This document shows positions 1-64,000 of a stretch of 64,000 nt of DNA, piece by piece. The first letter of the stretch is position 1; each line of letters starts with the position of its first letter. The notes beneath the pieces are model-generated. The model was not told the origin of the DNA, made no database searches, and saw nothing but the letters and a program-made list of their open reading frames with translations. Source of the DNA: Patescibacteria group bacterium (lineage in GTDB: Bacteria; Patescibacteriota; Gracilibacteria; UM-FILTER-43-11); contig JAHJBZ010000002.1 in the NCBI GenBank assembly GCA_018813295.1, positions 1,935 through 65,934 on the forward strand, given 5' to 3'. Both the position numbers and the translations under genes were made by a program.

Positions 1-2144
1 TCGCTGCTTGGGGAGTTGATGTCTAAGTGTATGTCGTCTCCGGCTGTAAATATATCCGTCTGGTCTACAAGGGCAATGTAGTACTGCTGGGCAGGGGTGC
101 AGTCTGTGGATTGATTCGGGGTGTAGCCATTGTTTATATCACATGTACAATCGGGGAGGCAGCCTGTACCGCTGTCACATTCTTCATATATCTGGTCATC
201 ATTCGGAGTCTGGAGTATGCCGTCTCCGCAATAAGTTGCTCCTGCCTGTGTTACAGTAATTATAGATGTTGCTTCATTCGTAAGTTCATCATCATTTGTT
301 ACAAGCAGGGAAACCACATAAGTTCCTTCCACATCCGGAGTGAAGTCGGCTGTTTCGTCTGTGGCGTTTAATTGGGAACCGGAGTTCTGGGGTTTGTTTT
401 TAAGTGCCCAGAAGTAGAGTGAATCTCCGGGATCTTTTTCGTTAATTACAGTGGCTGTAAGGTTTATTGCTGATCCTGTTACTCCTGACCTTGGGCCGGA
501 GATGTATGCCTGGAGTGAGAGGCCTGAGGTTATTTCAGGATTTGTATATTCGTATTCTGTTTCCTGCGGGGACTGGATGTCAGACAGGCCGAGAGGAGGC
601 CAGGAGATGTTGGTATATGTGGTGCTTCCGTTTATTTGGAAAGCGCGGAGGACGAAAGATTCACTACCTAGTAGTGTTTCATCGATGGTGAAGTAGTAAT
701 TTTCTCTGGTTTGGTCGTAGGAGACATTTGTTATCTGGATAGGAGTTTCTCCTTCCATTACTTCTTTGGAGGCTGGGCTGATCTGGGATTCAGTGAATAT
801 CTGGAAACCGTTTTGGGGCTGGGTCAGGCCGTAGATGTCATCCACTGTTAATTGGTTGAAGGATATGTAGATGACGGAATCGTCTGTGTTTGCCTGTTCT
901 TCGGCACTTGTTATGTAAGGAAGCATACCGGAATGGATATCTGTGTAGCCCGCGTGAAGAACCTCACCTCCGTAATTGGAGTTGATGTAATCCAGAATAT
1001 CCTGATCTGTTACAGGCGCGCTGTTCTGGGGACCGGATGGGGTTATGTTGGCCTGGTGGGGGGCGGTTGGGGTGGCGGTTATTGTGCTGTTTGGGTCATA
1101 AGTTTCTCCAATCCAGACCTCCCCTGAGTAAACGAATACTTTCACTTCACCCAGGCAGAGGTCGATATCATCTACACATACGCCGAATTCCGTTCCTTTG
1201 GTGCCGGCAACGGCCTCAATTGTTTCTATGTTGAATTCAGATCTGCTGGCAAGGCGGACTACCTTGTTCCAGACTTTACCGGAGAGGAGTTTTGCCTGGA
1301 CTTTGGTGGAAGTGGTGTCTTCGTCGTTTTCAATTACCTCAGAATCCTCCTGAATTCTTAGTTTGCTTTCCGCGGAGAGGGTGGAAAGAGAGCCGTCAGA
1401 AAAATAGATGTCCACATAAGAATCAGCATACGTCTGAATTACATCTCCTGCAAAAAGAGGCTGTGTGTAATCAACGGCTAATATACCATTAGCGGAATCA
1501 CAGTCGGTGATATCAGGATCGTTTAGACCCGGGCAAACATATACTTCTCCGGCTGCATCTGCCAGGCCTGCCGAAATAACCCTGTGATCTGGGTTGTATG
1601 GAAGGTTTGTAGTGCTTTGGTGAACAACAAAATTAGGACTGTTGTAAGCGCGAATCAGGCTTGGTAAAAAAAATCCTTTACCTATATTTTCCTGAGTTTC
1701 AGCCCGGTATTCACCATTTTCATAAACTACGCCGGCCACCTGAGAATACTCACCATCCGCACTTACGCCGTAGACGTAACGGGAATTGGTTCGCGGATCA
1801 GTCGGCACCTCCTGGAGATATTGTTTTGTGAGCAAGTTGTTATCTATCATACCCTGATAAAACGTTGCCGAATCGCAATCATGAACGTAAGTGGCATCCG
1901 CTGCAAAACAAAGCACATTCATACTTCCGCCCGGTTCGGGTATTGGGTAAGTATTGTTGTGATCTTTTTTGTAACGCTCAAGGGCATTGGAAATGGCATT
2001 TAGATCGACGCCTACTCTGTTGTTTTTAAACCAATTACTTGTCCCTCTTATGCCAAAATAAGCTGCAGTGCTAAGCGTGCCGATAATTACGACTACAATC
2101 AGGAGTTCGACAAGAGTAAAAGCTTTTTTGTTGAGAATTTTCAT
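1..2144 (-). CDS. Large type IV pilin-like (class III signal peptide) surface protein; 3' end lies beyond window start
   Basis: Minus-strand ATG at 2144-2142 opens a frame that stays open to position 1. It is absent from the ORF track because it leaves the window. The N-terminus MKILNKKAFTLVELLIVVVIIGTLSTAAYFG is a prepilin leader plus FTLxE plus hydrophobic helix. Hand translation of 141-248 gives QAGATYCGDGILQTPNDDQIYEECDSGTGCLPDCTC, a CGDG..EECD Cys-rich repeat. Confidence 0.75.
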   Translation of the reverse strand, partial: MKILNKKAFTLVELLIVVVIIGTLSTAAYFGIRGTSNWFKNNRVGVDLNAISNALERYKKDHNNTYPIPEPGGSMNVLCFAADATYVHDCDSATFYQGMIDNNLLTKQYLQEVPTDPRTNSRYVYGVSADGEYSQVAGVVYENGEYRAETQENIGKGFFLPSLIRAYNSPNFVVHQSTTNLPYNPDHRVISAGLADAAGEVYVCPGLNDPDITDCDSANGILAVDYTQPLFAGDVIQTYADSYVDIYFSDGSLSTLSAESKLRIQEDSEVIENDEDTTSTKVQAKLLSGKVWNKVVRLASRSEFNIETIEAVAGTKGTEFGVCVDDIDLCLGEVKVFVYSGEVWIGETYDPNSTITATPTAPHQANITPSGPQNSAPVTDQDILDYINSNYGGEVLHAGYTDIHSGMLPYITSAEEQANTDDSVIYISFNQLTVDDIYGLTQPQNGFQIFTESQISPASKEVMEGETPIQITNVSYDQTRENYYFTIDETLLGSESFVLRAFQINGSTTYTNISWPPLGLSDIQSPQETEYEYTNPEITSGLSLQAYISGPRSGVTGSAINLTATVINEKDPGDSLYFWALKNKPQNSGSQLNATDETADFTPDVEGTYVVSLLVTNDDELTNEATSIITVTQAGATYCGDGILQTPNDDQIYEECDSGTGCLPDCTCDINNGYTPNQSTDCTPAQQYYIALVDQTDIFTAGDDIHLDINSPSS

Positions 2145-2230
2145 ATTTTTGTTTTTATTTTTAACTTTAAGTTATTTTAGCACGATGGTAGGGTGGAAGC
2201 AATTTATCTCACATATATTAAATAATATAA

Positions 2231-2773
2231 CTATTCCTCACTTACCGGCGTTAAAAAATAGTAAATTTTCCCTTCGGTTTCATCTGAACTCGTAACTTTG
2301 AACACTGCATTTTCTTTATTGCGCGATATATAATAATGTGCCTCTCCTTCGTCATACTCAAAAAATACTGCTTTATCTGGAGCTCCTTCCCAAGGATTAT
2401 AAAAATTTAATTCCTTATGAACTACTTGGTTATTTTTAACGAAAATAATTCTACGTTTAGAGCCTTCACTTGAGTCAACATTATATTGAAAGTTTAATAT
2501 TTCTTCTACTAGCTCGTTACTAACTGCCTCTCTAAATATGTACATTTTATCCCAATCAAAGTCTGTAACTTCATCTGCTGAAACAATACAGTTCTCGAAA
2601 TTACCATTACATTGTTTCACCATATCCCTAGGCCATTTATCACGGTCATGGAAAAATTTTGGCCAATTCATCACCGTTGACCCAATAATAATAAGTAAAA
2701 CAAATATACTTATTCCGATCAGGAAAAGTTTCAGAATAATTTTTAGGATTTTTTTAATTAACTTCCCCTCCAT
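2231..2773 (-). CDS. Small N-terminally membrane-anchored protein, paralog 1 of a tandem pair (function unknown)
   Basis: 180-aa ORF with one N-terminal TM helix. It shares the blocks KQCNGNFENCIVSA(D/N)EVTDFDWD..YIF and RR.IF(V/I)KNN..VH.EL with the upstream 174-aa ORF. Confidence 0.6.
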   Translation of the reverse strand: MEGKLIKKILKIILKLFLIGISIFVLLIIIGSTVMNWPKFFHDRDKWPRDMVKQCNGNFENCIVSADEVTDFDWDKMYIFREAVSNELVEEILNFQYNVDSSEGSKRRIIFVKNNQVVHKELNFYNPWEGAPDKAVFFEYDEGEAHYYISRNKENAVFKVTSSDETEGKIYYFLTPVSEE

Positions 2774-3278
2774 GAGATAAAGGTATTATGCGATAGAAAT
2801 CCTCAAATATTTGTATGAGAAAATTATCATTATCTTTGTCAATAGATATGTAATGAGGACTTAGCTCTGATCCATATTCATAAAATGCAGTTTTGGAAGG
2901 CGGGCCATCAAATTGTTCATAAGAAAATAATTCTTCATGAACTATATTATTGTTTTTTATAAAAATTGTCCTACGTTTCATCTCTGCCTTTTCATTGCTG
3001 TACTCTATTTGTAGAATTTTGCTTATTTGCGAATTGTTTACACTGTCAGAAAATATATATATTCTATCCCAATCAAAATCTGTAACTTCATTTGCTGAAA
3101 CAATACAGTTTTCAAAATTCCCATTACATTGTTTCACAAGATTCTGCGAGAAACTGTCTTTATCATAAAAGAATTTTGGCCAACTGATAATTAAATATGA
3201 AACAAATAATAAGGAGATAAAACATATTATGACAAATACTAGAATTTTCGCGGTGTTTTTTAGGTTAATTTTAAACAT
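2754..3278 (-). CDS. Small N-terminally membrane-anchored protein, paralog 2 of a tandem pair (function unknown)
   Basis: 174-aa ORF with the same architecture and conserved blocks as 2231..2773. It overlaps that gene by 20 nt. Confidence 0.6.
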   Translation of the reverse strand: MFKINLKNTAKILVFVIICFISLLFVSYLIISWPKFFYDKDSFSQNLVKQCNGNFENCIVSANEVTDFDWDRIYIFSDSVNNSQISKILQIEYSNEKAEMKRRTIFIKNNNIVHEELFSYEQFDGPPSKTAFYEYGSELSPHYISIDKDNDNFLIQIFEDFYRIIPLSHGGEVN

Positions 3279-3304
3279 AATTGGTGTTAGAAAATTAAAT
3301 AACT

Positions 3305-4546
3305 CTATCTTCCGTATTCATCTAAATTACTTACATTATAAAGGACATCCCCATAGACCTCTAAAGACAATTTTTCTAATTTTATTTGAAATAAATCATT
3401 ATCTTGTTTTTCGGCCACCCACAACCCGCTATCTCTGAAGTAATTTAATGTTATTATAGCTAGCTCTTTTGCGCTTTTATCTTTATTAATAAGGCCAATT
3501 GATCTTCCAATAATATTATTTCTCAGATCTACAGACTGATCAGCATCTTTTGCCTTATCAAAATACATTTCATCAACTTCATTGCCATCAATTGCACTAG
3601 AATTTATTTCATGTGCATTGCCAGCATCTATAGCTATCTCCTCTCCAAATTCCTTTGCAATCATAGCTTGCCACAATATATGTCTAAAAGCATTTCTTTT
3701 TGATGCATATCCATTGTTCTCATTAGTTAATTGGCTATTGAGTGCAAATCTGCCTGCAATTGAACTTATGTTATTAAGATCAATTTTATAAATTCCAATC
3801 TCCAAAGCTATCTTCGGCTGATTAACAAAAAACCAGAAATGCTTGATAAGCTGTGTAATCTCCTCCACTGCCTTGTCACTGGAATCTGCTATTGAATCCA
3901 CTATATAGCTCCATATCGATGAAAGGGAATTGTCATCACTCTCATCAATATCACCGCTATCTTCTTCACTTCTATGAATACCATTCATATATAAAAATAT
4001 AGAATCAGTTATACCAGATTCGTCTGAGGGGTCATTTGAAGGTTTATTTTCCAGTGCAGTTATCAGGCACACATCATTATTTAATAATGACTCAAATTCT
4101 TCTTTTGAAATCCCGTAAATTAAATCATTACCACTGGTGCTGACTGGTATGGTTTGCAATGAGTGTTTGCCAGCTATTGACGTGAAATGCAAATAAGCAT
4201 CGGCTGAATTTAAACTGTCCAGCTCACTAAGAATATAGGTATCTTTTTTAGGAACTATGAAAGAAATTAGGCTCTCTGCTTCAATAAAACCATAGCTTCT
4301 TGGCCCTAAAAGTTTATTTTTTACTACTACATTACCGTCAATTTCATCAAGCTCAATTGATCCGGATAAGTAGCTTTCACCCAAACATTCAGATGTTGAT
4401 GAAAATTCGTGTGCAATATCTTCAGCATAAGAGTAATTTATTGCAAAAAAGAGAGTAATCAGAATGATGCATAGGACAAAGTAACTATGAAGAGTGATAG
4501 CCTTTTGGGTAGCTGTGGCATATTGCATGTGTAAAAAGCTTAGCAC
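3305..4546 (-). CDS. Secreted or membrane-anchored protein with a C-terminal NAFRHxxW...AHE...DLRNNxxGR motif domain (function unknown)
   Basis: 413-aa ORF with an N-terminal hydrophobic signal-like segment (VLCIILITLFFAINYSYA). The C-terminal third carries RNAFRHILWQAMIAKEFG..AGNAHE..VDLRNNIIGRSIG. It lies directly upstream of, and co-oriented with, the paralog pair. Confidence 0.6.
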   Translation of the reverse strand: MLSFLHMQYATATQKAITLHSYFVLCIILITLFFAINYSYAEDIAHEFSSTSECLGESYLSGSIELDEIDGNVVVKNKLLGPRSYGFIEAESLISFIVPKKDTYILSELDSLNSADAYLHFTSIAGKHSLQTIPVSTSGNDLIYGISKEEFESLLNNDVCLITALENKPSNDPSDESGITDSIFLYMNGIHRSEEDSGDIDESDDNSLSSIWSYIVDSIADSSDKAVEEITQLIKHFWFFVNQPKIALEIGIYKIDLNNISSIAGRFALNSQLTNENNGYASKRNAFRHILWQAMIAKEFGEEIAIDAGNAHEINSSAIDGNEVDEMYFDKAKDADQSVDLRNNIIGRSIGLINKDKSAKELAIITLNYFRDSGLWVAEKQDNDLFQIKLEKLSLEVYGDVLYNVSNLDEYGR

Positions 4547-4598
4547 GAATATATATTTTATAAAAATTTGTTTTATTGCTTTTTTACCCCTTATTTTA

Positions 4599-4782
4599 TT
4601 GATATTTAAGCCAAAATTTGGTATAATGTATAGATAATATCTACTTACGTGTGGACCAGGGCTAGCGCCCGTAGACCAGCTTCGCGTTGACCTATGCTAG
4701 CGCCTGTGGAATCTACATGAAATAGGTCCACACGAAGTAGGTCTACGCCGTAGGCAGATCGGTCCACAATGAAGTTAGAAAA
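4599..4782 (+). promoter_or_regulatory. Promoter (TTGATA-17-TGgTATAAT) plus ~150-nt structured leader cassette, copy 1
   Basis: -35 TTGATA is at 4599-4604 and the extended -10 TGGTATAAT at 4619-4627. Direct words GTGGACC/GTAGACC/GTTGACC follow, then their complements GGTCCAC/GGTCTAC/GGTCCAC, ending GAAGTTAGAAAAATG. A near-colinear copy is at 20934-21111. Confidence 0.55.
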
Positions 4783-6825
4783 ATGTTTAAAAAAATTGCA
4801 AAATTCATAGGTCTTGGCATTGCTGTGCTTGCAGTAACCGCATTATTTATGCGGCAAGAGTGGCTTATGAGCTTTCAATTAGGTATGCAAAATAAATTTT
4901 ACGACTATGATTTGCCAAGCAGCGAAATAGTGGTTGTGGCAATTGACGAAAAGAGTCTGGAGGAAGATCGATTAGGATTATTTGGACAATGGAAGAGGTC
5001 TTACTACGCAGACGCAATCGAAATATTAAATGATGCTGATGCGGCTGTAGTTGGAATAGACGTTACATTTCCGGACCAGTCATCACATGGTTCAGGCGAT
5101 GATGCAGTGCTGGCCAATGTTTTAGAAAAATACGACAACGTGGTTATGGCCTCCCGTTATTACTTTGAGGACGGAATGAAGGTAATTCAATGGCCCAACA
5201 ACACTTTAATGTCCGCAGATCCGAGTTTAGGATGGATTAATGTGCAGCTTGATGGAGATGGTTTTGTTAGAAGCTTGCCTCTTTTTGCCGCATCTAAGAA
5301 TGAGACTATTGAAGCATTTTCACTTGCCCTTTCTCGCATTTATTTAAATGTTGACCCTGTTGATTATCGTATTGTGGGTGATGAATTTAATTTTTCGGAC
5401 AATATTGTAATACCAACTATTACGCAACGTGATTCCCAGACACAGCAGGATGTTCATTCGATGTACATAAATTATTTTGCGGAACCAAATCGTTTTACGC
5501 ATATTTCTTTCTCGGACGTGCTTGATGGAAATTTTATTGATAAACGCGGTAACCCGATTGATTTTACGGATAAAATTGTATTAATTGGCCCTACTGCAAT
5601 TGATTTGCAAGACGATTATTTATCTCCTGTCAGCCAAGGCGTGCGTATGCCCGGTGTTGAGATCCATGCAAATAATATTCAGACAATAATTACAAAGCAA
5701 TTTTTGCGCGACCAGTCGACTTTAAGCTTGTGGATTACGCTGCTTTCTTTTTTGGCGATAAACATCATTTTATTCTCATTTCTTAAAGTTCGTTTCGCTA
5801 TTCCGCTTGTTCTTGCTGAGGTTTTTGGAGTGCTGGTTGCAGGGATTGTCGGTTATGAGTTCAGGATTTTTGTGAATGTAATTTATCCGATTCTGATAAT
5901 CTTTTTGAGTTTTATCGGAACGTATCTGGTGCGCTTTATTATGGAGCAGAAAGATCGTAAATTTATTGAAGGTGCATTTGGGCATTATGTAAACGAATCA
6001 GTTGTTAAACAAATTCTCCAGAATCCGAATATGCTCGAGCTCGGTGGAGCTAAGAGGGATATAAGTGTGTTCTTTTCGGATATAGCCGGATTCACCACTA
6101 TTTCGGAAGGTATGGAACCGGGAGAACTTGTTTCGTTTCTGAATGAATACTTAAAGGAAATGACGGAGATTATTTTAAAGCATGGCGGAACTCTGGATAA
6201 ATATGAGGGCGATGCAATTATGGCGTTTTGGAATGCACCACTCGCCCAGCACGATCATGCACTGAATACCTGTTTGGCAGCGCTGGAGAGTCAGGAGCAG
6301 TTAGTTAAACTGCGTAAGAAATGGGCAAGTGAAGGAAAGCCGGAAATTCGTGTTCGCATTGGCATTAACACCGGTGATGCTGTAGTTGGCAATATGGGCT
6401 CTGAGGATCGTTTTGATTACACGGCTATTGGAGATAATGTGAATCTGGCCTCCAGGCTTGAGGGCATTAATAAGCAATATGGGACCGGTTTGATTATTTC
6501 CGAATTCACCTTTAAAGAAATTAAAGATCATTTGATTTGCCGTGAACTTGACCTTATCCGGGTAAAAGGTAAAAACGAACCCGTGAGAATTTATGAACTC
6601 ATTAGCAAAAAAGACGCTGCAAAGAAAGATGTAACTGAAAAATTAACTAAGTTTGCAGAAGCGCTTGCGGATTACAGGAAGAAGAACTTTTTGGCTGCTA
6701 AGAAGAAGTTTGAGGAAATTAAGGATGATTTACCTTCACAGGTTTTTGCGAAAAGATGTGATAAGTTTATGGAAAACCCACCAGCTGGAGATTGGGATGG
6801 AGTGTATACGTTTACGACGAAATAA
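4783..6825 (+). CDS. CHASE2 sensor-domain class III adenylate/guanylate cyclase
   Basis: 680 aa with an N-terminal TM helix, a periplasmic CHASE2-like region and three TM helices. The cyclase homology domain carries FFSDIAGFTTISE, YEGDAIMAFWNAP, RIGINTGDAVVGNMGS and GDNVNLASRLE. Confidence 0.9.
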   Translation: MFKKIAKFIGLGIAVLAVTALFMRQEWLMSFQLGMQNKFYDYDLPSSEIVVVAIDEKSLEEDRLGLFGQWKRSYYADAIEILNDADAAVVGIDVTFPDQSSHGSGDDAVLANVLEKYDNVVMASRYYFEDGMKVIQWPNNTLMSADPSLGWINVQLDGDGFVRSLPLFAASKNETIEAFSLALSRIYLNVDPVDYRIVGDEFNFSDNIVIPTITQRDSQTQQDVHSMYINYFAEPNRFTHISFSDVLDGNFIDKRGNPIDFTDKIVLIGPTAIDLQDDYLSPVSQGVRMPGVEIHANNIQTIITKQFLRDQSTLSLWITLLSFLAINIILFSFLKVRFAIPLVLAEVFGVLVAGIVGYEFRIFVNVIYPILIIFLSFIGTYLVRFIMEQKDRKFIEGAFGHYVNESVVKQILQNPNMLELGGAKRDISVFFSDIAGFTTISEGMEPGELVSFLNEYLKEMTEIILKHGGTLDKYEGDAIMAFWNAPLAQHDHALNTCLAALESQEQLVKLRKKWASEGKPEIRVRIGINTGDAVVGNMGSEDRFDYTAIGDNVNLASRLEGINKQYGTGLIISEFTFKEIKDHLICRELDLIRVKGKNEPVRIYELISKKDAAKKDVTEKLTKFAEALADYRKKNFLAAKKKFEEIKDDLPSQVFAKRCDKFMENPPAGDWDGVYTFTTK

Positions 6826-6834
6826 GCTTATCGA

Positions 6835-6897
6835 TTTTTCATTTGAGATTTTTCATTTTACATTTAATTGAAAAATGAAAATTGAAAATTGAAAAAT
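6835..6897. repeat. AT-rich imperfect hairpin (TTTCATTT/AAATGAAA word family) at a convergent gene junction; possible bidirectional terminator
   Basis: tttttcatttgagatttttcattttacattt-aatt-gaaaaatgaaaattgaaaattgaaaaa. It is nearly identical to the element at 11051-11113. Confidence 0.55.
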
Positions 6898-7451
6898 TAG
6901 TAAGCTATCCAATATATCGCAAAAGCTATTGATACAATAAAAACGTTTCGAATCATTGTTTTGTAATCGCGTTTGTAAGGAACTTTCTTTTTTCTTGTAA
7001 GGATGAAATAACGGGTTACATCGTAAAAATAAGTGCTGAGTACTAAAATCAGGATGTAGGAAATAAAGGTTTTATCGGCATATAAACTAATTGGATCGAG
7101 TGATGTGTTTGGGGTGACATTTCCAATATAAAATGCAACTCCCGTAAGTATTAATAAATGAGTTACCTGATCACCTATGTAGAGTTGTAATTTCCATTTT
7201 GGATGTTTTTTATCTAGCTTTACCTTTATTTGGTCGATGATGTTGTGAGTTACAAAAATTACAGTAATTCCTATCCAAACGCTTTTTAGGTGTAAAAATG
7301 GAGATAAAACTGCTACTAGAACCGCCAAATGGATTAGACAATGCAAAAGCACGCCTAAATAAGTTTTATGCTTATATTCAACCAATTTATTTGGCTGCAG
7401 TGGATAATCCGCCAGGAAATGTATTAGGTAAAAATAGAGGAGGAGGTTCAT
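6897..7451 (-). CDS. DUF3307-like integral membrane protein
   Basis: 184 aa and multi-TM. The N-terminal HFLADYPLQ motif is typical of DUF3307. Confidence 0.55.
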   Translation of the reverse strand: MNLLLYFYLIHFLADYPLQPNKLVEYKHKTYLGVLLHCLIHLAVLVAVLSPFLHLKSVWIGITVIFVTHNIIDQIKVKLDKKHPKWKLQLYIGDQVTHLLILTGVAFYIGNVTPNTSLDPISLYADKTFISYILILVLSTYFYDVTRYFILTRKKKVPYKRDYKTMIRNVFIVSIAFAIYWIAY

Positions 7452-7516
7452 TTTTCATTTATCATTTAACATTTTTCATTTAGCACTAAAGCACCGTAGG
7501 GCTACAGCACCCAGAA

Positions 7517-7909
7517 CTAAGAATTGGCGTTTGCCCTTTTTACAACTTCGTAACTGACTATAGAAGCGATGCTGGCGTTGGTTTCCAGTAATCGGCGGAA
7601 GTCTTCTTTGTCCAGAGTGAGCACTTCTACATCTGTAACAGTTTTAAGGGTGGCGTTTCTTGGTTCATCGGACACAAGTGCCATTTCACCAAAAAATTGA
7701 TTGTCGGAAAGAACGGCAACAATGGTGTTGTCGCGTAATACTTGGACTTGACCGCGTTTGATGATGTACATTTTGTCGCCCGTATCACCCTCTTCGAAGA
7801 TTACGTGATCAGCGGCAAAATATTCCATCTGAATTTTGCTAATAATAGCTTGCAGGTCATCATCCCCGAGCTCTGCAAAGAATGGTATGTTTTTTAATAT
7901 TTCTTGCAT
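7517..7909 (-). CDS. Stand-alone cyclic-nucleotide-binding (CAP effector) domain protein
   Basis: 130 aa with a cNMP-binding fold signature (FFGEMALVSDEPRNATLKT and GD..YIIKRGQV). No DNA-binding domain is attached. Confidence 0.8.
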   Translation of the reverse strand: MQEILKNIPFFAELGDDDLQAIISKIQMEYFAADHVIFEEGDTGDKMYIIKRGQVQVLRDNTIVAVLSDNQFFGEMALVSDEPRNATLKTVTDVEVLTLDKEDFRRLLETNASIASIVSYEVVKRANANS

Positions 7910-8059
7910 TGTATTTTTATTTTACGATATAACGATACAACGATATAACGAGACGACTTTTTTTTCAAGGTATTATCAGGGTATTATGTTGTTTCGTCGT
8001 ATCGTTATTAGGAGGGGCTTGACTTTTATGAAATTTCATGAAACGATAAGAAAACTGAT

Positions 8060-8134
8060 ATTCAATTCAAAATTCAAGATTCAAAATTAGAAAATTATTT
8101 TTGAATTTTGAATCTTGAATTTTGATTCTTCTAA
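8060..8134. repeat. AT-rich hairpin (TTCAAAAT/ATTTTGAA word family) upstream of uvrA
   Basis: attcaattcaaaattcaagattcaaaattagaaaa / tttttgaattttgaatcttgaattttgattcttctaat. A related copy is at 25576-25638. Confidence 0.5.
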
Positions 8135-8145
8135 TTAAATATTAA

Positions 8146-11043
8146 ATGAAAACGATCCAAGTTAAAGGCGCCAGAGTACATAATTTAAAAAATATTGACG
8201 TTGAAATACCACGCGATCAGCTTGTGGTTATTACCGGCCTTTCTGGTTCCGGTAAATCCTCTCTTGCTTTTGATACCATTTATGCAGAGGGACAGAGGCG
8301 ATATGTAGAAAGTCTTAGTACTTATGCACGGCAATTTTTGCAGTTGATGGAAAAACCTGATGTGGATTCTATCGATGGTCTTTCTCCTGCAATTTCAATT
8401 GATCAGAAGACCGCAAGCAGAAATCCGCGTTCCACGGTAGGTACAGTTACGGAGATTTATGATTATCTGCGTTTGCTTTTCGCAAAAATCGGCCATCCGC
8501 ATTGCCCTGAGTGCAATAGCGACATCAGCAAGCTTTCGGCTAGTCAGATGGTGGAAATAATCGCTGAAATGCCCGAAGGAAAGAGAATTATGATTCTGGC
8601 TCCGGTTATCAGGGATCGCAAGGGAGAGCATATAAAAGTTTTTGATAAAATTAAAAAAGAGGGGTTTGTCCGTTTAAGGGTTGATGGGGAAATTCATGGC
8701 ATCAATGAAGAAATTGAACTTGATCCGAAGAAAAAACACACTATTGAAATTGTGGTGGATAGGTTGGTTGTTAAGAATTTCAAAAAGAAAATTATTAAAT
8801 TGAAATCCGGGCAGGAGATTGAGGAGAAAAATGAAGATCGTTCCCGCCTTGCTGATTCTATTGAAACGGCTCTGAAACATGGTGAAGGTATTATGATTAT
8901 TTTAGATGCGGATAGTGATGAGGAGCAAATTTTTGCAGAACATTTTGCTTGTGATACACATGGCGTTATTTCACTTCCGGAAGTTGTCCCGCGTTCTTTT
9001 AGTTTCAATTCACCTCATGGTGCATGCCCGGACTGTCATGGGCTTGGCACTAAACTTAAAATAAATTCTAAGCTGGTTATTCCAAATCCTCGCCTGACTA
9101 TTGCTGAAGGTGCAATTTTACCTTGGTCAATTTCTTCTATGAGACTTAATTGGTATAATAATTTGCTCCGTGAAGTTGGTAAAAAACATGGGTTTGATAT
9201 CAATACCCCTGTTGGGAAATTAACTGAAAATCAAATAGACATTATACTAAATGGAACAGGTGACGCGAAATATAAAGCGGAATACACAGGCCAACATTCC
9301 AGCTATGAAACCGAAACTACATATGAAGGTGTTATTCCAAATTTAGAGCGCCGTTATCATGAAAGCGAATCGGATTATATTCGTAAAAATATCGAACGCT
9401 TTATGGAAATCACCACTTGTGAGACTTGTGAGGGCAAAAGACTAAGACCGGAAATACTGGCGATTACTGTTTTGGACAAATCAATTATCGATGCCACCGA
9501 AATGTCCATTGAAGATGCGGAAAAATATTTCAAGCAAATGATTCCTGACGGAAAAAATAAAGTATTGAGTGATTCGGAGTATATAATCGCCCGTTTAATT
9601 ATCCAGGAGATATTAAACCGCCTTCAATTTCTTAAAAATGTAGGTCTTAGTTATTTGACTATGAACAGAACCGCCAACACACTTTCCGGCGGAGAGGCAC
9701 AGAGAATTCGTCTGGCAACTCAAATCGGATCTTCTCTGCAGGGTGTGCTTTATGTTCTTGATGAACCTTCTATTGGCCTTCATCAAAGGGACAATAACAG
9801 GCTAATTACAACTTTGGAGCAATTAAGAGATTTGGGGAATACGGTTATTGTTGTGGAACATGATGAAGAGACTATTAGAAAAGCTGATTATGTGCTTGAT
9901 ATTGGGCCGGGTGCAGGTAAGCATGGCGGAGAAGTTATTTTTGCCGGTTCACCAAAAGAGATTGAAAAAAATAAAAAATCACTTACCGGCCAATATCTTT
10001 CCGGGGAAAAGGAAATTCCTATTCCAAAAGAACGTCGCAAAGGCAGCGGAAAATATTTAGAGATAATTGGAGCTCAGGAAAATAATTTAAAAAATGTCGG
10101 TGTAAAAATTCCTCTAAATACCTTTGTTGGTATAACCGGGGTTTCCGGCTCAGGTAAGTCTTCATTAATTAACTACATCCTTTGCCCGGTTTTGAGCACT
10201 AAATTAAATAGGGCTAAGCAAAGAGCTGGTAAGTATAAAGAAATTAAGGGGACTGAGCATCTGGATAAAATTATCAGCATCGACCAATCCCCTATCGGCC
10301 GTACGCCAAGGAGTAACCCTGCCACTTATACAGGTGTATTTTCGGATATAAGAGAGCTTTTTGCATCTATTACTGAGGCTAAGCTCCGGGGCTACAGAGA
10401 AGGTCGCTTTAGTTTTAATGTAAAAGGCGGCAGGTGTGAAAGCTGTCAGGGCGAAGGAATGGTTAAAATTGAAATGCACTTCCTCCCGGATGTTTATGTG
10501 CCTTGTGAAGTATGTAAAGGTAAACGATATAATTCCGAAACTTTAGAGATTACCTGGCACGGTAAAAATATTTCCGATGTTCTTAATATGACAGTTGAGG
10601 AAGCTTTGGAGTTCTTTGAAGCTATTCCGCAAATTAAAAATAAATTGGGGACATTGAATAGCGTTGGACTTGGCTATATTATGCTCGGCCAAAGCGCGAC
10701 TACGCTATCCGGAGGTGAGGCGCAACGTGTGAAATTATCGACTGAACTCGCTAAACGCTCCACCGGTAATACAATTTATGTTTTGGACGAACCGACAACC
10801 GGCTTACATTTTGAGGACGTTAAAAAGCTACTTGGGGTGCTTCAGGCGCTTGTTGATAAGGGGAACACTGTTCTAACCATTGAACACAACTTGGACGTGA
10901 TTAAATCAGTCGATCATGTAATCGACTTAGGCCCTGAGGGCGGTGATGAAGGCGGTGAAATTATCTGCACCGGTACCCCGGAGGAGGTTGCAAAGTGCAA
11001 GAAGAGTTATACTGGGCAATTTTTAAGTAAGATGCTTAAATAG
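8146..11043 (+). CDS. uvrA: Excinuclease ABC subunit A
   Basis: 965 aa with two ABC ATPase modules ([12 protein letters not shown] and [10 protein letters not shown]; LSGGEAQR twice) and zinc-finger CxxC pairs. Confidence 0.97.
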
Positions 11044-11050
11044 TCCCTAA

Positions 11051-11113
11051 TTTTTCATTTAAGATTTTTCATTTTACATTTAATTGAAAAATGAAAATTG
11101 AAAAATGAAAATT
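11051..11113. repeat. AT-rich hairpin, second copy of the TTTCATTT/AAATGAAA element, at a convergent junction
   Basis: tttttcatttaagatttttcattttacatttaattgaaaaatgaaaattgaaaaatgaaaatt. It differs from the 6835 copy by only a few positions. Confidence 0.55.
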
Positions 11114-12695
11114 AATTCGTCCTCTTAACAACAATAAGCGTAATATCATCCGCTTGCCTGTAATCACCCATGAAATCCTGTACGTCTTTAATTAAAGCGT
11201 CGTGTATTTCCTGTGCGGTAGCAAGCGTGCTGTTCTTTTTAACTGATTCTTTAAAACGGGCTTTTCCATAAGTCTCCTTTTCATTCTTCCAAGCTTCCGG
11301 AATACCATCGGTATAGAAAACTAGTACATCGTTTATGGCGACAGGCTCGGTTGCGGTTTTTGTAATATTGCTAATATCTTCAATCATACCAAGTGCCATA
11401 CCACCACCTGTTTCAAGTTCTACAATATTATTTTCAACTGCTTTATAATGGATAATTGGGTCATGGCCGGCTTGCGCAAAGCGAATGTCGGCTTTTTCCA
11501 CACTCCAGATTGCCATCATCATCGTCATAAATACATTTGGGCGGGTTTTGGCTTTTAGAATGTGGTTAAGGTGGGTGAGAATGTCCCCTGCCCTTTTGTA
11601 TTGTTCGAGGAATGCGGGGACAAGAGCGTTGTTAATTGCAGATACCAGCCCGGCAGAAACACCGTGGCCCGTTACATCTGCCACATAAAAAAGCAATTTA
11701 TCATCATCGATTTTAATAAAGTCATAACAATCACCGCCCACTTCATCCGCGGAGATGAGGGAAGCTGCAATATCCAAATTGCTGATTTTTGGAACATCTT
11801 TTGGAAGTAATTCCTTTTGGATTTGGCCCGCGAGTTCAAGCTCATGAGTTATTTTTTCCTTTTCAATCATGGCCTCGGTACTCTTTTCCAGATCCTCCGC
11901 CATTTTATTAAATGTATTTGCCAGCATGCCGACTTCACTTTTGGATTTAACGTCGATTCTGGTTTTAAGATCACCTGTACCAATTTTGCTGGCACCTTCG
12001 GTTAAAGTTTTAATCGGCGCAGTAATGCGGCCTGCTACTATTCCGCCGATAAAAAGGGCAATAACGATACCAAATAATGCCATCATCGCTATATCTACAA
12101 CAGTCCCCTGGATTCTTGAGATAAGTGCATCGTAAGATACATGATAATGAATTAAGTAGGCTCTTAGTGCATTACTCTGATCGCGAAAAGGATAAAAAAC
12201 ATCTTCAATTTGATCGGTATTTGCTATTGCCTCAACGTCCCGTCCATTTAAATTTGTATATCTGATCTCGTTATTTGTTTTTTCCAAATATACGATTCGT
12301 CCGCTTTTTTTAACTTTAACTGACGGGTAAATGGCCTGAATACGCTCAAGGTCTTCATCACTTAAAGCAGTGTGGTGTTCCTGAATTTTAGGATCGATGT
12401 ACAGCTGATCTCCATTATAATTAAGAATCGCAAGGCCTGTAATGTCGGTATTTAAGCTGTATATATCGGCAAGTTCCCTATCGAAATGAGCGTAAGCCTG
12501 TGTTTTGTAGTTATTTTCGTAATTTGCAACGACCCTCTCATGGGTAAGTTCGGCAAAACTAACTGCTTTAGTAAAAATATCGTGGTTTATTTCTTTGATC
12601 TTTTGATCAATCACAAAATATGCCGTTGCCCCCAGAATCAGAATTATGATTATGGATGTGGCAAAAACAATTTGTGATTTTACTGATCTAAACAT
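11112..12695 (-). CDS. Membrane sensor HAMP-domain PP2C (SpoIIE/RsbU-type) serine phosphatase
   Basis: TM helix, ~190-aa extracytoplasmic region and second TM, then HAMP (PIKTLTEGASKIGTGDLKTRI..NTFNKMAEDL) and PP2C motifs (GGDCYDF, ADVTGHGVSAG, TDG). I place the start at ATG 12695 (MFRSVK..). The 15 upstream codons in the ORF track lie inside an intergenic hairpin. Confidence 0.85.
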   Translation of the reverse strand: MFRSVKSQIVFATSIIIILILGATAYFVIDQKIKEINHDIFTKAVSFAELTHERVVANYENNYKTQAYAHFDRELADIYSLNTDITGLAILNYNGDQLYIDPKIQEHHTALSDEDLERIQAIYPSVKVKKSGRIVYLEKTNNEIRYTNLNGRDVEAIANTDQIEDVFYPFRDQSNALRAYLIHYHVSYDALISRIQGTVVDIAMMALFGIVIALFIGGIVAGRITAPIKTLTEGASKIGTGDLKTRIDVKSKSEVGMLANTFNKMAEDLEKSTEAMIEKEKITHELELAGQIQKELLPKDVPKISNLDIAASLISADEVGGDCYDFIKIDDDKLLFYVADVTGHGVSAGLVSAINNALVPAFLEQYKRAGDILTHLNHILKAKTRPNVFMTMMMAIWSVEKADIRFAQAGHDPIIHYKAVENNIVELETGGGMALGMIEDISNITKTATEPVAINDVLVFYTDGIPEAWKNEKETYGKARFKESVKKNSTLATAQEIHDALIKDVQDFMGDYRQADDITLIVVKRTN

Positions 12696-12761
12696 TATTA
12701 TTTTTGATTTTTGATTCTTGATTTGCGATTCAAAATTCAAAAATCACAAATCAGAAATGTT

Positions 12762-14939
12762 TTAGGCTGTTCTTTCGGCGGATTCTCTTTCTGCAACCTG
12801 AGCTAACATCTGATCGTAAGTAACACTTGATAATCTTGCCTGGCGTTCATCTTCTACACGCACATTAAATGATTTCGACCCCTTTCTGTCTAAACGTTCG
12901 TACATATCATTGGCCAATCTATCAAGATTATTTAGATATATTAGGTTATTAAACACATCAAAAGGATCAATATTACGCGGACCAAAATCTGCAGCTAATT
13001 TACTCTTTTGTGCAGGGGTTAAGCTTTCTTCAAAAGCTTCTCTGTCTTTAAATGTTTTTGTTGGCACCTCAGCTAAGTTTAAATATTTTGAGAAGGCCGT
13101 TGGTGCAAATATTGATATATTTGTATTTCCAGATATACCCAAAGCAGTGCGAGGTAGTGCCATATTTACTGAAGGTAAATAAAGATTATATCTATTAGTG
13201 TCTTTTTTATTGTTATAAAGACTGCGTAGATTTATTTCTGCATCCGATGGGAACTCATATTCTGTAGCCGCACTAACAATTTCATGCGTGATGTCATTGT
13301 ACGCATCTGTGTAAATTTCCTGTTCTATTCTGGTGTATTCTTCAATTGCTGTTTGTAAATTTTTAAATGCTCTACCTTTTTTTTGGTTCAAATCCCTTAA
13401 AGCTATGTAATCTTCTTCTGCGGGTTCCATGTATGCACCTGTCATATTATCTATTTCCTGTTTTTTTGCTGCCCAGTCCTGATATGCAGTTCTGTATTCC
13501 TGATAAGCTCTTCTTGGCCATGATCCATCTGCGCAATATCGATTAATAGTATCATGCCAACCTCCTGAATCGGGATCATGGTATGCAATATAATGAAGGT
13601 CATCTTCAATCATCTCCCTTCTTTTGTTACCTGCTTTTCTATGTTTAGGTTTTACCAATGAATCAAATAATTCCAACCTAAGAAGATCGCCATGCTGTAT
13701 GTTGGCTGGTAAATTTTGTATGTCCAATCTTCTTTCTCTTGCACGCTCAGTTAATTTAGCAGTTTCGGGTCTGGTTTCAGCTGGTATATCAGGGGTGCCA
13801 GCTTCTTCTACCTCAGCAGCCCTGGTATTTTCTGCATTCCACGCATCGGTGTAATCCTGACTAAAATATTCGGCTCCTTCTGTTGTTAAAAGATTATGAA
13901 CTGTGGCCCAGTTTTCTGCTGAATGTGCAATGCCAGTTGGATCCTCTGAATCTTTCGGCACTGTATCTGCGGCAATAGCCTTTAAAACATCTGCCTTTAG
14001 TGTGTCGTTATAACCTTGTGTAAATGCAAAAATCGCTTCATTGCTGGCATTTTGACTTTGTAGTTGTTGCAGAGTTGCCTGTCCGGTTTCATCGAGCTGA
14101 ACTTCTGGTGCTCTACGTGCAACTGGCACTGCACTAAAATTTCCTTCTAATTGTCTTTCAAGGTGATCAATAGCTTTTTTGTATTCCGCGTCTCTTCGAC
14201 CAGTTCTGAAATCTGCATGTAAGGTGGCTCTGAATCTTTGCCATTCTGGTTTTTTATGTTCGTAAATTGTAGTTAAATACGCACCTAAAACGCTTACAGT
14301 GTATCCGCCCATCATTCCGTCGATGTAAGTAAAGCCATTTGTACGGCGCCCCTCCACTAGCTCAAATTTAATACCATATTGCGGATCAGCGAAATCTTCT
14401 GTTAGTATTTCCTGCAAAGCGCCAACGCATTTTCGCTGGTCTCTTTGGTTTAGACCGGTTTTACCTAATACCTGCTCAGCAAATTCGCGGTTCCATTCGC
14501 TCCAATTGCCGTTGTATTCCTGGTGGGTTTTTACAAATTCATACCATTTATTTGGGTTTTCTGCCAACACTTCTCTGACATCGCTGATATATTTTTGTTT
14601 TTCTGCTTCATTATCAAAAATTTCTCTTGTTACCCTTTTTCGAACGGTTTCCAGCCCTGCCTGTGCATCACGGATTGCCGTTTCTGGTGGCGTTGCTAGT
14701 TCTCCGGCAGGAGGAACAACTTCAGCCAAAGCATCATCATCTGCCCCGGGCCTATCCAATGGATCTAGCGGCGTAGGTATATCTTCTTCAAAATCAAGAT
14801 GACCTGTAAGTCCCTCCTGGCGCCCTCTCTGCACCTCAGATGCACCTGCCGGTACGACTCTGGAGGGAGGAGTTTCTTCCGCATAAATCAACCGTTCCGG
14901 CCCAAAGAAATTTGAATTTTCGAATTGATTATATTTCAT
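12762..14939 (-). CDS. Orphan 725-aa soluble protein (no recognisable domain)
   Basis: Long uninterrupted ORF with no TM helix or signal peptide. It has an acidic/Pro-rich N-terminus and lies upstream of, and co-oriented with, the HAMP-PP2C gene. Confidence 0.6.
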   Translation of the reverse strand: MKYNQFENSNFFGPERLIYAEETPPSRVVPAGASEVQRGRQEGLTGHLDFEEDIPTPLDPLDRPGADDDALAEVVPPAGELATPPETAIRDAQAGLETVRKRVTREIFDNEAEKQKYISDVREVLAENPNKWYEFVKTHQEYNGNWSEWNREFAEQVLGKTGLNQRDQRKCVGALQEILTEDFADPQYGIKFELVEGRRTNGFTYIDGMMGGYTVSVLGAYLTTIYEHKKPEWQRFRATLHADFRTGRRDAEYKKAIDHLERQLEGNFSAVPVARRAPEVQLDETGQATLQQLQSQNASNEAIFAFTQGYNDTLKADVLKAIAADTVPKDSEDPTGIAHSAENWATVHNLLTTEGAEYFSQDYTDAWNAENTRAAEVEEAGTPDIPAETRPETAKLTERARERRLDIQNLPANIQHGDLLRLELFDSLVKPKHRKAGNKRREMIEDDLHYIAYHDPDSGGWHDTINRYCADGSWPRRAYQEYRTAYQDWAAKKQEIDNMTGAYMEPAEEDYIALRDLNQKKGRAFKNLQTAIEEYTRIEQEIYTDAYNDITHEIVSAATEYEFPSDAEINLRSLYNNKKDTNRYNLYLPSVNMALPRTALGISGNTNISIFAPTAFSKYLNLAEVPTKTFKDREAFEESLTPAQKSKLAADFGPRNIDPFDVFNNLIYLNNLDRLANDMYERLDRKGSKSFNVRVEDERQARLSSVTYDQMLAQVAERESAERTA

Positions 14940-15051
14940 AATTTTTTAATCTTGAATTTTGAATCTTTTAATTGAATATTAATCTAATAATTATAGCATA
15001 AATAAACAGGAATTGCAAATTGCTTTAGTGGATGATTTTTGGTAATGTAAT

Positions 15052-15168
15052 TGTCTGAACTGTGATTTATGTGATTAAATGATTTTTATGATTTACCATG
15101 CATAAGCTTTGTGCATTCATAAAAAATCTTGTCCATCATTACAATCATAAAAAATCATAGTTCAGACA
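15052..15168. repeat. TGTCTGAAC...GTTCAGACA long hairpin element, copy 1
   Basis: The terminal inverted repeat is tgtctgaactgtgatt...aatcatagttcagaca, and the arms are built from TGATT/AATCA words. Further copies are at 38651-38770 and 39521-39629, with a solo left arm at 37920-37962. Confidence 0.65.
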
Positions 15169-15175
15169 AATTATT

Positions 15176-16201
15176 ATGATAGAAAGAGACAACCAAATCA
15201 CCAGTACAAAAGCCGCAAATCAAGACGATAAACTTGATTTAACTCTGCGCCCGAAAACATTGGAGGAGTATGTGGGGCAAGGTGATACAAAAATGAACTT
15301 AAAAGTGGCTATGCAGGCGGCTAAAAAGCGGGATGAGCCTGTTGAGCATATTCTTTTATACGGCCCTCCAGGGCTTGGTAAAACCACTTTGGCGAATATT
15401 GTTGCCAGAGAGATGGGCGTGAATATTAAGACGACTTCCGGGCCGGCTATTGAAAAGCAGGGAGATCTGGCTTCTATTCTTACGAATCTGCAGGAGAATG
15501 ATATTTTATTTATCGATGAAATTCATAGGCTCAAGACTAATATTGAGGAGATTTTATATAGCGCGATGGAGGATTATGCGCTGGATATTATTATCGGCAA
15601 AGGGCCGGCGGCCCGTTCAATGAGGCTTGATCTGCCTAAATTCACACTTATCGGAGCTACGACGAAGGTGGGTTCACTTTCTGCACCTTTGAGGGACAGA
15701 TTCGGGCATATTTATAAGCTGGATTTTTATCAGGATGATGAAATTCAGGCGATTGTGAAGAGGTCTGCCGGGTTACTCGACGTTCAAATTGATGATGCTG
15801 GTACTGCGGAAATCGCTAAAAGTGCACGAAAAACACCAAGAATTGCAAATAGACTACTTAAGCGAATTCGTGACTTTGCAACAGTTGAAGATTATAAAAA
15901 AATTGACCTTAAATTCACTCAAAAATGCCTGAAAACTATGGGGGTGGACATACTTGGTCTTGATAAAACGGATAGACAAATACTTCTTGCAATTATCGAC
16001 AAATTTAATGGTGGCCCTGTTGGCGTTAATGCCATCGCCGCCGCAACTGCAGAGGAAATAGAGACAATTGAGGATTTATACGAACCATATCTGCTCCAAA
16101 TTGGATTTTTGGATAGAACAAAACGCGGCAGGGTTGTTACGGAAAATGCCTATGTGCATTTGAATTTAGACTACAGTGAAAATCAAAATAGAATGTTTTA
16201 A
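15176..16201 (+). CDS. ruvB: Holliday junction branch migration helicase RuvB
   Basis: 341 aa with LRPKTLEEYVGQ, Walker A GPPGLGKTTLA and ILFIDEIHRL. Confidence 0.95.
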   Translation: MIERDNQITSTKAANQDDKLDLTLRPKTLEEYVGQGDTKMNLKVAMQAAKKRDEPVEHILLYGPPGLGKTTLANIVAREMGVNIKTTSGPAIEKQGDLASILTNLQENDILFIDEIHRLKTNIEEILYSAMEDYALDIIIGKGPAARSMRLDLPKFTLIGATTKVGSLSAPLRDRFGHIYKLDFYQDDEIQAIVKRSAGLLDVQIDDAGTAEIAKSARKTPRIANRLLKRIRDFATVEDYKKIDLKFTQKCLKTMGVDILGLDKTDRQILLAIIDKFNGGPVGVNAIAAATAEEIETIEDLYEPYLLQIGFLDRTKRGRVVTENAYVHLNLDYSENQNRMF

Positions 16202-16206
16202 TTAAT

Positions 16207-16305
16207 TCGGATAGTGGCTCGAATAGTGGCTCGAATAGTGGCTCGAATAGTGGTCCACAATACGAGCCACAGCGAAGCATGAGCCACGATACGAGCCACC
16301 ATTCG
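16207..16305. repeat. Hairpin built from a tandem 12-mer (ATAGTGGCTCGA x3, plus a degenerate fourth) and its complement words (CGAGCCAC)
   Basis: 16211-16258 holds three exact 12-nt units plus atagtggtccac. 16261-16300 holds tacgagccac..gagccac..acgagccacc. Confidence 0.6.
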
Positions 16306-16309
16306 GAAA

Positions 16310-18055
16310 ATGAATCATCTAGAAGAAATCAGGGCAAAACTTGCAATTGAAGAAGTCGTTGGCGGCTATATTCAGCTAAAAAAGGCTGGGCGGAATTTAA
16401 AGGGGCTGTGCCCGTTTCATAATGACTCTCGGCCGAGCTTTACAGTAAGCCCGGAAAAGGGAATTGCATATTGTTTTGCATGTAATACGGGTGGGGATAT
16501 TTTTAAGTTTATCCAGCTGATTGAGAATGTTGAATTTCCGGAAGCCGTGAGGATTCTGGCGCAAAGGGCTAATGTACCACTTCCTGAATTTAAGCCGGAA
16601 GCGCATAACAAACGCCTGCAGATTATTGAAATGAATCGCTCTTCTGCAAAGTTTTTTAGTGAGCAGCTGCAGGATTCAGATAAGCACAAAAAATATTTTT
16701 TAGATCGTGGACTCTCTGAGGAGACAATTCAGAAGTTTAAATTGGGGTATGCGCCGGATTCTTATCATGCATTAAAAGACAATTTGGAAAAAATTGGTTA
16801 TAAGGAAAATGACCTGATTAATTCCGGGCTTCTTAACCAGCGGTCCATTGCGGATAAAAATACGTATGACCGTTTCAGGAACCGTTATATCTTTCCGATT
16901 TATGATCATCAAGACAATCCGGTTGGGTTTGGAGGCCGGATTATTGATGAAGGCGAACCGAAATATTTAAATTCACCGGACACTCCAGCTTACAATAAAA
17001 GCCTTATCCTTTATGGCTTGAATTTTGGAAAAAATGCGGTTAAAAAAGAGGATTTAGCGGTATTCGTAGAAGGGTATATGGATGTTATTGCCGCTCATCA
17101 GGCTGGTACGGAAAATGTAATCGCCACCTCAGGGACCGCGTTAACGGCACCACAATTAAAACTTATTAAACGCTACACCCCAAATGTTGCGTTTGCTTTT
17201 GATCAGGACGCGGCTGGTTTAGAAGCCACTAAAAGATCTATTGAACTTGCCCAGGAAGCGGAACTTAATATAAAAATTGTTACCGTTCCTGAAGGAAAAG
17301 ATCCGGATGAATGTATTAAGAAATCCCCTGAAAAATGGATAGAGGCTATAAAAAATGCTGTGCCTGCTATGGATTTTTATTTTTCTTATGCCCTCAAGCA
17401 ATATGATAAAAATACCCTGGATGGGAAAAAGGGAATTCTTAACTTAATATTACCGCTCATTAAGCAGCATCAGACTGAAATGGAGCAAAATCAATATTTA
17501 GAGCGTTTGGCATTGGAGCTGAAAACCGATATTAAATTACTTTGGAATGATCTTAAAAATTTCAATATAAAAAAGACTTACTCGCAAGCGAAACAAGAGA
17601 CGGATCAGGTTCCAGTCAGGCAGATTTTTAGCCGAGAAGAGTTCCTGCTTGGCTTTATTTTTCATAAACCGGATTTGTACAACCTGGTGCAAGAAAATCT
17701 TATTGATAGTATCCCCTTTGATACGAGGACAGAAAAGTTTTACAAGGCTTGCAGAAAAGTGTACAATCGCTTAAGCACGATTGACCTAGGGGAATTAAAA
17801 AAGGAATTAGAGCCAGATGATCACGAAAAGCTGCAAATTTACCCTCTTCTTATAGAGGAACACTATCCTGATTTTGGGGATGATGCCATGGAGCGAGAGG
17901 TTATTAATCTCATACGCACCATTAATAAAACTAATTTACACAATGTACAAAAGGAATATGAGTTTAAAATTCGCGCAGCAAAAGATGCTGGAGAAAAAAC
18001 TTTGCTTTTAAATCAGTACAATCAAATTTTGAAACTTACTACTAAGATTAATTAA
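16310..18055 (+). CDS. dnaG: DNA primase
   Basis: 581 aa with a zinc-binding CPFHNDSRPSF..CFAC motif and a TOPRIM domain (VEGYMDV, FDQDAAG). Confidence 0.93.
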   Translation: MNHLEEIRAKLAIEEVVGGYIQLKKAGRNLKGLCPFHNDSRPSFTVSPEKGIAYCFACNTGGDIFKFIQLIENVEFPEAVRILAQRANVPLPEFKPEAHNKRLQIIEMNRSSAKFFSEQLQDSDKHKKYFLDRGLSEETIQKFKLGYAPDSYHALKDNLEKIGYKENDLINSGLLNQRSIADKNTYDRFRNRYIFPIYDHQDNPVGFGGRIIDEGEPKYLNSPDTPAYNKSLILYGLNFGKNAVKKEDLAVFVEGYMDVIAAHQAGTENVIATSGTALTAPQLKLIKRYTPNVAFAFDQDAAGLEATKRSIELAQEAELNIKIVTVPEGKDPDECIKKSPEKWIEAIKNAVPAMDFYFSYALKQYDKNTLDGKKGILNLILPLIKQHQTEMEQNQYLERLALELKTDIKLLWNDLKNFNIKKTYSQAKQETDQVPVRQIFSREEFLLGFIFHKPDLYNLVQENLIDSIPFDTRTEKFYKACRKVYNRLSTIDLGELKKELEPDDHEKLQIYPLLIEEHYPDFGDDAMEREVINLIRTINKTNLHNVQKEYEFKIRAAKDAGEKTLLLNQYNQILKLTTKIN

Positions 18056-18129
18056 CATTTAACATTTGACCATTGACTCCCGCTTAGCGCGATCAAATGT
18101 CACATGTCAAATGTCAATTGTAATAAAAT

Positions 18130-19389
18130 ATGGCTAAGAAAATAACTAAGAAATTCATTGCTCAACCGGATGAGAAGACTCTAGCAAAGTACCCAAAGGG
18201 TATTCGCGGGCTTATTCAAAAAGGGCGTGAACAGCGTTTTGTAACGCACCAAGAGCTTCTTAAAGCCATCCCGGAAATCGAGGATAACGTTATCCTTCTT
18301 GATGAAATTTATACACTTTTCCTGGATTTAGGTATTGAAGTTCTCGATGTAAAAAAAGATCTCATCTGGGGGCAGAAGGCTAAAAAGGCAAAGGATGTTT
18401 TTAGCTTGAGTGATGAAGATCTCCTTGATATCGATATTGATGAATTCGCTGAAGATGATGAGGAGGTGGATCTTCAGGAAAAAGATAAGGATAAGGAAAA
18501 AGATCAGGAAGCTGAAGATGAAAAAACCGAACAAGCAAAGAAAAAACAGGCTAATTTAAAAGAGATTGCAAATGATTCCGTTCGCATGTATTTAAGTGAA
18601 ATTGGGCGAGTAGACCTTTTAACTGGTGATGAAGAAATAAAGCTTGCTAAACGAATTGCAAAAGGTGATCCGATATCTAAACAAAAGCTTGCAGAAGCCA
18701 ATCTTCGTCTTGTTGTATCCATTGCTAAAAAGTATATCGGCCGTGGCCTTTCGTTTTTAGATTTGATACAGGAGGGTAATATTGGTCTTTTCCGAGCGGT
18801 TGAAAAGTTCGACCCAAAACGCGGATTTAAATTTTCCACATATGCAACATGGTGGATCAGACAGGCCATAACCCGTGCCATTGCTGATCAGGCAAGAACG
18901 ATCCGTATTCCTGTTCACATGGTGGAAACCATTAATAAACTGACACACACTCAGCGCCGATTGTTACAAGAGTTTGGACGCGAACCTACTGTAGAAGAAC
19001 TTGCTTCTGAAATGGATATGGATATTAAAAAAGTGCGCCATATTCTTAAAATTTCTCAGGATATTGTTTCTCTTGAAGCTCCGGTTGGCGCTGAAGAAGA
19101 CAGTAAATTAGGTGATTTTATTGAAGACGATGATGCAATTTCTCCAAGTGACGCAACGAACCGCCAAATTATGAAGGAGAATATTCATTACATGCTTCAG
19201 TATCTCACTCCTCGTGAGCAGAAGATTATCAGAATGCGTTTTGGTCTGGATGACGGAATTGGCCACACTTTGGAAGAGGTGGGAAAGGAATTCGGAGTTA
19301 CACGTGAACGTATCAGGCAAATTGAAGCAAAAATACTGCAAAAAATGCGCGATCATCCTACTTCTATAAAAATTAAGGATCGACACTAA
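18130..19389 (+). CDS. rpoD: Primary sigma-70 factor
   Basis: 419 aa with region 2 ([29 protein letters not shown]), region 3 and region 4 ([20 protein letters not shown]), plus an acidic N-terminal insert. Confidence 0.95.
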
Positions 19390-19433
19390 TCGAATTTTTA
19401 ATTTTTAATTTTTAATTTTTAATTTATTTATAA

Positions 19434-19913
19434 ATGGCTGATGAAAAAGAAGTTTTAGTTACCAAGGCGGGGCTGGCTAAGCTTAAAGAAGAACTTACGG
19501 AATATAAGGAGGTTCGCCGCAAAGAGGTTGCACAACGTTTAAAGGAAGCTATCGCATATGGTGACCTTTCTGAAAACTCAGAATACGAAGAAGCTAAAAA
19601 TGAACAGGCTTTTGTGGAGGGTAGAATTGTGGAGCTGGAGAGCATGATTAAGAATGCAAAAATTATTACCGATGATAAAAGTGGTCAGGACACTGTGCAG
19701 ATTGGTACAACTGTTACCGTTCAAAATATTACCGAAAATGATGATCCGGAGACTTACACCATTGTGGGTTCAACAGAAGCTGACCCTATCGAATACAAAA
19801 TCTCAAATGAGTCCCCTATCGGTTCTGCAATTTTAGGTAAAACAAAAAATGATATTGTTAAAGTGAAGGTACCGGCTGGGGTTTTTGAGTATAAGATTCT
19901 TAAGATCAAGTAG
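19434..19913 (+). CDS. greA: Transcription elongation factor GreA
   Basis: 159 aa with a coiled-coil N-domain (GDLSENSEYEEAK) and a C-terminal FKBP-like domain (SPIGSAILGK). Confidence 0.93.
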   Translation: MADEKEVLVTKAGLAKLKEELTEYKEVRRKEVAQRLKEAIAYGDLSENSEYEEAKNEQAFVEGRIVELESMIKNAKIITDDKSGQDTVQIGTTVTVQNITENDDPETYTIVGSTEADPIEYKISNESPIGSAILGKTKNDIVKVKVPAGVFEYKILKIK

Positions 19914-20009
19914 TTGAACTAATTGTTGAACTTATAGATGGACTAATAGGTGGACTTATCGATTAGTTCAACAATGGTCCAACAATAGTCCTTCAATTAG
20001 TCCAACAAT
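19914..20009. repeat. Word hairpin (GTTGAAC/TGGACT and their complements GTTCAAC/AGTCCA)
   Basis: gttgaactaattgttgaacttatagatggactaataggtggactt...agttcaacaatggtccaacaatagtccttcaattagtccaaca. Confidence 0.5.
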
Positions 20010-20855
20010 ATGGATATAACAAACATTGCCATCGCATCATTAATCGCCATTATCCCGGCGCTTGCGTGGCTATTTTTGTATTATCATAAGGACTATCGGG
20101 ATCCTGAGCCTAAAAAGGTAATCGTTCAGACTTTTTTGGCAGGAGCGGTTATGGCGTTACCATTTTTGGGGTTACGTTATTTGCTACCAGTAATGGGGGA
20201 AGGATCGATTATTTTGACAGGAATTATTGGGGTGATTATTTTCGCAGCTCTTGAGGAAATAGTTAAACTTTCGGCCAGTATTTTTGTGGTCAGCAGGCAC
20301 AAAATGGACTTTAATCAGGTTATTGATGGAGTTGTTTATGCTGTCACCGCGGCACTTGGGTTTGCGTTTGTGGAAAATACAATTTATCTTACTAACTTTT
20401 TAGCAACTTCCAGTGATATAGGAGATTTGATTTATGTTGTAGGTTTTAGGAGTCTTGGTACCATGCTCGCTCATACTTTATTTTCCGGATTGGCGGGGCT
20501 TATTTGGGCTTATGCATATTTTTCAAAACAGATTAGCCCGTTCCAGAAAAAGCACCTGCTTGCTTTTGAACTGAGGGATTTTATTAACCGAGAAATTTTG
20601 ACCTTACATATAATCAGGCAAAATATTCTTAAGGCCAGGCCTTCCCGTCGCGGCGGTCATGAGAAAAAGATTTTGGTATTTGAAGGGATTGTTTTAGCGA
20701 CTTTTCTTCACATAATTTTTAATTTGGCGACTACTTTTGAATTGTTTGGGAAAAATATGACATTTTTGATTATTCCTGGAATTATTGGAGGATTTTTGTA
20801 TGTGTCGTATTTGTTTACCAAGAAGCTGAATCAGAAGATATTGAAGGTTGTTTAA
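20010..20855 (+). CDS. PrsW-family intramembrane protease-like protein
   Basis: 281 aa and multi-TM, with ALEEIVKL, FAFVENTIY and HTLFSG motifs in the PrsW arrangement. Confidence 0.65.
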   Translation: MDITNIAIASLIAIIPALAWLFLYYHKDYRDPEPKKVIVQTFLAGAVMALPFLGLRYLLPVMGEGSIILTGIIGVIIFAALEEIVKLSASIFVVSRHKMDFNQVIDGVVYAVTAALGFAFVENTIYLTNFLATSSDIGDLIYVVGFRSLGTMLAHTLFSGLAGLIWAYAYFSKQISPFQKKHLLAFELRDFINREILTLHIIRQNILKARPSRRGGHEKKILVFEGIVLATFLHIIFNLATTFELFGKNMTFLIIPGIIGGFLYVSYLFTKKLNQKILKVV

Positions 20856-20878
20856 TTTTTTCAAGGAAACAGGATTCA

Positions 20879-20926
20879 GAAAACAGGAAACAGCTGAATC
20901 CTGAATTCTGTTTCCTGTTTTCTTTT
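20879..20926 (+). terminator. Rho-independent terminator after the PrsW-like gene
   Basis: Perfect 15-bp stem gaaaacaggaaacag (20879-20893) / ctgtttcctgttttc (20908-20922) with a 14-nt loop, followed by TTTT. Confidence 0.75.
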
Positions 20927-20933
20927 AAAATCC

Positions 20934-21111
20934 TTGAGTTTTAGCTGAAAATTTGGTATAATATATAGATAATATTCTGCTACGCGTGGACCTGGGCTAA
21001 CGCCCGTGGATCTAACCTACGGTTGTAGACCTGCTGACGCGTGGAATCCACACGAAGTAGGTCCACATGAAATAGGTCAACGCGAAGCAGGTCAACAACG
21101 AAGTTAGAAAT
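20934..21111 (+). promoter_or_regulatory. Promoter (TTGAGT-17-TGgTATAAT) plus structured leader cassette, copy 2
   Basis: aaaatttggtataatatatagataatat..gcgtggacctgggctaacgcccgtgga...taggtccacatgaaataggtcaacgcgaagcaggtcaacaacgaagttagaaatATG. It is colinear with 4599-4782. Confidence 0.55.
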
Positions 21112-21513
21112 ATGCCAGACCCAAATCAAACAGCGGCAACAAAAAAAAATAAAACGGATATTACCATTCCAGAGGAAACCAAAAAGCAATTTCCCGATCT
21201 TATCGAAATGATTATGGGGAGCCGTTCTATGGATGACGAGGAACGACAGTACTGGGTGGATGTTCTTCCTATTATGTCGGAAGATCAACTCAAAAATCTG
21301 CGAGGTATTTTGGACAATGAAAAAAAACAAATTGAAAAAGCAAACCAGGCATATGCCACAGGTATGAAAGGGGCGGCCCAAAAGGCGGTTAAGACTTTTG
21401 ATGAAGCTTCCTATTTAGAGAAAAAACGCGCGCGTCTTGAGGCTGAGCGTATGCATGAGACAGAGGAAAAAGGGGATGAAGAAAAACTATTGGAGGAATT
21501 AGAAAACCTCTAA
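21112..21513 (+). CDS. Small charged protein with an SDxE(R/K)xxW...(D/E)QL motif (function unknown)
   Basis: 133 aa. The motif MDDEERQYWVDVLPIMSEDQLKNLRGIL resembles LSDQEKKNWLMLGHSLTTEQLSMGERLL in the ORF at 25647. Confidence 0.55.
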   Translation: MPDPNQTAATKKNKTDITIPEETKKQFPDLIEMIMGSRSMDDEERQYWVDVLPIMSEDQLKNLRGILDNEKKQIEKANQAYATGMKGAAQKAVKTFDEASYLEKKRARLEAERMHETEEKGDEEKLLEELENL

Positions 21514-21585
21514 ATAAATAATGAATATCGAACGCTGAATGTTGAATAATGATTTATTAATTCGATGTTCGATATTGGATATTCG

Positions 21586-22275
21586 TTATTCGATATTCAA
21601 TAAATCATTAACCATTTCAAGTGTAACTTCGGTTAGATCGGGGAGAACAGTATCTGCGCCGGCACTTTTGAGTTCGTCGTGTCCTTCCAGGCCGGTAGTG
21701 ACTCCGACAACTTTCATTCCTGCGCCTTTGGCGGAAAGTACACCATTTGTTGAGTCCTCAAAAACAAGGGAGTTTTTGGGAGCGATTTTAAAAAACTTAG
21801 CTGTTATTTCGTAAATTTCAGGATTTGGTTTGGAATGTTTTACCCCATCTGTTCCTGTAATTTTTTTGAAATAATTTCCTATTCCTAACTGCTTTAACTC
21901 TTGTTCAACGACGTAATCTGCATTACTGGAAACGCAGGCAATATTTTCAAAATGTTCTGCTATCAATTCAACCGCTTCCTTCGCACCAGGCAGTAGCGGG
22001 AGATGGACTCCTAATTTTTCTTTTCTGTAATCTTCTAATGCTTTATCGATTTGTTCTTGTGTTATCCCCTTCTCTTCAATTTCGTCTTTCCAGAACATAT
22101 CAAACCGTTCTTTAGCGCTGATGGATAAGTTTTTAGGATCACTTTTAAATGGCTCTGCGTTTAAACCGAGATCTCTTTTAACAATATCGAAAAAAATACG
22201 ATTAGCAATTCGCATTGAACTTATCAATACCCCGTCCATGTCGAAGCAAATGAGGTGGGTTTTGTTTTTGTTCAT
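21586..22275 (-). CDS. HAD-superfamily hydrolase (beta-phosphoglucomutase-like subfamily)
   Basis: 229 aa with motif I FDMDGVLI, motif II SSN and motif III/IV K..FEDSTNGVLSAKGAG. Confidence 0.85.
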   Translation of the reverse strand: MNKNKTHLICFDMDGVLISSMRIANRIFFDIVKRDLGLNAEPFKSDPKNLSISAKERFDMFWKDEIEEKGITQEQIDKALEDYRKEKLGVHLPLLPGAKEAVELIAEHFENIACVSSNADYVVEQELKQLGIGNYFKKITGTDGVKHSKPNPEIYEITAKFFKIAPKNSLVFEDSTNGVLSAKGAGMKVVGVTTGLEGHDELKSAGADTVLPDLTEVTLEMVNDLLNIE

Positions 22276-22296
22276 TGGATGTAATTATTTATTTTA

Positions 22297-22422
22297 TTTT
22301 CGCCACGCTGTGGATGCGGCTAGCGCCTGTGGATGCGTCCCGATTACAGGACTGTGGAGTAATAAGTCCACAGCGAAGCGAAATCCACAGCCCGATAGGG
22401 CGAATCCACAGCATAGCGAAAA
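22297..22422. repeat. MITE/REP-like hairpin element TTTTCGC..CTGTGGAT ... ATCCACAG..GCGAAAA, copy 1
   Basis: Three direct CTGTGGA(T/G) words are followed by three inverted TCCACAG words, with an internal cccgatagggcg. It fills the space between the HAD start codon and the FmdB stop codon exactly. Further copies are at 44254-44382 (inverted) and 56791-56923. Confidence 0.7.
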
Positions 22423-22650
22423 TCATTTTTTATTATGCGGACAATCTTTACACTTATCATCCGAACATCCACCGCCTGATTCCGATTTTTTTGTAAATCC
22501 TTCACTTTTATATTGGACTCCAGGAGCTTCGAGTAATTTTTCTGTTTTTGGATGACCGCATTCCAGGCATTTTTGGTCTTCATGACCTGGGGGAAGTAAT
22601 TTTTCGAAACAGTGGCCGCATTCCAAGCATTTGAATTTATAGTTGGGCAT
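22423..22650 (-). CDS. FmdB-family zinc-ribbon protein
   Basis: 75 aa with an MPNYKFKCLECGHCFE..CLECGH double CxxC motif. Confidence 0.75.
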   Translation of the reverse strand: MPNYKFKCLECGHCFEKLLPPGHEDQKCLECGHPKTEKLLEAPGVQYKSEGFTKKSESGGGCSDDKCKDCPHNKK

Positions 22651-22802
22651 TATTCAATTCAAAATTACAAAATTAAAAATTACAAGATTATTTTATATTA
22701 AGTAAAAATACTTAGCAACGGCTATACAATGTGATAAGATTGACGTCGGCTGTTGCGATTAATTTTGTAATAGCGAAGCGTTTGTAATTTTGTAATTTTG
22801 TA

Positions 22803-25490
22803 ATGGATAAAGCTTACGAGGCCAAAAAATACGAGGATGATATTTATAAGAAATGGGAGGAATCCGGTGCTTTTAAGGCGGACAGTGATTCGGACAAGGA
22901 GTCTTTTACTATTTCCATGCCGCCGCCTAATGCAACTGGAGTTCTGCATTTAGGGCACTCGGTGATGCTTGCGCTTGAGGACATTATGATTCGTCACAGA
23001 AGGATGAAGGGGTACGAAGTTTTATGGCTGCCAGGTACAGATCATGCCGCTATTGCGACGGAAAATGTGGTAATTAGAAAATTGAAGGAAGATCAGGGCA
23101 TTGAAAATCCAAGGAGTTTAGGCAGAAAAAAATTGGTAGATGAAATTAAGAAATATGTAGCAAATAGTCAGGGTACAATTCGTTCTCAGATCAGGAAGAT
23201 GGGGGCAAGTTGTGACTGGGAAAGAGAGCGTTATACGATGGATAAATCCCTTCATAGATGTGTAAATGAGGTGTTTAAAAAAATGTATGATGATGAATTG
23301 ATCTATCGCGGAGAGCGGGTTGTTAACTGGGATGTTGCCCTGCAAACCACTCTTGCAGATGATGAGGTAGAACATGAGGAAAAAGAGGGAATTCTGTATA
23401 CATTCGAATACCTGACAGCTAAGCAGACTGGTGGTGAACCTCTTTATGTTGGTACAAGCAGGCCGGAAACTAAACTGGGCGACAATGCAATCGCAGTACA
23501 TCCGGATGACAAGAGGTATCAGCATTTAATTGGTAAGAATTTTGATGTTGAGTGGCCAGGTGGCCAGACAATTAATGTAACGGTAATTGCTGATCATGAT
23601 ATCGATCCTGAGTTTGGCACAGGTGCTCTTGGAGTTACTCCTTTTCATAGCAAAATAGATTATGATATGTGGCTTCGTCATCGTGAAGATATTAAGGCCA
23701 AACCAATTCATGTAATTGATGAGAATGGAAAAATTACTAACAACATTAAAGGATATGAAGGATTAACAGTTATTGAAGCCCGTAATAAGTTTGTTGGGGA
23801 ATTAAAAAGTGCAGGAAAAATGAAATCGGAGGAAAGATACATACAGCAGATGTCCATTTCATACAGGTCAAAAATGCCCGTTGAACCAATTCCAAAACTT
23901 CAGTGGTTTATTGATGTGAATAAACAGGCAATTGACTGGAAAGGAAAGAAGATGAGCTTAAAAGAGGCAATGCAGGCGGTAATTAAAGATCATGATATAA
24001 GAATTATTCCTGACAGATTTGAAAAAATTTATTTTCACTGGGTAGACAATTTGCAGGACTGGTGTATCAGCCGCCAGATCTGGTGGGGGCATCGCATTCC
24101 TGTTTGGTACAGGCAGGATGAAAAGAGCAGCGATACGCACGTTGGCCTTGAAGCGCCAGAAGGTGATGGATGGAAGCAGGATGAGGACACTCTGGATACC
24201 TGGTTTAGTTCTGCTTTGTGGACATGGAGCACACTTATTGATCCAGATATTGCTGATGATCATTCACTTTCCTTTGATGAACTACTTTCCAAAAGCCCTG
24301 ATTTTATCAAATTCCATCCAACGCAAATAATGGAAACCGGTTATGATATAATCTTCTTTTGGATAGCTCGCATGATACTGGCAACTACTTATGCAACCAA
24401 ACAAATTCCTTTTGAAACAGTTTATCTGCATGGGCTAATCAGGACCAGGGAGGGCAAAAAGATGAGTAAATCTGATCCGGAGACCTGTATTGACCCGCTG
24501 GATATGATTGAGAAATACGGTGCGGATGCGATCAGGCTGAGCATGGTTATCGGTAGCACTCCGGGTAATGATACACGTCTTTATGAAGAGAAAATTCAGG
24601 GGTATCGAAACTTTACCAACAAACTTTGGAATGCTAGTAGGTTTGTTTTAGGAATTTTGGAAGAGAAAAATGTAACGGACGAACCGGTTGTTGATTATGA
24701 TAATTTAACTGATGCGGATCAGTGGATACTGAATAAACTTAATGAAACGATTAAGGATGTTGATGATGGTTTGATGGAATACAAAATTAGTGAAACTGGC
24801 CAAATACTTTATGATTTTTTATGGAATGATTTTTGTGATTGGTATTTAGAGTTAAGCAAGGGTGATAAACAAAATCTTGCTGTTCTGTACCACGCCCTTA
24901 AAAACATTCTGATCCTGCTTCACCCATTCATTCCGTTCGTGACGGAAGTGATCTGGAGCCAGTTACCTGGGCAGAGTGAGATGCTGATCAGACATGATTA
25001 CCCAAAACCTGACGGACGCAAGTATAACTGGAAGTCGCTTGATAATGTAATTGAAGTTATAAAATCAATTCGCCGTCTGCGCGGAGAAAATAAGATTGAA
25101 CCGGCACAAAAAATAGCCGTTAATATTTACAGCGCTAAGCATTATGACGATCTGCAGAATAATCAGGAAGATATTATCCGCCTTGCGAGGATCAGTGATT
25201 TGGTAATTGATAAAAAAGGAGTGAAATTATCCGGTGCTGCTACCGATGTTGTTAATGGAATTGAGATTTTTATCCCACTTGAAGGGCTTGTAGATACGGA
25301 AAAAGAGAAAGTGCGCCTGGGAAAAGAAATTGGGAATTTGGAAGGCTATATCAAAGGCCTTGATGCAAAACTTTCCAACGATAAATTCGCGAAAAACGCA
25401 CCAAAAGAAGTTGTTGATGGGGAAAAAGCAAAACTTTCTGAGGCGGAAAATAAGCTGGAGAAACTGAAGGAGCAGTTGGGTAATTTGTAG
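22803..25490 (+). CDS. valS: Valine--tRNA ligase
   Basis: 895 aa with PPPNATGVLHLGH (HIGH), KMSKS and a C-terminal coiled coil. Confidence 0.97.
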   Translation: MDKAYEAKKYEDDIYKKWEESGAFKADSDSDKESFTISMPPPNATGVLHLGHSVMLALEDIMIRHRRMKGYEVLWLPGTDHAAIATENVVIRKLKEDQGIENPRSLGRKKLVDEIKKYVANSQGTIRSQIRKMGASCDWERERYTMDKSLHRCVNEVFKKMYDDELIYRGERVVNWDVALQTTLADDEVEHEEKEGILYTFEYLTAKQTGGEPLYVGTSRPETKLGDNAIAVHPDDKRYQHLIGKNFDVEWPGGQTINVTVIADHDIDPEFGTGALGVTPFHSKIDYDMWLRHREDIKAKPIHVIDENGKITNNIKGYEGLTVIEARNKFVGELKSAGKMKSEERYIQQMSISYRSKMPVEPIPKLQWFIDVNKQAIDWKGKKMSLKEAMQAVIKDHDIRIIPDRFEKIYFHWVDNLQDWCISRQIWWGHRIPVWYRQDEKSSDTHVGLEAPEGDGWKQDEDTLDTWFSSALWTWSTLIDPDIADDHSLSFDELLSKSPDFIKFHPTQIMETGYDIIFFWIARMILATTYATKQIPFETVYLHGLIRTREGKKMSKSDPETCIDPLDMIEKYGADAIRLSMVIGSTPGNDTRLYEEKIQGYRNFTNKLWNASRFVLGILEEKNVTDEPVVDYDNLTDADQWILNKLNETIKDVDDGLMEYKISETGQILYDFLWNDFCDWYLELSKGDKQNLAVLYHALKNILILLHPFIPFVTEVIWSQLPGQSEMLIRHDYPKPDGRKYNWKSLDNVIEVIKSIRRLRGENKIEPAQKIAVNIYSAKHYDDLQNNQEDIIRLARISDLVIDKKGVKLSGAATDVVNGIEIFIPLEGLVDTEKEKVRLGKEIGNLEGYIKGLDAKLSNDKFAKNAPKEVVDGEKAKLSEAENKLEKLKEQLGNL

Positions 25491-25575
25491 TAAATTCACC
25501 CCCTGCCTTTTCCTTTGCCTTTGCCTTATTTGGCTTGATTTAAAGCCGATTTTTTGCTATAATATAAAGATTAAT

Positions 25576-25638
25576 ATTCAATTCAAGATTCAAAATTAGA
25601 AAATTAAAAAATTAATCTTGAATTTTGAATCTTCTAAT
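25576..25638. repeat. AT-rich hairpin (TTCAAAAT family) between a TGcTATAAT promoter and ORF 25647
   Basis: attcaattcaagattcaaaattagaaaatt / aattaatcttgaattttgaatcttctaat. Confidence 0.5.
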
Positions 25639-25646
25639 CAAATAAA

Positions 25647-25907
25647 ATGATCTCAGCCCCAGCACAATTAGTTGACCCCGGTGCTCTTGTATATGACGAC
25701 AAGCGCCGTGAGCAGCAATCCCGTTATCAGGATGCTGTAAATCGCGCTGGTTTTTTGAGTGATCAGGAAAAGAAGAACTGGCTTATGCTTGGGCATTCGC
25801 TTACTACTGAACAGCTTTCCATGGGCGAAAGACTGCTGACTAAAGAAGGTTTGCGTCGTCTTAGAACACAGCAACAATTAGAAAGAATAAAACCAAAAGA
25901 GCGATAA
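25647..25907 (+). CDS. Small protein sharing the SDxEKxxW...EQL motif (function unknown)
   Basis: 86-aa ORF immediately upstream of the giant gene. Its motif is shared with the ORF at 21112. Confidence 0.5.
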   Translation: MISAPAQLVDPGALVYDDKRREQQSRYQDAVNRAGFLSDQEKKNWLMLGHSLTTEQLSMGERLLTKEGLRRLRTQQQLERIKPKER

Positions 25908-26036
25908 GGATTAAGTCTTAAGTCATAAGCTAGTTTTTAAATTTAATCCTTGCTTAATTCTTACTCCTTAAAACTTAAAACTAAATATAAATCTTAAATC
26001 TAAAATCGCTAATCTCTAATCTTAAATCTTAAAAGT
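25908..26036. repeat. Composite intergenic element: TAAGACTT/AAGTCTTA word hairpin plus an AATCTTAAATCTAAAATCGCTAATC tract
   Basis: It aligns with 37964-38082 (agtcataag..taagctag..ttaatcctt..aaaacttaa.act.aatataaa.tct.aaatctaaaatcgctaatct). The tract recurs at 39661-39699. Confidence 0.6.
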
Positions 26037-29000
26037 ATGGCAGGAGGTCCACAACCATCTCAACACAGGGAGCGAGCAGGACAAGCACCAACCGGTGTGG
26101 AAACTTTTGAAGAACGAGGTGGTGATTATAGTTTTCAGGATTTTCAGGAGGCTGCTGAGCATGTTGAAAAAGATCCAAATGTAGAAGCTACTGAAAAAAT
26201 CAGAATGCTGAGAGGGAATATGAATCGTAATGAGCAATGGGAAGAAATTACCGCATTTACGCAAGCTGTTGTAAAAATTGTTGCTGAAGTACAAAGAAAT
26301 GATGGGAATGTTAAAAGAATTCGTAAAGATCCAACCATCTTAAGGCAGGAGGTTACCCAGGCAGGGGTCTCAGGCAATCTGATGCTTCCTGAGCTTGCAG
26401 CGCTTGATGAATTGCCTCGTATTTTTGGTGAAGTTGGTGATACCAGTAATTATATAAGGCGACTTTGGCCTGAAATAGTAGACGAAGGAGTGGAAGCTGG
26501 TACCGGACTGGTGGGCAGAAGTATAGATAGGGCAAAAAAGTTTATCAAAAAAAATCCTGTCGGTTCGATTTGCTTGCTTGCCGCCGGAGCAGCAGGTATA
26601 TACTTAAGTTTTAAGGCAATCACTACATATCTTAGTGTTAAGGATAAGGGTGTCGGGGAAACCTTTAAAGAGGCCAGAGAGAAGGGAAAAGAATCAAAGT
26701 GGTATGAAAATAAAGTTTTATGGGCTCTCTTGGTTGCAGTTTTAGGTGGAATTATTGGCCAAAAAGCACTCAAAAACCTACTAAAAGGGTTAAATTTAGA
26801 AGAACTTCAGGAATTACTTGATAGAGGTGAAGATATCCCCGAAGAAATGCAAAGGCAAATGGAAGAACAGGCTGCCAGGCTTGAAGAGTTGGAGAGAAAG
26901 GCAGAGGGAGTAGTAGGAGTAAGTGGTGCTATAGAAGGAGGCAGGGAAATGGTAACGGAAGGAATTGAAATAGTAAGTGAAGCTTCAAAATTTGAGGGTC
27001 AGTGTGAGGCACTTCTTGCAGTATATTGTTTTAATGAATATCGTTATGATCCACGACGTGACAAAAATAAGATTAAAAAGGTTTTTGAAGACCTAAGAGA
27101 AGAGCGTGTAATAGACATAATAGCATTGTGGGAAGATCATAAAACAGAAGATGAAGAAGGCACTATTCCAAGAAATACTGATTTGTATAATTTTGGTGGA
27201 GATATTGATCCAAAACATATTTATACAGCCTGCTGGATTATTAGCCAGACTTTTGATCAATATAAAAGACATCTTGGTGCTACCAATTATTCAAGTTTAA
27301 CATTGGATCAATTTTTCGGTGAGCATCTAGCTCAGGATCCAGTTTATAAAATTCATTCCTCAGTACAAACTACAATAACTGCCGCTCTTGAAGACGGGGA
27401 TCTTGAGGATATGAGCCTGGAGGGAATCGCAGCTTCAATTGAAGATGACAAAAATGAATTTTTGATGAAATTGGCAAAGGATTTGAATTTAACGGGTTAT
27501 AGTGATTTAAGCAGAGAACAAAAAATAGATTTTGGAAACATTGCTTTAAAGCTATATCGTGATGCAAATTTGGATGAAACTCCAGATAGAGCAATGCGAA
27601 ATATTGATAGAAGCCAGCATTTTGATGAATCGTTTGATCTGGCAAAAAGATTTTATGAAGCAGTTAGGGAAAACACCCTGAACCCCGAAACAGGTATTAT
27701 CTCAAGATGTGTCGATAGGTTTAATTTAGGACCTGATGTTGTTCCTAGATTAAGTAATGCCGATATTATAAAAAATGAATTAAGTGAAGAAATTGAATTT
27801 GGAAAAGCAGTTCAGCTGAACATCGTTGCCCAAAGAATTGATTTTAGTAAAAGCCCACAAGAAGGTAGTGATCCTATGACTGAACTTGCCTTGCTTTATG
27901 TGGTACTAAATAGCATTACGCCATCAGGCAAAAGGCGATATTTAAGTGAGCTTTCAAATTATGTATTGCAAAAACCTGTGAATATTAATTTGCCAAGTCT
28001 CGAGTTAATCAGACCATATTTAAAAACATTATTAGATTTTGGTATTGATGTCGGTGCAAATAAAATCAGGGCAGGAAAAGATTGGATTTCTGCTTATACT
28101 GCAGATCGAACACCTGAAGAGCAAGAGGCATTTTTACGCGAAATCCGAACTTCTAATATAATTGAATTTGGAGCTGAGACAGGAAAAGAAGCAGGGCTCG
28201 GAACAATTAGAATTGGTGCAGATGTTATGGAAACCATTTGGCAAAGCGGCAGGGTGGCCAAAGAGGATCTTCAAAGTGTTGAAACCACAGGTGATTTTCT
28301 TGCTTTGCTTTGGGCGGTAGGTGGCAGTTTAATTATTTCTAAAAATCCAGATGAACAGCATACAGGAGTGATTTATTTATTTGGAAAATATTTTTATGTT
28401 AAACCGCTTGGTATATTAAGAGATACATTAACGGCTTGGGCTGTAGGTGATGAAACAGGGAAAACCTCACCATCGGTATGTGGCGCAAAAGTATATCTTG
28501 CAACCACATCTCCTTTTGTTGTTATTGGTACAGCACATGGCTATTACCGCAATAGAATGATCGGAAGGACCGGTTGGAGGCTTATTGGTGGAGCGCTTGA
28601 GGGGACTGCTAGAGGACTCGCTGCACCTATTACTTTACCTGTAACAGGAACATCATGGATATATCGTGCTGGTAGGGCAGGTAAAGAAACTGTGCAGACT
28701 GGATTTAACTGGACATGGGATGCGGCTAAATACAAAGCTAGACCTGCTAGAAATATAAATATCATGATGCGTGATGCACAATTTGTTAAAAGGTATTTTC
28801 AAATAAGGCCAATAGAATCTACTGGGGTTTATGAAGAAATGCAGAGGGCATGGGCTCAAGGTCCCAGGGCAACTGCACAAAGACTTGCTATGCCATATTG
28901 GAATCAAAGAATGCTAGAAAAATATGCCATAAAATTTAATAGACGGTATAACAGTTATTTTGGGAAATATGTCAGTACGGATATTACCACTCTATCTAGG

Positions 29001-31343
29001 TTGCCAGGAATGCCAATACCGGCAAGTGAATTAAAAAGCGTTTTCCATGCTGCACAGCGTACGGAGCTATTTTTTCAGAGATTAATAAACCATCCAGAAT
29101 ATAAACATGCTACAACTCCTACGAAAATAGCAGAACTTATTGAAGAAGTTGGTACTACAAAGCCAAAACATAAAGGAGAAACAACATTACTTAGCACACA
29201 AGAAAGATCTCACTTGATTAAAAAAGTGACTACTGAAAATAAATTACATGGTATAAGTGCTGAACAAAATGTCAGAAATTTCCGATCTATGATTCATGAT
29301 GCCAGGGGAAATATTTTCCTAGAAGCCGAAGTGGCAGCAAAAGTGCCAAAGGGAGCCACAGCAGTGCTTTCAGCGGAAGGTGCAATTATGAAACCAGTGG
29401 AAATACGCAAAGGTGTTTATAATTATTTGGGTGAAGAGTTCACATTCAGACAAGATCAAATTGATGCTGAAGCAAGGAGACTTGGAGGAGACCAAGGGAA
29501 AGCTATTGAAAAGCTTTGCCATCAGGAATGGAGTAAACCAAGAAAAATCGGGGAAAGTGCTAAAGGCAGAACTTATCGATATCGAGGTGCTGAATTTACA
29601 CTCACTGAAGCCGAATATACCGGTAAAAATGCAACTGAAATTAAGGCAGCTTGCGAAGCTAAGTTTATTGAATCAGTTCAAATAACAGATGCACGAACTA
29701 TAAATGGAAAAACACAATTTAAAGTGGGTGAAACATGGGTTGAGCTTGCTCAGGATCCAAAATCTATTGAGCATGTTAAAACCCAATATCTGGATCAGCT
29801 CAAACAGGCAGGCAAGCCGATTGAATATGTGGGCAGAAATCCTGCACTGCTTGAATATATGCCGGTTATGGAAAGGGTTTTTGGCTCAGCAGTTGCAGCT
29901 TTGATTCTTTACCATTTAGAAACTGCTGAGGATAAAAGGAAGGCTATATTTGAATGTACAGTTGGGCTAGGTACTTTTATGGCAGGTGCTGCAGCTACTG
30001 AAAAAGCTTTAAGTGTATGGAAACCTAAAACAATTAAAGGATTTTTAGGAAAGAAGGGGCTGGTACTTTTGGGTGGACTAGGAACAGCCATTGGTGTTAC
30101 TGAGCCTATTTCGGATATCCTTGACGATCTTTGGCCGCATTTTATTGGTGAACAACAGCTTTACACTGAAATTATCGATATTGTTGAAAAATCAACAGGG
30201 CGTAGCTTTGTAAGAACGGGCTTTTCTTTAGCAGAGAGAAAAATAGTTAGAACGGGTGTTGAAAGAATGGGCTTGAAAAGTTTAAGCAGTCTTATGACTA
30301 GGAAAGTAGAATCAACTGCTCTTAAAAAAATAGCTACATTTACCAGTAAGTCACTTATGAGGAAACTTGCTGTCAGCCTTGGTGTAAAAGGTACTACTAT
30401 TGCTTTACTTATTGCTGATGATGCCACCTGGATTGGTGTACTTGATGATATTGTAGCTGTCGGTATGGCTGTGTGGATGGCAAAAGATATATATGATATT
30501 GCGGTTCTTGCCAGAAAGGCACTGAAAATTAAAGTTGCCTTGGAGGATTATAATGAAATGCCTATTGCAAGTATTGAACCAAGTACAGAAGTGGACAGAA
30601 ATGCAATCGAAGCAGAGTTAGCTGTCCGAGGAAAAACGTTGGAGGAAATGACTGATGAAGAAATGATGGAAATGATTCAATCTATGCCCGATATTCGTTT
30701 AAAAATTACAAGAGAGGGTGCAACCGGGTATGAGGAGTATCGTTTTGTTAGAGGTGAAATTTGGTCTACAACAATTAAGAATGAGGCAGGGGAAATTTAT
30801 GAACTTTCCGATGAAGAGCTTAATCAGGAAATTTCAGTATCACCACCTGAAGAGTTTAGACCTTGGGAAATTGATTACAATTTAGCGGAAGATGATTTGC
30901 TTGCCAATTATCGACTAGCGATCATGTATACAAAAAGCGAGTGCGCATGGACAAAAATGGATCATGAATTTACTGATACTAATAATGTTGTAATTAAACG
31001 ATTAGATGGCAATGCTCAGTTAAATCTAACACGTACGGGTGAGACCTGGGCAATTGAAGGATTTAAGAGCGGACTGGATTTTTTCCAAGCTATAGCCTTG
31101 GCTAATTTGATAAATAAAGTGAATGTGATATTGGAAAATGAGAAACACGTTGGTGCTAATCCTCATCCTTTTGAACTTCAGGGTATACATATTGACTTTG
31201 ATCGAAACTGGAACCCTGTTGATTTAAGAATAATAAGTGGTAAAGGCGAATGGGCCAAGTTTTACGAAAAAATCGGCATTAGTAATCAGGAATTGGTTGA
31301 TGTTCTTAATGCCTGGTATGCTGCTGAGCGCATTATTGCCTAA
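26037..31343 (+). CDS. Giant 1768-aa orphan integral membrane protein
   Basis: Single uninterrupted ORF. Several hydrophobic helices are present (SICLLAAGAAGIYLSF, VLWALLVAVLGGIIG, FLALLWAVGGSLII, VAALILYHL, LVLLGGLGTAIGV, TTIALLIADDATWIGVLDDIVAVGMAVWMA). I recognise no catalytic motif. Confidence 0.75.
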   Translation: MAGGPQPSQHRERAGQAPTGVETFEERGGDYSFQDFQEAAEHVEKDPNVEATEKIRMLRGNMNRNEQWEEITAFTQAVVKIVAEVQRNDGNVKRIRKDPTILRQEVTQAGVSGNLMLPELAALDELPRIFGEVGDTSNYIRRLWPEIVDEGVEAGTGLVGRSIDRAKKFIKKNPVGSICLLAAGAAGIYLSFKAITTYLSVKDKGVGETFKEAREKGKESKWYENKVLWALLVAVLGGIIGQKALKNLLKGLNLEELQELLDRGEDIPEEMQRQMEEQAARLEELERKAEGVVGVSGAIEGGREMVTEGIEIVSEASKFEGQCEALLAVYCFNEYRYDPRRDKNKIKKVFEDLREERVIDIIALWEDHKTEDEEGTIPRNTDLYNFGGDIDPKHIYTACWIISQTFDQYKRHLGATNYSSLTLDQFFGEHLAQDPVYKIHSSVQTTITAALEDGDLEDMSLEGIAASIEDDKNEFLMKLAKDLNLTGYSDLSREQKIDFGNIALKLYRDANLDETPDRAMRNIDRSQHFDESFDLAKRFYEAVRENTLNPETGIISRCVDRFNLGPDVVPRLSNADIIKNELSEEIEFGKAVQLNIVAQRIDFSKSPQEGSDPMTELALLYVVLNSITPSGKRRYLSELSNYVLQKPVNINLPSLELIRPYLKTLLDFGIDVGANKIRAGKDWISAYTADRTPEEQEAFLREIRTSNIIEFGAETGKEAGLGTIRIGADVMETIWQSGRVAKEDLQSVETTGDFLALLWAVGGSLIISKNPDEQHTGVIYLFGKYFYVKPLGILRDTLTAWAVGDETGKTSPSVCGAKVYLATTSPFVVIGTAHGYYRNRMIGRTGWRLIGGALEGTARGLAAPITLPVTGTSWIYRAGRAGKETVQTGFNWTWDAAKYKARPARNINIMMRDAQFVKRYFQIRPIESTGVYEEMQRAWAQGPRATAQRLAMPYWNQRMLEKYAIKFNRRYNSYFGKYVSTDITTLSRLPGMPIPASELKSVFHAAQRTELFFQRLINHPEYKHATTPTKIAELIEEVGTTKPKHKGETTLLSTQERSHLIKKVTTENKLHGISAEQNVRNFRSMIHDARGNIFLEAEVAAKVPKGATAVLSAEGAIMKPVEIRKGVYNYLGEEFTFRQDQIDAEARRLGGDQGKAIEKLCHQEWSKPRKIGESAKGRTYRYRGAEFTLTEAEYTGKNATEIKAACEAKFIESVQITDARTINGKTQFKVGETWVELAQDPKSIEHVKTQYLDQLKQAGKPIEYVGRNPALLEYMPVMERVFGSAVAALILYHLETAEDKRKAIFECTVGLGTFMAGAAATEKALSVWKPKTIKGFLGKKGLVLLGGLGTAIGVTEPISDILDDLWPHFIGEQQLYTEIIDIVEKSTGRSFVRTGFSLAERKIVRTGVERMGLKSLSSLMTRKVESTALKKIATFTSKSLMRKLAVSLGVKGTTIALLIADDATWIGVLDDIVAVGMAVWMAKDIYDIAVLARKALKIKVALEDYNEMPIASIEPSTEVDRNAIEAELAVRGKTLEEMTDEEMMEMIQSMPDIRLKITREGATGYEEYRFVRGEIWSTTIKNEAGEIYELSDEELNQEISVSPPEEFRPWEIDYNLAEDDLLANYRLAIMYTKSECAWTKMDHEFTDTNNVVIKRLDGNAQLNLTRTGETWAIEGFKSGLDFFQAIALANLINKVNVILENEKHVGANPHPFELQGIHIDFDRNWNPVDLRIISGKGEWAKFYEKIGISNQELVDVLNAWYAAERIIA

Positions 31344-31906
31344 TCCGCAACCTCCTCAAAAGATTTTCTTCTTCCTTTTGCGTTAAAATATTTTACGTAC
31401 ACCTCTTTGATGAAATCGTAAGTGGCTGTAAATAAAGTAGCCAACAGGTTTTTAAGTCTGCGAATGCGGGCAATTGAGGAGTTGTATTCCTGTGCGCCGC
31501 CTGTCGTAAGATTCTTTTTGAGTTTTTTTGCCTTTTTCATCTCCATTTTTATCTGGGCCTGTACGGCGGAACGGATTTTTTTCACCATTATTTCCTCCAC
31601 AGGAATCATAACTGCTGCCATTGTGGTTTGGACTTGGACACCTTCGTCTTTTGTAGCTCCGCCGCCTTTTATATCACCTTTTTCACCGCTTTCCCCCTTC
31701 TTTTCGGACACGTATTCTTTTGGCTTTTCAACACCAGCCATCACTTCGGTTACCTCCCCTTTTATCCCTTCTGTTTTTTCCTGAATTTCCGCTTCGCCTT
31801 CAGCGGCTTTTTCTGATTTTTTTTTGGATATCAAATCCTCAACCGATTCAACCGGGGTTGGTTTTTTTGGAACAGCCTCTGCATTTTGGTCTGAGCCTGG
31901 GGTCAT
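31340..31906 (-). CDS. Lys/Glu-rich 188-aa protein (function unknown)
   Basis: The ORF is convergent with the giant gene. The stop codons interlock in CTAA (31340-31343). Confidence 0.5.
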   Translation of the reverse strand: MTPGSDQNAEAVPKKPTPVESVEDLISKKKSEKAAEGEAEIQEKTEGIKGEVTEVMAGVEKPKEYVSEKKGESGEKGDIKGGGATKDEGVQVQTTMAAVMIPVEEIMVKKIRSAVQAQIKMEMKKAKKLKKNLTTGGAQEYNSSIARIRRLKNLLATLFTATYDFIKEVYVKYFNAKGRRKSFEEVAD

Positions 31907-32067
31907 ACTGAGGAGAGTTTAGCATTTTTTAGCTGCCTATACAATCTGCATACTGATTTAATAATATTGAATGATGATTTTATATTTTATAAGTATTTCA
32001 AAATTATAAAATCCATGTTCGATATTAGTAAATCATGTGATAAATTATAAAGGTATGATTTAAATAT

Positions 32068-32736
32068 ATGAAATTCTATTCCTCTACATTTCTGAGCATA
32101 ATACTGGCCTTTTTGGTCTTTTTAGGGGTGCAAGGAGGCCCTGTCGAAGTTACAGATGATCAGGGGCTTCAGTATCATTTTTCAAATATTATCAGACCGG
32201 TACCGGAAGTTTTACTTGATGAATTTGGTGAAGCGATTGAGGAAAAAAAGCCAGAAAAAGTTACTGTGGAAGTATTTACTACTTTTGATTGCAGTGAGTG
32301 TGACAGGTTTGCAATTGATACTTTTTTGCCGCTCAGGGAGAAGTATTTGGAGGATGAATCCGTTGAAGTTAAGCTTTTTGTAGTACCAGACAGAGAAAGC
32401 GAAGCGGAATATTATTCGGCAGTTGGTATTCAGTGTGCAGCGGAACAAAATAGTTATTGGGAAATGTATCGAGCACTTCATGAAACGCCTGACCCGCTTA
32501 ACAAACGTGAAGTGGATTTAAATGCTCAGGGTTTAGGACTGGAAATAGTTCCATTTCGCAATTGTTTGAACAGCGGTAAGTACGATGAAATGATTGAAGC
32601 TGATATCGCTTATGCGGAAGGAAGAGGCGCTACTACAAAGCCTATTGTTTTTATTGGGGGCTATGTACTACTCGGAAATCAGCCAATTGAAAATATTGAA
32701 AAAATAATTAAAGAAGCTTTAAGTCCTAAGTCTTAA
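32068..32736 (+). CDS. DsbA-family thiol:disulfide oxidoreductase (exported)
   Basis: 222 aa with signal peptide MKFYSSTFLSIILAFLVFLGVQG and a thioredoxin-like CSEC active site in FTTFDCSECDRF. Confidence 0.7.
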   Translation: MKFYSSTFLSIILAFLVFLGVQGGPVEVTDDQGLQYHFSNIIRPVPEVLLDEFGEAIEEKKPEKVTVEVFTTFDCSECDRFAIDTFLPLREKYLEDESVEVKLFVVPDRESEAEYYSAVGIQCAAEQNSYWEMYRALHETPDPLNKREVDLNAQGLGLEIVPFRNCLNSGKYDEMIEADIAYAEGRGATTKPIVFIGGYVLLGNQPIENIEKIIKEALSPKS

Positions 32737-32809
32737 GGATTAAGCTGGCTACCAAGCTTAAAACTAGCTTAAGACTTACTCCTTAAAACTTAAGACTAAA
32801 AAAAATATT

Positions 32810-33133
32810 ATGGATAACTGTATTTTTTGCAAAATTATAAATAAGGAAATTCCTTCAGAATTCATTCATGAGGATAATGAGATTATTGCATTTAACGATA
32901 TTAATCCGGCGGCGAAACACCACGTTCTCATTGTTCCTAAAAAACATATTCCAACAATTAATGATTTAAATGAGAGCGAGGAAGATGAGCTTCTTGTTGG
33001 AAAAATGACTGTAATAGCTCGAAATATCGCTAAAGAAAGGGAATTGAGTGGATATAGATTACAATTTAATGTAGGTAGATCCGCTGGGCAAATAATTTTT
33101 CATATTCATTTACACCTTACGTCTGATGGCTGA
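32810..33133 (+). CDS. HIT-family (histidine triad) nucleotide hydrolase
   Basis: 107 aa with CIFCKI and the histidine triad HIHLHL. Confidence 0.9.
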   Translation: MDNCIFCKIINKEIPSEFIHEDNEIIAFNDINPAAKHHVLIVPKKHIPTINDLNESEEDELLVGKMTVIARNIAKERELSGYRLQFNVGRSAGQIIFHIHLHLTSDG

Positions 33134-33288
33134 AACCTTTAAAAAAGGTTTCAGTACTTCCAAAATATCTGTCTTCGCTCAAAATTTTCTTCGCTTAGCT
33201 TCGCGAGCTTCTCGCGGGCACCCACGAGACCCGCGTCGACTCCTCGCTACGCTCGCTCATATAAATTTTTCACTCAACTATTATATTT

Positions 33289-33957
33289 ATGGAGAAAGGA
33301 AGTCTGTATATCGTAGCTACTCCGATTGGAAATCTTGGTGACTTAACCTTTAGGGCCAAGGAGATTTTGGAGTCAGTTGACCTGATTGCATGCGAAGATA
33401 CCCGCCATGCATCGATTTTGCTGAATCATTATAAAATCAATAAGCCGAGGCTCTCATTCCATAGCCATAGTGGACGGACGAAGGTGGATAAAATTATGGA
33501 TTATCTGAAAAACGGCAGTGATGTGGCGCTTATTTCAGATGCCGGGACACCGGGGATTTCGGATCCTGGTTATGTTTTGATTCAAGCTGCATTGGATGAT
33601 GGGGTTGAGGTAATTCCAATACCAGGGCCTAGTGCAGTTATTACAGCTCTGTGTGCTTCGGGACTTCCCACGGATAAATTTTTATATCTTGGCTTTCTGC
33701 CAACAAAAAAAGGCAGGCAGACTTTATTTAAGAAGATTGCAGATAGTGAGTATACGGTGGTGTTTTACGAATCCCCTCACCGATTAATTAAGACGCTGAC
33801 GCAGTTAAAGGATTTTTTGAGTCCGGACTCCAAAGTTGTTGTAGCCAAAGAGCTCACCAAGATTTATGAAACGTTTTATCGGGGCAGTATTTCGGACGTA
33901 ATTAAACAAATCCCTGAAAAACCAAAGGGGGAATACGTCATCATGATAAAATCATGA
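33289..33957 (+). CDS. rsmI: 16S rRNA (cytidine1402-2'-O)-methyltransferase
   Basis: 222 aa with LYIVATPIGNLGDLT, ACEDTR, SDAGTPGISDPG and FYESPHR. Confidence 0.9.
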   Translation: MEKGSLYIVATPIGNLGDLTFRAKEILESVDLIACEDTRHASILLNHYKINKPRLSFHSHSGRTKVDKIMDYLKNGSDVALISDAGTPGISDPGYVLIQAALDDGVEVIPIPGPSAVITALCASGLPTDKFLYLGFLPTKKGRQTLFKKIADSEYTVVFYESPHRLIKTLTQLKDFLSPDSKVVVAKELTKIYETFYRGSISDVIKQIPEKPKGEYVIMIKS

Positions 33958-33960
33958 TGC

Positions 33961-34024
33961 AATTTTAAATTTACAATTTTAAATTTTCAAACATTTGTAA
34001 ATTGTGAATTGTAAATTGAAAATT
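33961..34024. repeat. AT-rich hairpin (TTTACAATTT/AAATTGTAAA family) at the convergent rsmI/M23 junction
   Basis: aattttaaatttacaattttaaattttcaaaca / tttgtaaattgtgaattgtaaattgaaaatt. Related copies are at 53096-53170 and 57221-57300. Confidence 0.5.
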
Positions 34025-35618
34025 ATTGAAGTTCCTTCAAATATTCATCCGGAACATACTCAATTGGCATTTCCTCAAGCGGCAAGTAATCCAGTGGGTT
34101 TACCGGTTCGCCTTTGTAGTGGACCTCAAAATGCAAGTGCGGGCCGGTTGTCTGCAGACCAGCACCTTTTGTTCCAGGTGTACCGCCACTTAGACCGATC
34201 AATTCCCCTTCCTGAACAATGGTTCCCGGCTGGGCAATAATTTCTGCAACGTGGCCGTAAACGGTTACGAGGTTTCCTTTGTGGGCAAGAATGATGTAGC
34301 TGTATCCGCTGCCGTTATCCTTGGTCTGGAAAACATAACCGTTTGCCGGTGCGACAATGTTTGTAAATTGTTTGGCGCGAATATCTATTGCATTATGCTC
34401 TCCCCATTTTGCCGGGTAATCCGGGTCGTGGAAGTAGGCAGTAATTTTGTTGGCCGGAACAGGCCAGATAAATGGTTGTCTGTTTTCATCTGCATCTTCT
34501 GGTATCCGTACTACCTCTTCGATGGCCTCTTCTACATCTTCCAAATCTCCTTCGACTTCAGCTTCTTCCACCATCTCAAGACCTTCATCTAAAGTCGCTA
34601 ATTTACTTTCAATAAGATCGAGATTTTCCTGAAGGTTCTGGACGGCGATTGCAGTGGCGAGCTGTTCCTGGATGGCTTCATCGAGAAGTTCCTGGTATTT
34701 TTCCTCCTCCCCCTTGGTCTCTTCAAGCAGTTCCTTTTTGGAAAGACGGGTTTCCTCTAAGGTTCTTTTGTCTTTTAGGAGTTCATCGTATAAAAATTCC
34801 AATTCTCTTTGCTCATCTTCAATTGTGTCCTGTTTTTCGATAAGTTCCTGATGGGTGCGCTCTAAATCATAAAAAACCTGACGACCGGTTTCTTCCATCA
34901 CGGCAAGGTATTCCTGCCCCATTAAATTTTCACTAACACTCGCATCAGCAAGTAAAAGTTTTATAGTGCTTGATCCCTCTGAGTATAAATCAAAATATTG
35001 ATCTTCTTCTGCATAAAGTAATTTTACATAATCGAGGACGATTTTTTTCTGTATCTCAAGTTCGACTTCGCTTCTCTGTAAATTCAGCATCAGATCTTTA
35101 ATTTCTATTTGCTTCTCGGCGATTAATATTTCCACACTTGTAACTTTATCTTTTGTTGTTTGGATTTGTGTATTTATTAACCTGATTACATTTTCCAAAG
35201 TGGAAACCTCTTCGCGGATAGGAGACAGCTTATCTTGTGCTTCTTCAATTTGCGCTTCTAATTCTGTAAAACGTTCCATTTGGTCACTTAGATTCTCTTT
35301 TACAACTTCCAATCTTTTTTCCGTGTAGTCTTTTTTACTCCCCCAGCTTTCGATAATGGTTTGTCGATATTCCTCAAAAGGATCGAGTTCCTCGTCACCT
35401 TCCATAGACGCCCCGCTTAGCGGGGCTGTCTCTACAGGCTCCTCGATTGGGATTTCTTCATAATACTCCCCTTCTCCATCATAAAAACCCTGATCGGTAA
35501 TTTCCCAAAGATCTTCGGTATAATCAATAGTGCGATCAAGCTCTTCAATAATTGGTTCAATTGGAATTTCAACTTCAGGAATTTCCGGTTTACTAAAAGC
35601 GCTTTGAGTGACTGCCAT
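34023..35618 (-). CDS. Coiled-coil M23-family metallopeptidase (EnvC-like); true start probably upstream of 35618
   Basis: 531 aa with a long coiled coil and a C-terminal M23 domain (HNAIDI.., GHV.., GPHLHFEV). The in-frame upstream codons 35619-35711 encode a signal peptide, FKTKQRLVSILATIAIISAN, with no ATG/GTG/TTG. Confidence 0.85.
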   Translation of the reverse strand: MAVTQSAFSKPEIPEVEIPIEPIIEELDRTIDYTEDLWEITDQGFYDGEGEYYEEIPIEEPVETAPLSGASMEGDEELDPFEEYRQTIIESWGSKKDYTEKRLEVVKENLSDQMERFTELEAQIEEAQDKLSPIREEVSTLENVIRLINTQIQTTKDKVTSVEILIAEKQIEIKDLMLNLQRSEVELEIQKKIVLDYVKLLYAEEDQYFDLYSEGSSTIKLLLADASVSENLMGQEYLAVMEETGRQVFYDLERTHQELIEKQDTIEDEQRELEFLYDELLKDKRTLEETRLSKKELLEETKGEEEKYQELLDEAIQEQLATAIAVQNLQENLDLIESKLATLDEGLEMVEEAEVEGDLEDVEEAIEEVVRIPEDADENRQPFIWPVPANKITAYFHDPDYPAKWGEHNAIDIRAKQFTNIVAPANGYVFQTKDNGSGYSYIILAHKGNLVTVYGHVAEIIAQPGTIVQEGELIGLSGGTPGTKGAGLQTTGPHLHFEVHYKGEPVNPLDYLPLEEMPIEYVPDEYLKELQ

Positions 35619-35810
35619 ATTTGCGGAAATAATGGCAATTGTAGCCAGTATTGAGACAAGCCTCTGTTTTGTTTTAAATAAAGCCAGGGAAATAGAGTTA
35701 CAAATATCATATTATTATACCAAATTCTGGACTAAAAAACAAGGGTTTTTGGCTAAAGTATAAGGAAAACTTTATTGTGTACAAATATTGTTTTATGATA
35801 GAGTTGTATT

Positions 35811-35906
35811 AATCATATTGTGACTATTACGACTATTAGGACTATTACGACTATTATGATGAAATCTTAAAAGTCCTAAATATCGTAAAAGTCTTAAAAG
35901 TCGTAA
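35811..35906. repeat. Word hairpin (GACTATTACGACTATTA / AAAAGTCNTAA family)
   Basis: gtgactattacgactattaggactattacgactatta...aaaagtcctaaatatcgtaaaagtcttaaaagtcgtaa. A related copy is at 42985-43095. Confidence 0.5.
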
Positions 35907-35910
35907 TTTT

Positions 35911-36480
35911 ATGATCGGATATATAAATGGACTCATTATAGACAAGGACGAGAAGTGGCTTTTGGTGTTAGCCCAAAACATTGGTTATAAAGTTTTTACA
36001 ACAACCGACCTTGCCGCAAATGCAAAAGTAGACAGCAAAATTCAGCTCTATATCCATACCGCTGTCCGCGAAGATGATATTAGTTTGTATGGTTTTTCCA
36101 GCAAAGAAGAGCTTCAGTTTTATGAACAGCTTTTGGGTGTTTCTGGGGTTGGGCCAAAAGTGGCCTTGGATATTCTTACTACCCCAATTCATTTGACGCA
36201 GTCAGCAATTATTAATAGTGACACGGGACTGCTTACTAAGATTAAAGGGCTTGGCAAAAAAACCGCTGAACGTATTATTTTAGAGTTAAAAAATAAAATC
36301 ATTCCATCCACTACAAAAGACGGTAAACCTGCTATTTCCCATGTTAATGAAGATGCAGTTTTGGCGCTTGAGAGCCTTGGCTACGAGAAGTTCCAAATAA
36401 TTAAGGCTATGGTGGATTTACCAAGTGATATTACTGAGACCGAGGATATAGTTAAGTACTTTTTAAAGACTTCGTCTTAA
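35911..36480 (+). CDS. ruvA: Holliday junction DNA helicase subunit RuvA
   Basis: 189 aa with MIGYINGLI, a LYGF motif and the HhH pair LLGVSGVGPKVALDIL / IKGLGKKTAERI. Confidence 0.9.
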   Translation: MIGYINGLIIDKDEKWLLVLAQNIGYKVFTTTDLAANAKVDSKIQLYIHTAVREDDISLYGFSSKEELQFYEQLLGVSGVGPKVALDILTTPIHLTQSAIINSDTGLLTKIKGLGKKTAERIILELKNKIIPSTTKDGKPAISHVNEDAVLALESLGYEKFQIIKAMVDLPSDITETEDIVKYFLKTSS

Positions 36481-36652
36481 ATAACCAAATTCCAAATCCC
36501 AAACAATATTCAATAACCAAATTACAAATTTCAAAAAAAATTAGGAATAAAAAAACAATAATTCAAATTAATTTGGAATTTGAACATTGTAAATTGTAAT
36601 TTGTTTGGTCCGCCTCAGGCGGAGGTGCTTGTAATTTGAAAATTACACCTTT

Positions 36653-37933
36653 ATGATCCAAATCAACCCTTCCAATATATTAAAGGATAAAATTGGTGCA
36701 ACTCATGGAATAAGTCAGCAAGCTCTAGACAACCTATGCACTAAATATCAACCTCTTACTCAAGAGGTTTTTCGGGCCAAGAATAAAGTTGGTTATGATT
36801 TTTTGAATTTGCCCGATGATAGTGAGCTTCTTCGTAAAATCAAAAAGTTTGTTACGAATCAAAATAGATATAAGTGGGAAAATATCGTGGTTTTGGGGAT
36901 TGGTGGGTCAGCTCTTGGCACAATTGCTGTTCGCAGTGCGCTTATTTCTAATTACAAAAGACCTAGGGTGTTTGTGGTTGATAATATTGATCCGCAGTCT
37001 ATTTCTGACTTACTTTCTTCCATTAATCTTTCCAAAACATTATTTTTGGTTATTTCAAAATCAGGAGGAACAACTGAACCGATGGCGCTTTATGGGCTAA
37101 TGAGGAGTGAGCTAGTCAAAAAGAAAATAAGGAATTTTAAAAAGCATTTTGTTTTTATTACCGATCCAAAAAAAGGACTTTTGAGGAAAATTGCAAAAAA
37201 GGACGGAATACAGACTTTTGATATTCCGTCTAAAATTGGTGGTCGTTTTTCAGTTCTTTCGAGTGCTTGTTTGGTACCTTTAGTCCTTGCTGGCGTGGAC
37301 GTAAATGGTCTTTTAAAAGGTGCGAGGGTGATGCGAGAGGTTATTAAAAGCACAAAGGGAACTGTGAATCCCGCATTGCTTTTGGCGGTTTCACAATTTG
37401 TTATGGATAGGAAAAAAGGCAAAACAATGACCGTTTTAATGCCATATAGTAATGCGCTATTTAGAGTTGGTGATTGGTATAGGCAATTACTTGCGGAGAG
37501 CATTGGGAAGAATGAAAAAACCGGACCAACTCCAATTAATGCATTGGGTACGACTGATCAGCATTCTCAACTTCAGCTTTATACAGATGGGCCGAATAAT
37601 AAATTAATCATTTTCTTACGAGTTTTGAAATTTAATGAAGATCCGGAAACTGGTGACCAGCTGCCAAAGGAACTTAGCTTTTTGAATAACAGAAAGATGA
37701 GTACGCTTTTGGATGCAGCATATTTTGGAACAGCAGGCTCTCTTACTCACAGCAAAAGGCCTAATCTGACTATTGAAGTTCCAAAGGTTGATGCAAAGAA
37801 TATTGGTGCATTATTTATGCTCTTTGAATTCCAAATAGCCTTACTTGGACTTCTTTATAAAGTTGATGCTTTTGATCAACCTGGAGTTGAACACAGCAAA
37901 CAAATTACTAAACAACTATTGTCTGAACTGTGA
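36653..37933 (+). CDS. pgi: Glucose-6-phosphate isomerase
   Basis: 426 aa with GIGGSALG, ISKSGGTTEP, GGRFSVLS and DQHSQLQLY. Confidence 0.9.
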   Translation: MIQINPSNILKDKIGATHGISQQALDNLCTKYQPLTQEVFRAKNKVGYDFLNLPDDSELLRKIKKFVTNQNRYKWENIVVLGIGGSALGTIAVRSALISNYKRPRVFVVDNIDPQSISDLLSSINLSKTLFLVISKSGGTTEPMALYGLMRSELVKKKIRNFKKHFVFITDPKKGLLRKIAKKDGIQTFDIPSKIGGRFSVLSSACLVPLVLAGVDVNGLLKGARVMREVIKSTKGTVNPALLLAVSQFVMDRKKGKTMTVLMPYSNALFRVGDWYRQLLAESIGKNEKTGPTPINALGTTDQHSQLQLYTDGPNNKLIIFLRVLKFNEDPETGDQLPKELSFLNNRKMSTLLDAAYFGTAGSLTHSKRPNLTIEVPKVDAKNIGALFMLFEFQIALLGLLYKVDAFDQPGVEHSKQITKQLLSEL

Positions 37934-38082
37934 TTTATCTGATTAAATGATTGATCATGATTCAAATTCTAAAGTCATAAGTTGTAAGCTGTAAGCTAGC
38001 TTAATCCTTAAGACTTAAAACTTAAGACTGAATATAAAATCTAAATCTTAAATCTAAAATCGCTAATCTTAAATCTAAAATC
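37920..38082. repeat. Solo left arm of the TGTCTGAAC element (overlapping the pgi stop) followed by a copy of the composite TAAGACTT / AATCTTAAATCTAAAATCGCTAATC element
   Basis: 37920-37962 (tgtctgaactgtgatttatctgattaaatgattgatcatgatt) nearly matches 15052-15094 but has no GTTCAGACA partner. 37964-38082 aligns with 25908-26036. Confidence 0.55.
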
Positions 38083-38649
38083 AAGGGGGGTTTTACATTA
38101 TCGGAGTTAATAATAGTCATCTCTATTATAGGGGTTATTACGGCTATTGCCTCAAATACATACCGTAATCAACGCGTTCAGGTTGAATTTACCGATTCTC
38201 TGACAACAGTTGTGAGTATGATTAAGACAGCGCGCAACTATGCTGTTACAAGTAGAATGGCTTATGACGGTGGCGAGCTTTCTGTACCACCGGAAGGCTA
38301 TGGAATTTATATAAATTCCAACACCGGGGAATTTATTTTATTTGCAAATGTTGGGTCTGATCCTAATGCTTATGATGGGAGCAATGATGATGTTATTGAA
38401 GAGGAATACACTCTGCCAAATAACACGGTATTTGAAGATATGTTATCGGATAGTTGTGATGGAAGCTCTGGGGTTGATGAGGTGGTAATAATTTTCCGTC
38501 CACCTCTTGCTGATGCCTCAATTATAGATGGTGTTGGCGACACAATGAATACTCTTTACATGCGTCTTTCCCGCGCTGGCAGCCCTGCTGGTGTTTATAA
38601 ATGTATTCATATGAATCGCACAGCTGGATTCCCGGAGATCGATCTTTAA
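38080..38649 (+). CDS. FimT/GspH-like minor (pseudo)pilin; start codon unresolved (ATC 38080 proposed)
   Basis: The frame is open from 38038 and reads ..KSKIKGGFTLSELIIVISIIGVITAIA.. followed by TVVSMIKTARNYAVTS, which is GspH/FimT-like. The first canonical start (GTG 38212) would delete the pilin helix. Confidence 0.65.
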   Translation: MKGGFTLSELIIVISIIGVITAIASNTYRNQRVQVEFTDSLTTVVSMIKTARNYAVTSRMAYDGGELSVPPEGYGIYINSNTGEFILFANVGSDPNAYDGSNDDVIEEEYTLPNNTVFEDMLSDSCDGSSGVDEVVIIFRPPLADASIIDGVGDTMNTLYMRLSRAGSPAGVYKCIHMNRTAGFPEIDL

Positions 38650-38650
38650 T

Positions 38651-38770
38651 TGTCTGAACCGCAGATTACGCAGATTAAATGATTTCACAGAATTTGATTG
38701 CGCAGATTGTAATCAGTGAAATCAAAGTCAGCGTAATCCGAAAAATCAGTGTAAATCAGCGGTTCAGACA
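38651..38770. repeat. TGTCTGAAC...GTTCAGACA long hairpin element, copy 2 (between pilin genes)
   Basis: tgtctgaaccgcagattacgcagatt...aatcagtgtaaatcagcggttcagaca, followed by an A-rich tract. Confidence 0.65.
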
Positions 38771-38844
38771 AAAAAAATAAAAAATAAACAAAAAAATTCC
38801 TAATTCTTAATCTTCAATTTTCAATCCTTAATCCTTTTAAGCAC

Positions 38845-39519
38845 ATCAAAGGAGAAACAATAGCCGAGACAATTATTGCTCTTACGATTCTGGCTGTTGG
38901 TATTACGCTAAGCAGTACTATGATGGCCAATTCTCTGCGCAATGTGAATGTTTCTAAGAATAGGGTGATTGCTGTTAACATCGCCCGCGAAGGAATTGAG
39001 GCAGTGCGTAATATTCGTGATACAAACTGGCTTAAGTTTAGTGGTAATAGGAGGATATGCTGGAATAGTTTGCCGGATGAAGACATTAATGAACCTTGTG
39101 ACGGAACCGATTTAATTGATTACGAAGCTGATGGTTATATCGTTTACAAAGCCAGTGATCATCGCTGGCGCTTGCAGGATGTAACTGCAGCTGATGAAAC
39201 TGCCCTTTCTACCGTAGATATTGATTTAACAGTGAACACAGATGGTGACAATGATCCTAATGGAGATGAAAATGATTCAGATATGTATAACCATACTGAT
39301 CCTGCCGATGCATTAGGAAGAGACTATGCACAAAATACTAACTTTTATCGTGTTATTACCATCGAGTATTTGGATGAAGATGGAAATTATACCAATAACC
39401 CTTATGATAACCGCATCGAGGTAAGCTCCACCGTTACCTGGATAAAAGGCAGTGCTGAACACAGCGTGGAACTTAAAACCCATTTAACCGATTATCTTGG
39501 AAGGGATAATTTGGATTAA
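38845..39519 (+). CDS. PilV-like minor pilin; start codon unresolved (ATC 38845 proposed)
   Basis: The frame is open from 38788 and reads ..HIKGETIAETIIALTILAVGITLSSTMMANSL..NIAREGIEAVRNIRDTNW. The first ATG (38920) lies after the hydrophobic helix. Confidence 0.6.
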   Translation: MKGETIAETIIALTILAVGITLSSTMMANSLRNVNVSKNRVIAVNIAREGIEAVRNIRDTNWLKFSGNRRICWNSLPDEDINEPCDGTDLIDYEADGYIVYKASDHRWRLQDVTAADETALSTVDIDLTVNTDGDNDPNGDENDSDMYNHTDPADALGRDYAQNTNFYRVITIEYLDEDGNYTNNPYDNRIEVSSTVTWIKGSAEHSVELKTHLTDYLGRDNLD

Positions 39520-39520
39520 C

Positions 39521-39629
39521 TGTCTGAACCGTGATTTATAGGATTAAAAGATGGCCATGATTATAAATAGATAAACACATTATAAATAATCAAGTAATCA
39601 AGCTAATCAGGTAAATCATGGTTCAGACA
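39521..39629. repeat. TGTCTGAAC...GTTCAGACA long hairpin element, copy 3 (between pilin genes)
   Basis: tgtctgaaccgtgatttataggatt...aatcaggtaaatcatggttcagaca. Confidence 0.65.
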
Positions 39630-39696
39630 AAAAATAAAAAACAAAAAAAGTTAATAACTTAATCTTAAATCGCTAATCGCTAATCTTAAATCTAAA

Positions 39697-42600
39697 ATCA
39701 AAGGAGGTTTTACCTTGGCGGAATTAGTAATTTCAGTAACTATACTAGCCCTGATAATAACAACCGCATCTGCTGTTTATGTAAACTTTTTCGGTTCTGT
39801 CAGGAATTTGAAGGCAGCGAATTTGGTTTATGAGGAAGCGCGTTTTGTAATGGAACGGATTGTAAAGGAGGTTAGGAATGGGACAATAGATTATGAGGAA
39901 TATTACAATCAAAGCGTAATCAAGCAAGGCTATAGGGATCAAGGTCTACCAGAAGATTATTATGAAGCCGCTAGGAATCCTTCTTATGCACTCGATTATT
40001 GTAAGTATAGTTTACAATTTTATAGTGAGGGACCCGACGGGGAAATTGGTACATTTGATGATGAAAGTTTAGGCGTTCGTAATACAGTGGACGTAGATGG
40101 TGATTATTTGCCTCCTGCTATTGGGTATGTAGAACCTGATGGAGACATTGTTTCCAGCCCAATTCAAAATGATTTGTTTTTAATAAACATTAATGGAGAT
40201 CGTCGTAGTTATGTTAGACGGATTGAAAGGGAAGGCATTGGTAAAATTGGCTTACTTAAGCTCGTAGGGCATGATTTTGGTGTAGATAATATTAATGCTT
40301 CTGATCCTGATCTTGATCCTGCTACTGCGGACTCTTGTGAAACTGACCCTGGCGAAAATGATGGACGTATTGATACCTGGTTATGTGAAGATGGTTTTAC
40401 TTGCTTAGATAGAGCCATTACAAATGCGGATGCCTCTTGTACCGGTATAACACACGATATAATTTATAACCCAGGAGACCCTACGGAAAATAGTTATATA
40501 GATATCACGCCTGCATCACTTGATATTGTGGATGTTAAATTTATTGTTTCTCCAATGGATGATCCACGTAAAGCGTATAGCAATAACAGTGTTCAAATTC
40601 AACCACATGTGACTATAAAGCTTATCGCCCGTGCCAGCCCGAGTATCGCTAATCAATTTACAACTGGTAATACGCCGGATATTGTACTTGAATCCACTGT
40701 TTCTGCCCGGGCATATAATGAGATAATTACTGAATGTAATTTAAAGCAATGCAGTGAGTTTAGCCCACCGGAACCTTGTCTGTTAACTCTGGGTGTTTGT
40801 GGACCTACAGACCCAGCTAATGATCCAGCACTTCAAACTTGTGAAAATTTTGTATGGTCAGGATGTACTGAAGAAACATATCAAGATTACGCCTTAAGTG
40901 AGTGGGGTAATGCGGATTTTTATCAGCATACTACTGAATATGCCTCTTGTGACCCAACTGATCCGCCAGAAACTTATGATGCCTGCAGGCAAAGCTATTG
41001 TGAAGATGATCATGATAATGATTGTGATGGATTTACGGATGAGGAAGATGTGGATTGCCAATCTATACTTTGCGATAACGGAATATATGATGGAGTTGAT
41101 GTAGAAGAGGTAGATAATTGTATCGATGTAGGTGGTGTTTGCTGGCAATTCCATCCATATGAAGAAGGCGAGGAGACCTTATGTTTTGATGAACATGATA
41201 ACGACTGTGACGGAAATGCAGATGAATTTGATCCTGACTGTATCGCCAATGTTATTTGTCAAAACGGTGTACAGGATAGTAATTTTATAAATTTCTTTGA
41301 TTACACTGGACCTTCTACTGGCTATCTTGTTGGTTATACAACTTTTGATGATGATCTTAATGAAGAGGCGGAAGATGTTGGCGGAATCTGTGAGACATAT
41401 GCTGATTTAACTGTAGACGCCCTTATGGGTGATGGCTATGCGGAGGGAATTATTACCGGTTATGATCCGGATAACCCACCTGCCACTGGGGAAAGGCTTG
41501 TACCAGATGCTACATTCGCTGATCATGAAACAGGCAGTTTATGTTATGACGGATTGGATAATGACGGAGATGGTTTTGCGGATGAGTTGGATGGTGCTGA
41601 TACTCCTAGCGACTTAACGGATGATGATTGTTTAGAAGTTATTTGTAACAATGCAGTTCAGGATTGTGATTTGGTTCGTCCAGATTACAGCCCAGCCAAC
41701 TATTTGGTTGGTTTCATTGATACGGATAGTCCGCCATGCTCGGGACTATTTAATGACGAATACTGCACCGATGTGGGTGGAGTTTGTGATGGTCTTCGTG
41801 ATGTTGTTGACCTGAAATATGTTGACCATACAAAAATCAGCAATGAGAACAATCCTCATTCTTATACACCGCCAACACCTGCAAGCAATACCTGTACGGA
41901 TGAATTGGATAATGACTGTGATGGTGATATTGACTGGGAGGATGGCGATTGTTGTATTGACGGAGATAATGATAGTTATGTTGGCGATAGCGAGACATGT
42001 GAGCCTCCTGAACTAACTATAATAGACTGTAATGACAGCGATGCTGCTATTCATCCCGGTGCAACCGAAATATGTGACGGCGTAGCAGATGAAGATTGTG
42101 ATGGGTATGCGGATGAGGATGACTTTGACTGCTGTGATGATGGGGATGGGGATAATTTTGGTACGGTTGATGCATATTTAAATTGTATTGGTGGTTATCC
42201 AAATCCACCTGAGCCGGATTGTGATGATGCGGATGTAAATATATATCCAGGAGCGCCAGAGAACACCGAGGCACTTTGTGATAATCAAATTGATGCAAAT
42301 ACGCCAATAAATGACAACTGCCACACTGAAGTAATTGATGATCCTGGTAATCCTGGAAATGACCTAACGGTTGAAAGGGCGAATCATATTGATTGGTACA
42401 AAGCGACAGTTGGAATTGCTACCGCTTTTGAATATAAATACTTTGAACCAGCTTGTTGTGATCTTTATTCAGTTGAAATTTGTAATGATGCTGGCGATAG
42501 TGATGAGAATTGTGATGGTTTGGAGGGCTATGACGATCATCAGTGTGTAACGGAGGATGGATCTGCATTCCGGGATAACTTTACAAGCAATTCGTTTATA

Positions 42601-42981
42601 GGTGCGACTGAATTTGGTGCAACACAAATTGTAGGCAGTGGTGTTATTACACTTGAACTACCGACTGATGTTGGCATGGTTACAAGTGATAACATAAATC
42701 CTCTCGATCCATCTACATGTGGTGCTAGTGATTTTAGAGTTTCCATTTCAAAATCTGACAGTACTCCTGGCAGTAGCACAATTAAATATCAATTAAGTAA
42801 TGATGGTACAACCTGGTATGGAGATGCTGGGCAGGGAGATTGGATTGAAGCTGGTGATCTGCTTGAATATACATTTACCACATCTGACTACGATATTTAC
42901 TGGCGTGCAGAACTTGAAGGCGATGGCTCCTCTTCTCCATCTATTACTTATGTTAATTTGACTTATAACTGCGTTCCATAA
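39697..42981 (+). CDS. Giant PilW-like minor pilin with Cys/Asp-rich DNDCDG metal-binding-type repeats; start codon unresolved (ATC 39697 or TTG 39715)
   Basis: In-frame ..KSKIKGGFTLAELVISVTILALIITTASAVYVNFFGS..EEARFVMERIVKEVRNGT is PilW-like. About seven repeats of the C..(D/E)..DNDCDG..DE.D.DC / DC.D.D..I.PGA.E type lie between roughly 40990 and 42545. Confidence 0.7.
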   Translation: MKGGFTLAELVISVTILALIITTASAVYVNFFGSVRNLKAANLVYEEARFVMERIVKEVRNGTIDYEEYYNQSVIKQGYRDQGLPEDYYEAARNPSYALDYCKYSLQFYSEGPDGEIGTFDDESLGVRNTVDVDGDYLPPAIGYVEPDGDIVSSPIQNDLFLININGDRRSYVRRIEREGIGKIGLLKLVGHDFGVDNINASDPDLDPATADSCETDPGENDGRIDTWLCEDGFTCLDRAITNADASCTGITHDIIYNPGDPTENSYIDITPASLDIVDVKFIVSPMDDPRKAYSNNSVQIQPHVTIKLIARASPSIANQFTTGNTPDIVLESTVSARAYNEIITECNLKQCSEFSPPEPCLLTLGVCGPTDPANDPALQTCENFVWSGCTEETYQDYALSEWGNADFYQHTTEYASCDPTDPPETYDACRQSYCEDDHDNDCDGFTDEEDVDCQSILCDNGIYDGVDVEEVDNCIDVGGVCWQFHPYEEGEETLCFDEHDNDCDGNADEFDPDCIANVICQNGVQDSNFINFFDYTGPSTGYLVGYTTFDDDLNEEAEDVGGICETYADLTVDALMGDGYAEGIITGYDPDNPPATGERLVPDATFADHETGSLCYDGLDNDGDGFADELDGADTPSDLTDDDCLEVICNNAVQDCDLVRPDYSPANYLVGFIDTDSPPCSGLFNDEYCTDVGGVCDGLRDVVDLKYVDHTKISNENNPHSYTPPTPASNTCTDELDNDCDGDIDWEDGDCCIDGDNDSYVGDSETCEPPELTIIDCNDSDAAIHPGATEICDGVADEDCDGYADEDDFDCCDDGDGDNFGTVDAYLNCIGGYPNPPEPDCDDADVNIYPGAPENTEALCDNQIDANTPINDNCHTEVIDDPGNPGNDLTVERANHIDWYKATVGIATAFEYKYFEPACCDLYSVEICNDAGDSDENCDGLEGYDDHQCVTEDGSAFRDNFTSNSFIGATEFGATQIVGSGVITLELPTDVGMVTSDNINPLDPSTCGASDFRVSISKSDSTPGSSTIKYQLSNDGTTWYGDAGQGDWIEAGDLLEYTFTTSDYDIYWRAELEGDGSSSPSITYVNLTYNCVP

Positions 42982-42984
42982 AAA

Positions 42985-43095
42985 TTAGGACTTTTAAGAT
43001 TATTATGACTATTACGACTATTAAGAAACAATAAATAATGTTGATCCTAAAAGTCGCAAAAGTCATAAAAGTCCTAATAGTCTTAAATCCAAAAA
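42985..43095. repeat. Word hairpin (GACTATTACGACTATTA / AAAAGTCNTAA family), second copy
   Basis: aggacttttaagattattatgactattacgactattaag...cctaaaagtcgcaaaagtcataaaagtcctaatagtc. Confidence 0.5.
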
Positions 43096-43101
43096 AATTA
43101 A

Positions 43102-44253
43102 ATGATAAATATAATTAAAAACAATAGGGGTGTTTCACTTCCACTGGTTATAGGTCTGGTGATGCTGCTGATGATTGCTTCAGTTGGGGTGAATGAATTG
43201 ATTTTAAGAACACTTCGTTCCGCTCATCAAATTGAAGCGGCGGATCGGGCATATTTTGCTGCTGAGGCGGGTATTGAAGATGCTCTTTATGAACTCACCC
43301 CTCATTTTGCAGGATATGAAACGCCTGATTTGGATAGCGCTGACGTGAGAAGTAATAATTTTGGCGGAAGTGTTCAGTGGGATAACAATTGGGCAATTGA
43401 AAGTATAAGCGATAGTGACACATTTGATGGTTATTTTTATTCAAAGCAAAAATTAATCATTAGTTTGTATAACGATGAAGCGGGTGACACAGTAAAAGCC
43501 GCGAATTTTATTAATACAGACCCAGCAGATATTAGCACTCTTGGCGTAGGTTCATTTTTAATGACTTTCCGCGTTCCTTATGACCAGGAAGATCAATATT
43601 CTACGCCCTTTTTAAACAACGGCCTTGTTATTGATAATGATAGCGATGGACGAATTAATGAGGATGGGCCTGAGAACAATGGTTCCTGCCCGGGGGTCGT
43701 CGGCACTTCCAGGGATGCGGATTGTGACAGAAGGGAAGATGAGGATAGTAATCAGGATCCTGTAATTTACTGGAAGATTATAGATGATGAAGGGCGGTAT
43801 TTAGAGCCTAAAACGGGTTGTTTTACCGGCGTAGGAACTCCTGAGGATCCGCAGGGCAGCGAAATGTGCGAAAAGGACTTTATAAATACCGGCACTGATA
43901 TATACATAGAATTAAATGATTCGGATTTAGGGGTAAATCAAGACGGAGATGAGGTGTCGATTGGAACATTTATAACCAATGGTTATGACAATAGATCTAC
44001 GAAAAGTAAACTTCAGATTGAATTCCAAATCGTCGCTCCTCTGGAGCAGGCATATGAGGATAATGGAGTTAAGGAAATAATCATTCCTTACCTTGAATAC
44101 ACGGTAGAAACCGGAAGTGATTATGTTCCGCTTCCTAGATTTACCATTAAATCAGATGGTTATTACAAGGATTTTAAACAATCAATAACCACAACGATTA
44201 CGCCGAAGACGATTGCGCCGTTGTTTGACTTTACGATTATTCAGCAGCAATAA
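43102..44253 (+). CDS. PilX-like minor pilin with an Asp-rich calcium-binding-like insert
   Basis: 383 aa. NRGVSLPLVIGLVMLLMIASVGV..ADRAYFAAEAGIEDALYEL is a PilX N-terminal pattern. An internal DNDSDGRINEDG..DADCDRREDEDSNQD segment is present. Confidence 0.65.
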   Translation: MINIIKNNRGVSLPLVIGLVMLLMIASVGVNELILRTLRSAHQIEAADRAYFAAEAGIEDALYELTPHFAGYETPDLDSADVRSNNFGGSVQWDNNWAIESISDSDTFDGYFYSKQKLIISLYNDEAGDTVKAANFINTDPADISTLGVGSFLMTFRVPYDQEDQYSTPFLNNGLVIDNDSDGRINEDGPENNGSCPGVVGTSRDADCDRREDEDSNQDPVIYWKIIDDEGRYLEPKTGCFTGVGTPEDPQGSEMCEKDFINTGTDIYIELNDSDLGVNQDGDEVSIGTFITNGYDNRSTKSKLQIEFQIVAPLEQAYEDNGVKEIIIPYLEYTVETGSDYVPLPRFTIKSDGYYKDFKQSITTTITPKTIAPLFDFTIIQQQ

Positions 44254-44382
44254 TTTTCGCTTCGCTGTAGATTCGCCCTATCGGGCGTGGATGCGCTAAC
44301 GCTGTGGTTTTTTTGGAATTCCCTAAAACATCCACAGCGAAGCGAATCCACAGGCGAAGCCGCATCCACAGCGAAGCGAAAA
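44254..44382. repeat. MITE/REP-like hairpin element TTTTCGC..CTGTGGAT family, copy 2 (inverted orientation)
   Basis: ttttcgcttcgctgtagattcgccctatcgggcgtggat...atccacagcgaagcgaaaa. The internal cgccctatcggg is the reverse complement of the cccgatagggcg seen in copies 1 and 3. The element abuts the leuS stop codon. Confidence 0.7.
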
Positions 44383-46881
44383 TTATTTAACAACTATATT
44401 CACCAACTTCCCCGGAATATATATTTCCTTAATTATTTTCTTGCCATTGATATATCGTTTGATGGTTTCGTCTTTAAGGGCGGCGGATATGGCTTCATCT
44501 TTCGTGATATCTGTAGAAACCTCCTTTTTTGCCCGCACTTTTCCGTTGACGGAAAAAACCAATTCAAATGTGTTGTCGACTACTAATTCTGGATCAAATT
44601 CTGGCCACTTTTCATAGGCTATGGTTTTTTTATGACCTAATTTTTCCCAAATTTCTTCGGCTAAGTGAGGTGCGAATGGGGATAAAATTATGGCGAATTG
44701 TTTCATCAATGGCTTGCTTACATCTTTTCCTTTTTGGACTTCGTTGGCCAGGATCATCATTTGAGAAAGCGCGGTGTTAAAGCGGAAATTCTCTATATCT
44801 TCACCTACTTTTTTGATGGTTTTGTGGAGCAAGCGTTCGAGTTCTTCATCTGGTTTTTTGTTGATCACTTTCATTTCTTCGACAATACGATAGACTTTTT
44901 GCAAAAAGCGGAAGCTGCCCTCGATAGATTTTGTACTCCATGGTTTTACGGCTTCGAATGGCCCCATAAACATTTCATAAGCGCGGAGGGTGTCGGCACC
45001 GTATTTCTTTATTACATCATCTGGATTAATTACGTTGCCACGGGATTTACTCATTTTTTCTCCATCTTCGCCAAGGATAAGACCTTGGTTCATTAATTTT
45101 TGAAAAGGTTCTTTGTCTTTTACAAATTCCAGATCAAATAAAACCTTATGCCAAAAGCGGGCATAAAGCAGGTGGAGTACGGCATGTTCAGCGCCGCCAA
45201 CATATAAATCAACGTTCATCCAATAATCTTGATCTGCAATACTAATAAATCTTTTGCTATCTTTTGGGCTGAGGTAGCGGAGATAATACCAGCAACTACC
45301 AGCCCATTGCGGCATTGTGTTGGTTTCGCGTTTTGCAGGACCACTGCATTTTGGGCATTCGGTATTCACCCATTCATCTATGCCGGCAAGCGGTGATTCG
45401 CCAGTTCCGGTTGGTTCATATTTTTTAACGTCGGGGAGAAGCAGTGGGAGTTCGCTTTCATCAAGGGGTAAAGTCCCACAATGGTTACAGTGGACAACTG
45501 GAATTGGTTCTCCCCAGTAACGCTGACGGGAAAAAACCCAATCCTTTAATTTATAATTTACCGCACCTTCCCCTACTCCTTTTTCCTCAAGCCAGCGAAT
45601 AACTTCGTAGCGAGCCTTATCCTCTTCGTCATCGCTGGACCACAGGCCATTGAATTGAGCGGATTGCATCAAATAGCCGTAAGTGATGTAAGGAAGGTAA
45701 TTGTGCTCCTTCATATAAGCCTCAACTACTTTTTCATCTTCCGAGGAGAGTCTTGGTTTTATTTCTTTTGGGTTACCCTCCTCATCCGTGAATTTTTTAG
45801 GGCGTACAACAACACGCACGGGAAGACCATATTTCTTTGCAAATTCGTAATCCCTTTCATCATGAGCCGGCACACACATAATCGCGCCTGTACCGTAGCT
45901 TGCGAGTACGTAGTCGGCTATCCATATGGGTATTTCTTCGTTATTTACGGGATTGATGGCATAAGCGCCTGTAAATTGACCTGATTTTTCCTTATTTAGA
46001 TCTGTGCGCTCAAGATCGCTCTTCATCATCGCAAACTCCTTGTACTTTTCGACCTCTTTTTTGTATTCATTGGTTGTAATTTTGTAGACCAAAGGGTGTT
46101 CGGGCGAAAGCACCATATATGTTGCACCGAATAATGTATCTGGACGGGTTGTGTATACGCGTATTTTTTTCTCTGAATCCTTAACTTTAAAATCCACATC
46201 AGCTCCGTAACTCTTGCCGATCCAGTTGCGCTGCATAATTTTGATTGGTTCCGGCCAATCCACATCGTGTAAATCCTCTAGCAGACGATCGGCATATTCG
46301 GTGATTTTTAAAACCCACTGGCGAAGTAGTTTTTTAGTAGTCTGCTCTCCGCACCTTTCACATTTTCCGTCGACTACTTCTTCATTCGCAAGGCCTGTTT
46401 TGCAGCTTGGGCACCAGTTAATTGGTAATTCTGACTCATATGCAAGCCCCTTATTGTAAATCTGCAAAAATATCCACTGTGTCCATTTGTAGTAGTCGGG
46501 ATCTGTTGTATCCACTTCCCTATCCCAATCGTAGCTAAAGCCAATGGACTTAATTTGCTTTTTGAAGATTTTAATGTTTTCTTCCGTTACTTCGCGCGGG
46601 TGGCGGCCGGTTTTAATAGCGTAATTCTCTGCCGGCAGTCCAAAAGCATCCCAGCCCATTGGATGGAGGACGTTATAGCCTTTCATTCTTTTATAGCGGG
46701 AGATTATATCGGTAGCTGTATACCCCTCAGGATGGCCAACATGAAGCCCTGCCCCGCTTGGATACGGGAACATATCCAGAATATAGAATTTTTCTTTCTT
46801 TTTATCTAAATCTGCTTTAAAAGTTTTGTTTCTTTCCCAATATTTTTGCCATTTTGGTTCTATCTTGCTAGGATCGTACAT
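44383..46881 (-). CDS. leuS: Leucine--tRNA ligase
   Basis: 832 aa with [14 protein letters not shown] (HIGH), KMSKS and a CP1 editing domain. Confidence 0.97.
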
Positions 46882-47053
46882 CTGAACTCGGAGTTAAGGG
46901 GCATATCAAGGAATATTTTAGTTTAAATGGAGAGAATCGGCAACGCGTTTGTTTGAGTTTTTTTATAAATAATCCGCTGTCGCAAAAACTGGTGTCTACT
47001 ATTTGTATTTACGAAAATGAGTATTTTTAAGAATTATTTTAATTTATTTGTTC

Positions 47054-47302
47054 TTATATCCTCTTTATTTGTCTTGCCTTAACGCTTTTAATGGCCTTGG
47101 TATGATCTTTTAAAATATCATCTGATGGCATAAATCGTGCATCATTACGTATGAAATCTATTGCCGCGAAACGAAAGAATTCAGCACGGCTTTCAAAACC
47201 CCACTTTTTAATAGTTTTATTAATTTGTTTCATAAGCTCTTCGCTTATGTTAAATATGGTTTTTGGCATATATATACGATTGGTTATATTGAATGGTATC
47301 AA
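47054..47302 (-). CDS. Ribbon-helix-helix (CopG-like) small protein, orphan
   Basis: MPKTIFNISEELMKQINKTIKKWGFESRAEFFRFAAIDFI fits a strand-helix-helix pattern. The start may be the internal ATG at 47269. No partner gene is adjacent. Confidence 0.45.
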   Translation of the reverse strand: MIPFNITNRIYMPKTIFNISEELMKQINKTIKKWGFESRAEFFRFAAIDFIRNDARFMPSDDILKDHTKAIKSVKARQIKRI

Positions 47303-47513
47303 TTGTATATCTATTATATATACCTTGTAAACTTTGAAATATTATAACTAAGAAAATGATGTTTTTGTTACTAATTACGTAAGCTGAGATTGGTGAAGTC
47401 TAATAAAATTTAGTCCGCCGCGGCGAATTAATTTTTTCAAATTGTAATCAATTGCAGTCAACCAAGGCTTCAGCAAAATAGACTAAGCGTAAGTATACTT
47501 TTTTATAAATCTT

Positions 47514-48584
47514 AAATTCTAATCCAAAGTGCAATTTTTGATGAAGACTTCGTGGGGGGTCAGATAGCCTAATCGTTTTCGTGGTCTGTGGTTAATTAAA
47601 TTTACCACTTTTTCCAGTTTTTCCTGAGTAACTTCAGAAAATGAACTCTTTTTTGGAAAAAACTGCCTTAATAATCCGTTGGTATTCTCATTTGTTCCAC
47701 GCTCCCATGAATGGTAAGGGTATGCATGGTAAACATCCATTTCTGTTTCACGTTCAATTAATTCATACTCTCCAAATTCCGAACCGTTATCATAAGTAAT
47801 CGTGAATTTTTTCTTTTTGGGTAAACTTTTAAATTGTCTGACAGTTGTTTTTCGGGTAATTTCAGCCAATCCTCTTTCCAGTTTGTCTGCCAGTAAATAA
47901 CCGCTCATTCGATCTACATGAGTCAGTATTCTTTCCTTACGGTTTAATCCGACAATGGTATCTCCTTCAAAATCTCCGAGACGTCCTCGTTTTTCAACAA
48001 TGTCAGGTCTTGTATCTATACGTTTCTTTTTGCCTTCTTCACGAGCTTTTTCCAGTTTTTTAGTTCCATATCTTTTTCTGTATTTACCCTTTTGACATTT
48101 CATATATCTTTTAAGATCCTCTCTTTGTTTGTAGATAAATTGGTAAATAGTTTCATGACAAAGAATAGTTTTGCCATATCTAAGCCTTAGCCTGCCTGCT
48201 ATCTGTTCAGGCGACCAGTATTTCCTTAGCTTTCGTTCAATGTAGCGTTTAAGCTTTTTGTTGGCTCTTAGCTTTCTGAATCTTTTATTTGCATTCAGAC
48301 GTTTTGCCTTAACATTACGTTTGGCTAAAAAACAATTATATCTGCCTTCATTTGTACTATTTCTTTTTATTTCTCTCGAAATAGACGAAGGATGTTTGTC
48401 TAAAATCTCAGCGATTTCAGACTGTTTGTGGCCAGCCCGGAGTAATACGGCTAGCTCAACCCGCTCGTCGGGTTTAATATGTGTGTAGGACATCATATGT
48501 GGTGGGGTTAAGGTGTAAGTTTGCTTACTACTATCTTACCTCACCCTTTGATGTCTTCATTTGTTGCACTTCGGTCTAGAATTC
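47514..48584 (-). mobile_element. IS30-family insertion sequence (~1.07 kb)
   Basis: It contains a single transposase ORF. The imperfect terminal inverted repeats are aaattctaatccaaagtgcaa (47514-) and the reverse complement of ttgcacttcggtctagaattc (-48584). One repeat overlaps the transposase stop, as is usual for IS30. Confidence 0.8.
47519..48496 (-). CDS. IS30-family transposase
   Basis: 325 aa with an N-terminal HTH (ERVELAVLLRAGHKQSEIAEILDKHPSSISREIKRN) and a DDE/rve core (GDFEGDT.., TYDNGSEF.., WERGTNENTNGLLRQ). Confidence 0.9.
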   Translation of the reverse strand: MMSYTHIKPDERVELAVLLRAGHKQSEIAEILDKHPSSISREIKRNSTNEGRYNCFLAKRNVKAKRLNANKRFRKLRANKKLKRYIERKLRKYWSPEQIAGRLRLRYGKTILCHETIYQFIYKQREDLKRYMKCQKGKYRKRYGTKKLEKAREEGKKKRIDTRPDIVEKRGRLGDFEGDTIVGLNRKERILTHVDRMSGYLLADKLERGLAEITRKTTVRQFKSLPKKKKFTITYDNGSEFGEYELIERETEMDVYHAYPYHSWERGTNENTNGLLRQFFPKKSSFSEVTQEKLEKVVNLINHRPRKRLGYLTPHEVFIKNCTLD

Positions 48585-48670
48585 AGGAATAGACCCTTGC
48601 ATTATGATTTTTTTTATGTTATAATGGTACATAAACCTAAAATAAAATATTAAAAAACAAAACAAATATT

Positions 48671-48820
48671 ATGTCTATATTCAAAAAAAGTCCCGACCGA
48701 GAACCCGTTCCTAATAACCCAACATTTAATGACTTTAACAATGTCGCTGATAACTGCAGAGGTTATTGCAATGATGTCTTAAATATGGGAAATAATCCCG
48801 TTTCAAGAAGAAGAGCTCTA
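48671..48820 (+). CDS. Micro-ORF copy 1 (MSIFKK..., 49 codons), possibly a frameshifted pseudogene
   Basis: My translation is MSIFKKSPDREPVPNNPTFNDFNNVADNCRGYCNDVLIWEIIPFQEEEL*. An Arg-rich tail homologous to copy 2 (NMGNNPVSRRRALRRKLRGL) appears only in the +2 frame from 48781. It has its own TTGCAT-N17-TGtTATAAT promoter. Confidence 0.35.
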
Positions 48821-48867
48821 AGACGCAAATTGAGAGGATTGAACTCTTAAAAAAATTTTTTAAAACT

Positions 48868-48895
48868 ATACGTATTATTTGATACGTATTTTTTT
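48868..48895 (+). terminator. Rho-independent terminator after micro-ORF copy 1
   Basis: ATACGTAT (48868-75), a 6-nt loop and ATACGTAT (48882-89), followed by TTTTTT. Confidence 0.6.
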
Positions 48896-48977
48896 GCCTT
48901 TATAACCTTGCGTAATTAATAAAATTATGTTATAATAATACATAAACTTAATAAAAGTAAGCAATAAAATAAATAAT

Positions 48978-49175
48978 ATGTCTATATTTAAAAAGAATTC
49001 CGCTTCAGCGTCTCCTTCTGATTCTGATCAGCCATCTCTTGATGAATTTCGTAAAATCGGAAACAGTCTTATAGAAGATAGCAGGCTTGCTTTAGGTGGG
49101 GTTTTAGGAGAAGGAAGAAAACGCTTGCTCAGAAGGCAGGCATTTATGAATAGATTGCGAGGATTAAGTTCCTAA
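48978..49175 (+). CDS. Micro-ORF copy 2 (65 aa, MSIFKK...RKRLLRRQAFMNRLRGLSS)
   Basis: The ORF is intact and has a duplicated promoter (ccttgcgt..atgttataat). Its 3' end overlaps the convergent 312-aa gene by 12 nt. Confidence 0.45.
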   Translation: MSIFKKNSASASPSDSDQPSLDEFRKIGNSLIEDSRLALGGVLGEGRKRLLRRQAFMNRLRGLSS

Positions 49176-50102
49176 AAGCAGGTTTTTTTGAATTCTGGTA
49201 TTGTTAATTACACGTATTATTCTAACCACTACATCCAATATATATTCCAGTTGCTGCAGGGCGTCTTCATTGAGACATTCTAAATTACGTTTATACCTTT
49301 CACTGCCCTTAAATTCAGCAAAAAGAATTCCTGTCTGGCCAGCCAGATCATCACTCATATGAGTAATCATACTTTTAGCGAGTTTAATCATTCTGTGGGT
49401 AAGTTCTTCGACAGATCCGCCATTTTCAAGCATTTCAAAAATCTGATCGAGTTCCAAATTCTCACTATCAAATTCCACTGCATCTGCAGTTAGTCTTCCT
49501 GGTATATCAATATCTTCTCTCAATCCGTTTCTTAAATCAATTTGCCTGTAGGCAGGAGAAATTTGTGCTAATGCCTGTTTACTTACCACTTCATACCCCC
49601 TCCTCATTTCATTTAAAATTCCTTCTATTTCAGCTACAGCCTGGTCGTAATATTTACCTTCATTATCAACTAAATAATTAACTCCCTGGAGTTGTAATTC
49701 GTGTATTAAAGTGCTAACTCTTCTTTCTAATCTTTGGTAATACCCAGCTAAGGCGGATATAAATTCCTCACCAATAGCTCCACGCACCTCCCCCATTTTC
49801 TGTATGCCATCAGGGGTAAGGGGGAATTCCGGTTTGTCAAAAAATTCAGCTTCTGCCTGAACTCGAGCTGCATGCCCCAATAAAAATTCCACTCTTCCTC
49901 TTGCGCCTTCAACTATTTCCGGCTTGCCTGTTTGGAACACCTCTAAAAATGTCTCCATATCACCAAAAAAGTCCATAGATTCATCACTTACTAACGCCTT
50001 AGGTGTTGGGATTTCATTTCCTGCTAAAGAAACAGACATATGTTCGTTTTTGTTTTGATTAGAGGGCCTTCTTGATAAGTCTACAACACAATTGGATTTC
50101 AA
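49164..50102 (-). CDS. Orphan 312-aa soluble protein
   Basis: Uninterrupted ORF, predicted helical, with no recognisable motif. Confidence 0.55.
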   Translation of the reverse strand: MKSNCVVDLSRRPSNQNKNEHMSVSLAGNEIPTPKALVSDESMDFFGDMETFLEVFQTGKPEIVEGARGRVEFLLGHAARVQAEAEFFDKPEFPLTPDGIQKMGEVRGAIGEEFISALAGYYQRLERRVSTLIHELQLQGVNYLVDNEGKYYDQAVAEIEGILNEMRRGYEVVSKQALAQISPAYRQIDLRNGLREDIDIPGRLTADAVEFDSENLELDQIFEMLENGGSVEELTHRMIKLAKSMITHMSDDLAGQTGILFAEFKGSERYKRNLECLNEDALQQLEYILDVVVRIIRVINNTRIQKNLLLGT

Positions 50103-50117
50103 TGCAAGTTTTAATTA

Positions 50118-51032
50118 TTATTTCAATAATCTTTGGGCTTTTTTCATTTGTCTGATTGCAATTATGCATTGTTTGTATATGCTGATGACTCGCTGTATTT
50201 TTTCGGCATCACTATTGCCTAATACAGCGAATTTTTCGTCCATTCTGAAAGCATTTATTATCTGTGCGGCCAATCCAGTATTCATAAGTGCTAATTGCCC
50301 TGCTGTATATAATAAAATCATCTGGGCCAGCTGATCGGCAGGCTCATTAACTAAAGCTTCCGCTATTCTTTTTTCTATTATTTCCTGTATATGCAAACGA
50401 ACATCAAATTCACTGCCGCCAATTTCGTTGCGCACTGCAAAAGTATGATCATGTTTAATTTCTGAAAAATCGGTTTTAAAACCTAATTCACTTGTAACTA
50501 TTGACTGTTTCAAGCTTACGACCCCCACCATTAAGTTTAATAATTCTTCAACTTCAAACCTAAGTGAGCCAGGCTGATCTTTAATGCTGATTAAATATGC
50601 CGGGCCATTTTCGGGGTCAACGGTTTTGGCGATCATTTCCTGTGCTTTATCATCAATTCCGGCAAAGGTGGACTGGATTCCGGCAAGTAATTCCGGACTA
50701 ATTAATTTTTTGACTTCAGCTAAACGGGCTTGGGCTTCTGGTGAAGTATTAAATTCATTTATGTCGGTAACCATATCCTGAATATAGGCTACTATAAAAC
50801 TGCAGCTCAATAAAACACTGGGCATGAGATCCTCACCTTGCGTATTTTGCAAAGTGCCTAAAAGTTCTTTCACCTTGTCGGGCAAATCGGATATCAAAGA
50901 TGACAAGGCATCTTCTGTAAGATGTCTTGTGCCCAGCATTAAAGCTGTAAGTTCACCTTGTTTAGAATCTTCAGCTGGCGCAATGCTGACAGCATCCGGA
51001 CTGTCATCTTGTTTTAAACTATTGGAGGGCAT
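50118..51032 (-). CDS. Orphan 304-aa soluble protein
   Basis: Uninterrupted ORF 15 nt upstream of, and co-oriented with, the 312-aa gene. No recognisable motif. Confidence 0.55.
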   Translation of the reverse strand: MPSNSLKQDDSPDAVSIAPAEDSKQGELTALMLGTRHLTEDALSSLISDLPDKVKELLGTLQNTQGEDLMPSVLLSCSFIVAYIQDMVTDINEFNTSPEAQARLAEVKKLISPELLAGIQSTFAGIDDKAQEMIAKTVDPENGPAYLISIKDQPGSLRFEVEELLNLMVGVVSLKQSIVTSELGFKTDFSEIKHDHTFAVRNEIGGSEFDVRLHIQEIIEKRIAEALVNEPADQLAQMILLYTAGQLALMNTGLAAQIINAFRMDEKFAVLGNSDAEKIQRVISIYKQCIIAIRQMKKAQRLLK

Positions 51033-51086
51033 GATAAAAAACGTTAGGCGGTTATTATTGCCTTATAACGTAATTTTTGTCAAGCT

Positions 51087-51800
51087 TTACCTGACGACTT
51101 TATCTTTTTTATGCTCTCTGATTTCAACTTTCTTAATAGCCTCAAGAAGTTCTTTGACGACATCCTTGCCTCCTAATCCGAATGCAAGACCACCGGCAAT
51201 TGTAAGCATTGCAACGAACCCGATGAACAGAGTTTGAATTAGGATTTCCGCAATTTCAAGCTCTGTAAGAGCGGCCAATACCGCAAAAGCTATAACTGTA
51301 CCTTTAGCGGCAATACCCAATATATTTGCGGTATTGGTTTTCGCAAAACTCAGTGATGTGGAAATCAGTATCTGCATGGTGTTTCCTATGCGAATGCCGA
51401 CCAGCATAATAAAAATAGCTACGATCACATCCGGAACATAATTTATAACCTTTGTTAAGAATTCTGCGATTCGTGTCAGTTGTGCTACTTTTGTCGCTTC
51501 GATAAAGAAAAGGAAAATAAGATATCCTTTAACACCCTTGGCTACTATATGGGAAGCCCCGAATTTTGATTTAATTCGCTTCAAAAAATGCTCAAGCCCC
51601 AATTTGTCCGCAAGCCATTCCAGTCTGATTTTTTTCGACATCTTTATAATCGCGCGAGATACAAGTTCAGCCAAGATCCATCCAAACAGAAAAAGGGCGA
51701 TTGCACCCAGAATATATGGAGCCATATTCGCAAAGTTTTCATATTTAGTCTGAATCGCATCTGTAATGCTTCCTATAATTTTGAAAAATAGATCGTCCAT
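51087..51800 (-). CDS. Multi-pass membrane protein (TM-helix-repeat / small mechanosensitive-channel-associated type?)
   Basis: 237 aa with four to five hydrophobic helices and a charged C-terminal tail. The functional assignment is weak. Confidence 0.5.
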   Translation of the reverse strand: MDDLFFKIIGSITDAIQTKYENFANMAPYILGAIALFLFGWILAELVSRAIIKMSKKIRLEWLADKLGLEHFLKRIKSKFGASHIVAKGVKGYLIFLFFIEATKVAQLTRIAEFLTKVINYVPDVIVAIFIMLVGIRIGNTMQILISTSLSFAKTNTANILGIAAKGTVIAFAVLAALTELEIAEILIQTLFIGFVAMLTIAGGLAFGLGGKDVVKELLEAIKKVEIREHKKDKVVR

Positions 51801-51979
51801 GTTTTGTTTTTATTCACATATCAGAAGGGAAATGCTTTTTTTTGTAAAAATTTTCATTTCAGAATTTTTCGCTACTTTCGTCTGAATTATATCAGACTCA
51901 ATTCGCTTCAGCACGCATTTCTCGCTTCTATCTATTATACCAAAAAAAGCCTTATAAAACAAGTCAATAAGCTAAAAAG

Positions 51980-52057
51980 TGGGGCGAACGATGGGTCTTG
52001 AACCCATGACCTTCCGGACCACAACCGGACGCTCTAACCAACTGAGCTACGTTCGCC
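51980..52057 (-). tRNA. tRNA-His (anticodon GTG) with encoded G-1 and 3' CCA
   Basis: The reverse complement reads G-GCGAACG-TA-GCTC-AGTTGGTTA-GAGC-G-TCCGG-TTGTGGT-CCGGA-AGGTC-ATGGG-TTCAAGA-CCCAT-CGTTCGC-C-CCA. All four stems pair, and G-1 lies opposite C73. Confidence 0.9.
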
Positions 52058-52156
52058 ATAGCATTTCGCTTCGAAAGTTTATATTTTATCATCAAAAAAA
52101 GCAAGAAATGGGATCGAAAATATGGTAGAATCCTTTTGCTGTTTTTTTTTAAGAAT

Positions 52157-53095
52157 ATGCGAATACTTGTTACCGGAGGAGCGGGGTTTATCGGCTCCAA
52201 TTTCATCCGTTATATGCTAGGCAGATACCCTGATTACCAGATTATCAATCTGGATAAACTGACGTACGCGGGTAATTTGGATAATTGTAAGGATTATGAA
52301 AGCAACCCCAATTACACTTTTGTGCAAGGTGATATTGCGGATGAGAAAGTGGTGGATGAATCGGCGCAAAAAGTAGACGTGATTATAAATTTCGCTGCGG
52401 AAACTCATGTGGATAGGAGCAATAATGAGTCGGCTCCTTTTTTGCAGACAAATATTATTGGAGTTAAGACGCTAATGGAGGCTGCGTTAAAGCATAATCA
52501 TGAACGCTTTTTTCAGATTTCTACGGATGAGGTTTATGGGGACATAATGGAAGGACACTTCAGCGAAGAATCCGTTTTAAAACCAAGTAACCCTTATTCC
52601 GCTTCCAAAGCCGCTGCGGAGATGCTGGCTATGGCTTATCACAGAACTCACAAACTTCCTGTGGTGATTTCCCGTTGCTCTAATAATTATGGACCATATC
52701 AATATCCTGAAAAAATCGTTCCGTTTTTCATTAAAAAACTGATGAATGGTGAAAAGGTTCCGGTTTATGGTGATGGTGCAAATGTCAGGGACTGGTTACA
52801 TGTAGATGATCACAGCCGTGCTATTGATTTGATTCTGCATAAAGGTAAAATTGGAGAGGTATACAATATCAGTGCAAACGAAGAACATTCGAATCTGGAT
52901 ATTACAAAAAGAATACTCAACATCCTCGGATATCTGGAGGATAGAATTGAATTTGTAAAAGACCGCCCTGGGCACGATGTTCGTTATGCAATTGATGCCA
53001 GTAAAATACGGAATGAATTGGGGTGGGAACCCTCTGTGAAGTTTGAGATGGGGTTTGAGGAGGTTGTGAATTGGTATAAAAATAATTTTATTTAA
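52157..53095 (+). CDS. rfbB: dTDP-glucose 4,6-dehydratase
   Basis: MRILVTGGAGFIGSNF Rossmann motif, YSASKAA catalytic YxxxK and DRPGHDVRYAID. I place the start at ATG 52157 rather than the TTG at 52136. Confidence 0.9.
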   Translation: MRILVTGGAGFIGSNFIRYMLGRYPDYQIINLDKLTYAGNLDNCKDYESNPNYTFVQGDIADEKVVDESAQKVDVIINFAAETHVDRSNNESAPFLQTNIIGVKTLMEAALKHNHERFFQISTDEVYGDIMEGHFSEESVLKPSNPYSASKAAAEMLAMAYHRTHKLPVVISRCSNNYGPYQYPEKIVPFFIKKLMNGEKVPVYGDGANVRDWLHVDDHSRAIDLILHKGKIGEVYNISANEEHSNLDITKRILNILGYLEDRIEFVKDRPGHDVRYAIDASKIRNELGWEPSVKFEMGFEEVVNWYKNNFI

Positions 53096-53170
53096 TTTAC
53101 AATTTTAAATTTTAAATTTTCAAACATTGAAATTTGTTTGTAAATTGTAAATTGTAAATTTAAAATTTTT
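53096..53170. repeat. AT-rich hairpin (TTTACAATTT/AAATTGTAAA family) between rfbB and glmS
   Basis: tttacaattttaaattttaaattttcaaaca..tttgtttgtaaattgtaaattgtaaatttaaaatt. Confidence 0.5.
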
Positions 53171-53175
53171 AAAAC

Positions 53176-54939
53176 ATGTGTGGAATCTTCGGCTATTTAG
53201 GCCCTAAAACCAACAGTCTTGAGCTCGTAATTAAGGGCTTACAAAAGCTTGAATACCGCGGATATGATTCCTGGGGTGTTGCTACGGATCTGAATGGGGA
53301 ATTATTTGTCGACAAAAAGGTAGGTAAGATTTCCGAAGCTAAATTGGATAATTTTAAGGATAAAAGTTCCAACATTGCAATTGGCCACACTCGCTGGGCT
53401 ACGCATGGCGGGGTTACGGATATTAATGCGCATCCTCATTTCAGCAGTGATAAAACCATTGCCGTTGTTCACAATGGAATCATTGAAAATTATCAGGAGA
53501 TCAGAGAAGAGCTTGGTAAGGAGAATTTTATTACCGAAACCGATACGGAAGTAATCCCTCAATTGATAGCCAAATACCGTAAGGATAATAGTTTTAAGGA
53601 TGCGGTATTTAAAGCTGTGCAGAGATTGGAGGGCAGGTATGCAATTGTAGTGCTGAATGTTGGAGAAAACTATTTGATTGCAGCCCGCCGTGGTTCACCG
53701 CTGATTGTGGGGGTCGGGAAGGACGAGTATTTTCTCGCATCGGATATTCCAGCATTTTTGGAATATACCAAAGATGTTAATTATCTGGATGATGATGAGA
53801 TGGTGGTTGTGGATGGCGGGGTTGAGTTTATTAATCTGACTACAGGGAAGCCGGTTAAAAAACGTCTGATTAATATCGACTGGCAGGCGGAAAGCGCAGA
53901 AAAAGGCGAATATGACCACTATATGCTCAAGGAAATCATGGAGCAAAAGGAGACGATTTTGCGCGCGATAAATCAGGATACCGATGAAATTATGCATATC
54001 GCCCAGATGATCAAAGATTCGCGTGGCTGTTTTCTTTCCGGGTGTGGGACGGCAGGCAAGGTTTGCATGGCTGGTGAGTATTTCTTTTCCATTATTGCGA
54101 ATCGGCATGTAAATTTTGCACCATCTTCTGAATTTCCTGTTTACCACCACTTTTTAAGACCGGAAAGTTTGCTTATTATAGTTTCACAAAGCGGTGAGAC
54201 AGCGGATGCTCTGGAGGCAATGGAGGCTGCAAAAAAGAAGGGGTGTAAGGTTTTTTCAATTGTAAATGTGGAAGGATCCACAATTGCTAGACAATCAGAC
54301 TTTTCACTTCATATCAAGGCAGGGCCGGAAAAAGCCGTGGCATCTACAAAGGCTGCAACTTCGCAAATGGCGCTTTTGCTTTTAATTGCAACTGCGATGA
54401 TTGGAGAACTTCAGGAAGGAAGAAGATTGCTTGCGGAAGTTGCCAGCCAAATTAACGATATGCTTAACCCGAGATTCCTGAATTACATTAAGGAAGTGGC
54501 TGAAAAAATTAAGGATCAGGAAAATTCCTACATAATTGGTAAAGCGGAGAACTATCCAATGGCACTTGAAGCTGCAATTAAAATTCAGGAAGTTTCTTAT
54601 GTTCATGCAGAAGGCTTTGCAGCTGGCGAGCTCAAACATGGGCCTATTGCACTTGTTACCGAGGGGACTCCATGTATTTCTTTGGTCGCAAACGATGAAG
54701 TTAAGAAAGATATAATTAATAATACACTTGAACTGAAAGCCCGCGGTGCTCATATTATTGGAATCAGTCCGGAAAAACATGATGTGTTTGATGACTGGAT
54801 TAAGGTACCGGATGTAGGAATCGCCTCCCCTCTTGTGAATATTATTCCAACTCAGTTATTGGCTTATTATATTGCGGTGCTTAGGGGGCTGGATCCGGAT
54901 ATGCCGAGGAATTTGGCTAAAAGTGTAACTGTAAAATAA
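53176..54939 (+). CDS. glmS: Glutamine--fructose-6-phosphate aminotransferase
   Basis: 587 aa with an N-terminal MCGIFGY Ntn-amidotransferase domain, two SIS domains and the C-terminal KSVTVK. Confidence 0.96.
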   Translation: MCGIFGYLGPKTNSLELVIKGLQKLEYRGYDSWGVATDLNGELFVDKKVGKISEAKLDNFKDKSSNIAIGHTRWATHGGVTDINAHPHFSSDKTIAVVHNGIIENYQEIREELGKENFITETDTEVIPQLIAKYRKDNSFKDAVFKAVQRLEGRYAIVVLNVGENYLIAARRGSPLIVGVGKDEYFLASDIPAFLEYTKDVNYLDDDEMVVVDGGVEFINLTTGKPVKKRLINIDWQAESAEKGEYDHYMLKEIMEQKETILRAINQDTDEIMHIAQMIKDSRGCFLSGCGTAGKVCMAGEYFFSIIANRHVNFAPSSEFPVYHHFLRPESLLIIVSQSGETADALEAMEAAKKKGCKVFSIVNVEGSTIARQSDFSLHIKAGPEKAVASTKAATSQMALLLLIATAMIGELQEGRRLLAEVASQINDMLNPRFLNYIKEVAEKIKDQENSYIIGKAENYPMALEAAIKIQEVSYVHAEGFAAGELKHGPIALVTEGTPCISLVANDEVKKDIINNTLELKARGAHIIGISPEKHDVFDDWIKVPDVGIASPLVNIIPTQLLAYYIAVLRGLDPDMPRNLAKSVTVK

Positions 54940-54945
54940 TTTTAA

Positions 54946-55569
54946 ATGAAAGAGTTACTATTAATTGCATTAATTCATTTGCTTGCTGTCATGTCTCCCG
55001 GGCCGGATCTTATTATGATCGCTAAAAATAGTGTTGTTTATTCAAGAAAAACTGGTGTTTATACTGCGATTGGTCTTGCCTTGGGCATTCTTACGCATGT
55101 GACTTATACGCTAATTGGAATTGGAATCATTATTTCACAATCGATTATTCTGTATAGCGTAATAAAAATTGCTGGTGCATTTTATTTGATTTATTTGGGG
55201 CTAAAGGCATTGCTGTCAAAATCTTCAATGGTCAGTAATAAGAGTTTAGTGAAGGCAGAAAAAGATATGTCTAAATTTCAGGCGGTAAAAATAGGATATT
55301 TAACAAATATACTGAATCCAAAAGTTACAATTTTCTTTCTTAGTATATTCTCACAAGTAGTTTCACCTGAAACTGGTTTGGGTATGAAAATTTTATATGG
55401 AGCTGAAATGTCTATGGCTACATTCGTCTGGTTTAGTTTTGTAGCTAATGTATTAACAATTCAAGCAATTAAGCAACATTATGACCGTTTTTCCGGGCAT
55501 ATTGAAAAAACCATGGGAGTGATACTCACTGCATTAGGATTAAAAATAATATTTTCAGGCAGAGATTAG
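54946..55569 (+). CDS. LysE/RhtB-family amino-acid exporter
   Basis: 207 aa with six TM helices and an N-terminal SPGPD motif. Confidence 0.8.
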   Translation: MKELLLIALIHLLAVMSPGPDLIMIAKNSVVYSRKTGVYTAIGLALGILTHVTYTLIGIGIIISQSIILYSVIKIAGAFYLIYLGLKALLSKSSMVSNKSLVKAEKDMSKFQAVKIGYLTNILNPKVTIFFLSIFSQVVSPETGLGMKILYGAEMSMATFVWFSFVANVLTIQAIKQHYDRFSGHIEKTMGVILTALGLKIIFSGRD

Positions 55570-55898
55570 TAAGTAAGTATGTCATTTAGCCCCTGAAAAA
55601 TTGATTTTAACTCATCATCTGTAATTGTACCTATTTTTTTGGTAAGTCTATCTTTTGAAACAGTACGAATCTGAAAGGTAATGATTTCGGAGTTATGCTT
55701 AAGCCCATTTAATTTTGATGGTTTCAGGGAGACACATCCAATATAATTTTTTATTTTTGAGGAAATTGGACATACGATTAAAACATCAAAATTTCTTACC
55801 ATTGTTTTGCCTGACACAATAACAACAGGACGCTTGCCTCTCTGTTCTTTGCCTTTTGATGGATTTAAATTAGCCCAATATATATCTTTTTGATTCAT
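55566..55898 (-). CDS. MazF/PemK-family toxin (endoribonuclease)
   Basis: 110 aa with DIYWANLNPSKGKEQRGKRPVVIVS..LIVCPISS. It overlaps the antitoxin gene by 4 nt. Confidence 0.8.
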   Translation of the reverse strand: MNQKDIYWANLNPSKGKEQRGKRPVVIVSGKTMVRNFDVLIVCPISSKIKNYIGCVSLKPSKLNGLKHNSEIITFQIRTVSKDRLTKKIGTITDDELKSIFQGLNDILTY

Positions 55899-56137
55899 GC
55901 TTCAAGTGCATTTAATTGCTCTACATAATCATCCAAACCTTCTTCTGCCATCTCCCGCATTTCTTTATCCAGCTTTGCAAGCTTAAAGGATTTAATTAAT
56001 TCCTGTTCTTTGAGATCGCGCAATGCCTCTTCAACAAGTGCACTTTTACTTGTATTATATTTTTTCGCCATTTCCTCAAGCATTTTTGCTAATTGAGGTA
56101 TAATGGTGACTGAAATTCTTGTTTTAGCTAAGCTCAT
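55895..56137 (-). CDS. Ribbon-helix-helix antitoxin partner of the MazF-like toxin
   Basis: 80 aa with TRISVTIIPQLAKMLEEMAKKYNTSKSALVEEALRDL (RHH). It is translationally coupled to the toxin gene. Confidence 0.7.
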   Translation of the reverse strand: MSLAKTRISVTIIPQLAKMLEEMAKKYNTSKSALVEEALRDLKEQELIKSFKLAKLDKEMREMAEEGLDDYVEQLNALEA

Positions 56138-56200
56138 GATATTACTAATTAGTATTACGTATTAATATTACTAAATTATATTACTAAAGTCAACATAATA

Positions 56201-56830
56201 ATGGAATATATTCTCCAGCTCGACATCCATGGATACCCCCTACTAATGATTCCATGGAATATTATTTTGGCATTGGTGCCTTGCGCCATCGTCTACTATT
56301 TGGCGAAAGGGGTTGGTAAGAAAAAATGGAAACAGCTAAAAAATGACAGGTTTGCTTTTATGCTGATCTTTTTGATCTGGCTTTTTGTGCTGCCTAACAC
56401 TGCTTATCTTTTTATGATACCGAGGCATTTGGTGAATTATTGTGACAATCTTAGTATGTACCGAGTGTGTCTGGATGGATCGTGGTTGGTGATGTTCTTT
56501 TTTGCATATGCGCTTATCGGACTGCCGACTTTTTATTATGGACTTAATAAAATGGTTCGTATTTTTAAGACGATGTGTGGTGATTTGGCCGCGAAACTTT
56601 TGCCTATTTTTACGATCCCATTAATATCGATAGCTGTAATGTTTGGGCTGTATTCGCGTTATAACAGCTGGGACGTAGTGTTTCGGCCGAATTGTTTATT
56701 GAAGACTGTTGCTTCGTATTTTTCTGAGACCCATCTTTTGATTGATTTTGTTGTATTTACTCTGGGGCTTTATTTGATTTACTATGTAACTCGCTACGCT
56801 GTGGATGCGTCCCGATTACGGGACTGTTGA
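56201..56830 (+). CDS. DUF1361-like integral membrane protein; the last ~13 codons are supplied by a repeat element
   Basis: 209 aa and multi-TM with an LPNTAYLF..RHL motif. The C-terminal TRYAVDASRLRDC* is encoded by the left arm of the CTGTGGAT element. Confidence 0.55.
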   Translation: MEYILQLDIHGYPLLMIPWNIILALVPCAIVYYLAKGVGKKKWKQLKNDRFAFMLIFLIWLFVLPNTAYLFMIPRHLVNYCDNLSMYRVCLDGSWLVMFFFAYALIGLPTFYYGLNKMVRIFKTMCGDLAAKLLPIFTIPLISIAVMFGLYSRYNSWDVVFRPNCLLKTVASYFSETHLLIDFVVFTLGLYLIYYVTRYAVDASRLRDC

Positions 56831-56923
56831 TTCGGCTAACGCCTGTGGCTGAATTCAGTATACTTATTACATCCACAGCGTAGCGCATACATGCCCGATA
56901 GGGCGAATCCACAGCGTAGCGAA
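56791..56923. repeat. MITE/REP-like hairpin element (CTGTGGAT family), copy 3
   Basis: tcgctacgctgtggatgcgtcccgattacgggactgt...cccgatagggcgaatccacagcgtagcgaaa. It shares ctgtggatgcgtcccgattac.ggactgt with copy 1. Confidence 0.7.
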
Positions 56924-56939
56924 ATAAAATAGGAGAACC

Positions 56940-57215
56940 ATGATAAGAGTTCACTTAAAAATCAGAGGCAAAGTACAAGGCGTGTTCTTCCGCGCCCATA
57001 CTCAGGAAAAAGCTGAGAAGCTTGGTGATATAACTGGCTGGGTTGCGAATAATGCGGATGGAACTGTTGATGTGGTGGCAGAGGGGCCGGAGAATAAAAT
57101 TAATGATTTAATTGATTGGTGCCATAGTGGCCCGAGTACTTCTCAGGTAGAAAAAGTTGAGGTTGAAAAATTGACTTATAATGGCGAGTTTGATAGCTTT
57201 GGTATCCGGTACTGA
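56940..57215 (+). CDS. acyP: Acylphosphatase
   Basis: 91 aa with VHLKIRGKVQGVFFR and GWV.N..DG.V motifs. Confidence 0.9.
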   Translation: MIRVHLKIRGKVQGVFFRAHTQEKAEKLGDITGWVANNADGTVDVVAEGPENKINDLIDWCHSGPSTSQVEKVEVEKLTYNGEFDSFGIRY

Positions 57216-57220
57216 TAAGT

Positions 57221-57300
57221 AATTTACAATTCACAATTTACAATTTACAAATAAACTTCAAAACCTTTTAAAATTTAAAATTGTAAATTTAAAATTAAAA
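57221..57300. repeat. AT-rich hairpin (TTTACAATTT/AAATTGTAAA family)
   Basis: aatttacaattcacaatttacaatttacaaa...aaaatttaaaattgtaaatttaaaatt. Confidence 0.5.
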
Positions 57301-57304
57301 TAAA

Positions 57305-58093
57305 ATGGCTTCAGAAAAATATCCAATACTAATCACAATCCCCCACTGTTCTACCTTTGTTCCTGCGGATTTAAGGCGCATGATGGAGTTAACAGATGCG
57401 CAAATAAGGAGGCAGTGCGATCCTTTTACGGATGTTATTTTTGATGTGCCAAAAGTTCATGTTGTTAAGGCAAAAATTTCCAGGCTGGTGACTGATTTGA
57501 ATCGCGCACCGGATGATATTGAGATGGAGTATAAACTTTCCAACGATGGTGTTGTGGTGAGTGTAGATTTGGATGGTAACCAGATTTACAAAACACCGCC
57601 TTCTATTAAAACAATTTTTGATCGTGTTAAAAGATATCACGATACATTTCATGAAAAAATTGAGGAAATAAAGCCAAATATTAAATTTTTGATAGACGGT
57701 CACTCCCTGCGTAGTGTTTCCCCGCCTACGAGATCAGATGCGGGTACAGAGCGCGCGGATATTGTTCTCGGTAATCGCGATTTTACAACTTGCACCCGCA
57801 ATATGACTAAAAAGGTCATGAGATTTTTTCAAGACCGCGGTTATTCCGTTGCGATAAATGATCCGTATAAAGGCAGGTATTTAATTGGCTATCATTGTTC
57901 CCGCCGCCATCTTCCTGGTATCCAGATTGAGATTAATGAAAGGCTTTATATAAACGAAAAAACCCACCGCCCACATCAGGATAAAATGTATGATCTTCGT
58001 ACCATTATGGCAAAACTTGTGGATGAGATTGATGAAGAAATAGAAAAAATCGGCGTACCAGCTGGATCGAGGGGGCAGGAGAGGTTGTTTTGA
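57305..58093 (+). CDS. N-formylglutamate amidohydrolase-family protein
   Basis: 262 aa with IPHCST, DLNR and DGHS motifs in the order typical of the FGase family. Confidence 0.65.
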   Translation: MASEKYPILITIPHCSTFVPADLRRMMELTDAQIRRQCDPFTDVIFDVPKVHVVKAKISRLVTDLNRAPDDIEMEYKLSNDGVVVSVDLDGNQIYKTPPSIKTIFDRVKRYHDTFHEKIEEIKPNIKFLIDGHSLRSVSPPTRSDAGTERADIVLGNRDFTTCTRNMTKKVMRFFQDRGYSVAINDPYKGRYLIGYHCSRRHLPGIQIEINERLYINEKTHRPHQDKMYDLRTIMAKLVDEIDEEIEKIGVPAGSRGQERLF

Positions 58094-58186
58094 TTGATTT
58101 CTGCCTACGGCGGTGGTCTAATTGGAGGCCTAATTGGTGTAATGCACCCATAAGGTCACCTATTAGAACCTCAATTAGAAATACTC

Positions 58187-58228
58187 TTGACTTTTATTTT
58201 CATGTTCGATATAATTCTAGTATACTAG
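58187..58228 (+). promoter_or_regulatory. Sigma-70 promoter (TTGACT-17-TATAAT) with an overlapping CTAG-TATA-CTAG palindrome (TrpR-type operator candidate)
   Basis: -35 is at 58187-58192 and -10 at 58210-58215, with a 17-nt spacer. The perfect 12-bp palindrome CTAGTATACTAG at 58217-58228 covers the expected transcription start. Confidence 0.65.
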
Positions 58229-58253
58229 TATATTGTTATATTACTTTTTTCTT

Positions 58254-58502
58254 ATGAACCTATATTTAAGAAAGCTGGTGGATAAATTAGTAAAAACTAA
58301 TAACAAAAGAGATATGGTTGACCTGCTTGAAGCTCTGTTTACCCCTCAGGAACTTAGGTCAATCCCACGTAGACTTGAAATAATTCATTTGATAAAAAAA
58401 GGCATGCCACAACACGACATCGCAAAAAAGCTTGGCGTAGGTGTTGCAACTGTGTCACGTGGTGCAAATGAAGTAAAACTTGGACGCTTTAAAAATGTTT
58501 AA
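58254..58502 (+). CDS. TrpR/YerC-family trp repressor-like protein
   Basis: LFTPQELRSIPRRLEIIHLIKKGMPQHDIAKKLGVGVATVSRGANEVK parallels the E. coli TrpR segment LTPDE..R..I...L..G..SQR.I...LG.GIATITRGSN.LK. ATG 58254 is preferred over the TTG at 58233. Confidence 0.75.
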   Translation: MNLYLRKLVDKLVKTNNKRDMVDLLEALFTPQELRSIPRRLEIIHLIKKGMPQHDIAKKLGVGVATVSRGANEVKLGRFKNV

Positions 58503-58551
58503 AATTATAAACAATTGGTGGGAGTTGCAAAAAAGCCGTTATCAACGGTAG
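58495..58551 (+). CDS. trpL: trp leader peptide with tandem Trp codons (MFKIINNWWELQKSRYQR*)
   Basis: The 18-codon ORF was read by hand, with TGG TGG at 58516-58521. Its ATG overlaps the end of the TrpR-like gene. Its 3' end contains the antiterminator strand. Confidence 0.65.
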   Translation: MFKIINNWWELQKSRYQR

Positions 58552-58580
58552 TTTTGTAGTAATCGCTAAAACTATTTGAT

Positions 58581-58603
58581 GACGGCCAACGGGCCGTTTT
58601 TTT
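58581..58603 (+). terminator. Attenuator terminator immediately upstream of the trp fusion gene
   Basis: Stem ACGGCC (58582-87) / GGCCGT (58592-97) with loop AACG and a U-tract to 58603. The alternative pairing of AGCCGTTATC (58534-43) with GATGACGGCC (58578-87) is an antiterminator. Confidence 0.7.
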
Positions 58604-58623
58604 AATATTTAATTTATTTAACA

Positions 58624-61600
58624 ATGTTAACCGAAGAAAATTTCAATCAGCCATATGCACTTATCTCGAAAGGGGATAATATTCATTTTTACAGCGGAAA
58701 ATTCTTTCGTTTCGATAAATTAGACGATCTTGAGAAGTTTTATAACGAAAGCGACTCTCCTCTAATTTTTATAACTCCATTTTCCGTCGCAAAAGAGAAG
58801 GGATTCAAGGTGGTTGGCGACGAAAAAATACTCATATTACAGGCTGAGCTTAATCAAAAAATAACAGTTGAGTATCTTGATCAATTTATTTCAGACAAAT
58901 CGATTGAGTTAGATGGGGAAATATCTCCTTCCAAGTCAAATGAAGATTTTGCAAATGAGGTCAAACGGATCCAAAGTGAGGAAATTGCCGAAGGAAATGC
59001 TTGTCAGGTGGTTTTGTCTCGTAAATTTCAGGGCAGGATCGACGATATGACTCCAGGGGATCCACTTGTACTGTTTAGACGTTTGCTTTTACAAAAGGGG
59101 CAGTATATGACCTTTTTATTTTCGGACGGGCAAGGGCATTTCTTTGTTGGTGCTTCACCTGAGAGGCAATTGGAGATAAGGGGTGGCAATGTAGTAAAGA
59201 ACCCAATTGCAGGCACCATGCCTAAAGGTGAAAGGGGTGGGTTTAAGGAGAGATTGATAGAGTTTTTAAATGATCCAAAAGAGACTAATGAGTTATCACA
59301 AGTGTTAGATGAAGAACTAAAAATGATGGCTCAAATTTGCCCTGAGGGTGGGAAGATATTTGGACCATATTTACGTGAAACCGGAGCTGTTATACACAGC
59401 GAATATCATTTGGTAGGCCGCAGCAGCAAGCCTCCAATTCAGGCGCTAAAGGAATCTTTTCATGCTCCTACTTTGGTAGGCAGCCCACTTGAGAGTGCTT
59501 TTAGAATTATCGCAAAACGAGAACAGGAATCGCGACGTTATTATGGAGGTGAATTTGGGATAATGGAGCCAAATGGTGATATTGATAGCGCAATTATGAT
59601 CCGCACTGCTGAGATTGATAAGGATGGCAGTTTTGTCATTCAGGCTGGTGCTGGTATTGTGCGTGATTCACTTCCTGAGAAAGAGGCAAATGAAACACGC
59701 ATAAAAGCGGCCGGTATGATTAGTGCTTTAATGGGCGATCAGCGCTTTTCTAAATCTTATTTAGACGATATAGATAAAAAAGCTATTGAGCCAATTCTTA
59801 AAAAACGAAATCAGCGTTTTTCTCGTTTTCATTTCGAAGATCAGTTTGATTTTGTGGAAGAAGGCAAATTAAAAGGATTGAACATTACAATTGTAAATAA
59901 TGAGGATAATTTTGCGCATATGTTGGGACATATAGTTCGTCATATGGGATGCATCTACAAGGTTATTGATACTTTTGATTATTCACCTCAAGATGACACT
60001 AGTGATGTGGTGATTCTTGGACCTGGACCAGGAAATATTAATGATGAAGCGGATCCTCGCATGCAAAAATTATTGACAATCACCAGACAGCTATTGGACG
60101 AAAGTAGGCCTGTGCTAGGGATTTGTCTTGGTAACCAGGCACTTGGCAAGAGCTTGGGGATGATTGTAGAAAAGCAAAAGATCTCCACTCAAGGTGTTCA
60201 AATTCCAATTAATTATTTTGGGAAAAAGGAAAAAGTCGGTTTTTATAATTCGTTTATTCCTCGCTACAAAAAAACTGAACAGCAGATTGAAACTAGCTTG
60301 AACGAGGAAGAGCAAGTCGTTGCTATGAAAGGTAAAGGTATGGCTGGTTTGCAATTTCATCCTGAATCCGCGATGAGCCAGAATGGATATGGAATTCTGA
60401 AGGATGCGCTCTTTTTTCTCGCCCCAAAAAAATCCCTTCCCAAAGATCAAATTAAACAATTTGTTAAGCAGAGCGTTTCAGGAGCGATGACGCTTGATGA
60501 ACAAAAAGAGTTTCTGGTTGATTTGAATGAAAAAGGCTATACCGGAACTGATATTGCTAATTTTATAAAAGCTTTATACAAAGAAATGTCGAAGGAGGTT
60601 TGCGCAAAAGATGCAATTGATATTTGCGGTACCGGAGGGTCTAATCTTCCAAGAATTAACACTTCGACCTTGGCTGCTTTTGTTTGTGCTACTTGTGGGA
60701 TCTCAATTGCTAAACATGGAAACCGAGCTGCCAGTGGTAGGTTTGGTAGTTTTGATTTATTGGAAGCTTTGGGGGTTAACATTGAGGCAAATCACAAGCG
60801 ATTAGAACTGCTTTATAAAAATACGAATTTGGCATTTATTTTCGCACAAAAATTCCATCCCGTTATGAAGCATTTTGCCAAAGCTCGAAAAGAGATAGGG
60901 CAGAAAACGATCTTTAATCTTCTCGGACCACTTCTTAATCCTGCAAATCCAGGTAGGCAGATTATTGGTGTATCGAGTGTCGATGATATGGAGCTTATTA
61001 TCGAAGCAGCAAAGGGGCTTGGCAAAAAACATGTGATGGTCGTTTGTGGATCTGACGGGCTTGATGAGGTTACGATTACCGGACCCACTGATGTGATGGA
61101 GTTAAAAAACGGGGAAATTGCCAAATACACCATTAGGCCTGAGGATTTTGGAGTCAAATCTACAGCTTTTGACTCAATTGCAGGGGGCACTCCTGAGATA
61201 AATACGGAATTAGCAAAAGAAATTTTAGCCGGAACTTGTAAATCTAAACATTTGGATTTGATTTTAGTAAACGTTGCACTAATTTTGAAGTTTGACGGAA
61301 AGGTAAAAGATCTAAAATCCGGCATAAAAATGGCAAGAGAAGTTATAGAAAATGGATCTGTTCAGGCTGTTTTTGAGAAGTATAAGGAGATGAGCTGCAG
61401 CCCTAGCTTCTTACAAAAAGTCGTAAATTCAAAAATGGAGGAAGTTGCAAAATTAAAAAAACAATACCCTCTTGAGCAAATAAAAAAAGACCTCAAACCA
61501 TCTGATCGGGATTTTAAGTCTGCCCTCAGAGGAAAAGATAAATTAAGCCTGATTGCCGAAATTAAACTATCTTCCCCTAGCTTGCCGGACTTATATAAAG

Positions 61601-62775
61601 GCGATCTGAGTGTTGAGGAAATAGCCGTCTGTTATGAAAAAAATGGAGCTTCGGCTATTTCTGTACTCAGTGATAAGGAATTCTTTAAAGGCTCATATGA
61701 CAATTTGAATAAGGCGAGTAAGGCGACTTTAAAGACTCCGATCCTTATGAAGGATTTTGTAATTGATCCGTATCAGATTTATTTGGGGCGTTATTTTGGG
61801 GCTGATGCTGTGTTGCTTATCGCTGCGCTTTTAGACTTAGATACACTGAATTATTTGATAAAACTCGCGCACAGTTTGAATATGGATGCCCTTGTTGAAA
61901 TTCATGATGAAGATGAATTAAAAACCGTGCTTGATAGTTCTGCAGATATTATTGGTATTAACAATCGGGATCTTGAAACGCTGGAAGTAAGCACCAAAAT
62001 AACCTTGAGACTTTCTTCATCAATTCCAACTGACAAAGTGATTGTGGCGGAAAGCGGGTATGACGAAAGCAATGTAAGTCTGATTTCAGGAAAAACTGAT
62101 GCTGTTTTAATTGGCACATCTATTTTAAAAAGGACTGACATATCATCAGCAGTAGACCGTCTGGTTAATCCCGCTAAGGCTATTAAAATTTGTGGGGTAA
62201 CGGACTGTGAAACCGCTAAACTCTGTGATGAAAATGGAGTAACAATGATTGGTTTAAATTTTGTACCAAGCAGTAAAAGATATGTTAACTTTGACGAAGC
62301 CAGAAAAATCAGACCCTATATTAACCGAGCTGCTGTAGTTGGAATTTTCCAGGATCGCCCTGCTGAAGAAGTAAATCGGATCGCAGATGAATTGGACTTG
62401 GATTATGTTCAGCTTGCTGGAAGTGAATTACCTGCATATTGCAGCCAAATAAAAAAACCTGTGATTAAGACTATTAGGATTGATGATATGCTGCCTGATG
62501 ATATGCTTGATTCATTTAATAAATGCGTTGAAATGTTTGTATTGGACGGCCAAAAACCAGGTTCCGGCAAACCTTATGATTACAAAACTATAGATGGTAA
62601 TAAGTTTAAAAAACCTTTTTTAGTTGCTGGCGGAATAGCTTCAAAAAATGCCTCAGACGCTTTAAGGAGCACATCTGCTATTGGAATTGATGTGGCTAGT
62701 GGAGTTGAATCTAAGGGGAAAAAGGACCCTAAATTAATTAAACAACTTATTCAGACTTTAACCTTAAAATTATGA
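58624..62775 (+). CDS. trpEGDCF: Pentafunctional tryptophan-biosynthesis fusion protein TrpE-TrpG-TrpD-TrpC-TrpF
   Basis: 1383 aa in five domains.
- aa 1-370: chorismate-utilising domain (PIAGTMPKG, GSPLESAFRII, RRYYGGEFG, AGAGIVRDSLPEKEANET).
- aa ~419-598: GATase (GICLGNQAL, QFHPES).
- aa ~605-922: TrpD (ICGTGGSN..NTST, KHGNRAASGRFGSFDLLEALG).
- aa ~928-1180: TrpC (IAEIKLSSPS, LMKDFVIDPYQI, GINNRDLETL).
- aa ~1186-1383: TrpF (IKICGVT, IGLNFVPSSKRYV). Confidence 0.9.
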   Translation: MLTEENFNQPYALISKGDNIHFYSGKFFRFDKLDDLEKFYNESDSPLIFITPFSVAKEKGFKVVGDEKILILQAELNQKITVEYLDQFISDKSIELDGEISPSKSNEDFANEVKRIQSEEIAEGNACQVVLSRKFQGRIDDMTPGDPLVLFRRLLLQKGQYMTFLFSDGQGHFFVGASPERQLEIRGGNVVKNPIAGTMPKGERGGFKERLIEFLNDPKETNELSQVLDEELKMMAQICPEGGKIFGPYLRETGAVIHSEYHLVGRSSKPPIQALKESFHAPTLVGSPLESAFRIIAKREQESRRYYGGEFGIMEPNGDIDSAIMIRTAEIDKDGSFVIQAGAGIVRDSLPEKEANETRIKAAGMISALMGDQRFSKSYLDDIDKKAIEPILKKRNQRFSRFHFEDQFDFVEEGKLKGLNITIVNNEDNFAHMLGHIVRHMGCIYKVIDTFDYSPQDDTSDVVILGPGPGNINDEADPRMQKLLTITRQLLDESRPVLGICLGNQALGKSLGMIVEKQKISTQGVQIPINYFGKKEKVGFYNSFIPRYKKTEQQIETSLNEEEQVVAMKGKGMAGLQFHPESAMSQNGYGILKDALFFLAPKKSLPKDQIKQFVKQSVSGAMTLDEQKEFLVDLNEKGYTGTDIANFIKALYKEMSKEVCAKDAIDICGTGGSNLPRINTSTLAAFVCATCGISIAKHGNRAASGRFGSFDLLEALGVNIEANHKRLELLYKNTNLAFIFAQKFHPVMKHFAKARKEIGQKTIFNLLGPLLNPANPGRQIIGVSSVDDMELIIEAAKGLGKKHVMVVCGSDGLDEVTITGPTDVMELKNGEIAKYTIRPEDFGVKSTAFDSIAGGTPEINTELAKEILAGTCKSKHLDLILVNVALILKFDGKVKDLKSGIKMAREVIENGSVQAVFEKYKEMSCSPSFLQKVVNSKMEEVAKLKKQYPLEQIKKDLKPSDRDFKSALRGKDKLSLIAEIKLSSPSLPDLYKGDLSVEEIAVCYEKNGASAISVLSDKEFFKGSYDNLNKASKATLKTPILMKDFVIDPYQIYLGRYFGADAVLLIAALLDLDTLNYLIKLAHSLNMDALVEIHDEDELKTVLDSSADIIGINNRDLETLEVSTKITLRLSSSIPTDKVIVAESGYDESNVSLISGKTDAVLIGTSILKRTDISSAVDRLVNPAKAIKICGVTDCETAKLCDENGVTMIGLNFVPSSKRYVNFDEARKIRPYINRAAVVGIFQDRPAEEVNRIADELDLDYVQLAGSELPAYCSQIKKPVIKTIRIDDMLPDDMLDSFNKCVEMFVLDGQKPGSGKPYDYKTIDGNKFKKPFLVAGGIASKNASDALRSTSAIGIDVASGVESKGKKDPKLIKQLIQTLTLKL

Positions 62776-64000
62776 ACTACAAGAAAGCAATTTTTAACAA
62801 AGATGGTCATTTTGGAACTTATGGCGGCAGGTATGTGCCGGAACTTCTCGTGCCAATTATGGATGATTTGGCAGACACTTTTTTCAAAGCCATTAAAGAC
62901 AAGGAATTTTTGGAGGAGCTGAATAATCTTTACAAAAATTATATCGGCAGGCCTTCGCCGCTTGTTCATCTAAAAAACCTATCAGATAAGTTAGGTGGCG
63001 CCCAGATTTATTTAAAAAATGAGGGGCTTAATCATACCGGTGCCCATAAAATTAATCACTGCCTTGGGCAAGGATTACTAGCAAAAAGAATGGGCAAAAA
63101 ACGTATTATTGCAGAAACCGGTGCAGGCCAGCATGGCCTGGCTACCGCTACTATATGCGCTAAATTTGGACTGGGGTGTACTGTTTATATGGGTGCTAAG
63201 GATTATGACCGCCAAAGACCGAATGTATTTTGGATGGAACAGTTGGGTGCACAGGTTATTCCAGTTTACGAAGGTGGACAGATTTTGAGAGATGCGATTA
63301 ATGCAGCCTTGCGTGACCTCATTTCTAATCCGATAGATAGTCATTATTTACTAGGAACAGTTTGTGGACCGCATCCTTATCCTGTCATGAATACATATTT
63401 TCAAAGAGTGATAGGAGGGGAAGTTCGTAAACAATTAAAAATTAAACCGGACTACCTTGTTGCTTGTGTGGGCGGAGGTAGTAATGCGATAGGACTTTTT
63501 TATGAATTTCTGGATGACAAGAACATTACAATGATCGGAGTTGAAGCTGGCGGGAAAGGAATAAAAAGCAAGAAGCACGCCGCTCGTTTTCAAGGTGGCA
63601 GTAAAGGTGTTGCGGAAGGTTTCAAATCCTTCTTTTTGCAAGACGATGATGGTCAGCTAGCTGAAACCCACAGTATTTCCGCCGGACTTGATTATTCTGG
63701 TGTCGGACCACAAATGGCTTATTTAAAGGAAAAAGGGCGTATTAAATTTACTTATTCGACGGATAAAGATGTTCTTAAGGCCTATAAAACACTCGCCAAA
63801 ACGGAAGGTATTTTAGCCGCTCTGGAATCCTGCCATGCAGTGGCGGAAGTTATTAAACTAGCACCGACCTTAAAACCCAAGCAGACAATTGTGGTGAATG
63901 GTTCCGGGAGAGGTGATAAGGATTTATTTATTGTCACGAAGGAGCTGAAGGATGAGGGATTTAGGGAATTTCTGAGGGAGCAGGGTTGTACCTTGGTTCC
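62772..64000 (+). CDS. trpB: Tryptophan synthase beta chain (3' end beyond window)
   Basis: Read by hand: MNYKKAIFNKDGHFGTYGGRYVPELL.., LNHTGAHKINH (PLP lysine), ETGAGQHG, GGGSNAIG, SISAGLDYSGVGP. The ATG overlaps the fusion-gene stop in ATGA. The frame is still open at 64000, past the usual TrpB C-terminus. Confidence 0.93.
   Translation, partial: MNYKKAIFNKDGHFGTYGGRYVPELLVPIMDDLADTFFKAIKDKEFLEELNNLYKNYIGRPSPLVHLKNLSDKLGGAQIYLKNEGLNHTGAHKINHCLGQGLLAKRMGKKRIIAETGAGQHGLATATICAKFGLGCTVYMGAKDYDRQRPNVFWMEQLGAQVIPVYEGGQILRDAINAALRDLISNPIDSHYLLGTVCGPHPYPVMNTYFQRVIGGEVRKQLKIKPDYLVACVGGGSNAIGLFYEFLDDKNITMIGVEAGGKGIKSKKHAARFQGGSKGVAEGFKSFFLQDDDGQLAETHSISAGLDYSGVGPQMAYLKEKGRIKFTYSTDKDVLKAYKTLAKTEGILAALESCHAVAEVIKLAPTLKPKQTIVVNGSGRGDKDLFIVTKELKDEGFREFLREQGCTLV

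Follow-up and report, generated by a model that had tools for sequence, protein, structure and literature searches.

Positions 58187-58623 most likely form the control region of a single trp operon, in which TrpR-like repression is combined with attenuation through a Trp-Trp leader peptide; we assign this reading a probability of about 85%. Two-layer control of trp genes by a repressor and an attenuator is textbook logic. New here are the host, a member of the Candidate Phyla Radiation (CPR), and the placement of the leader start within the stop region of trpR. A literature search returned no report of attenuators or of TrpR in Patescibacteria/CPR. Our evidence is wholly computational and consists of the sequence elements found in the window (the whole 64-kb stretch of DNA that was analyzed), their conservation and fold predictions. 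The comparison set comprised about 90 related loci, the genome loci being 80 of 181 genome matches.

trpR heads a probable trp operon

As judged from the ORF list and domain searches of the 64-kb window, trpR, the leader ORF, a trpEGDCF fusion and trpB follow each other in this order along the plus strand (Table 1). trpR is located directly 5' of the trp enzyme genes on the same strand and without a promoter in between; a sequence scan of the plus strand from 58503 to 58623 found no promoter-like site. The fused TrpE-TrpG-TrpD-TrpC-TrpF protein of 1383 residues contains not a single tryptophan, and its ORF was found again in independent assemblies. In the relative L095, trpA comes next after trpB, and trpA is probably also the operon's further gene beyond the end of the window.

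Of the 80 genome loci, 35 have trp genes downstream of trpR in the same orientation, and the trpR-like gene of related loci is linked to trp genes or to trpS. The preliminary description of this region had called it unusual to find repressor, leader and biosynthetic genes in one transcript. All the elements described there are found at the coordinates given, but the layout is less unusual than that: Chlamydiae are known to place trpR at the head of their trp operons (PMC3937554, PMC7755916), and CPR genomes commonly carry the module. Many of the related MAG contigs carry 'Gammaproteobacteria' tags. These labels are probably wrong, and we do not claim that the system occurs in Gammaproteobacteria.

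Table 1 Features of the candidate control region and the adjoining trp genes (window positions).
Feature	Position	Strand	Description
-35 hexamer TTGACT	58187..58192	+	11/12 match together with -10; 17-nt spacer
-10 hexamer TATAAT	58210..58215	+	adjoins operator
Candidate TrpR operator, 16-mer TTCTAGTATACTAGTA	58215..58230	.	1 mismatch to family consensus TACTAGTATACTAGTA
Core palindrome CTAGTATACTAG	58217-58228		within 16-mer operator
Second, weak operator-like site	58223..58238	.	3 mismatches; overlaps first, 8 bp offset
trpR	58254..58502	+	82-aa TrpR-family protein, no Trp residues
Leader ORF (trpL-like) MFKIINNWWELQKSRYQR	58495..58551	+	18 codons; ATG 58495, TAG 58549-51
Tandem Trp codons TGG TGG (candidate regulatory codons)	58516..58521	+	within leader ORF
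Protector (1:2) hairpin, predicted	58525..58559	+	58525-32:58552-59, 58535-40:58544-49; free-RNA minimum-energy fold
Antiterminator (2:3), predicted	58535..58586	+	58535-45:58576-86, 58548-54:58569-75, 58557-60:58565-68; constrained folds, -23.1 kcal/mol
Intrinsic terminator (3:4), predicted	58581..58603	+	GACGGCC-AACG-GGCCGUU (58581-98) + U7 58597-58603
trpEGDCF fusion	58624..62775	+	single 1383-aa ORF; Pfam and NCBIfam domains in order TrpE-TrpG-TrpD-TrpC-TrpF
trpB	62772..64000, continues past window end	+	ATG overlaps TGA of fusion (ATGA)

A TrpR-like protein and a conserved candidate operator

The product of trpR is a member of Pfam family PF01371 (67.6 bits, E=1e-18, cut-off 27). It scored 51.7 bits against the TrpR equivalog profile TIGR01321 (cut-off 67.25) and 33.1 bits against the YerC/YecD profile TIGR02531 (cut-off 42.2), while a profile built from 17 homologs matched E. 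coli TrpR with E=2e-12 and YerC-type structures with 2e-11. The best solved relatives of the 82-aa protein are E. coli TrpR. AlphaFold2 predicted a monomer of five helices (pLDDT 93.7), and the top 14 Foldseek hits in the PDB were all E. coli TrpR, with TM-scores of 0.71-0.80, an r.m.s.d. of 1.7-2.5 Å and 29-34% identity. YerC/YecD proteins of Firmicutes (PDB 3kor, 3frw, 3g1c) share the Pfam family and the small helical fold, but rank behind E. coli TrpR with 24-26% identity. Alignment to 1jhg and 1tro places T30, R40, T66, R69 and G70 at the positions of E. coli T44, R54, T81, R84 and G85, which we take to be corepressor-binding and DNA-reading residues of E. coli TrpR. All five are invariant across the 17 homologs. 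The earlier assignment of the gene to the TrpR family is borne out by the Pfam match and the predicted TrpR fold, and we describe the protein as TrpR-like in sequence, key residues and modeled structure.

The promoter TTGACT-17-TATAAT proposed upstream of trpR is present. It is conserved in L085 and L095, two close relatives that have the very same -35 hexamer TTGACT, and most of 78 relatives keep TTGACA. By itself, the promoter match could be due to chance, as the window holds three matches of at least 11/12 compared with 3.5 in shuffled sequences. Since the -10 hexamer abuts the operator, the expected start site (at around 58222) would fall inside the palindrome. This palindrome had been singled out before for being perfect and for having the CTAG-N4-CTAG spacing of E. 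coli, and both features are confirmed: CTAGTATACTAG is the sole CTAG-N4-CTAG in the 64 kb, a pattern that is not significant by itself, with at least one occurrence in 33 of 100 shuffles of the window. Significance comes from the surrounding 16-mer and its conservation. Two sites with at most three mismatches are found in the window versus 0.10 expected, and no shuffle had two. Among 78 loci, the consensus occurs upstream of trpR with zero, one and two mismatches in 19, 20 and 21 cases, respectively, so that 60 of the 78 relatives carry an operator with at most two mismatches within 200 nt upstream of trpR; at the same threshold, there was none in 632 kb of flanking background DNA. In most relatives the operator lies inside TTGACA-N16-TATACT, and the -10 hexamer thus forms the operator centre there. 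The strong and the weak site are exchanged in L085 and L095 with the 8-bp phase unchanged, and L008 and L098 contain three CTAGs in 8-bp steps.

These data bear on an alternative according to which attenuation is real, yet the TrpR-like protein is of the YerC/YecD type and has a different ligand or role, while the palindrome serves something else. Such a reading could draw on the score below the TIGR01321 cut-off, on the protein's weak match to the YerC/YecD profile and on the nearly equal matches of the family profile to both types. Against it, the operator is almost that of E. coli in sequence and spacing and overlaps the promoter in 60/78 loci, the residues contacting the corepressor do not vary, E. 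coli TrpR gives the best fold matches, and trp genes or trpS are linked to the gene. We know of no established link of YerC/YecD proteins to trp operators and consider this alternative very unlikely.

A Trp-rich leader ORF overlaps the end of trpR

The 18-codon leader with its two TGG codons, overlapping the trpR stop, was found as first described. Its start codon is formed from nucleotides of the final two sense codons of trpR (A-ATG-TT-TAA; trpR stop at 58500-02), a geometry shared by 25 of the 54 leader-bearing loci listed. The equivalent leaders read MFKIINNWWGL in L085 and MFNSIKNWWALSNSCYQQ in L095. For the Trp count, leader ORFs were selected by position alone after trpR. Trp accounts for 6.1% of the codons in these short ORFs, compared with 1.1% in controls from the opposite strand and 0.74% in long ORFs, over which the enrichment is 8-fold, and 49 of the 64 position-picked leaders contain at least one Trp. 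The check for Trp codons in relatives, suggested along with the preliminary description, thus came out in favor of the leader. Furthermore, the Trp-Trp motif forms the C-terminal tail of TrpR itself in L040, L047, L051, L059, L075, L091 and L098.

No Shine-Dalgarno sequence was found upstream of ATG 58495. The leader is the second ORF, after trpR, rather than the first of the transcript, and has no ribosome-binding site of its own; its translation would therefore need coupling or another start mechanism. A Shine-Dalgarno motif precedes just 2 of the 36 long ORFs of the window.

The leader RNA is predicted to switch between three states

The control region folds better than shuffled sequences (z=-3.7), and the window folds gave three predicted states, i.e. 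free RNA, a ribosome stalled at Trp and a ribosome at the stop codon. In ribosome-masked folds, the terminator was lost only with the front edge of the ribosome at 58518-58535. This corresponds to an A site at approximately codons 4-9, which includes both Trp codons. The prediction relies on thermodynamic folding, for which the ribosome footprint was assumed: the three-state result was stable when the footprint edge was placed +8 to +15 nt from the A site, and at +16 to +18 a stall at the second Trp codon still leaves 4 of 7 terminator pairs. Constrained folding, another of the checks suggested earlier, thus predicts that a Trp stall frees the antiterminator and that a ribosome at the stop restores the terminator.

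The terminator itself (ACGGCC/GGCCGT plus a T7 run ending 20 nt before ATG 58624) agrees with the preliminary description, whose antiterminator scheme needed revision. The proposed pairing of 58534-43 with 58578-87 exists as described, but the predicted antiterminator is larger and comprises 58535-45:58576-86 plus two additional helices. It also competes with an upstream protector hairpin, which had been omitted, resulting in a classical 1:2 / 2:3 / 3:4 arrangement.

At gathering score, Rfam detected no Trp leader, T-box or other riboswitch in the whole window, and at E<=1 the lone match within 58100-58700 was a chance U5 on the minus strand. We therefore reject membership in a known RNA family such as the enterobacterial Trp leader and call the element trpL-like in action only. 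TRAP-like control was dropped by eye, since no array of (G/U)AG repeats was seen in the leader.

The predicted switch recurs among relatives

A hairpin followed by a T-run is found after trpR in 63 of the 80 loci, and in 43 of 54 leader-bearing loci the terminator starts 19-37 nt after the leader stop. Most loci display a GC-rich stem and then 6-8 T, at varying distance to the next start codon. A Trp-rich leader, a terminator and a predicted ribosome-dependent antiterminator thus recur in relatives with unrelated RNA sequences. We folded 46 of these loci. For the terminator helix, the median probability was 0.10 upon a Trp stall, 0.66 with the ribosome at the stop and 0.60 with shuffled spacers; a ribosome at the stop codon resulted in predicted antitermination in none of the 46. 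An antitermination window was predicted in 35 relatives and absent in 11. In 30 of these 35, the switch boundary lies 0-3 codons past a Trp codon versus 9.5 expected (p=8e-13). We used this boundary test instead of comparing permissive A-site codons between Trp and non-Trp (52% vs 39%, p=0.03), which is a weak test because codons upstream of Trp are also permissive.

Nucleotide covariation was limited to three sequences, i.e. the window, L085 and L095, because a metagenome scan gave seven loci of which none was nucleotide-alignable. The terminator keeps 7/7 pairs in all three, 3 of them by compensatory change. In the inner protector helix 97.6% of cells are paired, with 2 compensatory pairs, which brings the compensatory changes in these two close relatives to five in total. 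Covariation had likewise been proposed as a check and is seen in both terminator and protector. The 11-bp core of the antiterminator is paired in 11/11 positions with 6 one-sided, wobble-compatible changes. Free L085 RNA adopts the antiterminator rather than the terminator in its minimum-energy fold. The outer extension of the protector (58515-21:58563-69), which pairs the Trp codons with 58563-69 in the minimum-energy fold of the window, is not conserved (66.7% paired in the three sequences) and was for this reason left out of the mechanism.

Conservation also allows us to judge whether the operon might be controlled by the repressor only, in which case the hairpin and U7 would simply be a leaky terminator that closes trpR, and the small ORF would be untranslated noise. 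The leader without Shine-Dalgarno sequence, whose translation is deduced, would be compatible with this, and so would the 11 of 46 relatives lacking a predicted switch. However, noise would not account for the Trp enrichment in ORFs picked by position, for a switch boundary that follows the Trp codons, for a terminator that always returns with the ribosome at the stop, or for a Trp-Trp motif that is retained also in fusions of the leader to TrpR. We regard repressor-only control as highly improbable. Least probable of all is that the leader works via translation or Rho-type polarity, e.g. with the hairpin gating the trp start codon: the window has few strong intrinsic terminators (five across both strands) and this one ends so close to the ATG, but the GC-rich stem and T-run are kept in most loci at varying distance to the next start, and the hairpin includes neither the start codon nor its surroundings.

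Proposed mechanism of repression and attenuation

In the first layer of the reading that we favor, which joins repression and attenuation, a Trp-bound dimer of the TrpR-like protein would, by homology, occupy TTCTAGTATACTAGTA, which adjoins the -10 hexamer and spans the expected start site. Such Trp-dependent binding would block initiation of the operon including trpR, and the repressor would thus be autoregulated, as it blocks transcription of its own gene.

The second layer is an in silico model only. Ribosomes that are done with trpR would start the 18-codon leader at the buried ATG. When charged tRNA-Trp is scarce, they would stall at TGG TGG and cover the 5' half of the protector, leaving 58535-45 free to pair with 58576-86; the terminator would not form and RNA polymerase could enter the trp genes. 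With ample tRNA-Trp, the ribosome would reach TAG 58549 and mask 58535-45, the hairpin 58581-98 with its U7 would form, and transcription would end prematurely, 20 nt before the trp genes. Untranslated RNA is predicted to adopt the protector hairpin and the terminator.

Comparison with known systems

The arrangement resembles the trp system of E. coli in several respects. In both, CTAG half-sites 8 bp apart lie over the promoter (E. coli ACTAGTTAACTAGT, here CTAGTATACTAGT), and the confirmed E. coli promoter TTGACA-N17-TTAACT has the layout of the TTGACA-N16-TATACT seen in relatives. The TrpR fold and the ligand-contact residues of the repressor, the short leader with tandem Trp codons and the mutually exclusive protector, antiterminator and terminator helices followed by a U tract, here predicted, are likewise alike. 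However, trpR is unlinked in E. coli but comes first in the operon here, and E. coli trpL opens its transcript with its own ribosome-binding site, whereas the leader ATG here resides in the trpR stop region. In addition, the RNA lacks sequence homology to the enterobacterial leader, and five enzyme domains are united in one Trp-free protein.

With Chlamydiae, the operon shares the promoter-proximal trpR, which is thereby autoregulated in Chlamydiae, and a leader between trpR and the first enzyme gene, where earlier work proposed a leader peptide in C. trachomatis and C. felis (PMC3937554, PMC7755916). The chlamydial leaders have 40-59 aa, in contrast to the 18 codons with Trp-Trp overlapping the trpR stop here, and Simkania has no such leader. 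The C. trachomatis leader contains no tandem Trp codons, is unvalidated and has a poor attenuator score (PMC7755916), whereas the attenuator predicted here is compact, classical and conserved across many genomes. A further parallel is the WWW motif of C. trachomatis YtgCR, where in-frame Trp codons couple Trp supply to Rho-independent termination (PMC7755916); its Trp codons in the frame of a regulator recall those relatives that carry the Trp-Trp tail on TrpR. Yet YtgCR is the precursor of an iron repressor acting in trans and stalling there promotes termination, while a stall in the TrpR-tail relatives is predicted to act in cis and to keep the terminator from working. The window, unlike YtgCR, has a separate overlapping leader ORF.

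Implications for tryptophan regulation in the CPR

A wider reading, tentative and in our judgement a little short of even odds, is that translation of trpR itself is the sensing step and that trpR, leader and terminator constitute a portable CPR cassette which also gates non-biosynthetic targets. A ribosome finishing trpR would re-initiate at the overlapping ATG and read the Trp codons. Where TrpR itself carries the Trp-Trp motif as its C-terminal tail, as in at least seven relatives of several lineages, the ribosome would simply run on. This tail and the overlap of leader start and trpR stop suggest a design in which repressor synthesis and the sensing of charged tRNA-Trp would share one ribosome. 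If true, the cassette would be spread over CPR genomes as the first amino-acid attenuator described there, and would gate trpS, a divergent TrpD-like gene and uncharacterized Trp-free proteins.

The region points to full E. coli-style two-layer control by tryptophan, with a near-identical operator, in bacteria labeled as CPR, a group in which regulation is almost unstudied and amino-acid synthesis is often assumed to be absent. A compact, conserved attenuator behind trpR would also provide a clean case of a layout long debated in Chlamydia, where the leader is doubtful. Finally, the cassette may flag uncharacterized genes as tryptophan-related.

Organization of the trp locus

We read positions 57800-59000 and listed their open reading frames (ORFs), and thereby recovered promoter, operator, repressor, leader, antiterminator and terminator where the preliminary description had placed them. 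The leader ATG is embedded in the final codons of trpR (AAT GTT TAA), and directly downstream of leader and terminator lies a TrpE-TrpG-TrpD-TrpC-TrpF fusion gene, followed by trpB. Identical proteins occur in GCA_018824965.1 (labelled Patescibacteria group bacterium by NCBI) and in independent read-set assemblies. The fusion is devoid of Trp codons, versus ~10 expected at 0.74%. Similar fusions of ~1380 aa populate ~20 protein clusters, some of them labelled Candidatus Marinimicrobia (52% identity), and most CPR relatives carry separate trp genes instead of a fusion. The Marinimicrobia-labelled fusion operons L096 (2698-3003) and L097 have neither a neighbouring trpR nor a Trp-containing leader; each shows one ACTAGT beside a promoter-like TTGACA-N17-TACAAT.

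Elsewhere in the window, two small overlapping minus-strand ORFs resemble, by eye, a putative PemK/MazF-type toxin (55566-55898) and its putative antitoxin (55895-56137). Two long ORFs, at 26037-31343 (+; 1768 aa) and 12762-14939 (-; 724-725 aa), gave no Pfam match at E<=1e-5.

Coordinates of the trp control elements in the window and of fused Trp-Trp tails in related trpR loci (helix numbering follows the classical attenuator scheme)
Feature	Locus	Position	Description
-35 hexamer	window	58187-92	TTGACT; 17-nt spacer; promoter matches 11/12
-10 hexamer	window	58210-15	TATAAT
Operator candidate	window	58217-28	perfect palindrome CTAGTATACTAG; adjoins -10 hexamer on its 3' side
trpR	window	58254-58502	82-codon ORF; Pfam Trp_repressor, E=1e-18
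Leader ORF	window	58495-58551	18 codons, MFKIINNWWELQKSRYQR; TGG TGG at 58516-21
Protector 1:2 (predicted)	window	58525-32:58552-59 and 58535-40:58544-49	plus outer extension pairing the Trp codons
Antiterminator 2:3 (predicted)	window	58535-45:58576-86, 58548-54:58569-75, 58557-60:58565-68	
Terminator 3:4	window	58581-58603	GACGGCC-AACG-GGCCGUU + U7; ends 20 nt upstream of ATG 58624
Fusion gene	window	58624-62775	single 1383-aa ORF; TrpE, TrpG, TrpD, TrpC, TrpF domains in this order
Start of trpB	window	62772-62775	ATGA; trpB ATG overlaps fusion TGA
Fused Trp-Trp tail	L040	2500-2562	
Fused Trp-Trp tail	L047	5202-5270	
Fused Trp-Trp tail	L051	5202-5270	
Fused Trp-Trp tail	L059	5193-5261	
Fused Trp-Trp tail	L075	5196-5264	
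Fused Trp-Trp tail	L091		
Fused Trp-Trp tail	L098	2639-2953	

Some of these elements are not significant alone: the window holds three 11/12 promoter matches (~3.5 expected), and CTAG-N4-CTAG arises at least once in one third of shuffles. The family consensus is matched in the window only by TTCTAGTATACTAGTA and a weaker overlapping copy 8 bp downstream; 0.10 sites are expected and no shuffle contained two. Compared with dinucleotide shuffles, the leader region has a folding z-score of -3.7. Decisive for significance is the comparative evidence.

Related trpR loci

An alignment of 17 TrpR-like homologs, used to scan 185,579 species genomes, yielded 181 matches, 80 of which were retrieved as loci; extra loci were added via exact-protein look-ups and a metagenome scan. 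Most carry CPR labels (Roizman-, Levy-, Peregrini-, Gracili- and Parcubacteria) and many the label 'uncultured Gammaproteobacteria'. Judging from sequence identity, this class label is probably wrong for the contigs concerned, since several are 80-89% identical in nucleotides to Roizmanbacteria contigs over >4 kb. The pairs L022/L035, L084/L082, L079/L078 and L048/L025, in which 'uncultured Gammaproteobacteria' stands against Candidatus Roizmanbacteria or Patescibacteria group titles, share the same range of identity over 1.0-4.5 kb. Among the 80 genome loci, 35 have trpEGDCFB, or just trpB, downstream of trpR on the same strand.

A TrpR-like repressor and its candidate operator

Against the NCBIfam TrpR equivalog the TrpR-like protein reaches 51.7 bits, under the cut-off of 67.25, and against the YerC/YecD model 33 bits. 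Its closest solved structures are those of E. coli TrpR (E=3e-7; family profile E=2e-12), which also rank first, ahead of YerC-type proteins, against its AlphaFold model (pLDDT 93.7; TM 0.71-0.80, 29-34% identity). Five positions are invariant within the family, the counterparts of E. coli T44, R54, T81, R84 and G85, which contact corepressor and DNA in the TrpR structures. The protein presumably binds DNA in a Trp-dependent manner.

When the region 5' of trpR is compared with TACTAGTATACTAGTA, 19 of 78 loci contain an exact match, and the best site deviates at one position in 20 loci and at two in 21. The rest of those loci (632 kb) holds no site with up to two mismatches and one with three. 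Most relatives share a TTGACA-N16-TATACT layout, so that the -10 hexamer forms the operator centre. This layout is shared with the E. coli trp promoter (TTGACA-N17-TTAACT, operator ACTAGTTAACTAGT), whose promoter/operator sequence lies upstream of trpL in 5422/5426 E. coli genomes. In the window and its close relatives L085 and L095, the -10 hexamer (TATAAT) is located one helical turn upstream and the start site lies under the operator. Here, two overlapping operator sites are 8 bp apart, and either position can hold the stronger copy.

In most relatives (L006, L007, L018, L022 and others), the trpR ATG follows the operator by just 2-10 nt, and operator and -10 (TATACT) precede the TrpR helix-turn-helix by ~200 nt. 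With the -10 at the operator centre, this spacing suggests that their trpR mRNAs may be leaderless or almost so.

A Trp-rich leader ORF overlaps or joins trpR

Nearly all loci carry a short ORF with 1-3 Trp codons at the trpR end (e.g., MFDPINKKLFLSWWQLG, MKNKINSNNWWTSNLW and MKNHSKKSIWQTWQNL). As an unbiased set we used the first ATG ORF of 8-45 codons, chosen by position alone. Its Trp content is 6.1%, compared to 0.74% for long ORFs from these loci and 1.1% for control ORFs on the opposite strand, and 49/64 such ORFs contain at least one Trp. In 25/54 leader-bearing loci, leader start and trpR stop overlap as A-ATG-TNT-AA or ATGA, which explains the recurrent leader starts MF, MY and MC and is consistent with the conserved ...KNV/I C-terminus of TrpR. 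We infer that the leader is translated and coupled to trpR; the enzyme genes look translationally coupled as well, because the start of trpB overlaps the fusion stop.

Seven loci (L040, L047, L051, L059, L075, L091 and L098) carry the Trp-Trp motif inside a C-terminal TrpR tail (e.g., ...QKTSWWQNLSQMRG and ...KSSWWQKLIWRA), which looks like a fusion of repressor and leader. Most of those folded have a terminator downstream and show the same three predicted states as the window, L040 being an exception; L091 and L098 lie outside the folded set.

A predicted three-state attenuation switch

Constrained folding of the free RNA yielded protector and terminator (-32.7 kcal/mol). An A site on either Trp codon gave the antiterminator (-23.1 kcal/mol) with loss of the terminator, and one on the stop codon gave the terminator alone, as the preliminary description had proposed; the antiterminator strands it named form the core of the folded helix. 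These states persisted with the footprint edge set between +8 and +15 nt relative to the A site, and at +16 to +18 a second-Trp stall keeps 4/7 terminator pairs. When the ribosome front edge was moved along the RNA, the terminator was lost solely at 58518-58535. The window has only five strong hairpin-plus-T-run terminators on both strands together. The model describes an attenuation switch in which transcription would terminate prematurely at the attenuator.

A GC-rich hairpin and T-run follow trpR in 63/80 loci. Under a stricter definition, 43/54 leader-bearing loci have 19-37 nt between leader stop and terminator stem. For the 46 loci with both leader and terminator, the full terminator helix forms with a median probability of 0.51 in free RNA; a ribosome stalled at the first Trp lowers this to 0.10, one placed on the stop gives 0.66, and a shuffled spacer gives 0.60. 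Antitermination with the ribosome at the stop is predicted in none. The antitermination window ends 0-3 codons past a Trp codon in 30 of the 35 loci for which one is predicted (9.5 expected, p=8e-13); folding predicts no such window in the other 11/46. The RNAs are unrelated in sequence, with CCUCC/GGAGG stems being common, which argues that the switch logic is conserved rather than the sequence.

Nucleotide alignment with the window is possible for L085-87 (94% identity in TrpR) and L095 (65% identity in the fusion protein). Compensatory changes are present, their statistical weight being limited by three sequences: the terminator keeps 7/7 pairs, 3 through two-sided changes, and pairing reaches 97.6% in the inner protector helix, where 2 pairs are compensatory, and just 66.7% in the outer helix over the Trp codons. 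The 11-bp antiterminator core pairs in 3/3 sequences and carries six wobble-compatible changes, each confined to one side; several fall in the strand that also forms the terminator. In slid controls, pairing is down to 32-66%. The L085 leader ends two codons past its Trp-Trp pair and still keeps all three states.

In loci that lack a downstream trp operon, the trpR-leader-terminator cassette is followed by other genes: trpS ~430 nt downstream (L012:3445-4452), a divergent TrpD-like protein (L052:3877-5295), and zero-Trp proteins of 540-560 aa (L014:5348-7015, L024:3684-5303, L062:457-2136, L069:5316-6998). The L014 protein has no Pfam, NCBIfam or PDB-sequence match and the L024 protein no Pfam match.

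Relation to known trp control

Judged by sequence and folding, both layers, repressor and attenuator, would function like E. coli trp control. The window leader RNA does not belong to the Rfam Trp leader family and, unlike the E. coli type, the leader is not first on its transcript and has no ribosome-binding site of its own. This missing Shine-Dalgarno motif means little, as just 2/36 long window ORFs have one (GGAG/GAGG/AGGA/AAGG, <=20 nt before the first ATG). Chlamydiae offer a precedent for trpR heading its operon; in Simkania it precedes the full operon without a leader, and for C. felis and C. trachomatis atypical, unvalidated leaders of 40-59 aa were proposed (PMC3937554, PMC7755916). 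Our search found no literature on attenuation or TrpR in Patescibacteria. New are the compact classical attenuator behind a presumably autoregulated trpR, the leader overlapping or fused to the repressor ORF, and the spread of this arrangement over candidate-phyla genomes. Moreover, the genes downstream of the cassette are candidates for new tryptophan-related genes.

Follow-up and report, generated by a model that had tools for sequence, protein, structure and literature searches.

A conserved five-domain TrpE-G-D-C-F fusion protein with a PhzE-type E-G module in a predicted tryptophan-responsive operon of a Patescibacteria group bacterium

Introduction

The nearest characterised relative of the chorismate-aminating part of the protein described here is PhzE (PDB 3R74-3R76), which synthesises 2-amino-2-deoxyisochorismate (ADIC) in the phenazine pathway. 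In both PhzE and the new protein, a single chain starts with a short-N-terminus chorismate-binding domain and ends with a class-I glutamine amidotransferase (GATase), the two being connected by about 50 aa of linker; the motifs KE..EL..LDEELKMM, PIAGT/PISGT and H(T/S)EY are shared as well. In contrast to PhzE, whose product is ADIC, the new protein has no phz neighbours, is joined to TrpD-C-F in a trp operon and would produce anthranilate, as judged from its sequence and genomic context. The PhzE homologue Lim6 makes some anthranilate; no sequence rule is known for the missing lyase step, and the active sites of PhzE and anthranilate synthase are too alike to be separated by sequence (PMC5958127).

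A fused monomeric anthranilate synthase with E and G on a single chain has been described for Streptomyces venezuelae (Ashenafi et al. 2015, cited in PMC5897657 and PMC5958127); according to PMC5897657, it functions as an anthranilate synthase but is unable to use free ammonia. It differs from the protein described here in being a stand-alone E-G protein and in coming from an actinomycete. The enzyme is reportedly PhzE-like in sequence, which, if correct, would make it a biochemical precedent for anthranilate synthases of the PhzE type.

The bacterial fusions TrpG-D and TrpC-F (E. coli) and the D-C-F, G-D-C and G-D-C-F proteins found in databases have the same modules in the same order as the protein studied here, but none of them contains a chorismate-binding E domain. 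Several trp activities per chain are also present in the fungal trifunctional G-C-F protein, and a Euglena polypeptide with five catalytic domains has been cited as the extreme case (PMC2395257). These proteins are eukaryotic, whereas the fusion reported here is bacterial and carries the early steps (E, G, D, F, C). The Euglena protein is said to cover the late steps, from PRT to tryptophan synthase, without anthranilate synthase.

Control of the E. coli trp operon involves a TrpR-family protein and a promoter palindrome of the CTAG type, together with a short tandem-Trp leader peptide and mutually exclusive antiterminator and terminator hairpins; counterparts of all of these are predicted here. 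Co-transcription of trpR with trp genes is known from the chlamydial trpR-trpBA operon, a layout that the locus described here is predicted to share.

We analysed a 64,000-nucleotide stretch (the window) from a host labelled Patescibacteria, Peregrinibacteria-like. One protein encoded there unites five of the seven activities of the tryptophan pathway.

A single reading frame encodes five trp domains

The fusion gene is a single ATG-started frame with neither an internal stop nor an internal TGA (ORF listing; Table 1). A Pfam search, one of the checks proposed with the first-pass annotation, recovered all five domains in order and far above cut-off: Chorismate_bind (PF00425, aa 106-361, E = 8.6e-50), GATase (aa 423-596, 2.8e-24), Glycos_transf_3 (PF00591, aa 662-912, 5.1e-79), IGPS (aa 930-1180, 2.6e-71) and PRAI (aa 1188-1377, 9.1e-42). 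The ORF listing and the domain matches thus bear out the earlier reading of five trp domains on one polypeptide in the order E-G-D-C-F, and the junctions placed at about 59730-59880, 60400-60440, 61390-61420 and 62140-62180 agree with the domain boundaries. A 1383-codon frame with five ordered high-scoring domains cannot have originated by chance in DNA of 38-39% G+C. The protein contains no Trp among its 1383 aa, while about 12.6 residues would be expected if Trp were as frequent as in the long ORFs of the window (0.91%).

Table 1 Features of the trp locus in the window
Feature	Position	Strand	Evidence
Predicted sigma-70-type promoter: -35 TTGACT, 17-nt spacer, -10 TATAAT	58187..58215	+	11/12 consensus positions, consensus match only
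TrpR-operator-like palindrome CTAGTATACTAG, two CTAG boxes 8 bp apart, directly after -10	58217..58228	+	Pattern search
trpR-like gene, 82 aa from ATG (start in ORF list: TTG 58233)	58254..58502	+	PF01371 Trp_repressor, 1.3e-18
trpL-like leader peptide ORF, 18 aa, MFKIINNWWELQKSRYQR followed by stop	58495..58551	+	Read from sequence
Predicted antiterminator, encloses UAGUUUU/AAAACUA	58535..58586	+	RNA folding
Intrinsic-terminator-like hairpin GACGGCC-AACG-GGCCGUU + U-run	58581..58605	+	Terminator scan, folding
trp(E-G-D-C-F) fusion gene, five domains, 1383 aa + TGA stop	58624..62775	+	ORF listing, Pfam, homologue alignment
Module E, aa 1-370, PhzE-type chorismate-aminating domain, short N-terminus	58624..59733	+	Pfam, alignments with PhzE and S. 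marcescens TrpE
E-G linker, aa 371-420, as in PhzE	59734..59883	+	PhzE alignment unbroken across linker
Module G, aa 421-598, class-I glutamine amidotransferase	59884..60417	+	Pfam GATase, invariant triad
Module D, aa 599-925, anthranilate phosphoribosyltransferase, divergent N-terminal helical part	60418..61398	+	Pfam, TIGR01245
Module C, aa 926-1183, indole-3-glycerol-phosphate synthase	61399..62172	+	Pfam IGPS, NF006945
Module F, aa 1184-1383, phosphoribosylanthranilate isomerase	62173..62772	+	Pfam PRAI
trpB (TrpB1 type), first 409 of 418 codons, ATG overlaps fusion stop	62772..64000	+	Pfam, TIGR00263, contig L032

The three C-terminal modules conform to their families. Module D scored 333.8 bits with the trpD model TIGR01245 (cut-off 199), and its motifs GTGGS (aa 669-673), KHGN (697-700), the anthranilate-site Arg R755 and DGLDE (811-815, with D814-E815) are invariant; the fifth residue of the GTGGS motif is Ser, where Asp is usual. 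The N-terminal helical domain of module D is too divergent to be matched by PF02885, which gave a weak match in the relative P0003. Module C possesses E979, K981, K1043, E1092, N1113 and E1143-S1144, the catalytic E/K/K/E/N/E set being invariant, as are Cys1190 (KICG) and Asp1308 in module F. The C-F part as a whole passes the bifunctional TrpC/TrpF model NF006945 (385.6 bits, cut-off 380), with PF00218 followed by PF00697.

The fusion is conserved in other assemblies

With proteins clustered at 90% identity, at least 22 clusters carry the collinear fusion (1336-1389 aa, 51-65% identity), and the fused state was found in about 14 independent loci. The homologues align without gaps across all junctions, and every catalytic motif is invariant. 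The exact protein is also encoded on a second assembly, contig L032, which is identical to the window over 6686 nt (0 mismatches).

The window comes from a metagenome-assembled genome, and some relatives are broken, with a frameshift or gap within D in L015, a stop at aa 183 in L041 and an N-run in L007. These observations would suit a long frame produced by a chimeric assembly or a missed frameshift, or a decaying gene that was joined by accident. Such an origin is, however, extremely improbable in view of the identical second assembly and of the more than 20 fused clusters, which come from different samples with two phylum-level labels; moreover, the catalytic residues are all invariant, the junctions are gap-free, and the split variants are divided by clean ATGA overlaps and not by random breaks. 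We conclude that the fusion is real and conserved, not an assembly artefact, and that the product is truly one polypeptide of 1383 aa.

The split variants (L010, L011, L012, L038, L040, L043 and also L015) have genes separated exactly between G and D by an ATGA overlap, and their D-C-F gene starts at the boundary of module D. Most likely, the fusion originated from translationally coupled E-G and D-C-F genes by loss of the ATGA stop/start overlap, the split state persisting in relatives.

The first-pass annotation had called the architecture unfamiliar. This holds insofar as it is rare, with just one cluster at 50% identity in a set of 1.84 billion representatives, and as we found no paper describing an E-G-D-C-F protein in the literature; however, such proteins, from other loci too, are deposited in public databases, where their only name is 'anthranilate phosphoribosyltransferase'. 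Other database fusions are D-C-F of about 790 aa (P0045, P0052 and P0065, among others), G-D-C (P0050, P0103) and G-D-C-F (P0049, 961 aa). A five-domain bacterial E-G-D-C-F protein is thus apparently undescribed.

The E-G module is related to PhzE

The best PDB match of the E-G module was PhzE 3R74 (E = 1.7e-93, aa 46-596 of the fusion against 69-630 of PhzE, 34% identity), and the second-best was the ADC synthase 4GRH, whereas canonical TrpE reached only about 1e-25, confined to the catalytic core. The E-G linker contains an RN..FS.FH.EDQ motif that is conserved in the homologue alignment. PF04715 (Anth_synt_I_N) was absent from the fusion in the Pfam search, and the NCBIfam anthranilate-synthase models remained far under their cut-offs: TIGR00564 with 141.9 bits (517.7), NF010081 with 175.7 (645) and TIGR01815 with 153.7 (739). 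In a quick neighbour-joining tree without support values, the E-G clade was sister to the PhzE clade and apart from the secondary-metabolism homologues, and it took in genes of ordinary trp operons (L016, trpB-trpA-EG; L017/L023, trpD-C-F-B-A-EG). Its sequence places the E-G module in the PhzE/ADIC-synthase branch rather than with classical TrpE.

This membership gives one explanation for two peculiarities noted in the first-pass annotation, both of which are true: the E module is short because this branch has a short N-terminus without Anth_synt_I_N, and its atypical motif, KE..EL..LDEELK, is the signature of the branch. The motif KETNELSQVLDEEL in module E is almost invariant across the fusion homologues. 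Since the Anth_synt_I_N domain is absent, the N-terminal part of the classical Trp feedback site is missing or different.

The catalytic residues were compared with those of the canonical TrpE/TrpG of Serratia marcescens (PDB 1I7Q), with which the fusion shares the predicted overall reaction and the location in a trp operon, but not the Anth_synt_I_N domain, E and G being joined in the PhzE manner. The residues PIAGT (aa 194-198), K219/E220, H258, RRYYGGExG (304-312), GAGIV (342-346) and E354/E357 are invariant in the homologues. PIAGT, H258 (His398 in TrpE), Q128 (Gln263), YGGxxG, GAG(I/V)V and the Mg-binding E354/E357 align with TrpE. In module G, PF00117 is accompanied by the Cys-His-Glu triad of TrpG, formed by Cys501 (GICLG), His579 and Glu581 (QFHPES), all invariant. 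At three active-site columns that discriminate the clades, N151, A335 and T371 in PhzE numbering, the fusion has Gln128, Gly312 and Gly344, as in TrpE. Because these columns are TrpE-type where the PhzE clade differs, we infer that the module produces anthranilate; PhzE itself stops at ADIC, and anthranilate formation would therefore rest on the trp context, the fusion to TrpD and these few motif columns.

Alternatively, the E-G module could be a true ADIC synthase like PhzE, with anthranilate provided by a separate lyase, by a slow spontaneous or side reaction, or from outside the cell. The wide margin by which PhzE is the best structural relative, the KE..EL..LDEELK signature, the short N-terminus and the similarity of the two active sites (PMC5958127) are consistent with this possibility. 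It is nevertheless unlikely: E-G is covalently joined to TrpD-C-F under predicted Trp-responsive control, members of its clade are found in complete trp operons where no further anthranilate synthase gene is visible in the fetched stretch, and the three discriminating residues match TrpE. In addition, no genes for PhzD isochorismatase, PhzF, PhzG, tailoring or secondary metabolism were found near the fusion in the window or in the fetched loci of relatives, where trpR, trpB, trpA and housekeeping genes surround it.

The motif PIAGT is distinct from PIKGT, the PabB-type motif. The first-pass annotation had suggested a chemistry closer to PhzE/PabB; its PhzE half stood, but a PabB identity is unlikely, because the fusion has PIAGT and, in a relative, the folate genes pabA-pabB-pabC form a cluster of their own just upstream. 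These two features also argue against PabB-type folate synthesis as the purpose of the locus, for which the match to 4GRH could be cited. The production of a secondary metabolite from ADIC, anthranilate or indole would fit the usual role of PhzE-family enzymes and the fusion of homologues to DAHP-synthase or isochorismatase domains, but these domains occur only in the distant P0023 and P0028, and tailoring genes are absent from the neighbourhood. Any such purpose is very improbable, since trpB/trpA follow the fusion, a TrpR-family gene lies upstream and the enzyme is free of Trp; the tandem-Trp leader points in the same direction. We thus assign the locus to tryptophan synthesis.

Proposed working of the operon

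The operon probably has the order promoter/operator-trpR-trpL-trp(E-G-D-C-F)-trpB, with five activities leading from chorismate to indole-3-glycerol phosphate under two-tier control. Judging by conserved domains, catalytic residues and genomic context, module G would hydrolyse glutamine, and the PhzE-type E module would aminate chorismate at C2 and presumably also eliminate pyruvate, yielding anthranilate. Module D would then add PRPP, module F would isomerise PRA, and module C would close the indole ring, leaving the end of the pathway to the separate TrpB (and TrpA).

Predicted control of the operon

The predicted promoter lies directly 5' of the operator-like palindrome and trpR, a place that is conserved in L002. 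The palindrome, the sole match to its pattern in the 64 kb, resembles the E. coli trp operator, with the core CTAGTTAACTAG. The pattern is also found 5' of trpR in L002 and, as two overlapping copies, in L001/L003, and in Marinimicrobia-type loci a related sequence, G(T/C)ACTAGTAC, overlaps the -10 box. The TrpR-like protein scored 51.7 bits with the TrpR model TIGR01321 (cut-off 67.25) versus 33.1 with YerC/YecD, contains no Trp and is also called as 82 aa in L032; its recognition helix GVGVATVSRGAN resembles that of E. coli, GAGIATITRGSN. A TrpR-family gene precedes the fusion in relatives, too.

The leader ORF starts with an ATG just before trpR ends (stop codon at 58500-58502), an overlap that is unusual and differs from the arrangement in E. 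coli; the tandem Trp codons are at 58516-58521. The leader of L002, MFNSIKNWWALSNSCYQQ, has the same overlapping position, that of L015 reads MINYISWWWDISEPWLS (both followed by a stop codon), and in L003 and L004 the leader is the C-terminal tail of TrpR itself, with ...SWWQKL(I/F)W.. in frame. All Marinimicrobia-type loci have leader ORFs of 21-25 aa with Trp near the end, so that leader ORFs with Trp codons were present in every locus examined.

Downstream of the Trp codons, two mutually exclusive structures are predicted. In the antiterminator, GCCGUUAUCA (58535-58544) pairs with UGAUGACGGC (58577-58586), a pairing that ties up the terminator's 5' arm. When the WW codons were masked as if occupied by a ribosome, the antiterminator became the fold of lowest energy (-23.1 kcal/mol), whereas the free RNA and the RNA with a ribosome at the leader stop codon gave the terminator fold. 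This switch appeared in the minimum-energy fold of three of the five loci tested (here, L003 and L004, but not L002 and L015). The terminator-like hairpin has a 7-bp stem with 5 G-C pairs and a T-run, lies 19 nt 5' of the fusion ATG and belongs to the lowest-energy structure (z-score of the leader -3.43); an equivalent hairpin with a T-run is present in L002, L003, L004 and L015. The leader region matched no Rfam family, Trp leader included, as expected for a different lineage. In sequence and predicted fold, it thus combines the features of a trp attenuator: a Trp-codon ORF, exclusive hairpins and a U-run 5' of the first biosynthetic gene. Sequence and RNA folding point to a two-tier control in which the TrpR-like repressor would bind the CTAG palindrome at the promoter, and ribosomes translating the 18-aa tandem-Trp leader would mediate attenuation through the antiterminator/terminator switch.

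trpB and the end of the operon

As read earlier and directly visible in the sequence, the trpB ATG (62772-62774) overlaps the fusion TGA (62773-62775) in the ATGA context AAATTATGAACTAC. This coupling is not conserved, as the two genes are adjacent or spaced in L001 and L002. TrpB scored 562 bits with TIGR00263 (cut-off 392) and is 71-79% identical to the separate TrpB of relatives. Its frame is open at base 64000, and a fusion to TrpA had been considered possible; however, in the identical contig L032 a TAG follows nine codons further on, which makes TrpB 418 aa long and speaks against such a fusion. In relatives, trpB (406-411 aa) is followed by a separate trpA, and here trpA is expected beyond the window.

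A single gene for five tryptophan enzymes

The ORF listing of the window contains one uninterrupted gene whose 1383-aa product carries all five Pfam domains in the order E-G-D-C-F, as the first-pass annotation had read it. Its domain junctions and the KETNELSQVLDEEL motif were also accurate, as was the ATGA overlap onto trpB, in which the TGA of the fusion gene (62773-62775) lies over the trpB ATG at 62772. Two curated NCBIfam cut-offs were exceeded, by the TrpD module (TIGR01245, 333.8 bits vs 199) and by the C-F part (bifunctional TrpC/TrpF model, 385.6 bits vs 380), and no anthranilate synthase model of NCBIfam was reached, all scores being far under the cut-offs.

An assembly chimera or a frameshift can be rejected as the origin of this ORF. 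The exact protein is found again in L032, a contig of a second assembly (Logan SRR2540949) that shares all 6686 nt of window 57315-64000, and a search of 5.8 billion proteins returned 22 clusters (90% identity) that have these five Pfam domains, a length of 1336-1389 aa and 51-65% identity to the query. A 16-sequence alignment was collinear across all four junctions, where a single sequence had the sole large indel, of 15 aa between G and D, and the catalytic motifs were all invariant; loci of relatives read frame by frame also speak against an artefact. Since just one representative (P0001) spanned E-G-D-C when fusion aa 1-1185 were searched against a 50%-identity library of 1.84 billion proteins, the fusion family is narrow.

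The finding is real, and its first interpretation is essentially right. The architecture, which the first-pass annotation did not know of, proved to be in the databases already, where it is under-annotated: the names 'anthranilate phosphoribosyltransferase' and 'phzE' mask four of the five functions. A five-domain bacterial fusion is nevertheless undescribed in the searchable literature, in which matches to 'trpEGDCF' are operons; the five-domain protein of Euglena is the known extreme (PMC2395257). We do not regard the protein as a new category, as it is a variant of trp gene fusions, PhzE-family enzymes and TrpR plus leader control, but it is the largest prokaryotic trp fusion that we could find in sequence databases and the searchable literature. 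With five of the seven pathway activities on one chain, it offers a natural system for studies of domain fusion and stoichiometric expression. The fused chain would pass anthranilate and the labile PRA directly from module to module, and such possible channelling is open to study.

The PRPP-binding motif of the TrpD module is GTGGS (aa 669-673, nt 60628-60642) instead of the usual GTGGD and is invariant across the fusion family. As substitution of the Asp of this motif in Sulfolobus TrpD reportedly relieves Mg2+ inhibition, the change may be adaptive.

Features of the trp operon in the window, of the fusion protein and of related loci
Feature	Position	Description
Predicted promoter	58187-58215	TTGACT-17-TATAAT, 11/12 consensus positions
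Operator-like palindrome	58217-58228	CTAGTATACTAG, sole match in window
trpR-like gene	58254-58502	82 aa; PF01371 Trp_repressor, 1.3e-18
Leader peptide ORF	58495-58551	MFKIINNWWELQKSRYQR-stop, overlaps trpR stop
Predicted antiterminator	58535-58586	sequesters terminator 5' arm
Terminator-like hairpin and U-run	58581-58605	
Fusion gene	58624..62775 (+)	1383 aa
Chorismate_bind	aa 106-361	Pfam E=8.6e-50
GATase	aa 423-596	Pfam E=2.8e-24
Glycos_transf_3 (TrpD)	aa 662-912	Pfam E=5.1e-79
IGPS	aa 930-1180	Pfam E=2.6e-71
PRAI	aa 1188-1377	Pfam E=9.1e-42
E module, invariant		PIAGT, K219/E220, H258, RRYYGGExG, GAGIV, E354/E357
G module, invariant		C501, H579, E581
D module, invariant		GTGGS, KHGN, R755, DGLDE
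C module, invariant		E979, K981, K1043, E1092, N1113, E1143
F module, invariant		C1190, D1308
Discriminating residue	Gln128	equals TrpE Gln263; Asn in PhzE
Discriminating residue	Gly312	YYGGExG vs YYSGxAAL in PhzE
Discriminating residue	Gly344	GAGIV vs G-S-T-L-V in PhzE
Fused loci		window/L032, L001/L003, L002, L004, L005, L006, L008, L009, L033-L037, L039
Split loci		L010, L011, L012, L038, L040, L043; also L015

Fused, split and separate gene arrangements

Gene arrangements were read frame by frame from the loci of the genome and metagenome scans. About 14 loci are fused through the G-D junction, six of which (L033-L037 and L039) stop short of the 3' end of the fusion gene. The split loci encode E-G (~607 aa) and D-C-F (~775-800 aa) in two genes, with an ATGA stop/start overlap exactly at the G|D boundary; one of them, L043, may be from the same organism as L010. 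Fully separate genes were seen in alphaproteobacteria-labelled MAGs, where trpD, trpC, trpF, trpB and trpA are followed by a PhzE-type E-G gene (L017, L023) or the order is trpB-trpA-EG (L016). The representative search with Pfam also returned many D-C-F proteins, G-D-C proteins and one four-domain G-D-C-F protein (P0049), which makes the five-domain protein the end of a series.

Both the fused state and the two-gene state with its ATGA overlap thus occur in close relatives. In a quick neighbour-joining tree without support values, the split forms nest among the fused forms, which suggests that fusion or fission took place repeatedly, through the change of a single base in the ATGA overlap. 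A metagenome scan for closer relatives gave Marinimicrobia-type loci only, with 53-57% identity.

The E-G module is of the PhzE type and probably forms anthranilate

Among PDB sequences, fusion aa 46-596 align to PhzE (3R74), the ADIC synthase of phenazine biosynthesis, with E=1.7e-93; TrpE structures match at ~1e-25 only, and over the catalytic core only. Pfam found no Anth_synt_I_N domain in the fusion, so that the usual N-terminal site for Trp feedback would be absent or altered. The match to PhzE is decisive for the predicted fold, and a PhzE-type module without Anth_synt_I_N explains both oddities noted earlier in the TrpE-like module, its shortness and its deviation from a motif usual in the family. 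Of the suggestion that its chemistry may be closer to PhzE or PabB, the first half agrees with the alignment, whereas PabB-type chemistry is unlikely given the PIAGT motif and the separate pabA-pabB-pabC cluster of the related locus L001.

The main alternative is that the module stops at ADIC, as PhzE does. The active sites of PhzE and anthranilate synthase are so alike that sequence hides the reason for this stop, and Lim6, a PhzE homologue, yields some anthranilate (PMC5958127). An anthranilate-forming enzyme is favoured on three grounds. The first is context: E-G is fused to TrpD-C-F, trpB comes next, relatives add trpA, and Trp-responsive control is predicted. The second is the clade, as the E-G part (34% identical to PhzE) clusters with trp-operon-linked E-G genes and apart from PhzE in a neighbour-joining tree without support values; among the members on the PhzE side of this tree are homologues that carry a fused DAHP synthase or isochorismatase. 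The third comes from 11 columns that are conserved within each clade and differ between the two: the window clade equals S. marcescens TrpE at five of them, Gln128, Gly312 and Gly344 included, and the PhzE clade equals TrpE at three others. From these comparisons, we consider it quite probable that the PhzE-type module itself releases anthranilate.

The differences from PhzE at Gln128, Gly312 and Gly344 would decide between release of ADIC and its conversion to anthranilate, and these three candidate positions are directly testable by mutagenesis. An E-G module that sits on the PhzE branch yet in a tryptophan context, with fused, split and trp-operon-linked members as a natural comparison set, addresses a mechanistic question, namely why PhzE halts at ADIC and anthranilate synthase eliminates pyruvate.

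The folate cluster of L001 (positions 1-4700, Gracilibacteria-labelled MAG JANQKP01) comprises pabA, a short 350-aa pabB, pabC, folP, PTPS, folK and folE. It is located 3-8 kb 5' of the trpR-fusion operon and implies a supply of chorismate in the organism. In L021 (4860-5810, Oscillospiraceae-labelled MAG), a PhzE-type E-G gene of a more distant kind is directly followed by the gene for a GATase-chorismate mutase (CM_2) fusion, a different combination at the chorismate branch point.

Predicted control by a TrpR-like repressor and a leader peptide

Upstream of the fusion gene, a predicted promoter and an operator-like palindrome, which we take to resemble the E. coli trp operator, precede a trpR-like gene and a leader peptide ORF. 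The palindrome is also present ahead of trpR in L002 and in L001/L003, where three CTAG boxes follow each other with 8-bp spacing. The TrpR-like protein scores higher with the TrpR model than with the YerC/YecD model, yet under both NCBIfam cut-offs; the TrpR assignments used here are based on Pfam.

The overlap of leader and trpR is the same in L002 (~453-509, peptide MFNSIKNWWALSNSCYQQ-stop). In L003 (L001 7639-7953) and L004, the motif SWWQKL(I/F)W is instead the in-frame C-terminus of TrpR (tails SWWQKLIWRA-stop and SWWQKLFWQT-stop), with a terminator right after it. The leader of L015 reads MINYISWWWDISEPWLS-stop. In the predicted fold of the window leader, the terminator forms in free RNA or with a ribosome at the stop codon, and masking of a ribosome at the WW codons gives the antiterminator. 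The same switch is predicted for L003 and L004, and none appears in the minimum-energy fold of L002 or L015. The leader matched no Rfam family at gathering or permissive thresholds.

The predicted repressor-plus-attenuator logic is like that of the E. coli trp operon and would place such dual control outside Proteobacteria, whereas a leader that is coupled to trpR, or fused with it, is unusual. This would be an undescribed form of control, in which translation of a Trp-sensing leader peptide is linked to that of TrpR or, in relatives, the peptide is the C-terminal tail of TrpR; we know of no repressor whose own C-terminal translation acts as an attenuation sensor.

The products themselves contain little or no tryptophan. 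At the mean Trp content of long ORFs in the window (0.91%), ~12.6 Trp residues would be expected in the 1383 aa of the fusion, which has none; Trp is also missing from the TrpR-like protein and occurs once in the 409 residues of TrpB. A lack of Trp is a known hallmark of Trp enzymes that have to be made during Trp starvation.

In Marinimicrobia-type loci, a TrpR-operator-like palindrome, G(T/C)ACTAGTAC, overlaps the -10 element, yet there is no adjacent trpR gene. All these loci have a leader ORF of 21-25 aa in which one or two Trp codons stand close to the end, and no obvious U-run terminator after it. L008-L012 and L033-L043 share a promoter, TTGACA-ATGTTCTA..G(C/T)ACTAGTACA(C/A)T, that is highly conserved and lies ~130-170 nt upstream of the fusion gene start.

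The end of trpB

TrpB is of the TrpB1 type (TIGR00263, 562 bits). Its gene is still open at 409 codons in the window, which had raised the possibility of a TrpB-TrpA fusion. This is not supported: in L032, TrpB ends at 418 aa with a TAG that lies 9 codons beyond base 64000, and in relatives TrpB is 406-411 aa long and trpA (257-260 aa) is a gene of its own.

The 23 nt straddling the window end are repeated, inverted and imperfectly, within the last 62 nt of L032, giving a long hairpin around the trpB stop (23 bp with one G·U, loop ~35 nt; window 63977-64000 into L032 6663-6748). The repeat encodes a TrpB tail, REQGCTLVPKLDNSLTE, that is specific to the lineage. Ahead of trpA, the hairpin could serve in termination or processing; its imperfect pairing makes a fold-back artefact at the contig end less likely.

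Host and distribution

The Candidate Phyla Radiation (Patescibacteria) is generally thought to lack amino acid synthesis, and a regulated Trp branch in a Patescibacteria/Peregrinibacteria-like host bears on the real dependence of such organisms. Trp synthesis genes have been noted in the GTDB class Gracilibacteria (PMC9166423), and Ca. Peribacter is without most amino acid synthesis (PMC4736985). The window is ordinary chromosomal DNA encoding UvrA, ValS, LeuS, GlmS, DnaG, RpoD, GreA and RuvAB as well as several giant proteins without domain matches, and its LeuS is 100% identical to an NCBI protein that bears the label 'Patescibacteria group bacterium', with 'Candidatus Peregrinibacteria' among the next matches, at 73-77% identity. 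By deposited labels, which may be unreliable, the fused relatives in its clade are Gracilibacteria, Peribacteria and Patescibacteria, and other fused relatives are Marinimicrobia/Neomarinimicrobiota and some 'Lentisphaeria'. A single-chain chorismate-to-IGP enzyme, with an anthranilate synthase evolved within the PhzE architecture and a leader-TrpR control arrangement, in a CPR host, is a joint reading that we put forward tentatively, with somewhat less than even confidence.

Genetic code 25 was considered because some relatives are labelled Gracilibacteria, and was rejected: read with table 11, the window is tiled by 38 ORFs of 150 aa or more, and the TGA of the fusion gene overlaps the trpB start. 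The code of the window is standard. A real code-25 locus, L025 (3001-4773, Gracilibacteria-labelled contig), encodes E-G only, with no trp genes within 3 kb; this PhzE-type gene is intact only under code 25 (TGA = Gly) and falls into pieces under table 11, which extends the E-G family to CPR genomes with a recoded stop.

Just 5' of the trp operon and on the same strand (56201-58093, +) are genes for a DUF1361 membrane protein, an acylphosphatase (91 aa) and an N-formylglutamate amidohydrolase family protein (262 aa), families from which a tryptophan link is not evident. At the left end of the window, 1-2170 (-) has a G+C of 0.47 vs ~0.38 elsewhere and encodes a protein of at least 723 aa that runs off the end and has a type-IV-pilin-like N-terminus, KKAFTLVELLIVVVIIG. 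Three very large ORFs (26037-31343 (+), 1768 aa; 39715-42981 (+), 1088 aa; 12762-14939 (-), 725 aa) matched no Pfam or NCBIfam family, except that the 1088-aa protein has one metal-binding motif of the MopE type, and resemble giant surface proteins reported from Peribacteria genomes.
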